Shown one piece after another: positions 1 to 41,129 of a stretch of DNA of 41,129 nt (positions are counted from its first letter, which is position 1; each line of letters starts with the position of its first letter). The notes below the pieces were generated by a model that searched no databases, was not told the DNA's origin, and saw only the letters and a list, made by a program, of their open reading frames with translations. This DNA is from Ignavibacteria bacterium (GTDB lineage Bacteria; Bacteroidota; Ignavibacteria; UBA10030; UBA6906), in assembly GCA_027295705.1 (NCBI GenBank), contig JAPUKJ010000040.1, forward strand, positions 1 to 41,129. The letters run 5' to 3'. A program made the position numbers and the translations under genes.

Positions 1-539
1 ATGACGGAGCCAACAAGTGCCGCAACGATGCCTATGAAATATTCCGTCGGCAGGTAGTCGACCTTCGGCGAGAATGCCACGACGATCGTCGCACTGACAA
101 AAAAGGCAGCTGTACCTTCGAGCGATTTCTTCATGAATTTATGCTTGCCGAACTTTATTCCGAAGAGAGCAGCTATGCTGTCCGAAATAATAAGTATGCT
201 AAACGCGGTAACGACGATGACCTTGGGAAAAATCAAGATACAAATAGAGGCAGAGAGAAGTACATACGTTGCTCCATTGAGTCGCAAAGTGCGATTGTCC
301 CGTTCGTGGGGCCGTAGCAGCCAACCGAAATACGTCTGGTAGATCTGCCAGGCGGCTGGATGCATGAAGCGTGCAACGTCGGCAAATGCAAAAGCCAGGG
401 TCAACGGGAGAAGAATCTTCAGGGCAGTCGATTTTTCAATGAAGTAATATATGATTGGGATGGAAAGCGAGCAGAGGTGGATAGCTTTGCGGATGAGTTC
501 TGCAGTATAACTCTGCTCACCATTCGCCGGCTCATTCAT
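1..539 (-). CDS. Polyprenol/dolichol/phytol kinase-like membrane protein (SEC59/DGK1/VTE5, CTP_transf_1 clan); runs off window edge
   Basis: Not in ORF track. ATG at 539-537 overlaps the ftsH TGA (ATGA). Manual translation [22 protein letters not shown]...[15 protein letters not shown]...[11 protein letters not shown] contains the family RKxxH, D-x-x-AA-x-x-G and KSxEG motifs. Confidence 0.8.
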
Positions 540-2611
540 TTCTCACTTTTGGCGTCATCAGAATCTGATGCCACAATGGGTTGTTCCTTTTGGTTGGAAG
601 AGTTGTTCTGACCGTCTCCGCGTTTGTCCAATGGGGGGAGTTCTTCACCGCGAATAATTGTGTCTATCTCAATAGCATCGAGCATCTCTCTCTCGAGGAG
701 TGCATGTGAGAGTCGATGGAGTGTATCTATGTTGTCATTCAGAATCTTCTCTGCCCGGTTCATGCATGTGGTAACGATCTTTTTTGCTTCTTCATCGATC
801 GCAATTGCGGTATCTTCACTGTAATTTTTCTGACGTACGATCTGTTTGCCCAGGAAAATCTCCTCTTCTTTTTGCCCGTACGTAAGCGGTCCGAGTTTTT
901 CGCTCATACCCCATTCACATACCATCTTGCGGGCGATTTCAGTTGCACGTTCTATGTCATTGCTGGCTCCGGTGGTTAGTTCACCGAAGATAATTTTTTC
1001 CGCGGCGCGGCCACCGAAGGCATATGTAATCATTCCTTCCAGATAGGCTTTCGAATACGTGTGCTTCTCGTCGATGGGAAGATAGGTTGTCAATCCAAGT
1101 GCGCGTCCGCGTGGGATAATGGTAACCTTGTGCACTGGGTCAGCTTCAGGAACCATACGTGCGACGAGGACATGTCCAATTTCGTGATATGATGTCAACT
1201 TCTTTTCTCGATCTGATATGATCAGACTCTTGCGTTCCATCCCCATCATTACTTTGTCTTTGGATTCCTCGAAGTGCCGCATGCTCACAGCTTTATCATT
1301 CTGTCGGGCGGCGAGCAAGGCTGCTTCATTCACCAGATTTGCTAGGTCGGCACCTGCCAGGCCCGGTGTCCCCTTTGCGAGGATTTCCAGTTTGACGTCC
1401 TCGGCGAGCGGGATTTTCTTTGTATGGACCCGCAGTATCCCTTCGCGGCCTTTCACGTCGGGCCGATCAACGACGACCTGGCGGTCGAAGCGCCCAGGAC
1501 GCATGAGTGCTGGGTCAAGGACGTCTGGTCTATTTGTTGCAGCAATGATGATCACTCCACTGGTTTGGTCAAAGCCATCCATTTCCACAAGCAATTGGTT
1601 CAGAGTCTGCTCTCGCTCATCATGTCCGCCTCCCAAGCCTGCGCCGCGATGACGTCCCACAGCGTCCATTTCATCGATGAAAATAATACATGGGGCATTC
1701 TTTTTCCCTTGTTCAAACAAGTCCCGCACTCTGCTTGCCCCGACGCCAACGAACATTTCGACGAATTCAGCACCAGAGATGGAGAAGAATGGAACGCTAG
1801 CTTCTCCGGCCACTGCGCGCGCAAGAAGCGTCTTGCCAGTACCCGGAGGACCCAATAGCATTACTCCACGTGGGATCCTGCCGCCGAGCTTCTGAAATTT
1901 TGCAGGCTCCTTCAGGAACTCGATGATTTCGGCAAGCTCCATCTTTGCCTCATCTGCTCCAGCCACATCCAGAAATGTTACTTTGGGAGCTCCTTCGCTC
2001 AACACCTTGGCCCGGCTCTTGCCGAAGGAAAAAATCCCTTTTGGACCCCCGCCTTGCATTCGCCGCATGATAATGAGCCACACAACGAGTAACAGAACCC
2101 ACGGTAGTGCACCAATTAGGGCGCTCACCCATGCATTGTCTTCTTTTACAACGGTGAACTGCACTCCTCTTTCACTCCATTCTTTGATCACGTCGCTATC
2201 AAGGATGGGAAGTGTAAGTATGAACTTTCTCTGAATGAGAACCTCTCTTCCCTCACGAGTAACAGTCTCTGGGCTCCGAAGCTCCCCGTGAAAATCGTAA
2301 TTTGCAAACTCAGATTTCTTGATCGTTGCCTTTGCGATCCTATCGTTCTTGAGGAACTCTTGGTATTCCGTATAGGTTATCTCGACTTCGTTACCTTCCG
2401 TTCCTTTGAACAGCGTCATCACGAGGAATACAAGAAGGATGATAGCTGACCAACTGAGGACAACCTTTAATACTTTGTTCCAGTTGAAATCATCATCCGG
2501 TCGTCGTTGTTGTCCCGGTCGTCTGCTTCTTCCCGGGCGGGGGAAACGCCGCCTTTTTTCGGTGTCGGGGGGCCGTCTGTTCCCGCTATTAGATTTCTTC
2601 TGCTCTTCCAT
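536..2611 (-). CDS. ftsH: ATP-dependent zinc metalloprotease FtsH
   Basis: Two TM helices, Walker A GPPGTGKT, Walker [27 protein letters not shown] zinc motif. Confidence 0.98.
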
Positions 2612-2631
2612 CGACCTGCGCTGCTCCTCTC

Positions 2632-3198
2632 TTATATATTAACACCAGCAGGATTTGTGTCCGATAACTTGTATATCCCTTTTAGGTTTCTCATCCTCTG
2701 GGCGTAGTCAAGACCATAGCCCAGTACAAAGTGTGAAGGGATGGTGAAGCCAACATAGTCTATGTGGACTGGTTTTTTGACAGCGTCCTTTTTATACAGC
2801 AAGGTTACAACCCTGAATGATTTCGGGTTCTGTCTGCAAATGATGTTCTTGATATAGTCCATAGAAAGTCCTGAGTCGATAATGTCTTCCACGATGATAA
2901 TATCGCGCCCTTCTATCTGGCAGTTGAGTTCTTTTAGCACTCTTACATCGCCAGAGCTGATCTTTGCATCACCATAGCTAGAAAGTTTGAGGAAGTCAAT
3001 CTCACATTCAATTGTCACCTCGCGAATCAAGTCGGCAAAAAAGATAAACGAGCCGTTAAGCACTCCAATGAATATCGGCACAGTTCCCTTATATGTTCTA
3101 CTGATTTCTTGTGCGAGTTGTTTCACCTTCGTCTTGATCTGACGCTCGCTGATCATAACGACGAAGTTATCCCCGTTAACCCTTATCTTTTTTTTCAT
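2632..3198 (-). CDS. hpt: Hypoxanthine phosphoribosyltransferase
   Basis: GVLNGS, LSSYG, PRPP motif [21 protein letters not shown]; canonical tilS-hpt-ftsH order. Confidence 0.96.
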
Positions 3199-4600
3199 TC
3201 GGCCTATTTGGAGAACCTGAAAATTCTAGCTTCATTACATGCCTTGTTTCATCGGTGACCTTAAAGCGGTCGTCGATGCGCTGTCCACACACCCAGACGA
3301 CCTCACCATTCTTTGTTTCAAGGATCGGAATGTTGTGCTTTTCGTAAATCGGAATCTTTGAGTCGATAAAGAAATCGCTGATCTTCTTCTTTGTTTTCAT
3401 TCCCAGCGGGACAAATGAATCGCCAGCACTCCATGTTCGCAGGATGAGCTCTCCGTTCTGAATCCTATCAGCATCGATAAATTCCGCATTTTTTTTGTTG
3501 TTTAATGAAATATTCTTCGCTTCAACAACTTGCGATGCAAAACGGAACTTGTCAAACTCATAGGTATGGTTCGGCCGAACTGTGATTTTGAACTCGGTTG
3601 CCGGTTCTGTTTTTCTCATGACCAGGTTTTCGCGATCGCGGAACACGACGTATTCCTTGGAGAGCGCGACCCATGAGCCGGTTAGTCCCTCCATCAATTC
3701 GAGAATTGCGTTGACTTGCTCGTACTCCAGCTTCCTCTGTGTAAACTGTTCCGCTGCTAGCATCACAATATATTGCTGCAGCAGGATCGGATTGCTTCGC
3801 AGTCGAGGAATGGCAAGCTGTAACTCCTCATCGGATTTCTTTGCGATCATCAAGTCAAAGCTTTGGCGGGCGGTGTACGTTAAAAAGCCCTCCAGTTCGC
3901 GGAACAACTCAGCGGAACGATGGAGCGTCTGCACAACGTTTGGGTTCACCTGCTCCTTTACAGGAGCGAGGATACGGTGACGGATGAAATTGCGTGTGTA
4001 ATAATCTTTCTCGTTCGACGAATCCGTGCGAAACGTCAGTTGGTCTTGGGCTGCATACTGTTCGATTTCGCTCCGTTGCGCGAAGAGTAGAGGTCTGACG
4101 ATTCTTCTGTCCACTCTATAGACAGGAATACCTGATAGGCCCTGTACGCCGGCTCCGCGAAAGAGGTTCAGCAGAATAGTCTCCGCATTGTCATCGGCGT
4201 TGTGAGCAGTTGCAATCTTGTCCGATCCGCTGGAAAGCAATAGCTTTTCCAGGAACTCGTACCGCAACTTGCGCGCTGCTTCCTGGACGCCCAGTTTGTT
4301 GTGCTGTGCGTACTCAGCTGTGTTTGCGCGCTCTACGTAGAAATCAAATCCGTGATGCTGTGCCAGTTGAGCAACGTGATGTTCATCCTCGTCGGCTTCG
4401 CTGCCTCGAAGCTCGTGGTTGAAATGAGCCACAATGATCGTCAGGCCGAATGCGTCCTGCTCTTTGGCGAGCAAGTCCAGCAATACGACGGAATCAACCC
4501 CTCCGCTGACGGCAGCAATAATCTTGTCTCTTTCCTCGATTAATTGCCGGCGGCGGCTGAACTCATGAAACCGTGTTAGAAACGCTCGTGACGAAAACAT
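3176..4600 (-). CDS. tilS: tRNA(Ile)-lysidine synthetase
   Basis: PP-loop SGGVDS, AHFNH, ARKLRY, TAHNADDNAET, RPLL, DSSN, RNFIRH; TilS C-terminal domain. Confidence 0.97.
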   Translation of the reverse strand: MFSSRAFLTRFHEFSRRRQLIEERDKIIAAVSGGVDSVVLLDLLAKEQDAFGLTIIVAHFNHELRGSEADEDEHHVAQLAQHHGFDFYVERANTAEYAQHNKLGVQEAARKLRYEFLEKLLLSSGSDKIATAHNADDNAETILLNLFRGAGVQGLSGIPVYRVDRRIVRPLLFAQRSEIEQYAAQDQLTFRTDSSNEKDYYTRNFIRHRILAPVKEQVNPNVVQTLHRSAELFRELEGFLTYTARQSFDLMIAKKSDEELQLAIPRLRSNPILLQQYIVMLAAEQFTQRKLEYEQVNAILELMEGLTGSWVALSKEYVVFRDRENLVMRKTEPATEFKITVRPNHTYEFDKFRFASQVVEAKNISLNNKKNAEFIDADRIQNGELILRTWSAGDSFVPLGMKTKKKISDFFIDSKIPIYEKHNIPILETKNGEVVWVCGQRIDDRFKVTDETRHVMKLEFSGSPNRPNEKKDKG

Positions 4601-4741
4601 AGCCTACTCTTGATTCATCTAAGAAAAATTCCCCTTCGCGTGGGGCAACTCCTGAGTGCATTTTACTCTTTGTGCGCCGATCGCCTGCGCGTGGAGACTT
4701 TTATCTTCGTTGCCTGCCGTCAAAGGGGAGTGGGACCGATG

Positions 4742-4815
4742 TAGCGGGAGAGGGATTCGAACCCCCGACACATGGATTATGATTCCATTGCTCTAACCAA
4801 CTGAGCTATCCCGCC
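4742..4815 (-). tRNA. tRNA-Met(CAT), elongator type; CCA not encoded
   Basis: GGCGGGATAGCTCAGTTGGTTAGAGCAATGGAATCATAATCCATGTGTCGGGGGTTCGAATCCCTCTCCCGCTA folds as a cloverleaf with anticodon CAT at 4781-4779. G1-U72/G2-C71/C3-G70 acceptor stem; no C1:A72 mismatch and no three G-C pairs of fMet. Confidence 0.93.
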
Positions 4816-4951
4816 ACGTATGACAATTTTGCTGAGCCACGCCTCTCACGATATTGATGAGTCGTGAAGCAATTAGCATGTCAGAGTTACCTGTGCCCCG
4901 TGGGAGGCACCATCGTTGCAAACAGGTCAAAAACAGTGTGAATGCTTGAAA

Positions 4952-4980
4952 AATATAATACTTATTGGCCTAAAGAGCAA
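4952..4980 (-). promoter_or_regulatory. Putative sigma70-type promoter for tRNA-Met-tilS-hpt-ftsH
   Basis: Minus strand TTGCTC-N17-TATATT. Confidence 0.55.
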
Positions 4981-5243
4981 GGGTCCAAGATATGGTCATC
5001 CATCGGCGTCCGTTGAGAATTGAAGCTTTAATAGGTATATTTTCGTGAGTAGTCGATGAGCAGATATGTCACACACAGCAACGAATGAATGTGAGACCCA
5101 AATTCACACCTTCCGCAAGCAAAGGTACTATGTGATGTTATCAAATTTTGCGTTTGTATCTCATTTGAGGAGTGTGGTTGCGGAATTGAAGGAATCCATG
5201 GGGTCCGATGCGCCGCAGTCGTCACTATTGATTGGCGCTAACG

Positions 5244-6152
5244 ATGCAATCTATGCTTGCAAACAACGTTGATGCAGTCGTTGCGCCCGCCGTACAATCA
5301 ACAGAAGCTCAGATTGTTCAGGCCTACAAGTATTGCGAAGAACTCACCAGAAGTCATTATGAGAACTTCCCGGTTGCGTCACGGTTTATTCCCAAATTCT
5401 ACCGCCCCCACATCTGCAATATTTACGCCTTTGCTCGGATTGCGGATGATCTCGCTGATGAAGGTAAGCTGCAGCCGGATGAACGGCTCCGGAAACTTGA
5501 TGATTGGGGGGAAAAGCTCGATGGATGCTTTGATGGAAAACCGGAAGGCCCAGTTTTTCTGGCCCTTGCGGAAACCGTTGCCAAATTCGAGATTCCCAAG
5601 ACTCCATTTGTCCGTTTATTAAGAGCCTTCCGGATGGATGTAACTCAGAGAAGGTTTGAGACATTTAAGCAGCTACGGCACTATTGTGAGCACTCTGCGG
5701 ACCCAATTGGAGAACTGGTACTCTACGTTTTTGGGTGTGCCTCAGATCGAACTGTTTCCCTCTCCAACAAAATCTGCACTGGACTTCAGCTTGCAAACTT
5801 CTGGCAGGACGTATCTGTTGATTGGGCAAAAGATCGGATCTATATACCTCTTGAAGATTTTCGTCGTTTTGGCTATACTGAGGACGCTCTCATGCAGCAA
5901 ATCGCCGATGAGCGTTTCTCCCGACTGATGGAATTTGAAGTTAGCCGTACCAAAAGGTTCTTCGAAGAGGGAAGACCTTTGATTAATGAGGTGGCGAGTG
6001 ACCTTCGCTTTGAACTCACTCTTACTTGGTACGGCGGGATGGCCATTCTCAACAAAATTGAAGGTGACGGTTGCAACGTCTTGACAAAACGACCGGCTAT
6101 CTCTTCGATGGATAAACTCATACTCCTTTCAAAAGCGATGTTTCGTAGGTGA
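5244..6152 (+). CDS. hpnC: Squalene synthase HpnC
   Basis: HYENFPVAS, IYAFARIADDLADEG, YCEHSADPIG, ICTGLQLANFWQDV, RIYIP. ATG 5244 preferred over TTG 5232. Confidence 0.92.
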   Translation: MQSMLANNVDAVVAPAVQSTEAQIVQAYKYCEELTRSHYENFPVASRFIPKFYRPHICNIYAFARIADDLADEGKLQPDERLRKLDDWGEKLDGCFDGKPEGPVFLALAETVAKFEIPKTPFVRLLRAFRMDVTQRRFETFKQLRHYCEHSADPIGELVLYVFGCASDRTVSLSNKICTGLQLANFWQDVSVDWAKDRIYIPLEDFRRFGYTEDALMQQIADERFSRLMEFEVSRTKRFFEEGRPLINEVASDLRFELTLTWYGGMAILNKIEGDGCNVLTKRPAISSMDKLILLSKAMFRR

Positions 6153-6991
6153 CTGCTTCTGCTGCCGCCATAGCGAAAAGCAGCAACACGAGTTTCTATT
6201 ACTCGTTTTCCGTGTTGCCCAAACACAAGCGTGAGGCGATCCACGCTGTCTATGCCTTTTGCCGGCACACAGATGATATTGTGGACGATGATGCGGACGA
6301 AGCGCGAAAAGTGATCCTTCTCCGTAAGTGGAGAACGGAGCTTGGGCATGCACTCAGAGGCACCTCGTCCTATCCCATTCTCAATCAGTTGAGCGCAACA
6401 GCACGTCAGTTTAACATTCCCGTCGACCATTTTTACGATCTCATTCGCGGAGTAGAGCTCGATCTTGTGAAAACCCGTTACCAAACGTTTGAGGAACTAC
6501 GCGAGTATTGCTATCTTGTCGCTTCATCTGCAGGATTGATGTGCCGCCAGATATTCGGCTATAGGAATGAATCCACGAGAGATTACGCCATCAATCTAGG
6601 CATCGCACTTCAACTCACTAACATTCTGCGCGACGTGAAGGATGATGCCAGAAGGGGAAGGATTTATCTTCCCCTCGAAGATTTTGAGAGGTTTAGCTAT
6701 AGTGAGGACGACTTGTTTAATTCTCGGTATACCCCTGAATTTGTTAACCTTATGCGGTTCGAGTGTGACCGGGCCAGTCGGTATTTCGACCGTGCGCGCG
6801 ATGCGCTGAAGGATGAGGACAAGCATTTCTTCTTTCCTGCTCGCATCATGTGGTCGATCTACGCGCATACACTGCGCCGAATCATGCATGCTGACTACAA
6901 TGTGTTTAAGGGACGCATTTCGATATCTAGATTCTTACAACTCCTAATCACCTTCCGTTACTGGCTCAGCCATCACCTGAAATATTCATAG
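6149..6991 (+). CDS. hpnD: Presqualene diphosphate synthase HpnD
   Basis: SFYYSF, YAFCRHTDDIVD, YCYLVAS, LQLTNILRDVKDDARRGRIYLP; GTGA overlap with hpnC. Confidence 0.9.
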   Translation: MTASAAAIAKSSNTSFYYSFSVLPKHKREAIHAVYAFCRHTDDIVDDDADEARKVILLRKWRTELGHALRGTSSYPILNQLSATARQFNIPVDHFYDLIRGVELDLVKTRYQTFEELREYCYLVASSAGLMCRQIFGYRNESTRDYAINLGIALQLTNILRDVKDDARRGRIYLPLEDFERFSYSEDDLFNSRYTPEFVNLMRFECDRASRYFDRARDALKDEDKHFFFPARIMWSIYAHTLRRIMHADYNVFKGRISISRFLQLLITFRYWLSHHLKYS

Positions 6992-7026
6992 GACTTCCCT
7001 CAAGACGGCTCACTCCCTTAAGTGTA

Positions 7027-8361
7027 ATGACATCTAAACAGGTTGTAATTGTTGGTGGTGGGGTGAGTGGGCTTTCTGCTGGCGTCTGCTTGAGTGAACG
7101 AGGTGTCCCCGTCACACTGCTGGAGCAGAAGCCAACTCTTGGTGGACGTGCATATTCTTTCAAGGATGCAGAAACCGGTGACATCATCGATAACGGTCAG
7201 CACGTGTTGATAGTCGGCTACGAACGGACCATGCAGTTTCTCAAGACCATTGGCACTCTCCATCTGCTTTCAATCCAGCCATTACCCGTCTTGATTTTTC
7301 ATCACCCACAAAAAGGTTTCTGCCGATTTCAGTTGCCCAAACTACCAACCCCGATGCATTTCATCGTTGGGATTCTCCAGAGCAATCTCTTTTCTTTTAT
7401 GGATCGGTGGAGAATGCTGCGAGCTGGTAAGGACATCCAAGCGGCTGATGTGGAGGATTCGCTAGCGACTATGACCGTCGAGCAATGGCTGGATTCTGTC
7501 GGACAGTCCGCCGAATGTAGGCGTTCGTTCTGGGAACCTATCGCAGTTTCCATGATGAATGAGAACCTTGCTACTGCGCCAGCCCTCCCTTTCGTACGAT
7601 CGCTACGGAAAGCTTTTCTCGGTAATTGGCGAAATGCATGTCTAGCCGTCCCCAACGTTGGCCTGAGTCAATTGTATGTCGAAGGTTCACAGAAATACAT
7701 TGACACCCACGGCGGCAAAATCAGTTGCGGTGCGGATGTCGTGGAAATTCTTTTCAAAGATTCTCTGGTAGAGCGTGTTAGACTGCGGAACAACGTGGAG
7801 GTAGAATGCACTGCACTGATCCTTGCGGTTCCCCCGTACAGGGTACAAGCGCTGTTGCCTGATGCAATGTTGAGGGGTCCCTCTCTTTCCGATATTCAGT
7901 CAATCAGATATTCACCGATCATTTCAGCCCATCTTTGGTTCGTAAAGGATTTTATGGATCACGAATTTTGCGGCCTCATTGGCAGGAGGACGCAATGGCT
8001 CTTCAACAGAAGAAAAATCATTAAAGAGTCCGGTAAAGGCGGGCACGTTTCTGCGGTGATTAGTGCAGCATATGACTTTGTAGAGTACTCAAATGAGGAG
8101 TTGATTCGTTTGACGCTCGAAGACATTCGTAGTGTTTATCCTGCTCTAGCGACTGAGCCTACACACGCGGTCGTGATAAGAGAAAAACGAGCAACTTTCT
8201 CGCTGACGCCAAAGACAGAGTATTTGCGACCTCCGCAGGAAACTTCCGTCCCGAACCTCTTTCTAGCTGGTGACTGGACCAATACCGGCTATCCTGCGAC
8301 CATTGAAGGAGCAATCGTAAGCGCCGAACGATGTGCTGATTTGGCGATGCGGGTGGTTTAA
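7027..8361 (+). CDS. hpnE: Hydroxysqualene dehydroxylase HpnE (FAD-dependent)
   Basis: GGGVSG dinucleotide motif, LGGRAYSF, IDNGQH, EKRATF, LAGDWT..GYPATIEGAI; follows hpnCD. Confidence 0.9.
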   Translation: MTSKQVVIVGGGVSGLSAGVCLSERGVPVTLLEQKPTLGGRAYSFKDAETGDIIDNGQHVLIVGYERTMQFLKTIGTLHLLSIQPLPVLIFHHPQKGFCRFQLPKLPTPMHFIVGILQSNLFSFMDRWRMLRAGKDIQAADVEDSLATMTVEQWLDSVGQSAECRRSFWEPIAVSMMNENLATAPALPFVRSLRKAFLGNWRNACLAVPNVGLSQLYVEGSQKYIDTHGGKISCGADVVEILFKDSLVERVRLRNNVEVECTALILAVPPYRVQALLPDAMLRGPSLSDIQSIRYSPIISAHLWFVKDFMDHEFCGLIGRRTQWLFNRRKIIKESGKGGHVSAVISAAYDFVEYSNEELIRLTLEDIRSVYPALATEPTHAVVIREKRATFSLTPKTEYLRPPQETSVPNLFLAGDWTNTGYPATIEGAIVSAERCADLAMRVV

Positions 8362-8505
8362 TTGTAATTCCCTCACCGCATCAATTTGGTTGAAGTTGGG
8401 ACAGGTTTCCATCGCATACGCAGAGACTTACTCCCGTTGCTTTTCTTCCGCAAAATCCAGATATTTATCGCGGAACAACAGGTTAGCTCAGTATCATATT
8501 AGGTT

Positions 8506-8880
8506 ATGCAATCAGAAAAGTTCGTGTTGCTTGTGGATGACGAACCGGCAAGCTTAAACGCCACGAAGGTGGGGTTGGTCGATAGGGGATTCAATGTAAG
8601 GGCTGTTGAAGGAGCGGAAGCGGCATTAAAGGAGATTCGTTCTGAGAAGCCCAGCATTGTTGTTTCTGATCTCGTCATGCCGGGGACGAACGGGTTTGAG
8701 CTATTCCAGGAAGTCCAGAAAGGTCCCGAATACCGCTCGATCCCGTTTGTGTTCCTCACTGCCGTTGACGATTATTATGCGAAGAAATTTGGTAAAGAGA
8801 TCGGTGGAGCTGCCTATATAACTAAACCTGTCGACTTGGACGAACTGGAGAAGATCATTAAAGAAAAACTCGGCGAGTAG
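8506..8880 (+). CDS. Single-domain response regulator (receiver)
   Basis: LLVDDE, phosphoacceptor in SDLVMPGTNG, FLTA, YITKP. Confidence 0.92.
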   Translation: MQSEKFVLLVDDEPASLNATKVGLVDRGFNVRAVEGAEAALKEIRSEKPSIVVSDLVMPGTNGFELFQEVQKGPEYRSIPFVFLTAVDDYYAKKFGKEIGGAAYITKPVDLDELEKIIKEKLGE

Positions 8881-8916
8881 TGCATTGACTTGTGGAGGCT
8901 TGCGTTCATAGTTAGC

Positions 8917-8940
8917 ATCCCGCAATAAGCGGGATTTTTT
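8917..8940 (+). terminator. Rho-independent terminator
   Basis: ATCCCGC-aataa-GCGGGAT followed by TTTTT. Confidence 0.75.
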
Positions 8941-9172
8941 ATATTTGGTCACCATCTGTTCTGAAGATTTGCTCGGCTTGGCTCGTGAGCGTGTGCTCTC
9001 CTACTTTTCATGTATGGGATGTTCGTGCCTTCGGTTATCCTCGAAGTCGGCATTGGTTAGTTTGTGCTCGTAGGGGCCGGCATGCAGGTGGTTGAACTTC
9101 CCCCCAAAATTTGTTACTCTACACCGACCTATTACACACCTCTCCAATTATTCCTAATAACACAGACGTTCG

Positions 9173-9778
9173 ATGAACCCGGTAATCCTCCTACGCCACG
9201 GCGAATCGCAGTGGAATTTGGAGAACCGTTTCACAGGATGGGTTGATGTACCTCTTTCCCAGAAAGGCATCGAAGAAGCGCGGAACGCTGGTGAGAAACT
9301 GAAAAGCTTTAGGTTCGACAGGGCTTTTACGTCAGTTCTGAAGCGCGCAAAAGATACGCTTGACATCGTGCTCGATATCATCGGTCAAAAAGATATTCCG
9401 ATTGATTATCACCATGCGTTGAACGAACGTCACTACGGTGACTTGCAAGGTTTGAACAAGGCTGAGACTGCGCGGAAGTATGGCGATGCGCAGGTGAAAA
9501 TCTGGCGAAGAAGCTATGATGTTAGCCCACGAAACGGTGAAAGTCTTAAGGACACCGCTGAAAGAACCTTGCCCTATTGGAAAAAAAAGATCCTGCCTTG
9601 TGTAACGAAAGGTGAACGGATCATCATTTCTGCACATGGAAACAGTCTTCGTGCGTTGGTGATGCACCTTGACAACCTCTCAAAAGAAGAAGTGCTGGAA
9701 CTCAATATCCCAACGGGAGTTCCACTTTTGTATGAGTTCGACGCTTCCGGGAAACCGACCTCCCATAAATACCTCTGA
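9173..9778 (+). CDS. gpmA: 2,3-bisphosphoglycerate-dependent phosphoglycerate mutase
   Basis: [48 protein letters not shown]. Confidence 0.96.
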
Positions 9779-9791
9779 GAACGTCATCCTT

Positions 9792-10076
9792 ATGCTCCGA
9801 TTTTCCTTTTTATGGCTCGTCTGGATCACGCTGCCTCTGTCGCAAACGAGTAGACAAATTCCTCCTATGAAGATCTCCCTTGATGGCCAATGGTTGTTTA
9901 AAGCCGATCCCGAAAAAGCTGGTGTAGACGACAAGTGGTACGCTGAGGAGACTGACCGTTCTGAATGGCAAACGGTTCAAGTCCCGAATTTCTGGAAGGA
10001 ATACCCCGGTCTCGCTGCATACGCCCATACAAAGAGAATTGGTGGTAAGGATAGAAATCGTATAGTATTTGTATAA
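9792..10076 (+). pseudogene. Truncated N-terminal fragment of a secreted GH2-type glycoside hydrolase
   Basis: Signal-like N-terminus then ISLDGQWLFKADP...G...KWY...EWQTVQVPNFW, typical of the GH2 sugar-binding domain start. Similarity stops near 10023 and the ORF ends after 94 aa. Confidence 0.65.
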
Positions 10077-10235
10077 TGAAGATTAGTATTCCATGTTTTG
10101 ATTGATCCTATTGAAAATCGCTTGGTACGTTAAGATACGAAAATTGTATAGGACAGTGCAGTGATATCGCTGATTTTCCACTGCTTGATTTCCCCCGACG
10201 ATTCTTGTAACTTTACCTGAAGGAACGAAATTGCT

Positions 10236-10640
10236 ATGGCATACTGGTTGTTGAAGACTGAGTCTTCGGTTTACTCGTACGGCGACCTTGAGCGGGACAA
10301 AAAGACGGTTTGGGATAGTGTGGCTAACAACACTGCGTTGAAGAACCTGAGAGCTATGAAAAAGGGGGACCGCGTGTTCATTTATCATTCCGGGGATGAG
10401 AAATGTATCGTCGGGATTGCCGAGATAGTGTCCGGAGCGTATCCGGATTCTCAGAAAACCGATTCAAGATTTGTCGTTGTTGACCTCAAACCAAGAAAGA
10501 GACTAAGGAACACCGTGCCGCTTGCTGACATAAAAGCAAGAAAAGGGTTCAGGGATTTTGCCTTAGTTCGCATCCCACGTCTTTCCGTCATGCCTGTTTC
10601 TGCTGGACAGTGGAAAACGCTACTGTCGATGTCTGACTGA
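10236..10640 (+). CDS. EVE domain protein
   Basis: YWLLKTE, MKKGDRVFIYHSG, RIPRLSVMPV. Confidence 0.92.
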   Translation: MAYWLLKTESSVYSYGDLERDKKTVWDSVANNTALKNLRAMKKGDRVFIYHSGDEKCIVGIAEIVSGAYPDSQKTDSRFVVVDLKPRKRLRNTVPLADIKARKGFRDFALVRIPRLSVMPVSAGQWKTLLSMSD

Positions 10641-10651
10641 GCCTACCTCCG

Positions 10652-11971
10652 ATGGAATTCCTGTTGTTGTTAGGAAAAATTGCAACTGTCTTTGGACTAG
10701 TGTTCCTCAACGGCTTTTTCGTTGCAGCTGAATTTGCAATTGTCAAGGTTCGGGCAACCCAGATCGAGCCGTTAGTCAAAACTGGAAGCAAACGGGCCCG
10801 CAAAGCTGAGAATATCATCAATCATCTTGATACGTACCTCTCAGCAACTCAGCTAGGTATTACACTGGCGAGCCTTGGATTAGGCTGGATCGGCGAACCA
10901 TTTATAGCGCATCTATTGGAACCGCTGTTCATATGGGTGGGAATCACTCAGCCCGCAATTGTGACCTCCATCTCATTTGCAGTTGCGTTCTCAATAATTA
11001 CGTTTCTCCATATCGTGCTCGGAGAACTTGCTCCCAAATCGCTCGCCATCCAGCGCCCTCAGGGGACAACGCTAACTTTAGCATCGCCCCTCCATTTTTT
11101 TTTCGTCCTGTTTCGTCCGTTCATCTGGGTGCTCAACGGAACAGCGAACTTTTTTCTCAGACGTGTCGGCATCGCTCCTGTAGGTGAAAGCGACCTGGCA
11201 CATTCAGAGGAGGAACTGCGCCTGCTGCTGGGCAAAGGGAAGACCATCTCCAGCACCGGCAAAAGCATCTTGCTGAAGGCAATGGAGTTGCGCAAAAGGA
11301 TGGTACGGGAAGTAATGGTACCTAGAACCGATATCGCTTTCCTCTCAACAGAAAAGACGATTGAGGAGAGTATCGCGATCGCCTCGGAGAATCAATTTAC
11401 ACGGTATCCGTTATGCGAGAAAGATTTGGATAATGTAATAGGCATGATTCATCTCAAAGATCTGTTCAAGCTAAAGGGCACGCAGGGAGATGGGACAGAG
11501 TTGCGGAGAATCAAGCGTGAGATGATTTTCGTTCCGGAGACAACCTCGCTTGAAAGGATCCTCAATACCTTCTTGGCCAAGCACATTCTGATGGCAATTG
11601 CTGTTGATGAATATGGTGGTACTGCCGGTCTTGTGACTCTTGAGAATGTACTTGAGGAGCTGGTTGGTGAAATACGCGACGAATTTGATGTGGAGCCATT
11701 GATGGTGCAAAAGGTTTCCGACTCGGAATATTTGGTTGACGGAACGATGCCACTGCACGACTTTGCTCGCATGTTCGAGGTTGCCCCGAACTCAAAGGAT
11801 GTCGTCACTGTCAGCGGGTACGCAATCCAAATTCTCGGCGATGTTCCTGTGAAAGGCACAACGCTTCAGATTGGCAGCTGGCTTGGCACAGTAGAGGCAA
11901 CGGAAGGGAGCAAAGTGAAAACACTCCGCTTAAGGAAACTTCTGTTGCCAGATAAGGTTCCTGAAGCATAG
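10652..11971 (+). CDS. Hemolysin-family / CNNM (DUF21)-CBS-CorC_HlyC membrane protein
   Basis: NGFFVAAEFA, QLGITLASLGLGW, GELAPKS, tandem CBS domains, VDEYGGTAGLVTLENVLEELVGEIRDE. Confidence 0.92.
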   Translation: MEFLLLLGKIATVFGLVFLNGFFVAAEFAIVKVRATQIEPLVKTGSKRARKAENIINHLDTYLSATQLGITLASLGLGWIGEPFIAHLLEPLFIWVGITQPAIVTSISFAVAFSIITFLHIVLGELAPKSLAIQRPQGTTLTLASPLHFFFVLFRPFIWVLNGTANFFLRRVGIAPVGESDLAHSEEELRLLLGKGKTISSTGKSILLKAMELRKRMVREVMVPRTDIAFLSTEKTIEESIAIASENQFTRYPLCEKDLDNVIGMIHLKDLFKLKGTQGDGTELRRIKREMIFVPETTSLERILNTFLAKHILMAIAVDEYGGTAGLVTLENVLEELVGEIRDEFDVEPLMVQKVSDSEYLVDGTMPLHDFARMFEVAPNSKDVVTVSGYAIQILGDVPVKGTTLQIGSWLGTVEATEGSKVKTLRLRKLLLPDKVPEA

Positions 11972-12031
11972 GCTTTTGAAGAAATGCGGCCTCAATTGTT
12001 TTCTCTGATTGGCTTACAAAGTAGGAGAGGA

Positions 12032-12736
12032 ATGAGTTACGCGATGCTTTTTCTTCTCGTTCTAGTCTTCTCTGGATCTTCTCTCCACGCACAATATTAT
12101 GACGACAGACCATACCAGCAATCACATGCTCGTTATCTAAGTGCAGGGTTCCTATACAGTGCGTTTAATCGAAGGAGTTCCAACCGAGTGGCTGACTCCC
12201 TGGCAATAGAATTCAACCGAATCATGCCAGTAGTTGCGTACCGGCAAGGGCTGCTTGAGATTGCGTTTGGTTATACCCGGTATACATTACAAGGGGAATC
12301 TCGTTCGGCCATTTTCTTTGGAGGAACTTATTCGAATGAGCTTCTGCTCACTGGGAGCCGGGGTAGCGCCCTCCTTTTGCCAGTTCTATTGTCCACCGAT
12401 TTTACAAAGGCTGAAGGAAACAGTACGGTGCGTGAGGACTTCAATATCGCAAGCGTTGGGATCGGTGGTGGTCTGAAGTATCGATATTTTCATGAGACTA
12501 TTGATCTGTCTTTGAGGGCGGTAGAAGTTATCCATTTCAGTTTCGAAGGACTTGGTGTGGGAAATGGGTTCTCTGCTGCGACTATTGCTGAAGTTGCGTT
12601 CCTTCTCAAGGATGCTCTTGTGTTGGATGGGATTGTGTTCGGCTACCGCTTTCGGCTGCAGACTTGGTCCATGGACAACACTGATTTCAATTATAGATCC
12701 ATCTCACATGGACCATTTGTTGGAGTGATGTTCTAG
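12032..12736 (+). CDS. Hypothetical exported protein, probable outer-membrane beta-barrel
   Basis: ATG 12032 follows AGGAGAGG (track start 11984). Signal peptide ending LHA-Q, amphipathic beta-strand pattern, terminal Phe (GPFVGVMF). Confidence 0.65.
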   Translation: MSYAMLFLLVLVFSGSSLHAQYYDDRPYQQSHARYLSAGFLYSAFNRRSSNRVADSLAIEFNRIMPVVAYRQGLLEIAFGYTRYTLQGESRSAIFFGGTYSNELLLTGSRGSALLLPVLLSTDFTKAEGNSTVREDFNIASVGIGGGLKYRYFHETIDLSLRAVEVIHFSFEGLGVGNGFSAATIAEVAFLLKDALVLDGIVFGYRFRLQTWSMDNTDFNYRSISHGPFVGVMF

Positions 12737-12795
12737 ATTCATTTCATGTATCCATGCGGGGATAAGAGAAACAAAGAGGAAAATTGTCCTTGCTA

Positions 12796-13844
12796 ATGTA
12801 CTTGCAATACTTCATCGTTGTTCTTCTGCTGAGTGTGCCGTGGGTAAGTGTAATATCCATTGGTACAAAGCGGAGAAGACGAAACGATTGTGGTCGCTTG
12901 GTGGAATCTCGAAAACCTTTTTGATACAACAAATGATGTAGACCGGCTTCTGCAGTTCGGAAGTGATGACGAGTTTACTCCGCAGGGAACCAAAGAGCGG
13001 ACATTGAATCGCTATGAACAAAAACTTCGCAATGTGGCTTCGGTCATCAGTTTGATGAACGACGGTGAAGGGCCTGACATTCTGGGGGTGTGCGAAGTAG
13101 AGCATGAGCATGTCTTGCGTGAACTCGCTCGAAGGTACCTTGCAGACATGAACTACGAGGTCGTGTATCATGAATCACCTGATGCGCGGGGAATCGATGT
13201 TTCGTTCATTAGTATAAGGCCGACGTTCTTGAGCTTCTTTCGTGGGGCTACAGGAAGGTCCCCCTTCCAGCCGATGGACCACCGACGCGTGATATCGTCT
13301 TTGCCGAATTCCAGTGTGAATCAGGCCGACTTGTTTGCATTGGCAATCATTGGCCTTCTCGAAGAGGCGGCGCTGAAGAATCTGAACCGCGGCGGGTCCT
13401 CGCTGCAAAGATCTGTCGAGCTGTGGTGGATTCTATTCTTTACAGCTCACCATCAAAAAATATCGTTGTTACGGGTGACTTTAATGACTACCCAACGGAT
13501 ATCTCTATGACCAGCTTCCTGAGGGCCTCCCTAGATAGCCAGGCAGTGCGCGAGGAGCCTACGTCCCTGCTGTATAATTGTATGGCTGAATGGAATGCGG
13601 ATACGACTCGGGGGACGTATCTGTATCGGGGTCAGTGGAATGTTTTGGACCACTTTGTCTATCCTCGAGTTTACTGGGGGCAGGGGTAATGCGGTTTCAA
13701 GGTGTTGACATATACGACCGTGAATTTCTGAAGGAGAAAAGCGGCCCTCATGCTGGCGCACCGTGGCCCACGTATGGTGGCAGGGAGTATTTAGGTGGTT
13801 ATAGCGACCAATTTCCTGCTTCGCATCGGCGTCATGGACAATGA
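12796..13844 (+). pseudogene. Frameshifted secreted endonuclease/exonuclease/phosphatase (EEP) family gene
   Basis: Motifs lie in four segments across three frameshifts (near 12860, 13210, 13658): signal peptide; WNLENLFD..PDILGVCEVE..DARGIDV; TRD..NHWPSRRGG..GDFND..WNVLDH; YLGGYSDQFP. Confidence 0.85.
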
Positions 13845-14133
13845 TGGTGAGCGGGAGTGATACACGGACTTGTTTTTCGGCTCGATGACTGATAAATTGT
13901 GATTAAGGATATTCGGTCACGTGTTGATGCGGGTATTCGTAGTATGAGATGATCACAAGTAAAGATAGTCTAGATGTTTTCTGTCCTTCGGGGGGACTAC
14001 AAAAGTGTGCTAGCTGTAGAGATATAGTGAAACACCATAAACGGCAGGATAATGGGTTGCTTGCAGCAAGTGAAGATGAGGAGACGACCCTTGGCGAGGT
14101 TGTTCAGCAGGGAAAAAATGGGCAAATTTCGGC

Positions 14134-14162
14134 TTGCATTTTGCAAGACCACTTAATATATT
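14134..14162 (+). promoter_or_regulatory. Putative sigma70-type promoter upstream of STAS-exbBDD-tonB
   Basis: TTGCAT-N17-TATATT. Confidence 0.55.
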
Positions 14163-14497
14163 GACAGTTAACAAGTTGCCCGTCTTTCTCCCTGTTGTAT
14201 GAGTCTCATCGTGCACATTGCAAGAGTGTGACCGATTTCCGCCTTGGGAAAAACCAAAACTTCTAGATAACCTTGTCAGGATGGCGGAATTGTCAACACT
14301 TTACCATAGGAGTTGACCCCCACTTTGAGACGGCATAAGTCAAGTAAAACGTCACGTGCACTATCCCCACCATGGTTACCAGCATTCAGGGGACAACTAC
14401 ATCGTCGCAGATGCTATTCATGCGAGATCAGTTCCTTATCTTGCCCAGCATGGATCGTTAAATAACCAATAGTATCGGTCAGTTCTTCGGAGATACA

Positions 14498-14854
14498 ATG
14501 GCACATAAGATAACAACACTGCAGGGCGGCACAATCGGCGTGATTGAAGCGAAGGGCTCGTTGGTGGGAGGAGAGGAAACTGACGAGCTGCGCAATGCCG
14601 TGACAGATTTTAATGACCAAGGAAACAAAAAACTTATCATCGACCTCAGTAAAGTAACATACATGAACAGTACGGCTATCGGCGTGCTTGTTTCCGCACA
14701 CATGACGTACTCGAAGAACAAGGGGCAGGTGAAACTTTGTGGTATCAACAAGAACATCAACAACATATTTGTGATCACGAAACTCACTCTAGTTTTTGAT
14801 GTGTGTGAAACCCGTGACGCCGCGGTCAAGAGTTTTGAACAAGCTAAGGTTTGA
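14498..14854 (+). CDS. STAS-domain anti-sigma factor antagonist
   Basis: IIDLSKVTYMNSTAIGVLV with the conserved phosphorylatable Ser; 118 aa. Confidence 0.9.
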   Translation: MAHKITTLQGGTIGVIEAKGSLVGGEETDELRNAVTDFNDQGNKKLIIDLSKVTYMNSTAIGVLVSAHMTYSKNKGQVKLCGINKNINNIFVITKLTLVFDVCETRDAAVKSFEQAKV

Positions 14855-14921
14855 CACACCCGGATTGGATAAATAGACATAATTAATAACTCACTTTAAA
14901 ACTTACCAAAGGAGTTCATCG

Positions 14922-15701
14922 ATGAAGCAATCTGTTTTTCTTAGTGCGGTCATCATTATTACGTTGGCCGTTGCGATTTCCATCTGGTGGTTCATTCTTG
15001 GAAATCCAGAAAATTTCAAGGATGGCACAACACGTCAGGTTCCTAACAACATAATGGGCACAGTTCACACCGGCGGATATGTTGTTCCGTTTCTGATCTG
15101 CCTCACGCTTATGAATCTTACGCTGATCTTCGAGCGCATGTTCTCGCTCAGAAAGGCAAACGGACGTGCAGCCCTCCCCCTGTTCCTAAAGTCTGTGCAG
15201 CGTAAGCTCATGGACGGTAAAGTTGATGAAGCCATACGGGCTTGTGACTCGCAGCGCGGGTCCGCCGCCGCCATCATCCGCACTGGGCTGGAACGATACA
15301 AAACGCTGGTAGCGGATAGGAAACTGGATGCAGAGAAAAGAATGTCTGAAACCCAGAGGTCGATTGAAGAGGCGACAAGTCTAGAAACGCCGTTACTGGA
15401 GCGCAATCTCGTTGTTTTGTCGACGATCGCGTCGATTGCGACGATGGCAGGACTCTTGGGGACAACCATCGGCATGATTCGTGCGTTTGAGGCTCTTGCT
15501 AGAGCAGGTGCGCCTGACGCAATCCAGCTTTCAATCGGAATCTCGGAGGCGTTGATCAATACCGCGTTGGGGCTGTTGGCTGCCATGATAGGGATTTTGG
15601 CGTACAATTATTTCACAACGAGGGTGGACAATTTCACATACATGATCGACGAAGCAAGTTACAACGTTGTTCAGATATTGAACACAAAGTCCACTGAGTA
15701 A
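14922..15701 (+). CDS. exbB: MotA/TolQ/ExbB proton channel protein
   Basis: ATMAGLLGTTIGMIRAF, GISEALINTALGL. Confidence 0.92.
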   Translation: MKQSVFLSAVIIITLAVAISIWWFILGNPENFKDGTTRQVPNNIMGTVHTGGYVVPFLICLTLMNLTLIFERMFSLRKANGRAALPLFLKSVQRKLMDGKVDEAIRACDSQRGSAAAIIRTGLERYKTLVADRKLDAEKRMSETQRSIEEATSLETPLLERNLVVLSTIASIATMAGLLGTTIGMIRAFEALARAGAPDAIQLSIGISEALINTALGLLAAMIGILAYNYFTTRVDNFTYMIDEASYNVVQILNTKSTE

Positions 15702-15719
15702 TACCGGAGCGCGAACGAC

Positions 15720-16199
15720 ATGCCAAGAATTAAAGTACGCCGTGTCGGAATCAGGATCGACATGACACCACTAGTGGATATTGCGTTCCTGCTACTGACG
15801 TTCTTCATGATGACGACGCAATTCAAGCCCCTTGAAGAGGTGGAAATAATCTTGCCATCGTCACACTCGGAGTTCAAGCTGCCGGAATCCGATGTCATGA
15901 CGATAAACATCGGTGAGGACGGCAGGATATTCCTCGGTTTTGACTCACAGATATTGCGTGGGCGGCTTTTTGGTGAAGAGAATAAGTTGAAGCTGAGCAT
16001 AGAGGTTCCCAAGAATCAGCTTGCCAACCTCCTCATCAAGGCCCGGACAGCAAACCCGAAGCTGCGCACGGTGATCAAGGGGGATAGACGTGCTGAGTAT
16101 GGGATTGCGGAGGATGTCATGAATATCCTACAGAAAACAAAGATTACACGATTCAATCTTGTTACGAATCTGTCAACTAAAGATCGTACAAGCTTGTAG
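15720..16199 (+). CDS. exbD: ExbD/TolR biopolymer transport protein (copy 1)
   Basis: DMTPLVDIAFLLLTFFM TM motif, VIKGD...YG. Confidence 0.92.
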   Translation: MPRIKVRRVGIRIDMTPLVDIAFLLLTFFMMTTQFKPLEEVEIILPSSHSEFKLPESDVMTINIGEDGRIFLGFDSQILRGRLFGEENKLKLSIEVPKNQLANLLIKARTANPKLRTVIKGDRRAEYGIAEDVMNILQKTKITRFNLVTNLSTKDRTSL

Positions 16200-16248
16200 C
16201 GGGTTTCTTAGTACGCGGAACAAAATTCTATTCAGGAGGATTTAATAT

Positions 16249-16749
16249 ATGGGCGCTGTAGGAGATCTTGCTCAAGAGCCAAGAAAACGCGGCAAAGGGA
16301 AAAAACGGAAAAAGTCTAGGAGGATCGGAATACGTATTGACATGACACCACTGGTGGACATCGCGTTTCTGCTCCTCACATTCTTTATGATGACAACAAC
16401 AATGGCTCGTCCGCAGACAATGGAGATCAATCTTCCGCCAGCAGATGTGGAAGTTGAGATTGCAGAATCCAATCTCCTCACGCTGCGGGTGAATGAAGAA
16501 GGGGAGATTTTCTGGAGTATTGGAATTGAAGCGCCGGAGAAACTTGAGTTCGAGAATCTCCGTAGATTCTTGAGAGATCGCTCTAGCACCAACCCTAATC
16601 TTGTCACGTTGGTGAAGATTGACCGGTCGGGGAAATACGAGATGATGGTGAACTTGATGGACGAGCTCAATCTCGCTGATATTCAGCGTTTCAGCCTTAC
16701 ACCTTTACTTGAGAGAGACAAGGAGCTCTTGGCTAAAGTGAAATCATAA
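16249..16749 (+). CDS. exbD: ExbD/TolR biopolymer transport protein (copy 2)
   Basis: Same TM motif; basic N-terminus; YEMMVNLMDEL; AGGAGG RBS. Confidence 0.92.
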   Translation: MGAVGDLAQEPRKRGKGKKRKKSRRIGIRIDMTPLVDIAFLLLTFFMMTTTMARPQTMEINLPPADVEVEIAESNLLTLRVNEEGEIFWSIGIEAPEKLEFENLRRFLRDRSSTNPNLVTLVKIDRSGKYEMMVNLMDELNLADIQRFSLTPLLERDKELLAKVKS

Positions 16750-16781
16750 GAAATGAAGTCACATCTGGAGGGAGAGTAACC

Positions 16782-17519
16782 ATGACCACAGCGTCTATAG
16801 CAACTAGTGTTCACGGTGTCGACTACGGTGCTGTTGAGTTAAAGCGGGTTCTTCAGAAGTACTGGGTGTTGGGACTTTCAATTTCCATTACGATTCACTT
16901 CATCGCAGTAGGTACGTATTATTTGGTGGGAATCCTTGGCCAGGAAGAGGAACCTGCGGTTATGGTCCGAATCATGAAGTACAGCGACCTTGGTCCACCA
17001 CCGTCCATAGCAAATGTGAATACACCTCCCCCAATTGCTGTTTCAGCTCCTGTTGCAAAGCCGACAGTGGGGGCGCCAGTTCCTGTGCCTGACGCCGAGG
17101 TGAGCCCAGAGCAGACCATTGCTACTCAGACTGAAATGAGTCAGCAAATAGCTCCGGTGATGGAAACAGGCGAAGGTGAGTTCGCAATTGTGCCGGACAT
17201 TTTTATTGAAGATGATACACCCCCGGCAGATTTCGTGCCGGTGGAGAAACAGCCCCAGATTGTAAAAAAGGTTAAGCCTGTATACCCGGACTTGGCGATG
17301 CGGGCTGGACTCGAGGGAAAAGTGTGGGTGAAGATCTGGGTTGACAAGGAAGGAAAAGTGAGAGAGGTTCGAATTCTCAAGAGCGACGCTGAGATATTTG
17401 ATGAACCAGCAATTGAGGCAGCAAAGCAGTTTATCTTCACGCCGGCCTATATGAACAAAGGCCCAGTGTCTGTTTGGGTCTCCGTTCCGTTCAAATTCCA
17501 GCTCGCTGACCGAAACTAA
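16782..17519 (+). CDS. tonB: Energy transducer TonB
   Basis: YGAVELKR N-terminus (FCB type), TM helix with His, Pro-rich linker, YPDLAMRAGLEGKVWV TonB_C domain. Confidence 0.92.
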   Translation: MTTASIATSVHGVDYGAVELKRVLQKYWVLGLSISITIHFIAVGTYYLVGILGQEEEPAVMVRIMKYSDLGPPPSIANVNTPPPIAVSAPVAKPTVGAPVPVPDAEVSPEQTIATQTEMSQQIAPVMETGEGEFAIVPDIFIEDDTPPADFVPVEKQPQIVKKVKPVYPDLAMRAGLEGKVWVKIWVDKEGKVREVRILKSDAEIFDEPAIEAAKQFIFTPAYMNKGPVSVWVSVPFKFQLADRN

Positions 17520-17573
17520 GACGCACTGCTGGCTCGATTGTTCCATTTCAATTTTCGTACGCTGAGAAGCAGA

Positions 17574-17610
17574 AGGGGAAGGACACCATCACTGCCTTCC
17601 CCTCTTTTTT
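17574..17610 (+). terminator. Terminator-like hairpin after tonB
   Basis: AGGGGAAGG-N12-CCTTCCCCT followed by CTTTTTT. Confidence 0.55.
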
Positions 17611-17630
17611 GGTTTTGAGAGAGCAAGGCT

Positions 17631-17828
17631 TTGAGTCTTCCCGCTGTTTTTAGGTATACAATTTTTGGGCTATCGGTTGCTGTGATGGTATTGGGTGTGC
17701 TCTTCATGTTTGGAGTGATTGGTCCGGCTAACATACCGGAACAATTTCGTATGATAATGGGTGCAGTCATCTTTCTCTACGGCGCGTACCGATTTACGGT
17801 TGCCTATTTCAGAAGGTCACAACAATAG
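17631..17828 (+). CDS. Small two-TM membrane protein
   Basis: 65 aa, two hydrophobic helices, G-x-x-x-x-LYGAYR; fits the operon with a 7-bp gap to the next gene; TTG start. Confidence 0.65.
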   Translation: MSLPAVFRYTIFGLSVAVMVLGVLFMFGVIGPANIPEQFRMIMGAVIFLYGAYRFTVAYFRRSQQ

Positions 17829-17835
17829 TTACTAA

Positions 17836-18762
17836 ATGCAGCACTACATTCGAGTTGTCTTGTTGGGGACTTTATTTGTTGTCGCTGCTATAGGATGTGA
17901 GCAACGGCGGGATGTGTCTACAACCAGAGGATCGGTCACAATTGAGTGTGATGAGTCGCTCATGCCGGTAATGCAATTGCAGGCTGAGGATTTCGAACGC
18001 TCATACACAGAGGCCGCGGTGAGGCTTCGTTCTGTGCAGGCGCGGGAAGCAATTGCCGACTTTGTGGATGACAGTGTTAGAGTTATCGTAACTGCAAGAC
18101 CGTTTAATAAGGAGGAGCGGGATGTTATTGCTACTGCGAAGATTGAGTATAAGGAATTTAACGTCGCACTTGATGCTGTAGCAGTGATCATGCACAAGGA
18201 TAACCCGACAAAAGAACTCCGTATCAGTGAGCTTGACAGTATTTTTTCTGGTTTCAGCACGCGATGGTCATGGAAAACGCGAAACAATCTAATTGACGTA
18301 GCAATTTGTGGACTAAACTCCAGTACGAACGAAGTGTTTCGATCTGCAATATTGGAGGACAAGACGTTCACACTTACGGCTACGCGCTTCGATTCCAGTC
18401 AAATGCTTGTTGAATATGTTCTCACCAATCCTAATGCGATCGGGATTGTTGGTCTGAGTTGGTTAAGGGACTACGACGGACAACTACGTGTCGCTGGACT
18501 GGGTGACCCGAATGGACGGCCGGATTCAACTCAGCCCATGGGTCGGTACTATCCTCCGCTGCAAGCCCATGTATATCGTAAGTATTATCCTATTACCACG
18601 CCTGTCTATATATACACCCGGGAGATCCTTATGGATGTGGGCTTAGGATTCATCGCTTACGTCAGCAGCATTCAGGGACAAAAGATTTTCCAAGTGCATG
18701 GATTGGTGCCTGCAACCATGCCTGTTCGTTTGGTAGTAACTACCTCAGAGCCGGTCAAATAA
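17836..18762 (+). CDS. PstS-like (PBP_like_2) substrate-binding lipoprotein
   Basis: Lipobox AIGC, CDESL, VALDAVAVIMHKDNP, NSST, NAIGIVG, YPITTPVYIY. Confidence 0.85.
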   Translation: MQHYIRVVLLGTLFVVAAIGCEQRRDVSTTRGSVTIECDESLMPVMQLQAEDFERSYTEAAVRLRSVQAREAIADFVDDSVRVIVTARPFNKEERDVIATAKIEYKEFNVALDAVAVIMHKDNPTKELRISELDSIFSGFSTRWSWKTRNNLIDVAICGLNSSTNEVFRSAILEDKTFTLTATRFDSSQMLVEYVLTNPNAIGIVGLSWLRDYDGQLRVAGLGDPNGRPDSTQPMGRYYPPLQAHVYRKYYPITTPVYIYTREILMDVGLGFIAYVSSIQGQKIFQVHGLVPATMPVRLVVTTSEPVK

Positions 18763-18763
18763 C

Positions 18764-20572
18764 ATGATGCGAACCATACTCTGGATTCTCCTCGTAGTTA
18801 CAGCCCATGCTGGCGTGGCACAAGATATCTACAACAAGGCGAGAGCCTCTCTGAGCGCTGGTGATACGGCTGCTGCTGTTGCGGGCTTCGAGGACGCGCT
18901 AAAGGCAAGGCAGAAGGTGGCAGAGTCGAACTATCACCTTGGTGCGATCGTGTATGCACGGGGCAAAGTTGACGATGCAATTCGTTATCTCAAGGCATCA
19001 TTGGAAGTTGATGATGAAAATGTCGACGCACTGAAGCTTCTTGGTGATGCATTCCTTGATAAAAATGATGTGTCGAATGCATTGGTCAACTACCAGAGCG
19101 CCGCTAATCTAGAGCCCAAAGATCCAGAAGTTGCTGCGGCGTTTGGAATTGCGTTATTGGCGGCGGATTCCATCGATGCTGCAATTGTTCATCTTAGTCG
19201 TGCAAAGGAGTCTGCTCCCGACAATCCTGCGCTCTACGTTGCACTCGGTGATGCCTATTTGAAGCAGAGGGTGACCGTTCTAGGCATCAGCAATTACCAA
19301 AAAGCGGTTGAACTCGATCCGAATAATTTTGAAACCCGCTTTAAACTTGCGCGGACATTTGAGAATGACAAGCAGTACAACGAAGCGGTGAAGGAGTACC
19401 GCGCAATCCAGGAAATCGACTCAACGTTTGCTGAAGCATATTTTCAAGAGGGAAGCATCTGGTACCGGGCAAAGCAATACCGAAACGCACTCGGCCCTCT
19501 AAAGAAGTATATTCATCTGAGGCCAGAATCCTTCGAGGGGACGCTCATGTATGCGCAAGCTCTCTCTGCTGCTAACGATCATGCAGAAACTGCAAAGATA
19601 GCCTTTCAGGCACTGGGACTTAATTCGACCGCGGTTGAAACTTGGAGGTTGTACTTCCACTCTCTGGTGGAGATCAAGGATTTTGACAAAGCGGAGAGTG
19701 CCCTGAAGAGCCTCCAGAAACGGGGAGCTCTGGAAGTTGATGACTATCTGAAATTGGGCAAAATGTACTTTGGCCTGAAAAAGGAAGAAGAAGCACTCGA
19801 TTGGTACCTCAAAGCTATCGAGGTCGATTCTGCAAATTGCGATCCCTATTTTAACCTCGGCTCCCTTTACATGAAAAAGCAAATGTACGCTGAGGCAGCA
19901 AAGATGTTTGAAAGGAAGATAGTATGCAATCCTCACTCCCTTAGTTCGTACTTGAACGCTGGCGCGAGCTACATGCAAATAAAAAACTATGGGAGGGCTC
20001 GCGAGCTCTTTCTGAAGAGCATTGAATTGAAATCGGACTACCTACAAGGTCGTCTCTGGCTTGCCAGGTACTATTCGCAAGTGGATTCGCTGGATAACGC
20101 AGTCGAACAGTATGACGAGGTGCTGAAGGAAGTGGGCGGTGATCCGTCCCAAAAGAAAATCGCTGGCGAAGCACATAGTCTAAAGGGGACGGCCTATTTC
20201 ATTAAGCAACAATATTCGAGGGCGATTGACTCGTACAGCAAAGCGCTTGCGAACGGTTACGAGAATGCCAGCGTGCATTTGTCTCTGGGGCAGGCTATTT
20301 TTCTTACCCTTGATCCGAAAGGGGACAGAGCGGAGAATCGGAAGAAAACTGAAGAAGCGGTGAAACACTTCAGGAGGTGCATTGTGTTGGAATCCGGTAA
20401 TCCCCAAGGTCACCTATGGCTTGGCCAAGGTCTGATTCAGTTGCGAATTGAGGGGGAAAACGAATTGAACAAGGATCTCACAGGGAAAGCATGCGCTGAA
20501 TTCAAGAAAACACTCAAGCTCGACCCCGGAAATGAGGACGCAAAGAAAGCTATTTCGCGCTATGGTTGCTGA
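18764..20572 (+). CDS. Exported tetratricopeptide-repeat protein
   Basis: Signal peptide, repeated TPR-pattern helices over about 600 aa. Confidence 0.9.
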   Translation: MMRTILWILLVVTAHAGVAQDIYNKARASLSAGDTAAAVAGFEDALKARQKVAESNYHLGAIVYARGKVDDAIRYLKASLEVDDENVDALKLLGDAFLDKNDVSNALVNYQSAANLEPKDPEVAAAFGIALLAADSIDAAIVHLSRAKESAPDNPALYVALGDAYLKQRVTVLGISNYQKAVELDPNNFETRFKLARTFENDKQYNEAVKEYRAIQEIDSTFAEAYFQEGSIWYRAKQYRNALGPLKKYIHLRPESFEGTLMYAQALSAANDHAETAKIAFQALGLNSTAVETWRLYFHSLVEIKDFDKAESALKSLQKRGALEVDDYLKLGKMYFGLKKEEEALDWYLKAIEVDSANCDPYFNLGSLYMKKQMYAEAAKMFERKIVCNPHSLSSYLNAGASYMQIKNYGRARELFLKSIELKSDYLQGRLWLARYYSQVDSLDNAVEQYDEVLKEVGGDPSQKKIAGEAHSLKGTAYFIKQQYSRAIDSYSKALANGYENASVHLSLGQAIFLTLDPKGDRAENRKKTEEAVKHFRRCIVLESGNPQGHLWLGQGLIQLRIEGENELNKDLTGKACAEFKKTLKLDPGNEDAKKAISRYGC

Positions 20573-20767
20573 GTTCTGCTTGTGAGGATGCCACTGTTCA
20601 TAGCGTCGGTTGAAGAACAACCGATGGCGACGAACTCAGATTGGTCGTGGCGCCGCGCTATCCGGCGGGAATAAGATCATTACGCGTTGCACCGCTGCTT
20701 TTCTTTCTGAACTAACCTCCCTTTGTTAGTTATTCACTGGTTCCCTTCCACAACGCACTGGAAAATC

Positions 20768-20796
20768 TTGCTCATTTGATGTTTTTTCGATATACT
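20768..20796 (+). promoter_or_regulatory. Putative sigma70-type promoter of hppA
   Basis: TTGCTC-N17-TATACT. Confidence 0.55.
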
Positions 20797-20982
20797 TGTG
20801 TCCTCAAAATTCGGTGGCCGAGTAAGCATTCTTAGCTCACGTCTGCGATATGCTCAGGCTCCTGTAAGCTCGCAAGGCTGAGCGGCCACAAATGTCGTGC
20901 ACTATCAGCAGCAGACGCGACGTTCGGGTCACGGTGCCGTAGATATTTACCTAAGGATTCAATAGTTGGAGTAATTTGCTGT

Positions 20983-23034
20983 ATGGAAACATTGACTATG
21001 CTTTCACCGGTTCTTGGTTTGTTGGGTCTCGTCGTGGCATTAGCCATCTATTTTTCAATTAAACGGCAACCAGCAGGTAGTGAATTGATGCGTGATCTTG
21101 CTGACCAGATACATGTTGGTGCGATGACGTTTCTGAAGCGTGAATACCTTGTTCTTGTCTTTTTTGTCGCCATCGTTGCAGTACTACTTGGTGTGTTTTT
21201 GCAGTGGCAAACAGCATTGGCATTCTTAAGTGGAGCGACTTGCTCCGTGCTTGCAGGTTTTTTCGGGATGCAGGCGGCGACCAAGGCGAATGTTCGCACT
21301 GCGCAGGCAGCGAAGGAAAAGGGGCAGGGAAAAGCGTTGCTCATAGCATTTAGCGGCGGAGCCGTCATGGGTGTGAGTGTGGCGAGTCTCGGTCTAATTG
21401 GCGTTGGAGTATTCTTCATGTATTTCGGCCAGCCTGAGACGGCGAAGATAATCAACGGTTTTGCGATGGGCGCAAGCTCGATCGCTCTCTTCGCGAGGGT
21501 CGGCGGTGGCATCTTCACGAAGGCGGCGGATGTTGGTGCCGATCTTGTGGGAAAGATTGAAGCTGGAATTCCTGAGGATGACCCGCGCAATCCTGGTGTT
21601 ATTGCAGACAACGTGGGTGACAACGTGGGTGACGTGGCTGGAATGGGCGCGGATATTTTTGCGTCGTACGTAGGGTCTATCATTGCGACCATAGCAATTG
21701 GCGCAACGTTGCTTCCCGAAGGACTGTCACTGTTGCAGGCAAATCCTGAAGGAGGAAGTCAAAGCATCGACATGAAGGCAATTCTCATGTCGCTTCCGAT
21801 CATCCTTGCAGTCATCGGTCTTGTCTCTTCTTTTGTTGGTATTGGTTCCATGAGAATACTGAAGCAATACTCCCCCGCTGCTGCATTGCGATACTCGACC
21901 TTCATTGCCGCAGGTCTGTTTCTGGCCGGCGCGTATTGGTATGTTGCGACTCATGATGTTAGCAACAATGTTTTCTGGGCGATATTTTTTGGCGCGATCG
22001 CTGGCATTCTCATTGGACTAATAACTGAGTATTACACATCTTCCCGGCCTGTCAGGCGAATTGCTTTTGCCAGTAAGACAGGCCCTGCTACTAACATCAT
22101 CGATGGTCTCGCGGTCGGATTGGAGTCGACTGCGCTTCCTGTGCTTGCGATCTGCGTCGCAATCTTTGTTGCAAATTATGTCGCGGGGTTGTATGGAATC
22201 GGCATTGCGGCTGTTGGGATGCTTGCCACAGTTGGTATCACAATGTCGGTTGATGCATATGGACCAATTGCCGACAATGCTGGTGGCATTTCCGAAATGT
22301 CCGGCCTGGGCCCCGAGGTACGAAAGATCACGGATGGTCTTGATGCGTTAGGAAACACGACGGCTGCAATCGGAAAGGGATTTGCCATCGGCTCAGCTGC
22401 GCTGACTGCCCTCGCCCTGTTTGCCGCCTACTCACAAGCGGTCTCAGCATCGAGTGGGATTCCATTACAGATTGCTATCACGGATCCATTGGTTTTTGTC
22501 GGGCTCTTTATCGGCGGCATTCTTCCGTTTTTCATAGCATCGTTGACAATGACTGCTGTTGGCCGCGCGGCTGGAAAGATGGTAGCTGAAATCCGTCGGC
22601 AGTTCCGTGAAATTCCTGGGCTGCTCGAAGGGAAACCAGGTGTGAAGCCCGATGCAGCGCGCTGCGTTGACATCTCAACCACCGCTGCTTTACGTGAGAT
22701 GATCCTCCCCGGAATCACTGCAGTAATTGCACCAGTGGCAATTGGATTCCTTCTTGGACCTTCGGCCCTGGGCGGTATGCTTGCCGGTGCTACGGTGACG
22801 GGAGTTCTCCTTGCACTGATGATGGCAAATGCAGGTGGCGCGTGGGATAACGCCAAGAAGGCGATCGAAAGAGGAGAGATTGAAGGAGAAAGGAAGGGCT
22901 CAGATGCTCACAAAGCCTCAGTGGTGGGCGATACGGTTGGAGATCCATTCAAGGATACATCTGGCCCGTCAATGAACATCCTCATTAAACTGATGTCCGT
23001 GGTTTCACTTGTTATCGCGCCGCTACTTGTATAG
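20983..23034 (+). CDS. hppA: Membrane-integral (H+/Na+)-translocating pyrophosphatase, K+-dependent type
   Basis: [42 protein letters not shown] (Ala = K+-dependent), [14 protein letters not shown]. Confidence 0.97.
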
Positions 23035-23057
23035 ACATGAAGAACCACAAAATGAAC

Positions 23058-23091
23058 GAAGCCGTCTGAAGAGAAGTTACAGAGCGGCTTC
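23058..23091. terminator. Hairpin between convergent hppA and Nudix genes
   Basis: GAAGCCG-TCTG...CAGA-g-CGGCTTC inverted repeat; weak U tracts. Confidence 0.45.
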
Positions 23092-23120
23092 TTAGTTATT
23101 GTGCCTTTTCAAGATTGAAG

Positions 23121-23714
23121 TCACCGCTGAGGTGGTGCAAGATCAATTTTCTCGAGAAGGGATCGAATGATCATCGCAGTTGCTCCCCATATCGTGTGCT
23201 TACCGCTCTCGTAATACCAGACCTCGCGTTTCCTTCCTTGGAATTCTCGCAGCTCCATCCTTCCGTTCGCAGGGTCAGCAAAGAACAGGAGTGGCAAGTG
23301 GAACACCTCCTCAACCTCGATATCGTTTACTCGTAGTTGTGGCAGGTTCTCTATTATCCCAACAACGGGCGTTATGACGAAGCCGGTCGGTGTTGGCAGG
23401 TCGTCCAGCAGGCCGACCGTCTCGACCGCAGCTACCGGAATTCCGACTTCTTCGTGTGCCTCTCGCAATGCTGCATGGACAACGTCAGGATCGTCATCAT
23501 CCACCATCCCTCCGGGAAACGATATCTGGCCTTTGTGTGTCTCTACTACTTCAGTCCTTTTTGTAAACAAGAGTTCGTACGTGTCGTTCGCCCGGACGAT
23601 TGGAACAAGTACGGCCGCCCTGTGAAACCCATCTATCATGACCTCTGTTCTTGTTCCAGTTGCAAGCCGTGACTGGAGAAGCTCTCGGATTTCTCTTACT
23701 GATAAGACCTTCAT
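23121..23714 (-). CDS. Nudix CoA pyrophosphatase (NudL/PCD1-like)
   Basis: AAVLVP, TKR...HKGQISFPGG, AALREAHEEVG, IWGATA. Confidence 0.93.
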   Translation of the reverse strand: MKVLSVREIRELLQSRLATGTRTEVMIDGFHRAAVLVPIVRANDTYELLFTKRTEVVETHKGQISFPGGMVDDDDPDVVHAALREAHEEVGIPVAAVETVGLLDDLPTPTGFVITPVVGIIENLPQLRVNDIEVEEVFHLPLLFFADPANGRMELREFQGRKREVWYYESGKHTIWGATAMIIRSLLEKIDLAPPQR

Positions 23715-23837
23715 GCAATTAAAATAGGGAACATTGTCCGAATTCGCAAAATTGGTTCAGTTCCATATGGTGATCCTTTGCATGTCGGGACTTTCATGTG
23801 TATCTTGATGAAGAATAGAAACACTTTGTGGAGCTTC

Positions 23838-24989
23838 ATGTCGTCATCGCAAAAATATATTCTGATAGCAGTATCTATCGCGTTGTTTGTTGTTCTCTAC
23901 CACAGTGCATCCGGTTGGGGATGGGATTCGCACAGGTTCATAAATAGAAAGGCTGTCTATCATCTTCCAAATGAAATGATACTTTTTATTCAAGATAGCT
24001 CCTTCTTTGCGGCCCATTCCGTCGATGCAGACCAGCGACGGGATCCTGCCGACACTAGCCTGTATGGCGAGGCACCACGACATTACCTTGACATCGATGA
24101 TTATCCCGATTTTCACAGTCTAACCCGTGATTTGGATTCATTGATTGCTCGGTACGGATGGGATCGTGTGAAGGAGAATGGGACGAATCCATGGGCGACG
24201 GTCTGGAATCTGGACTCATTGGTGGATCAGCTTGCTCGCGGGGATTGGGCTGCCGCAAAACTTACAGCAAGTGACATTGGACATTATGTTGGCGATGCAC
24301 ACCAGCCGTTGCATTGCACAAGAAATTACAACGGACAGTACACGAACAACTATGGTATCCATTCCCGGTACGAGACTACAATGTTGAGTTCATCGTACTA
24401 CCTCTCGTCATTGCATATTGTTCCCGATACAGTTGTGTACATTGCAGATCCCGTGGAGTACGCTTTTGATTACATTATCCACTCCAATAGTCTGATTGAT
24501 ACCATCCTTCAGGGCGACGACTATGCAAAGGCCGTGTCCGGATGGAATGGCTCGGGAAATGCTCCGCCTGCTTATTATGCTGCCCTCTGGGACAGAACTC
24601 GTGCGATGACGCTTGATCAGATGCAGCGGGGCACCCAGGCTATTGCAAATTCGTGGTACTCCGCTTGGGTGGATGCCGGATTGATTGTCCCAACTAGTGT
24701 GGAACCTCCTCCTGAACCACGACCGAAAGATTTCAACCTCAGGCAAAACTATCCAAATCCGTTCAACCCTGGCACCACCATCTCATACCGCCTCGCTGTC
24801 GGAGGAACGGTGTCACTCAAAGTCTTCTCGATGACTGGGGAAGAAATAGCTACGTTGGTTCGCGAGGATCAATCCGCGGGCAATCATGCTTTGGCCTTTG
24901 ACGGTTCAGGACTCGCAAGCGGTGTCTATTTGTATGAGCTTAGGCTCGGCGGCTTTTCTCAAACAAAGAAGTTACTGCTTCTCAGGTAA
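23838..24989 (+). CDS. Secreted S1/P1 nuclease / Zn-phospholipase C-fold protein with T9SS type-A sorting domain
   Basis: Mature N-terminus WGWDSH, HYLDID, HYVGDAHQPLH, IHSRYE; C-terminal QNYPNPFNP...SGVYLY...TKKLLLLR. ATG 23838 follows GGAG. Confidence 0.85.
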   Translation: MSSSQKYILIAVSIALFVVLYHSASGWGWDSHRFINRKAVYHLPNEMILFIQDSSFFAAHSVDADQRRDPADTSLYGEAPRHYLDIDDYPDFHSLTRDLDSLIARYGWDRVKENGTNPWATVWNLDSLVDQLARGDWAAAKLTASDIGHYVGDAHQPLHCTRNYNGQYTNNYGIHSRYETTMLSSSYYLSSLHIVPDTVVYIADPVEYAFDYIIHSNSLIDTILQGDDYAKAVSGWNGSGNAPPAYYAALWDRTRAMTLDQMQRGTQAIANSWYSAWVDAGLIVPTSVEPPPEPRPKDFNLRQNYPNPFNPGTTISYRLAVGGTVSLKVFSMTGEEIATLVREDQSAGNHALAFDGSGLASGVYLYELRLGGFSQTKKLLLLR

Positions 24990-25169
24990 TCCAGGCATTC
25001 TCTGCCGGATTGTAATTAAGTAGTGTCGTCTCGCCCTGCGAAAGTCTACGCACTCAGTATAATGCCCTCCACGAGTTTCTGTTCAAACTAGTTCCGCTTT
25101 TAGGTATATTATTGCAGATCGCGGTTTTCCATGTGATTGATTTTGTAATCTGCCTCTTGGAGGAATAAA

Positions 25170-25373
25170 ATGACAAGAAAAGAAATCCGGATCGAAGGAA
25201 TGACGTGCGATCACTGCGTCATGGCCGTGAACAAGGAGCTTGCAAAGGTTCCTGATTTGCACATAATTAATGTAAGGATCGGCTCGACCTATCTAGAGTT
25301 CGATGAATCAAAGGTGAACATGTCTCACATCAATGCGGCTGTCGAAGAGGCCGGATACAAGATAACCATATGA
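25170..25373 (+). CDS. copZ: Copper chaperone (HMA domain)
   Basis: GMTCDHC, AVEEAGY; GGAGG RBS; directly upstream of copA. Confidence 0.88.
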
Positions 25374-25407
25374 TTACAGCATTAGCTGGAGACGGGCTGG
25401 TGAAGAT

Positions 25408-27645
25408 ATGGTAACGTCGAACAAGACATTTGACCATTTGCAGACCTTGACGCTTCCCGTTGAGGGAATGTCATGCGCGAGCTGCGTTCTTCGCGTTGAA
25501 AAGGCGCTGAAGAAAGTGAATGGTGTCTCCAGTGCCACCGTCAACCTTGCAAACGAGAAAGCCACGATTGAATTCGATACCGCAAAAGCGACGGTCGAAC
25601 AACTGCAGGGAGCTGTGGCGGAGTCAGGTTACACACTACGTATCCCGAAAAGCACTGAGGCCCCCGGTGAACAAGAGATGGAGCAGGCCAAAGGTGTAGC
25701 TGACAAACACCTCATGAGCGAGCTGATCTTAAGTGCAGCTTTTACACTTGCTATCATGGTCCTCAGCATACTGGGTATGGCTGATAGGTTGCCGTTCACG
25801 TTTGATACAATGAACAAGATTCTCTTGGTATTGGCGACGCCTGTGATGTTCATTGCGGGCCGGAGGTTCTTCATGGGTGCCTGGGCAACGGCGAAGCATT
25901 TTACTGCCGACATGAACACGTTAATTGCAGTTGGGACCGGTGCAGCATACGCGTACAGCGTGACAGCGGTACTCTTCCCGGTAGTAGTTGGGACTGCCGG
26001 TGCAACGCCTCATGTCTATTTTGACACGGCCGTTGTGATCATCACATTGATATTACTGGGCAGGTATCTGGAGGCGACTGCCAAAAGCAGAACCTCAGAT
26101 GCAATCAAGAAACTGCTAGGGTTGCAGCCTAAGACAGCGCGTGTGGTGCGCGACGGTAGTGACACAGATGTTTCAATCGATGACGTGCTCTTGGAGGATA
26201 TCGTTATTGTGAGACCGGGAGAAAAAATTCCCGTTGACGGTATCATTACAAAAGGCTTGACAAGTATTGATGAGTCAATGGTGACAGGGGAAAGTCTTCC
26301 TGTTGAAAAGAGTGTAGGTCACAAGGTTGTAGGCGGGACAATCAACAAGAACGGCAGTATCGAATTTCGTGCTACGGCAGTCGGTAAGAACACCGTGCTT
26401 GCTCAGATCGTGAAGCTTGTGGAAGAGGCACAAGGCTCGAAAGCGCCGATACAGAGGCTTGCGGACAGGATTGCTTCCGTGTTTGTGCCCATTGTTATCG
26501 GTATTGCGCTACTGACGTTTTCGCTTTGGTTTTTCGTTGGTCAAAGCAGCTTCACGTATGCGATGGTCAATTTTATTGCTGTGCTTATTATTGCGTGTCC
26601 TTGTGCTCTTGGACTTGCAACACCGACGGCAATTATGGTTGGAACCGGAGTCGGAGCCAGGCTTGGTGTCCTCATCAAGAACGCAGAGAGCCTGGAGCGG
26701 ACACACAAAATTCAGACAGTCATACTGGACAAGACCGGGACTATCACTGAGGGGAAGCCTTCAGTGACGGACGTGATGACATTCAGTGGTTTTGAGCAAA
26801 CGCGGGTTTTGCAAGCGGTGGCGTCGGTGGAGAAACAATCGGAACATCCTCTCGGCCAGGCAATAGTGGAATATGCTGTTAAGAAGAACATCCCCTTGGC
26901 TCCCACAGATGCTTTCCAGTTATCGACAGGTCTCGGAGTAACGGCTGTGGTTGATGGGAACACTGTGGCCGCAGGTAACATGTCTTTTATGAAGGAACAT
27001 GTTTCCTATCTTGATGAACATGGAGAAGTTGCCGACCGTTTCTCTAACGAAGGGAAGACTCCGATCTTTATCGCTATCAATGGGAAGGTTGCTGGTCTCA
27101 TTGCCATCGCAGACACGATTAAAGCTACTGCGCCGGAAGCGATCAAGAAATTGCAGGCAATGGGCCTTGAAGTCATAATGCTCACGGGGGACAACGAACG
27201 GACTGCAAAGGCCATTGCGGTGCAAGCAGGTCTTGACCGATTGATTTCGCAAGTGAAGCCTGACGAGAAGTTACACCATGTGAAAGTCATCCAGGGTGAA
27301 GGGAAGTTCGTTGCGATGGCAGGCGATGGAATCAATGACGCTCCCGCACTCGCTCAGGCTGATGTTGGCATTGCAATGGGGACCGGTACCGATATTGCCA
27401 TGGAGGCAGCAGATATCACACTCATGAAAGGTGATTTAAGGAGCATTGTGCACGCAATACAACTATCTTCACGGACTCTGGGCACGATAAGACAGAATCT
27501 CTTTTGGGCATTCATTTACAATGTTGTCGGAATACCGGTCGCAGCTCTGGGACTGCTCAACCCGATGATCGCGGCTGCTGCCATGGCATTTAGTTCAGTA
27601 AGCGTGGTAAGCAATTCGTTGAGGTTGAAAAGATTCAGGGGGTAA
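25408..27645 (+). CDS. copA: Cu(I)-translocating P1B-1 ATPase
   Basis: [38 protein letters not shown] and MAFSS TM ligands. Confidence 0.95.
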
Positions 27646-27821
27646 CTTATTCAGTGGGTAGACAGTCCAGATGGTTCCCGTCGGGCCGAGCTCGTAGTTA
27701 GACGAGACTGACGAAAGGCATCCAAAGAAGAACAGCTGGAGATCCAATTATTCGCAAGTTGAAATCTGGATTCTCTAGTCCTCATGTGAGGGCTGCGGTC
27801 AGGATTTCACGGGTAAAACCA

Positions 27822-28007
27822 ATGCCACCTAGCTACAAGCGAACCGATAAGCCAATCCGTCCTGTGAAGATCACAAGCTGGATGGGCGGAGAGCATTGGT
27901 ACATAGGCGATGTGCAGTACCTACACCTTGAGGATGCCATCGCGTATTGCGAGAGAATCGGATCACACGTGGGAAGGGGATTAGTTGTTAGTTGGCGGGG
28001 CAGATGA
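27822..28007 (+). CDS. Possible small hypothetical protein (61 aa)
   Basis: Protein-like composition (ITSWMGGEHWYIGDVQYLHLEDAIAYCE); no recognisable family, weak RBS, 3' overlap with the GT4 gene. Confidence 0.3.
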   Translation: MPPSYKRTDKPIRPVKITSWMGGEHWYIGDVQYLHLEDAIAYCERIGSHVGRGLVVSWRGR

Positions 28008-29162
28008 CACTGATGTTATTTCTTTCGTTGCCTTTAAACCTCTGACCTCATAGTACAGTGCTTGGATTTTCTCGATCTGTCTCTTCTGGTCAAAAAATTC
28101 CTCAACGCGCTTTCTTCCAGCCTTTCCCATCTTTCCTCGGAGAGATTCATCATTTATAAGTTTTGCAAGCGCATCCGCCAATTCGCTCGGATTCCTTGGA
28201 TGAACATACAGTCCTGTCTCACCATCTACCACGATGTCTAGTACACCATCGCAATTTGTGGACACGACCGGTCGTTCCATGCCCATAGCTTCGATAAGCA
28301 CGATGCCGAAGGATTCCGCGTGCGATGGGAATGCAAAGATCTCAAACGCTGCCATTACCTCAGGCACATCTCTCCTGAATCCGGTGAATGTTACTATATC
28401 TTGCAGGCCAAGCATCGAGCACATCGTCTTGATCTTCTGCTCGTATTTTTGCTCACCATGGCTGGCCTCGCCGACGATCAGAAAATGGACGGCGGGATAA
28501 TTATTGCGCAGAATGGCAGCAGCTTCGAGTAATTCCTTATGTCCCTTTCCAGGTGAGAATCGTCCAACAAGTCCAACGACAACGATATCATCTGCAATGT
28601 TGAACTCCTTGCGAACGCGTCGTCTGTCGACCCGGTGTGGAGAAAATCTATCAGTATCGATCGCATCATGCACGGTCATGACACGATCAGGGGTTACCGG
28701 AGTTGTGTCAAGGATGTTCTTGTGAATGACCTCGGATACTGCGAGTACTCGGCTGACGTGTGCGTAGGTAAAGCGATGCAGGAGATCTTTTTTGCTGATA
28801 TATGAGCCCACGTGCTTGCTGAGCAAGATGGGGATGCGTTGTCCAGCCAATTTTATTGCGGGGACAATCGTTGCAATGTCTTTTGAAAGGTGGCAGTGAA
28901 TGATTTCGATGTTGTGTCGTTTGAGAAAGCGGCTCAACTTCCAAGCGAGACGAGGATGGAAATACCCGCTTACATTGAGCTGAAGTGTGTCAATGTTGTG
29001 TAGGTTTGCTCCCTGTGCAAGACGACTGCCGGTGCAGCATGCGAGCCATACCTGATGGCTGCGTTTCTGCATCTGCCTTGAAACTTCCATCGATTGCAAC
29101 TCAAGTCCACCCCACGAATGTGAGAAGCAGGTTTGCAGAATGTTGAGCGGGGGATGAGACAT
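27981..29162 (-). CDS. Glycosyltransferase family 4
   Basis: WGGLE, VGRFSPGKGH, FPSHAESFGIVLIEAM, DGETG. Confidence 0.93.
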   Translation of the reverse strand: MSHPPLNILQTCFSHSWGGLELQSMEVSRQMQKRSHQVWLACCTGSRLAQGANLHNIDTLQLNVSGYFHPRLAWKLSRFLKRHNIEIIHCHLSKDIATIVPAIKLAGQRIPILLSKHVGSYISKKDLLHRFTYAHVSRVLAVSEVIHKNILDTTPVTPDRVMTVHDAIDTDRFSPHRVDRRRVRKEFNIADDIVVVGLVGRFSPGKGHKELLEAAAILRNNYPAVHFLIVGEASHGEQKYEQKIKTMCSMLGLQDIVTFTGFRRDVPEVMAAFEIFAFPSHAESFGIVLIEAMGMERPVVSTNCDGVLDIVVDGETGLYVHPRNPSELADALAKLINDESLRGKMGKAGRKRVEEFFDQKRQIEKIQALYYEVRGLKATKEITSVSSAPPTNN

Positions 29163-29384
29163 TACTGCGATTGGGTTTCTACTGCACTAACGCTGCATCA
29201 GTCCGCTCCAAGGTACAGAATTCCATGCCAGTGAACAACCGAAATTAACCCGTGATCTAAAATGACACCGACCATCACCGCTTCTCTTGAACCAACCTGT
29301 ACAACTTGTTGCTAAAGGTGGTCGTGAAGGTGAAGAAACTAGCATAGTTCAGTTGCAGCGAAGACTGGAGTTTCGCGTCGTAAC

Positions 29385-29413
29385 AAAAAAATCGGCAGTG
29401 TTGGACTGCCGAT
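29385..29413 (-). terminator. Rho-independent terminator of the 89-aa gene
   Basis: Minus strand ATCGGCAGT-ccaac-ACTGCCGAT followed by TTTTTT. Confidence 0.85.
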
Positions 29414-29422
29414 AAAGAACTT

Positions 29423-29784
29423 GAAGCCTGTAGCTTATGAGCTATTTGAACATTTGAGAACTTACTGGGTCATAGAGCATTGAGCGCACTAGCGACCGCG
29501 GTAGATTTCTCTGCATTGAAAGGTCCAGCATAAATTAGCGTGTATTTATCTGGAGTCTTGTTAGTGACAACCGGGGTAGAATCTTCAATGGGCGTCAAGG
29601 AGACAATTGAGTGCCCTTCTTTGGCTCTAAGGAACAGCATGTTCTCACGAACGACCCACGAACCTTCGGGGGCGCTGGCAATGTCTGTTACGGTAAGCTT
29701 AGTGCCGACTTGATAGGGGCTGAGATCACCTGTTTGCATGGTTTTTTCCCTCCTTTCTGCTCATAAGATTAGGCTACAGGCCTC
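29423..29784. repeat. Inverted repeat pair flanking the 89-aa ORF (arms 29423-29442 and 29759-29784)
   Basis: GAAGCCTGTAG/CTTATGAGC versus GCTCATAAG-attagg-CTACAGGCCTC: 9 bp + 11 bp with a 6-nt bulge; the single mismatch is a G-U pair on the minus-strand RNA. Confidence 0.8.
29470..29739 (-). CDS. Small hypothetical protein (89 aa), monocistronic
   Basis: AAGGAGG 9 nt before the ATG, with its own promoter and terminator; no family recognised. Confidence 0.75.
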   Translation of the reverse strand: MQTGDLSPYQVGTKLTVTDIASAPEGSWVVRENMLFLRAKEGHSIVSLTPIEDSTPVVTNKTPDKYTLIYAGPFNAEKSTAVASALNAL

Positions 29785-29869
29785 TTTTTGTTGTGGGAAT
29801 CCAACTTAGCTGAATACTCTCACCCTGAGGAAGAGGAGTAGCATCAGGTTGTAGAGAAATTCGAAGGAT

Positions 29870-29898
29870 AATATAATCGAGCTAAAGGGTAATGTCAA
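29870..29898 (-). promoter_or_regulatory. Near-consensus sigma70 promoter of the 89-aa gene
   Basis: Minus strand TTGACA-N17-TATATT. Confidence 0.75.
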
Positions 29899-30255
29899 GA
29901 GTTTTTGGTAATTCGCTTATCTTTTTGAAGAACCCCATCGCCTGCAGAAACACATCTTCCTTGTGAGGCATCCGCAAAAGCGTTGAATTCTTAAAGCCGC
30001 TCATGATCCGTTTGAGGAGCTCTGGAATTGTATCCCAGCTAGGGAACGTAAGTTGTCTGAGTGATTCTAGATGGAAAGAAGGTGAATCAAAGCGGCTTCT
30101 TTGCTTCGATGATGAGCGCAAGCAGTTAACCCGTCAAGAGCACAAATCCCCTCGAAGTGATCGGCTTCTACAGGAAGGCTACATGAAAACACAATACCGA
30201 CCTAGCAGGCCAAAGGCCTACGCTGCAAAGAACGTAAAGAAAGAAAATTTTTCGC

Positions 30256-30283
30256 TTGACAGTTTCTTGTAAATGTTTATATT
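30256..30283 (+). promoter_or_regulatory. Near-consensus sigma70 promoter of the beta-barrel/HzsA-like operon
   Basis: TTGACA-N16-TATATT about 100-130 bp upstream of the first gene. Confidence 0.65.
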
Positions 30284-30386
30284 GATGGTATCGATTTTCC
30301 TGTTTTCCCCATATTGCGTGATAGCTGAAAAAAGTAGGAATTTCGACGAGTTCTAAGAGAATAGGGAGTGTGGCAACCACAAAAGG

Positions 30387-30998
30387 GTGACTCCGGTAAT
30401 GGTGCGCTCGCATATGTGTCGGTTGGTCCCCCTTATGTTAGTCCCCCTTGCAATGGCTATTGCACAAGAACGATCTTCAGTTTCCCCCGCCTTTTCAATA
30501 GCTCCATGTGCCTCCTACAACATTTACAGCGAAAGCGTTTCTATGCATTCCGCCATGAGCTATGGCGCGGCGATTACAATGCACCTGACCTCCAGAATTG
30601 GTCTGGAATTCAATGCCCAATTTAGCAAATCGCAGGGGGATTTCGACGTTATCGGAGGCACTGCATTTCTGGGAATCAACACTGCGGCTTACCAGCTACA
30701 ATTCCAGTATTTGGTTTTCAGTCTTGATGAATCCTTTGATGTAGTTGGGACAGCAGGAATCGGAATGGTCAGGTTTACGACAGATGCCCACACAGTTTCC
30801 CTTGGGGCGCTCGGAAAAGTCCTCGTTCCTGAACGCAAGGAGACCCGAAACCAATATACTGTTGGCCTCATTCTTTTTAGGCAACTGGCTTCTAGGATTT
30901 CGCTGCGGCTTGGGCTTGAGGCGAGGTTCATTACACCTTTGTCATCGTTGAAAGCTAGTTACACTATTTCCGGAGGGGTTGCAATTGGGGTGTTTTAG
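30387..30998 (+). CDS. Outer-membrane beta-barrel protein (small, OmpA/OmpW-like fold); start uncertain
   Basis: Signal peptide ending AIA-Q, alternating beta-strand pattern, terminal GGVAIGVF. Confidence 0.7.
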   Translation: MTPVMVRSHMCRLVPLMLVPLAMAIAQERSSVSPAFSIAPCASYNIYSESVSMHSAMSYGAAITMHLTSRIGLEFNAQFSKSQGDFDVIGGTAFLGINTAAYQLQFQYLVFSLDESFDVVGTAGIGMVRFTTDAHTVSLGALGKVLVPERKETRNQYTVGLILFRQLASRISLRLGLEARFITPLSSLKASYTISGGVAIGVF

Positions 30999-31560
30999 CA
31001 AATTTCAAATTGCTCTTTTGATCTTGGTTGGCTTCGGACTGACTACCTCAACGCTGTCGGCTCAGGAAAAAACCAGTTCAACCGATGTTCCTGTTCAGCG
31101 GGGCCCGCTGATCGATCTCAATAAGGGAGTTTCGTTTGAGATTTCCCCCCACACAGGTCTTATGGGACGAAGCGGCACGTTCGGTCTGCGACTTTCGATG
31201 AACTACAGTTCGTTCAATCTCGAACTTGCCGGGGAGCAGGTGATCGGTAAGACCGCCAATCTTTACCCAATATCGGTGAATGCAATTCTGAACCTTGCGA
31301 CAAGAGGACGACTTATTCCCTACGGCGCTGTAGGAGGTGGTCTCTTCATGACCATTCCAGTTAACACCATAGGTGACGAAACCGTCTCCACGCTCGGCAT
31401 TAATTTCGGCGGTGGGGCTAGGTACTATCTAACAAAGCATTTCGGGTTTCGAGTTGAGGCAAAGCAATACATCACAAGCGTGAGCAGCGAAAGGGAGTTG
31501 AAAGATGAGCTTCTGTTTTTTCAGGAAATCAGTCTCGGTGTCACATTCATGTTTCGCTAA
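30979..31560 (+). CDS. Outer-membrane beta-barrel protein
   Basis: Signal peptide LSA-Q, IPYGAVGGG, NFGGGARYYLT, terminal LGVTFMFR; TTG start at 30979 or 30985 after GGAGG. Confidence 0.8.
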   Translation: MQLGCFSKFQIALLILVGFGLTTSTLSAQEKTSSTDVPVQRGPLIDLNKGVSFEISPHTGLMGRSGTFGLRLSMNYSSFNLELAGEQVIGKTANLYPISVNAILNLATRGRLIPYGAVGGGLFMTIPVNTIGDETVSTLGINFGGGARYYLTKHFGFRVEAKQYITSVSSERELKDELLFFQEISLGVTFMFR

Positions 31561-31582
31561 CATCATCTAATGGGATTTACAA

Positions 31583-32146
31583 ATGACGAATCGTTGGAGA
31601 TACGCTTCGATTTTGGTCTTTGTTGCTTTGGTGATGAGTGCACGATTACCAGCACAGGGCCAATTACGCTATCAAAGCAGCATAAGCTTGTCGGCTGGTG
31701 CCTACGCAGCGAGCGGCTTCGGTACTAACCACTATTTAGGAGCGCGATATAACTATTTCTTTTTGAAAGGTAGATATTTTGTTGAAGCTGCAATTGGTTT
31801 CAGCAGTCTCAAATCGGAAGTACTGGAGAGTATCTCCAGGTCGCAGATCTTCGAATCAGAGCGATTGTACTCGTACGAATTTGTCTTTGCGTATGATCCG
31901 AGTCCCTCTGGGAATTTTCCATACGTGGTAGGTGGAGTTGCTGGGATTAATCAGGGTGGTCAGACTAGCTTCGCAGGGGTCATCGGACTTGGCAAAAGAA
32001 TACCGCTCGGTGGTTTTCTAGGTACCGATCAGCTTGGTCTTCGCTACGACGTGCGGGACCAGATATTCTCCCAGAAGATTAATAACGCTGACGAATTCAC
32101 TGCGCATAACATAGTTTTCTCCCTTGGAATGCAGTTTTATTTCTGA
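31583..32146 (+). CDS. Outer-membrane beta-barrel protein (resembles the TIGR04565/OMP_myx_plus type)
   Basis: Signal peptide, PYVVGGVAG, LRYDVRDQIF...HNIVFSLGMQFYF beta-signal. Confidence 0.78.
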   Translation: MTNRWRYASILVFVALVMSARLPAQGQLRYQSSISLSAGAYAASGFGTNHYLGARYNYFFLKGRYFVEAAIGFSSLKSEVLESISRSQIFESERLYSYEFVFAYDPSPSGNFPYVVGGVAGINQGGQTSFAGVIGLGKRIPLGGFLGTDQLGLRYDVRDQIFSQKINNADEFTAHNIVFSLGMQFYF

Positions 32147-32200
32147 TGAGCATCGTACGCTGATGAGGTTAAGAATTATTCATTTGAGAGGTGAGGTCCT

Positions 32201-34438
32201 ATGAACGCATTGTGGATTGTTGTGCAACGCGTCCCATACGTATTGCCATTTGTGCTGATTGGTTTAGTGCTTGCTTCATGTGGTCCTTCTCCCCCCGATG
32301 ACATACTCCAGAAGTCAGGCCAGGCAGCCGTAGTATTTGTGAAAGAGAATAGCCGCCACAATAATCGCAGCCGGGTATCGAGAAGTAACAGGGATGAATA
32401 CTATCCAGGGAGTGATCTGCTCTTCCTCAGCCCGATTTCCTCGCAAGGCGAGCTAACGAACCTTACGGCGCAGTACACTACGCGTAATCAAGCGGATCCG
32501 GAAGACTACGGTGCTGCTGCAGATCCAGAAGTCTCGTACGACGGCAAGAAAATCCTATTTGCCATGAAGGAAAACCGGAGCCGTCTGTGGCACATTTATG
32601 AAATGAATATCGATGGGAGTGGATTGGTTCAATTGACCGATCAAGCAAGTGGCGACGACATGGATCCGACGTATCTGCCCAATGGACAGATAATGTTTAC
32701 GTCGACGCGATCGGGGATCGTTGATGAGTACAATCGGCGACATTCGCCGCTGCTGCACGTTGGCGACAGGGGTTCGGATGGACGACTTATCAATATCAGG
32801 CAGATTTCCTTCAATCAAAGCCACGATACGAATCCCATGGTTCACTCCAGCGGGAAAGTATTTTACAGTCGCTGGGAACACTTGGGCAGTCCGAACAAGT
32901 TTCCGCTCTTTGTTATCAACCCTGATGGAACACGTCCGTTCGTCCTGTATGGGAATCATTCTCCTCGGGAGAGCGGGAGCCGCGCGTTCCTTGAGGCCCG
33001 TGAGCTTTCAGACGGAGGGATAGTATGCTCAATCATGGAGCGAGAATCTGAGTTTGAAGGGGGTGCAATTGCCATTATTGACATTTCCAAATCGGATGAT
33101 AACCTAGCATTCATAACTCCTTCTACAGTTCCATTTAACAATAGAAATCAATTTTCCAGTGCCCTGTTCAAGTCACCTCATCCGATTATCGACAAAAATG
33201 CTTCTGCTGACCGTCGGGAGAAAATCCTCGTTGCAATGTCACCAATACCGATCAATACGGGTGCAGGGGATGACGAAGTTGACTATGGCCTGTATGTGAT
33301 GGACAAGGATGGCAGTAATCTGCGCTTGATCTATAACGACCCGGAATACAATGAGTATGATCCAGTGCCAGTTATGGCGAGAGAGAAACTGCCGGGCGGC
33401 GTACCTCAGGTGATTCCCATGGATCCAAACGTCGCTTCTGCAATGGCGTCTGGTGTAACGACTGGGATGTTCTTCGACGGTAATGTATATGACCGTGCCA
33501 CGAACGATGGTCAAACCCGTCCCGCCGCGACCTTTGTCAATGCTGACGGTTCTGTTGGCCAGGCAAAGTACCTTAGGGTTTTGGAGGCGATTCCACTTCC
33601 TCAAGATCGTAACAAAAGGGGAGGCCCAATTGGCGATACAAATTTTGAAAAGCAGCGAGTTGTGGGTTATGCACCTATCCGCCCAGATGGATCATTCACT
33701 GTGGAGGTACCAGCGAACCGGTCGCTTCACATGCAAACACTGGATGAGAACGGAATGATGCTCGTGAACCAGTTAACATGGGTACAGGTGATGCCGGGGG
33801 AGAAAAGACTCTGTACTGGATGTCACGATTCGCACGATCGAGATAGGATTATTAATGATCTCGAAATTCTGGCTACCCAGCAGGTCCGTAATAAAGCTAC
33901 AGGGTCGACCTACGATGCCGGATTTCACAATGCCGATAATGTAATGAGCCATCCAGCAGCAAGAACAGACACAGTGGATTTCTTTGACAGATACCGCCCA
34001 AACCGGACAAACACAGTACAAGCGATCTTTGATGCACGCTGCATTACGTGTCATGGCACGTCGTTGCCTGCAGGAGGATTGCGATTAGAAAATGTTGCCT
34101 TTGATAAGGTTCCGCCGGGCTCTGGCATGAGCGACGAAAGTTCGGTATATGATTCCTTAACTCGGGACGCCCGCTATCGAACGGCGAATGGAAGTTCGTT
34201 GGACTACGTGACTCGAAATGGTGCGCGTCGCAGCCCATTGATGTGGGTAATGTACAACCGGCAGCTTAATGATCCTGAAAATACTGATTATCGGCCATTG
34301 AGCTACGACCATACGCAATTATGGACAAAGGATCAGTACAACCGGCTCGATCCATTTCTTCCTGGGAATCGAGATCTGTTAACGATTATTGAATGGCTTG
34401 ATGCAGGTACTCAATATTCAAATACCACTGATGAGTAG
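32201..34438 (+). CDS. HzsA-related diheme c lipoprotein (TolB/PD40-like propeller + HZS_alpha middle domain + cytochrome c domain)
   Basis: Lipobox LASC; DPEVSYDGKKILF, DMDPTYLPNGQIMFTSTR, YSRWEH, INPDGT; DGSFTVEVPANRSLHMQTLDENG...PGEKRLCTGCH; second CITCH; C-terminal IIEWLDAG. Confidence 0.85.
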   Translation: MNALWIVVQRVPYVLPFVLIGLVLASCGPSPPDDILQKSGQAAVVFVKENSRHNNRSRVSRSNRDEYYPGSDLLFLSPISSQGELTNLTAQYTTRNQADPEDYGAAADPEVSYDGKKILFAMKENRSRLWHIYEMNIDGSGLVQLTDQASGDDMDPTYLPNGQIMFTSTRSGIVDEYNRRHSPLLHVGDRGSDGRLINIRQISFNQSHDTNPMVHSSGKVFYSRWEHLGSPNKFPLFVINPDGTRPFVLYGNHSPRESGSRAFLEARELSDGGIVCSIMERESEFEGGAIAIIDISKSDDNLAFITPSTVPFNNRNQFSSALFKSPHPIIDKNASADRREKILVAMSPIPINTGAGDDEVDYGLYVMDKDGSNLRLIYNDPEYNEYDPVPVMAREKLPGGVPQVIPMDPNVASAMASGVTTGMFFDGNVYDRATNDGQTRPAATFVNADGSVGQAKYLRVLEAIPLPQDRNKRGGPIGDTNFEKQRVVGYAPIRPDGSFTVEVPANRSLHMQTLDENGMMLVNQLTWVQVMPGEKRLCTGCHDSHDRDRIINDLEILATQQVRNKATGSTYDAGFHNADNVMSHPAARTDTVDFFDRYRPNRTNTVQAIFDARCITCHGTSLPAGGLRLENVAFDKVPPGSGMSDESSVYDSLTRDARYRTANGSSLDYVTRNGARRSPLMWVMYNRQLNDPENTDYRPLSYDHTQLWTKDQYNRLDPFLPGNRDLLTIIEWLDAGTQYSNTTDE

Positions 34439-34802
34439 CTAGCCTAGCACGTTATCTCGTGATGGTAGATATGTTCTGTGTGGGGTTATTTGATAAGGTG
34501 AACAACCAGATTCTTAGCTTCCATCAACAGTTAAGAACGGAGGTAGCTATGACTTCAACAAAATCAGTTAGATCTGTGAGGCTAACGTGGGCGCCATAGT
34601 TTTCTGGCTCCAGGCGTTGCTGAAAAGTGGAACTGAAAAACAACGATTTACCTATCACATAGGATTGGTTTTCAGAGTTAGAAAAAATTTAATCGAACCT
34701 GGTGCACGCAGAACGCGAAGGGCATAGAAGTGCAAAAAATTATTTTGCTCACATTTTACATCAAGCACCAGATTCATTAACCTCACCAAAGGAGGTCTTG
34801 AG

Positions 34803-35561
34803 ATGAAAAATTTACATCACCTTATGTATATTGCCTTATTTTTTTCCGGGCTCATTCTGATTACTGGGTGTAACGAGATGGAGGCTCCAATTCCAGCAGA
34901 TGCTGGCCAACAGTCACTTCTGAAGTCAGGCGACGACGATGACGGCGATGATGACGGCGGGGCTCAGATCCCCTTCGACGAGGTGGAGGTGTTCTTCGAG
35001 TTTAACACCACGGATAACGATCTGGGCTTTCAGTTATTCCTCGATGCAGAAGGCTGGAAGCAGGTCAATGTTTTCGGCCCTGACGGCAAGATCATCAACT
35101 TCAAGGCTAAAAGAGCTTTGAAGGAGCTTGGCATTACCGAGCTGCGCTTCGAGAGCTCCGAGCCGTCGCCAGCTGAGGTCCTGGCCTTGTTCCCACCCGG
35201 GGACTATAAATTCAGGGGCAGGACGGTCGAGGGAGACAAGCTGGTGGGCACGGGGGAGCTGTCGCACGCCTTTCTGGCCGCGCCCTCCATCTTCGTCAAC
35301 GGCGACCCGATCAACGGCGATCCGGTGGACCCTGACAGCACTGTCATTGGATGGGACGCCCCAGGAGCTGAGCGCGTCCAGGTCATCGTCGGGAACGAAG
35401 ACCTCGGCCATTTCTTCGACGTCATTGTCTCGCCTGAGACCACGAGCCTGAATGTTCCGCCGCAGTTCCTCCAGCCAGCCACGGAGTACAAGGCCGAGGT
35501 CCTGGCGATATCGGCAAACGGAAACAGGACCATCACGGAGGGCACTTTCGTCACGGAGTAG
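34803..35561 (+). CDS. Acidic hypothetical lipoprotein
   Basis: AAGGAGGT RBS, lipobox ITGC, Asp-rich linker, globular domain (FEFNTTDNDLGFQLFLDAEGW...GITELRFESSEP). Confidence 0.85.
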   Translation: MKNLHHLMYIALFFSGLILITGCNEMEAPIPADAGQQSLLKSGDDDDGDDDGGAQIPFDEVEVFFEFNTTDNDLGFQLFLDAEGWKQVNVFGPDGKIINFKAKRALKELGITELRFESSEPSPAEVLALFPPGDYKFRGRTVEGDKLVGTGELSHAFLAAPSIFVNGDPINGDPVDPDSTVIGWDAPGAERVQVIVGNEDLGHFFDVIVSPETTSLNVPPQFLQPATEYKAEVLAISANGNRTITEGTFVTE

Positions 35562-35622
35562 TGCTTGACTGATGACGATGATGAGGGTAATAATGGTGGG
35601 AAGCAACTGGCAGAAACAGAAG

Positions 35623-35748
35623 CACAGCGTTCGCTGGGATGGAAAGAACAACCAAGGAAATACCGTATCAAGTGGGTTTTATGTGTACAAGTTGCAGGCG
35701 AAAGGCCTCGTGGCAACAAAGAAGTTGGTATTTACGAAGCGAGTATGA
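35623..35748 (+). pseudogene. Orphan C-terminal remnant of a FlgD-Ig/T9SS sorting domain
   Basis: Frame not in ORF track: HSVRWDGKNNQGNTVSSGFYVYKLQAKGLVATKKLVFTKRV*. This matches the WDG..N..G..V.SG.Y.Y.L......TKKL tail of secreted proteins; the N-terminal YPNPFNP half is absent. Confidence 0.7.
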
Positions 35749-35849
35749 AAGAACTTGGGGATCTCTAGGATCCACGGATATGATGTGTACTAGAATAATT
35801 TGCGCGTTAGGTGCACATTCATCTTTTGTCGGTGAGGGCACAAGAAGTT

Positions 35850-36362
35850 ATGAGTAAAGTCCGGCTGCGATACATCATTTGCCTCCTTCTTTTGCCCGGC
35901 TGGTCGGTTGCGTCGGCCCTTGGGCCTGAGTGGTTCGGGGGGAAAGCGCCTGACTTTACGCTTGAGACGATTGACGGCCGTGCTAAGCTCTCCCTGAGTG
36001 ACCTGCGCGGACAGGTTGTTGTAGTCGATTTCTGGGCAACTTGGTGTGCGCCGTGCAAACGTTACCTGCCTCGGCTCGCGGAACTCGAGATAGCCCACGA
36101 CGGCGTGAGAGTTTTGGCAGTGAATATTGACGACGAGAGGCGAAACGCTGTTGAATTCCTGAAACGCAACCGCATACACCTCACAGCATTGTTTGATGAA
36201 AAGAAAGAAGTTGTCGAAGAATACGGTGTTTCTGCAATGCCTTCAGCTTTTGTCATCGATAAGCGTGGAGTTGTTCGTTTTGTACACACCGGTTATACAG
36301 ACAACGAAGTGGAGCAAATAAAAAATGAAGTCGAAGATCTGCTACAGGAGGCTACAATATGA
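35850..36362 (+). CDS. TlpA/ResA-like exported thiol-disulfide oxidoreductase
   Basis: APDFTL, VDFWATWCAPC, cis-Pro MPSAFVIDKRG; ATG 35850. Confidence 0.92.
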   Translation: MSKVRLRYIICLLLLPGWSVASALGPEWFGGKAPDFTLETIDGRAKLSLSDLRGQVVVVDFWATWCAPCKRYLPRLAELEIAHDGVRVLAVNIDDERRNAVEFLKRNRIHLTALFDEKKEVVEEYGVSAMPSAFVIDKRGVVRFVHTGYTDNEVEQIKNEVEDLLQEATI

Positions 36363-36583
36363 GATCAGTTCTTAGCGTATGCGTTGCTGTAGTCGCTGTT
36401 GGCTTAGCAGTGCAGGGCTGTGCAACAGTGAAACCCTATGAACGCGAGAAACTAGCCGATCCGATTATGGAGCGCCAAAATCAATTTTCGAAGCAGACGC
36501 TTGAACAGAAATTCTTCTCGACACGCGAGGGGAGCATCGGAGGTGCAAGTGGAATTGGCGGTGGATGCGGCTGTGCCAAGTAG
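36359..36583 (+). CDS. DUF4266-family small lipoprotein
   Basis: Lipobox VQGC, VKPYEREKLADPIM, REGSIGG..GGGCGC; ATGA overlap with tlpA. Confidence 0.88.
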   Translation: MRSVLSVCVAVVAVGLAVQGCATVKPYEREKLADPIMERQNQFSKQTLEQKFFSTREGSIGGASGIGGGCGCAK

Positions 36584-36624
36584 TTCAACGTCGGTTAGTC
36601 TGGTTGGTTCCTAGGCGAGAATCT

Positions 36625-37764
36625 ATGCGCCGAAATCTAAGATGGATTTCAATAATGCTCCTGCCTATGATGCTATTTTGGTCAACCATGCCAGCGATTG
36701 CAGGGGGCGACCAAATGGGATTTACAACCTATTTTTTCTCTGACAGCGGGGAGAATAGTGTCATTACGAGTTCGTTCAACCTTGCTAAGAAGCTCCTGCA
36801 GCAAACGGTATTCTTGATTGACATTGAGCTTGATAATGTGACCGTGCCGCCGGTTACCGCAGTCACCGGTGCTACAAGGCCACAGCGTAGGAAAAGCGAG
36901 CCTTTTGAAAAGAGCCGAGGACAAGTAATTGTTGGGATCGAACAAGGCATCGGCCCGAACACGACAATAGCAGGAAACTTCTATCGCAGTCAGGAAGTCG
37001 ACTACACGTCAAGCGCTGTCGTCGGCACTTTCAGTCAGGATCTTTTCCAGAAGAACACGACAATCACACTTCGCGGACAGTATAGTGCCGATCGGGTCGG
37101 GAAGATCACGGAGGTCGGAGACATTCTCAACAAAAAAAAGAAAGTGTACACAGGTGCACTCAACATCAGCCAACTCCTCTCGCCGACAACGGTACTGGAT
37201 ATGAGCTATGATTTCGTGTACCTCAAGGGGTTCTTGAGTGATCCGTACCGTTTGGTGAAGGTGCATGATCTGAATGGGGCAGTCACGACGACGGATGAAA
37301 TGCATCCGCGCAAGCGCACACGTCATGCAGGTACAGGAAAGATCAGCCAGTTAATTCCTACGATCAAGGCGTCACTTATTGGGAGCTACAGATACTATTT
37401 CGACACGTGGAGGGTGCGCTCGCACACTGCTGAGGTCAAGCTGAACAAGTACATCGTGAAGGATCTCATTCTTGGGATTAATTACCGTTACTATACCCAG
37501 ACTGCGGCAAAGTTCTACCAAGACAAATATGTGGGTCAGGAATTCCTCAATCACGGATTAAGAACCGCGGATTATAAGCTGCAAAAGTTCAGCTCTAACA
37601 ATTTTGGCTTCAGTTTGACGTATTTGCTTCGCGGGCTAGGCAAGGCCTACCCTGACCTTGAATTTCTGCAGAACTCGTCTATCGAGGTCATGTACTTCAG
37701 GTATTTCAATGATTTAGATTTCACGGCGGATATTATTCAAATGGGTATCAAGTTTTCCATATAG
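36625..37764 (+). CDS. DUF3570-family outer-membrane protein
   Basis: Signal peptide, AVTGAT, SQEVDYTS, QKNTTITL, GFLSDPYR, YRYYFDTW...HT, YRYYTQTAAKFY, TADYKL; follows tlpA-DUF4266; ATG 36625. Confidence 0.87.
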   Translation: MRRNLRWISIMLLPMMLFWSTMPAIAGGDQMGFTTYFFSDSGENSVITSSFNLAKKLLQQTVFLIDIELDNVTVPPVTAVTGATRPQRRKSEPFEKSRGQVIVGIEQGIGPNTTIAGNFYRSQEVDYTSSAVVGTFSQDLFQKNTTITLRGQYSADRVGKITEVGDILNKKKKVYTGALNISQLLSPTTVLDMSYDFVYLKGFLSDPYRLVKVHDLNGAVTTTDEMHPRKRTRHAGTGKISQLIPTIKASLIGSYRYYFDTWRVRSHTAEVKLNKYIVKDLILGINYRYYTQTAAKFYQDKYVGQEFLNHGLRTADYKLQKFSSNNFGFSLTYLLRGLGKAYPDLEFLQNSSIEVMYFRYFNDLDFTADIIQMGIKFSI

Positions 37765-37806
37765 GCATGTTTATTTTTAACCCTTTGTACATGTGGGAGA
37801 GAGACA

Positions 37807-40236
37807 ATGAAACAATTACTGAAATTAGCCTTGGTGTTCCCCGTGCTCGTTGGGTCGCTTAGTTATAGTGGTGGATCTCAAAGACCGGAATATCTGGGTG
37901 CAAACTGGGCGCGTGTTTCAGACAAGGTGCAGATTGAGCTCATCGTAGATGAGTTACGTGCTGTTGCTGAGGGACGATTAAGTGGGAGGATAGTGCGGAA
38001 TCACGTTGCCCCGGATTTGGACCTTTCATCAATATTTAAGGTTAGCAGTACCTTACCTGCTGCGACCCGATCGGCCCATATTTATGCAGGCGCATCTGAA
38101 GTGCTGGTAAACGGGAAAACTGCATCGATAGAAACAGGCGCTGGTGAACGATTATTGTTTGAGAAGATCAACAACACCTGGAGAGTAACTGGCGGATCGA
38201 TGAGGGTACAGCAAGCCTTGGTCAGTCCGGAAAATGTAACATCGCTTACTATGGGCGACGGCACCTCCAAGGGGAAAACGTTCGTTCAAACTCCTATGAG
38301 TCGTGAGCATGGCATTGGCCGTTTGTCGCGCAGCGTTACGCGTGCAAGGATCGATCGCGCGCTCTTCAGCACACCTGAGAAGACCGCATCGTATTACTAT
38401 GCGCACTACATGGAATCGGCCCCCTATGTTTCGGCGACGTACATTCAATTCGTCACTGATCCGGACTGGAATCGGATCGTGTACGGCAATATGAATCACT
38501 GGATCAAGTCCTACGATAACGTGCTCGGTCCTTCGGCGATTGTGACTGATGCTGAAGGCAGAGTATTTGTTGGAGAAACCGGCAACAAGCGAGTTACTGT
38601 CCTTCGTATCGTTGGTGATGGGAGTGATGCTCAGCTTCAACCGCTGTATTACATTCCTAACATCACTAACCCGAGTGACATCGCTTTGAACGACAATGGC
38701 ACCCCGCTTGACGTCAGCGATGACCTCCTGTATGTTGCGGACGCTTCGCAAAACAAGATCCTTAAATACCTCCTAGGACCCTCTGCCGCAACACTTGTCA
38801 AAACGTTTGATGGTTTTGATACACCAACCTGTGTTCTCGTTGGGAAATGGAATGGGGCTAGCAGCGGCCTCCTCTATGTTGTGGACCAAGTTGCCAAACG
38901 TATCCGATTGTTCAACGACACTGGATCAGAGCTTTCTCTCATCAAAGAAGTGAGAGGCGATTACAGTCAGTACTTCAAATCGATCAAGGCTGATCACTTT
39001 GGGAATATCTATGTCGTTGACAACGTTAACTCACAGGTTTTCAAATTCACGGCAGCTTTTGAATTGCTTGACTCCGAGGGTGGTGATGATGTGTTCGCAG
39101 CTCTTGGTAATGTCGATATTCCATTCGGCAAGATAGTGATCGATGGCCAGGGTACATATTGGGCCGGGTTTGACCAGATGTTTGCGGTGGAGCGTTGGGC
39201 GGAGGCCAGCGGTGCGCAGCGTCGGACGCTCGGTCTTAGCCTGAAGAACATCGAGTTTCGTTCTGACCGCGATGTCAGCACCGTAGACAATCAGTTTATC
39301 TTGACCGACTTCGGAGACGTCAAAGTGCGGGTGTATGATAGTAGAAACAGTTTAGTCCGAACGTTGAATTCAGCGTGGATGATCTCTGGCTGGAAGAATA
39401 TTACGTGGGATCGGCGCAACGATGCAGGTGTGCAGGTTCCTGCCGATACGTATCGTTACGAAATTGCAGCAACTTCCGCGTACAGAGAAGAACCGACTGT
39501 GTCGCTCACCCAGTTCTATCTGCCGATGTATTATTGGGAAAACAGTGGGAGCAGTAAGCAATCGGATGATGCGCACCTTGTCCAGGGTAGCGCCCTTGCA
39601 TGGGGGACAGAGCCATCGCAGTTGGCGAACGAACATGCGACATCGGTGCAGTACAGATTCAAAGGATTGAATCCTGAGAGTGAGTATGAAGTGTCCGCAG
39701 AATACGTTGCGAATGATGGCGTTCGTCGTATGCAAGACATGACGGTGAGTGGTCAGCAGCTTCACGAAGCGATGATGGTTTCCAACACGCCGACGCAGAC
39801 AGGATTCATCGCGTTGCCGAAGGAGACATTCGCAACTGGAGAAGTGGTCATTAGCATCAACGCACGTGCAGAGGGATCAGCAATTGTTTCCCAGTTGTGG
39901 TTCAAGGAGACCGGTGTAGGGTTTAGTCTGCAACAGGTGAACGAGTCTGTTCCTACTTCATACGCGCTGGAACAGAACTATCCGAATCCATTCAATCCCT
40001 CTACCGTGATCCGGTATTCAATACCAATAGATGGCCCGGTGGCTCTAAAGGTGTATGACATTACAGGACGCGAGGTTGTAACGCTGGTGGATGAGCATAA
40101 ATCTGCCGGAACGTATAAAGCGCGTTTTGATATTGGGATAGCAACAGGCGGCAGAAACCTTGCATCAGGTGTTTACTTCTACCGACTAACAGCAGGAGAC
40201 TTTTCGGAGACGAAGAAGCTACTATTGCTCAAGTAA
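37807..40236 (+). CDS. Large secreted multidomain protein: NHL-like propeller, internal FlgD-Ig domain, beta-sandwich, T9SS type-A CTD
   Basis: Signal peptide; repeats PSAIVTDAEGRVFVGETGNKRV, LYVADASQNKI, GNIYVVDNVNSQV; RVYDSRNSLVRTL..ITWDRRNDAG; QNYPNPFNP..SGVYFYRL..TKKLLLLK. Confidence 0.87.
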   Translation: MKQLLKLALVFPVLVGSLSYSGGSQRPEYLGANWARVSDKVQIELIVDELRAVAEGRLSGRIVRNHVAPDLDLSSIFKVSSTLPAATRSAHIYAGASEVLVNGKTASIETGAGERLLFEKINNTWRVTGGSMRVQQALVSPENVTSLTMGDGTSKGKTFVQTPMSREHGIGRLSRSVTRARIDRALFSTPEKTASYYYAHYMESAPYVSATYIQFVTDPDWNRIVYGNMNHWIKSYDNVLGPSAIVTDAEGRVFVGETGNKRVTVLRIVGDGSDAQLQPLYYIPNITNPSDIALNDNGTPLDVSDDLLYVADASQNKILKYLLGPSAATLVKTFDGFDTPTCVLVGKWNGASSGLLYVVDQVAKRIRLFNDTGSELSLIKEVRGDYSQYFKSIKADHFGNIYVVDNVNSQVFKFTAAFELLDSEGGDDVFAALGNVDIPFGKIVIDGQGTYWAGFDQMFAVERWAEASGAQRRTLGLSLKNIEFRSDRDVSTVDNQFILTDFGDVKVRVYDSRNSLVRTLNSAWMISGWKNITWDRRNDAGVQVPADTYRYEIAATSAYREEPTVSLTQFYLPMYYWENSGSSKQSDDAHLVQGSALAWGTEPSQLANEHATSVQYRFKGLNPESEYEVSAEYVANDGVRRMQDMTVSGQQLHEAMMVSNTPTQTGFIALPKETFATGEVVISINARAEGSAIVSQLWFKETGVGFSLQQVNESVPTSYALEQNYPNPFNPSTVIRYSIPIDGPVALKVYDITGREVVTLVDEHKSAGTYKARFDIGIATGGRNLASGVYFYRLTAGDFSETKKLLLLK

Positions 40237-40406
40237 AGAACCCTAGGACATATAAGAAAGGAGGTATACCATGATTGTGTCTGAGAAATTCTATTGATCG
40301 CTGCCAATTGCATCTAGTAGGCAATCATAATTCAAGCCCGACAGCGATTTGAGTGCAAAAGCACTCTACTTAATAGTATTGTCTCATTATTAAGTTGGAG
40401 GACGTG

Positions 40407-41129
40407 ATGAAAAAATTGTTATTCTTTCTGCCATTTGTCTCAGCATTTACTTTCGCTGAACCTCCCCCACCGCCGCCACCGGGAGGTTTTTCACTGAACA
40501 TCGACAATGAATTTCTACCATTTGCCGTCGGTATGGTTAACGTGCTTCAGGATCCCGTGATAGAAGTCCGTGTTAGCGTGCTAGACCAGACCGAGCTTGT
40601 TGACGGCGTGACCACTCGGGTAGTTGAGGAATATGAGTTGGAAAACGGCCAGCTGGTGGAGATCTCCCGTAACTGGTTCGCCCAGCATGCTGACGGTACG
40701 GTCTACTATTTCGGAGAGGATGTAGATATATACCAAAACGGCCAAATCGTGGGACACGGTGGCGCTTGGAGGGCTGGCGAGGGCCAGAACTTGGCCGGTA
40801 TCATGATGCCAGCCAATCCGTATGTGGGCCAGACCTACACGATGGAGTATGCACCGGGCATCACGATAGAGACCGCGGAGATTATGTCTATGGGGGAAAC
40901 GTTTGTAACACCAGCCGGTACATTTACTAACGTTGTGACTGTGCTGGAGAATGGAGTGTCTATAAAGAAATATGCGCCAGGTGTGGGTATGGTTTTTGAT
41001 GATGGAATTGTGCTCGTAAGTCATGCAGGAGTGTCTGATGTCGAAGAGGGGGATAACACACCGGCGGATTTCGCCCTAGCGCAGAACTATCCCAATCCGT
41101 TCAACCCCTCAACGACAATTGAATACAGT
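40407..41129 (+). CDS. Secreted hypothetical protein with T9SS type-A CTD; runs off window edge
   Basis: Not in ORF track. GGAGG RBS; open for 241 codons: MKKLLFFLPFVSAFTFAEPPPPPPPGG...NWFAQHADGTVYYFGEDVD...KKYAPGVG...FALAQNYPNPFNPSTTIEYS. Confidence 0.9.
   Translation, partial: MKKLLFFLPFVSAFTFAEPPPPPPPGGFSLNIDNEFLPFAVGMVNVLQDPVIEVRVSVLDQTELVDGVTTRVVEEYELENGQLVEISRNWFAQHADGTVYYFGEDVDIYQNGQIVGHGGAWRAGEGQNLAGIMMPANPYVGQTYTMEYAPGITIETAEIMSMGETFVTPAGTFTNVVTVLENGVSIKKYAPGVGMVFDDGIVLVSHAGVSDVEEGDNTPADFALAQNYPNPFNPSTTIEYS

Follow-up and report, generated by a model that had tools for sequence, protein, structure and literature searches.

A widely conserved cell-envelope gene set joins an HzsA-like two-heme lipoprotein to a TlpA-DUF4266-DUF3570 core

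We analyzed a 41,129-nt stretch of DNA from an Ignavibacteria bacterium (GenBank assembly GCA_027295705.1, contig JAPUKJ010000040.1; hereafter the window) and found that positions 30387-37764 hold a real and widely conserved cell-envelope gene set. Searches of open reading frames, Pfam, NCBIfam, and motifs recovered three small outer membrane (OM) barrels, a lipoprotein of HzsA fold with two CXXCH sites, a TlpA thioredoxin, DUF4266, and DUF3570, with the genes and motifs at the positions given in a first-pass annotation. The analysis shows the gene content, motifs, folds, and cross-phylum synteny, and on balance we lean toward reading the set as one conserved envelope redox module, with a thiol-to-flavin core and an HzsA-like heme accessory arm, that probably carries electrons to the cell surface. 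Signal peptides and lipoboxes were assigned by eye. The features are as follows.

30256..30283, + strand: putative sigma-70-like promoter pattern, TTGACA-N16-TATATT (11/12 consensus positions)
30387..30998, + strand: bar1, small exported protein, probable OM beta-barrel (model and feature matches)
30979..31560, + strand: bar2, small OM beta-barrel (PF13505 OMP_b-brl, 6.2e-9; 36.7 bits vs cut-off 28.7)
31583..32146, + strand: bar3, small exported protein, probable OM beta-barrel (TIGR04565 and Atlas features)
32201..34438, + strand: HzsA-like lipoprotein (Cys27; PF18582 HZS_alpha, 7.3e-22, plus PD40)
33812-33826: CTGCH of the HzsA-like middle domain (residues 538-542)
34040-34054: CITCH of the HzsA-like C-terminal domain (residues 614-618)
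34439..35848, + strand: strain-specific 1.41-kb insertion outside the conserved system (non-coding stretch and two ORFs)
34803-35561: 252-aa lipoprotein inside the insertion, unrelated to the system
35565-35594: second promoter-like site, TTGACT-N18-AATAAT, 5' of TlpA
35572-35748: 58-aa orphan T9SS-tail-like ORF inside the insertion
35850..36362, + strand: TlpA/ResA-type exported thioredoxin with WCAPC at 36045-36056 (AhpC-TSA, 2.3e-27; Redoxin, 2.8e-24)
36359..36583, + strand: DUF4266 lipoprotein (Cys21; PF14086, 6.7e-17), CGC at residues 70-72
36625..37764, + strand: DUF3570, modeled as a 16-strand OM barrel (PF12094, 1.5e-37; ORF open from 36565)
36865-36876: single TGAT flavinylation-type motif in DUF3570
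37807..40236, + strand: T9SS-sorted NHL-repeat/FlgD_ig surface protein (TIGR04183, 43.7 bits vs cut-off 23)

The linkage recurs across phyla. Downstream DNA of 3.5 kb or more was available for 52 related loci, and 50 of these carried a DUF3570 gene no more than 6.5 kb 3' of the HzsA-like gene and on the same strand, spanning FCB phyla, Nitrospirota, and Proteobacteria; the two without it were the most distant matches (27-28% identity). The HzsA-like orthologues in FCB loci are 47-81% identical, and bar2 and bar3 lie 5' of the HzsA-like gene in all 51 FCB loci. Co-occurrence in other genomes was the test that the first-pass annotation had named for its proposal, and the system survives it. TlpA is present in cis in 33/52 loci and in 13/29 of the nearest group, where 29/29 loci have DUF4266 and DUF3570 behind the HzsA-like gene, even those missing TlpA. 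In Nitrospirota and in Beta- and Gammaproteobacteria the same families occur in rearranged order with ApbE alongside, and the HzsA-linked DUF3570 proteins fall into two well-supported clades (99/99 and 100/99). The dependence is one-way: DUF3570 was found in 69 of 301 genomes from the window's phylum, with an HzsA-like neighbor in only 6, so in the other 63 the core works without an HzsA-like gene. The T9SS NHL/FlgD_ig gene lies directly 3' in 26/26 Calditrichota/Ignavibacteria-like loci and 0/18 elsewhere; the earlier suggestion of a link to T9SS cargo thus describes a fixed feature of this lineage.

Within the window, all parts of the system lie on the (+) strand, in line with the co-oriented run first described, but that run is broken by the unrelated DNA at 34439-35848. 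The 252-aa lipoprotein and the orphan T9SS-tail ORF in this insertion were found in none of the 72 related loci. The contig of run X7 fuses 34438 to 35849, omitting 1410 nt, and the TlpA start (ATG at 35850) was deduced from this joint and the motif coordinates; the contigs of runs X2 and X3 extend into the insertion. Elsewhere the genes are tightly packed, with 20 nt shared by the bar1 and bar2 ORFs and 4 nt by TlpA and DUF4266. The promoter proposed ahead of the run is present as a sequence at 30256-30283, but we treat it as a pattern only because the region holds no excess of such patterns (19 seen vs 14.1 +/- 3.7 expected). A heavy-metal P-type ATPase gene lies upstream, both here and in three close relatives.

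The likely start of bar1 is the ATG at 30399 or 30414, and it had zero family matches in Pfam and NCBIfam; residues 57-203 of its Atlas model nevertheless reach TM 0.75-0.83 to small OM-barrel clusters, with feature scores up to 0.97. This gene is upstream in 19/30 loci of the Calditrichota/Ignavibacteria-like group and only in that group. Against TIGR04565, bar2 falls under the cut-off, and bar3 covers the full model (2.4e-11) yet scores 43.9 bits, below the cut-off of 60; bar3 also has an Atlas feature score of 0.96 to OMP_b-brl clusters. Kinship among the three was undetectable by hhalign (probabilities of 11%, 29%, and 0.8%).

In the HzsA-like protein, a beta-propeller is combined with an HZS_alpha middle domain and a C-terminal domain, each of the latter two carrying one heme-binding motif. 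A phmmer comparison with hydrazine synthase alpha (5c2v_A) gave 2.6e-25. Its AF2 model, of moderate confidence (pLDDT 70.5, pTM 0.72), had the same chain as its best Foldseek match over the full length (E 4e-31, TM 0.65/0.64).

Cys21 of DUF4266 and its C-terminal GGCGC (G68-G69-C70-G71-C72) are unvarying in 30/30 alignment rows. The AF2 model of DUF3570 has 16 strands (pLDDT 87.3, pTM 0.76), and TGAT lies in a long loop (75-93), clustering with near-invariant residues at the long-loop end of the barrel. Foldseek returned only generic OM barrels for this model (TM 0.5-0.58, ~10% identity), MtrB among them, the nearest being TonB-dependent iron receptors. When DUF4266 and DUF3570 were predicted together, ipSAE was 0.78 (runs of 0.72, 0.78, and 0.78), compared to 0.00 for the best of three controls; a value of 0.78 was attained by 58/80 solved complexes and 2/110 mismatched pairs. 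The runs agreed on at least 89% of contacts, with partner pLDDT of at least 65, and the predicted DUF4266 contacts involve lumen-facing residues on every DUF3570 strand. In this prediction DUF4266 sits as a plug in the lumen of the 16-strand barrel, an interface in line with the first-pass reading. Residues 49-58 of DUF4266 and the flavin loop sit at the conventionally extracellular end of the barrel, which would place them beyond reach of periplasmic TlpA, and the flavin loop made zero confident contacts in the prediction.

DUF3570 from Chlorobium is flavinylated by ApbE at [S/T]GA[S/T] (PMC8238504), and a single [ST]GA[ST] occurs at the homologous position in 46/46 FCB orthologues. The leading Asp of the site is Thr here (TAVTGAT), as in 26/30 loci of the subclade; a D-to-A change at the flavin site has minor effects only, according to a review (PMC12052999). 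The genome encodes a single ApbE, whose N-terminus is hydrophobic, and its gene neighbors NusG_II; elsewhere in the phylum (genomes L080 and L083) these two genes sit immediately beside DUF3570. ApbE is likewise present yet unlinked in 5/5 other FCB carriers; a single flavin site with ApbE elsewhere in the genome is a new feature of the FCB form. Because no FMN_bind, NqrB/RnfD, or DUF2271 was found in this 92.6%-complete genome, DUF3570 is its only recognizable ApbE substrate. The genome further has a full DsbD and genes for cytochrome c maturation.

TlpA- and DsbD-type proteins are suppliers of reductant. In the module that we favor, cytoplasmic reducing power would cross the inner membrane via DsbD, encoded elsewhere in the genome, and pass through the TlpA CXXC to the DUF4266 lipoprotein at its CXC tail. 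This lipoprotein would act as a plug in the DUF3570 barrel, whose loop would bear FMN attached by the single unlinked ApbE. The HzsA-like lipoprotein, with two or three small OM barrels, may then take single electrons from the flavin, and its propeller-capped heme site could reduce a metal or some small oxidant, either at the outer membrane or beyond it; here and in related genomes of the lineage this would take place beside the T9SS-displayed NHL protein. We infer each electron-transfer step here, as well as which way the electrons flow, where the HzsA-like protein resides, and what it acts on. Several observations count against a single module: the run is split by the insertion, with a promoter-like site ahead of TlpA; TlpA is out of the cluster in 16/29 nearest-group loci; most DUF3570 genomes of the phylum sample (63/69) have no HzsA-like neighbor; ApbE is unlinked, with one flavin site left and its leading Asp replaced; and the barrel topology is a puzzle, alongside the middling pLDDT of the HzsA-like model.

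The plugged barrel could instead be a channel for reductive uptake, with the heme lipoprotein reducing a metal such as Fe(III) for entry and the thiols and flavin gating or energizing transport. The predicted plug in a barrel resembles gated transporters, the nearest structural matches are iron receptors, a P-type ATPase gene lies upstream, and Méheust et al. report that a VIT1 ferrous-iron transporter accompanies 25 DUF3570 clusters (PMC8238504). However, the Foldseek matches reflect generic barrel likeness, the ATPase neighbor is restricted to the window's own family, and no transporter or metal-binding family is kept in the cluster across phyla, making uptake unlikely. Electrons might also run the other way, with the HzsA-like protein oxidizing some small compound, such as one of reduced nitrogen or sulfur, and passing electrons via flavin to thiols and disulfides, for example in envelope disulfide chemistry. 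Flow could in principle run in reverse, according to the flavinylation study (PMC8238504), and heme alpha-I of HzsA is a catalytic site for hydroxylamine and ammonia (PMC12758564). Yet TlpA/DsbD-type proteins act as reductant suppliers (PMC8238504) and the HzsA-like protein is without key HzsA catalytic features (Asp546 in place of Tyr591, and no beta-gamma partner), and we find reversed flow quite improbable.

Two further readings would separate the parts. TlpA may be a dedicated ResA/CcmG-like apocytochrome reductase that matures the HzsA-like cytochrome, with DUF4266/DUF3570 as a separate neighboring system. Its best NCBIfam match is ResA (4.6e-29; both the ResA and DsbE models under cut-off), and it is dispensable in cis. 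Still, most genomes carry TlpA-DUF4266-DUF3570 without any HzsA-like gene, and the DUF4266 and DUF3570 genes stay behind the HzsA-like gene where TlpA is missing, so we hold this to be very unlikely. That these are unrelated envelope genes, adjacent by chance or only in particular lineages, has next to no probability: the insertion does show that the locus tolerates unrelated genes, but this reading is contradicted by the synteny counts, with linkage retained in at least four depositor-labeled phyla despite rearranged gene order, and by the two DUF3570 clades.

Compared to known systems, the HzsA-like protein shares its three-part architecture and both CXXCH sites with hydrazine synthase alpha of Kuenenia stuttgartiensis (5C2V chain A), but it is a lipoprotein with only ~20% identity, terminates before the position of His772, and lacks neighboring genes for beta or gamma subunits. 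Its Asp546 aligns with Tyr591, and its NCBIfam equivalog score is 145 against a cut-off of 800; the protein is not a hydrazine synthase. The non-anammox homologues of Hagglund et al. 2025 (PMC12758564) are likewise distant alpha homologues with a canonical heme site and without the catalytic residues. What defines their clades is an adjoining fused beta-gamma gene, and FG-GAP or ABC-transporter genes are frequent neighbors (PMC12758564), whereas ours lacks all of them and is linked to DUF3570; a text search for DUF3570 and DUF4266 did not return that paper.

The pathways that carry reductant from DsbD to TlpA, ResA, or CcmG also pair an exported CXXC AhpC-TSA/Redoxin-type thioredoxin with a full-length DsbD in the genome. 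Their clients are apocytochromes, CuA sites, and methionine sulfoxide reductases, whereas the client proposed here is the CXC lipoprotein and flavin barrel, and this TlpA misses every equivalog cut-off. MtrCAB porin-cytochrome conduits (6R2Q) resemble the proposed system only in how they work, as a barrel with a lumen-inserted partner and a surface redox lipoprotein. MtrB ranked fifth among the structural matches of the DUF3570 barrel (TMq 0.53), with no sequence kinship. The MtrB barrel is much larger than the 16 strands modeled here; in place of a multiheme periplasmic protein, a CXC lipoprotein of 54 residues is the predicted insert, and the barrel itself would bear FMN.

The closest parallel is the ApbE-DUF3570-thioredoxin-DUF4266(-DsbD) clusters, or “DsbD systems”, of Méheust et al. 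(eLife 2021; PMC8238504), whose function is not known, as the first-pass annotation had correctly stated of this trio and its usual ApbE. Its label of an uncharacterized system holds for the HzsA-like arm, whose junction with the DUF3570 core was not found in the literature searched (none of “hydrazine”, “HZS”, “PD40”, or “PF18582” occurs in the main text of PMC8238504), but not for the core, published in 2021 with DUF3570 flavinylation demonstrated. The published clusters and the core described here share their three exported proteins, gene order included, along with the DUF4266 CXC tail and [S/T]GA[S/T] in DUF3570. By contrast, ApbE and DsbD are encoded outside the cluster here, there is one flavin site instead of two, the thioredoxin is AhpC-TSA/Redoxin-type where PMC8238504 names the PF13899 family, and the core comes with partners that the main text of that paper does not feature, namely an HzsA-like cytochrome, small barrels, and a T9SS protein.

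The gene set is real and conserved. In the window it runs from three small outer-membrane (OM) barrel genes (bar1, bar2 and bar3) through a two-CXXCH, hydrazine synthase alpha-like lipoprotein (HzsA-like; with the barrels, the haem arm) to a core of TlpA, DUF4266 and DUF3570.

Features of the cluster and its flanks in the window
30256-30283: promoter-like TTGACA-N16-TATATT
30387-30998, + strand: bar1, an ORF with no family match in Pfam or NCBIfam
30979-31560, + strand: bar2, OMP_b-brl at 36.7 bits (cut-off 28.7)
31583-32146, + strand: bar3, TIGR04565 at 43.9 bits, below the cut-off of 60
32201-34438, + strand: HzsA-like lipoprotein, 745 aa; HZS_alpha (7.3e-22) and PD40; CTGCH at aa 538-542, CITCH at aa 614-618
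35850-36362, + strand: TlpA-type thioredoxin; AhpC-TSA (2.3e-27), WCAPC
36359-36583, + strand: DUF4266 lipoprotein (6.7e-17); C-terminal CGC
36625-37764, + strand: DUF3570 (1.5e-37); TGAT at nt 36865-36876
37807-40236, + strand: T9SS-sorted NHL/FlgD_ig protein, directly 3' of DUF3570; TIGR04183 at 43.7 bits (cut-off 23)

The haem, thiol and flavin motifs reported by the first-pass annotation (two CXXCH, WCAPC, CGC and TGAT) were all located. The promoter that it placed ahead of the run stood only in part: the pattern is present, but sigma-70-like sites are not enriched (19 vs. 14.1 ± 3.7 in shuffled sequence). Terminator-like sites numbered 8 against 9.6 ± 2.7 expected. Signal peptides and lipoboxes were called by eye, and a C-terminal T9SS sorting domain was found in none of the six core proteins. 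For the small barrels, the TIGR04565 (OMP_myx_plus) cut-off was missed by bar2 as well (31.8 bits), and bar1 had no match. Still, bar1 and bar3 are probably barrels, because their Atlas feature scores to OMP_b-brl clusters were 0.96-0.97 and small barrels were matched at TM 0.75-0.83 by the bar1 model in Atlas (residues 57-203). Paralogy among the three was considered and dropped, as hhalign probabilities of 11%, 29%, and 0.8% gave no detectable relationship.

Other parts of the window hold gene strings of their own. Upstream of the cluster, 25408-29162 encodes a P-type ATPase for heavy metals, with an HMA domain, and a divergently oriented GT4 glycosyltransferase, a pair likewise found upstream in only three close relatives (L007, L037, and L065). 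At 5232-8361, two genes of the squalene/phytoene-synthase family precede one for an amine-oxidase-type flavoprotein, an arrangement that resembles the HpnC/HpnD/HpnE squalene route. A string of ExbB, ExbD, ExbD, TonB, phosphate-binding-protein-like, and large TPR protein genes (14922-20572) precedes an H+-pyrophosphatase (20983-23034); in a Fibrobacteria locus (L046), too, an H+-pyrophosphatase gene sits immediately before the cluster.

The first-pass annotation described one co-oriented run. Its same-strand order holds, but its continuity does not, because 1410 nt separate the HzsA-like stop (34438) from TlpA. This insert comprises 365 nt of non-coding DNA, the gene for a 252-aa lipoprotein (34803-35561), and a 58-aa ORF (35572-35748), and neither gap flanking the 252-aa gene holds a terminator-like site on the + strand. 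The 252-aa lipoprotein, which combines an acidic stretch with a weak fn3-like tail, was found in none of the 72 related loci described below. Its family is large and unnamed (430 matches at E ≤ 0.001), and the labels of its members span Rhodothermia, Gemmatimonadales, Gammaproteobacteria, and one archaeal metagenome-assembled genome (MAG), with identities of 49-68% among the 119 matches listed, the window's own protein excluded. The 58-aa ORF resembles the final strands of a T9SS/FlgD_ig sorting tail, lacks a protein body, and is probably a remnant of the insertion event. In metagenome run X7, a contig from a population ~93% identical joins 34438 straight to 35849, while contigs from runs X2 (33802-34819) and X3 (34785-35255) extend into the insertion; the insertion is therefore real and polymorphic, and the X7 joint places the TlpA start at ATG 35850. 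Separately, an X3 contig joins 30570 to 37795, with 39 letters on the shorter side and 4 other letters between. The 7224 nt that it skips are almost exactly the entire barrel/HzsA-like/TlpA/DUF4266/DUF3570 block, and the join could reflect a relative without the block or a chimera.

To see whether the linkage exceeds chance, we took 72 loci from a one-genome-per-species scan with an alignment of HzsA-like proteins, placed the window's proteins on them by tblastn, and restricted counts to loci with enough flanking DNA. Grouping was manual and drew on record titles and identity tiers; several of the MAG labels are plainly wrong. Co-occurrence of the barrel/HzsA-like genes with the core, on which the first-pass reading depended, was borne out: in 50 of 52 loci, a same-strand DUF3570 gene lay downstream of the HzsA-like gene. 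These comprised all of the nearest group (Calditrichota, Ignavibacteria, and "Bacteroidota"-labelled loci, 29/29), Fibrobacterota-labelled loci (11/11), Reichenbachiella (1/1), Nitrospirota (5/5), and Beta- and Gammaproteobacteria (4/4); the exceptions were the two most distant matches, both "delta" loci (0/2). DUF4266 was placed in 45/52 clusters, an undercount given tblastn and a protein of only ~74 residues, and TlpA in 33/52 (13/29 in the nearest group). Both bar2 and bar3 lay upstream of the HzsA-like gene in 51 of 59 loci, which are all 51 loci of the FCB phylum group, and bar1 was confined to the nearest group (19/30). The proposed T9SS link was upheld within that group, where the NHL protein adjoins in 26/26 loci, against 0/18 elsewhere. 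As for the labels, those of L012, L041, L042, and several "Chitinophagales" records conflict with gene affinities, and MAGs mislabelled as Deltaproteobacteria, Bifidobacteriales, or Chitinophagales group with Calditrichota/Ignavibacteria-like or Fibrobacterota loci.

Pfam searches of eight representative loci gave, for the proteobacterial and Nitrospirota form, the order ApbE, HzsA-like, small protein, SH3-plus-barrel protein, barrel, TlpA, DUF4266, and DUF3570, sometimes another ApbE, and lastly a small protein followed by a TPR protein. The HzsA-like proteins of this form are 814-991 aa long; of seven read, six have three CXXCH and that of L075 has two. In L074 and L070 their C-termini are short tails with Cys (GGCG-like and TCK). 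Three further leads were discarded. An apparent HzsA-like/TlpA fusion in L041 is due to 100 consecutive N in that record. Slam-like surface export found no footing in the TPR proteins 3' of these clusters, which lack DUF560 or any other barrel family even at E ≤ 1. A JDVT-CTERM anchor on the HzsA-like protein was considered since a preprint by Haft reports JDVT-CTERM neighbours of the trio in a few species, and a Cys/transmembrane/Arg-rich tail occurred in 0 of the 14 C-termini read.

The HzsA-like lipoprotein has the three-domain fold of HzsA, with an HZS_alpha middle domain (PF18582, 78.2 bits). Its AF2 model (pLDDT 70.5, pTM 0.72) matched hydrazine synthase alpha (5c2v_A) over its full length in Foldseek (E 4e-31, TM 0.65/0.64), the next matches being TolB propellers only. 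It is not a hydrazine synthase. It scored 145.2 bits on the NF052339 equivalog against a cut-off of 800, and no beta or gamma subunit family occurs among the window's ORFs. In a phmmer alignment, the Tyr591 haem ligand of HzsA falls on Asp546, and by the same alignment the protein ends 4 residues past the last aligned position, before the His772 distal ligand.

The flavin site sets the FCB proteins apart. DUF3570 of the window (PF12094, 129.8 bits against 25) has a single TGAT, with VPP aligned at the first Chlorobium-type site, and one strict motif occupies the homologous site in 46/46 FCB orthologues; two tandem relaxed sites occur in 5/5 Nitrospirota and 3/4 proteobacterial proteins. Within the window's subclade, the leading Asp is replaced by Thr or Ser in 26 of 30 loci (TAVTGAT in the window). 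A review of ApbE gives D-to-A only a minor effect and G-to-A ~50% remaining flavinylation (PMC12052999). No ApbE was found among the window's ORFs, nor within ~5 kb of the cluster in four FCB loci examined, and ApbE was present but unlinked in 5/5 other FCB carriers, including two complete chromosomes. This genome (92.6% complete) has one ApbE, with a hydrophobic N-terminus, on another contig beside a NusG_II gene, a heptaprenyl-synthase-component-I-like protein, and two ABC ATPases. An ApbE/NusG_II pair sits directly beside DUF3570 in two other genomes of the phylum (L080 and L083), and the set may be a flavin-supply unit for ApbE. Because there is one ApbE, and FMN_bind, NqrB/RnfD, and DUF2271 were not found in the 92.6%-complete genome, DUF3570 is its sole recognisable client.

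Structure prediction suggests how the core might be assembled. The DUF3570 model (AF2, 29 sequences; pLDDT 87.3, pTM 0.76) is a 16-strand barrel for which Foldseek returned generic barrels only, MtrB among them. Its flavin motif (residues 81-84) lies in a 19-residue loop after strand 3, at the same barrel end as the long loops 203-229 and 293-321 and near-invariant residues. Such barrels usually have both termini in the periplasm, so the motif end would face outward or fold into the lumen. DUF4266 (PF14086, 62.6 bits against 27) has an invariant GGCGC in 30/30 alignment rows. An interface was predicted when DUF3570 residues 28-379 and DUF4266 residues 21-74, each as an alignment, were modelled together: ipSAE was 0.78 (runs 0.72, 0.78, and 0.78) vs. 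0.00 for the best of three controls. Of 80 solved complexes, 58 attained that mark, as did 2 of 110 mismatched pairs, a rough guide only, as our own alignments were used. Runs shared at least 89% of contacts with partner pLDDT of at least 65, and the prediction supports binding of DUF4266 to DUF3570. In the model, each barrel strand makes contact through alternating residues over its whole length, short turns to long loops, which would place DUF4266 as a lumen-filling plug. At the long-loop end, the conserved F52-G58 of DUF4266 touches barrel residues 258-266, 290-292, 317-319, 324-326, and 360-370. No confident contact involved the flavin loop, so we only infer that CXC and FMN lie close together.

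How far the two halves belong together was also considered within the window's own GTDB phylum. Among 301 genomes sampled, DUF3570 occurred in 69 and HZS_alpha in 20; they were adjacent in 6, all in the window's own family and including this genome, and both present but unlinked in 2. Six DUF3570 loci without an HzsA-like neighbour had published forms, namely TlpA-DUF4266-DUF3570 with DsbD or NusG_II-ApbE, or Trx7-ApbE-DUF4266-DUF3570. Because the DUF3570 core mostly occurs without an HzsA-like neighbour, it looks self-sufficient, with the HzsA-like protein and barrels as an accessory arm. A tree of 29 DUF3570 rows puts the FCB-linked proteins in one clade (99/99) and the linked Nitrospirota/proteobacterial proteins in another (100/99), with the unlinked rows between; given only six unlinked rows and no root, one and two origins of the linkage cannot be separated.

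The mechanism that we propose, as somewhat more likely than not, is a chain in which electrons would pass from cytoplasmic thioredoxin through DsbD and TlpA to the DUF4266 CXC, then to FMN on DUF3570, which would convert between two-electron and one-electron chemistry, on to the haem pair of the HzsA-like lipoprotein, and finally to some oxidant or metal at the OM or cell surface. CGC disulfides are less reducing than TlpA-type CXXC, and a step from TlpA to DUF4266 would fit this. A bolder and rather doubtful reading is that the cluster is a third kind of OM electron conduit, in which DUF4266 would act as a thiol wire threaded through the 16-strand DUF3570 barrel with its own covalent flavin, turning two-electron DsbD/TlpA thiol chemistry into a one-electron supply to a surface-exposed HzsA-like haem enzyme.

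Some observations speak against the proposed chain. TlpA is absent in cis in 16/29 close loci, and the core exists mostly without the haem arm. Nor would a periplasmic TlpA readily reach a CXC tail that lies at the barrel's outer end. Other explanations are less likely: the components might serve reductive metal uptake, electrons might flow through them in reverse, or TlpA might be a mere cytochrome-maturation factor. Chance adjacency is very unlikely, as the linkage is kept across phyla.

Should the thiol-to-flavin-to-haem conduit exist, it would be an OM electron route without a multihaem cytochrome, through which bacteria lacking multihaem porin-cytochrome complexes could carry out redox catalysis outside the cell, and non-anammox HzsA relatives would gain a physiological partner. 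The cluster is where two orphan subjects meet, the DUF3570 flavin barrel system (>500 clusters, PMC8238504) and the widespread non-anammox HzsA relatives. Their conserved linkage provides both with a partner that can be tested, and the plug-in-barrel prediction offers a concrete architecture. Such an electron route would occur in uncultured sediment lineages and in cultured Proteobacteria such as Caldimonas mangrovi (L074), and the subject bears on extracellular redox chemistry, surface oxidant defence, and the evolutionary origin of the anammox enzyme.

The label "uncharacterised" given in the first-pass annotation needs qualifying: we did not find the haem arm in print, but the core has been published. 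Work on Chlorobium showed that its DUF3570 receives flavin from ApbE at two [S/T]GA[S/T] motifs (PMC8238504). In Méheust et al. 2021, ApbE-DUF3570-thioredoxin-like-DUF4266 clusters numbered 227 with DsbD and 316 without; a DsbD-fed hybrid thioredoxin/flavin relay was proposed and the function called uncertain (PMC8238504). The main text of that article contains none of "hydrazine," "HZS," "PD40," or "PF18582," although its supplementary tables may list neighbours. Hagglund et al. 2025 place non-anammox alpha homologues beside beta-gamma homologues (PMC12758564), an article that was not among the literature matches for "DUF3570" or "DUF4266." We found no literature on either family that treats HzsA, and among the matches listed HZS_alpha or hydrazine synthase alpha did not occur jointly with ApbE or flavinylation. 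What is new is the set of FCB traits (a single flavin site, ApbE in trans, and a T9SS partner) and the plug-in-barrel prediction.

Compared with the system of Méheust et al. 2021, the window shares DUF3570, a DUF4266 with C-terminal CXC, and an adjacent thioredoxin-like protein. The published thioredoxin is PF13899, whereas the window's is AhpC-TSA/Redoxin with WCAPC, both types occurring beside DUF3570 in the phylum; ApbE is in the cluster and the flavin motifs are two in the published system, whereas here ApbE is unlinked and the motif single. With HzsA, the HzsA-like protein has the fold and HZS_alpha domain in common, while the equivalog score, the beta/gamma genes, and, going by the alignment, Tyr591 and His772 are those of HzsA alone. 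The MtrCAB porin-cytochrome complex, by contrast, holds a multihaem cytochrome in a large porin, whereas the window cluster has no multihaem protein and the predicted insert of its barrel is DUF4266.
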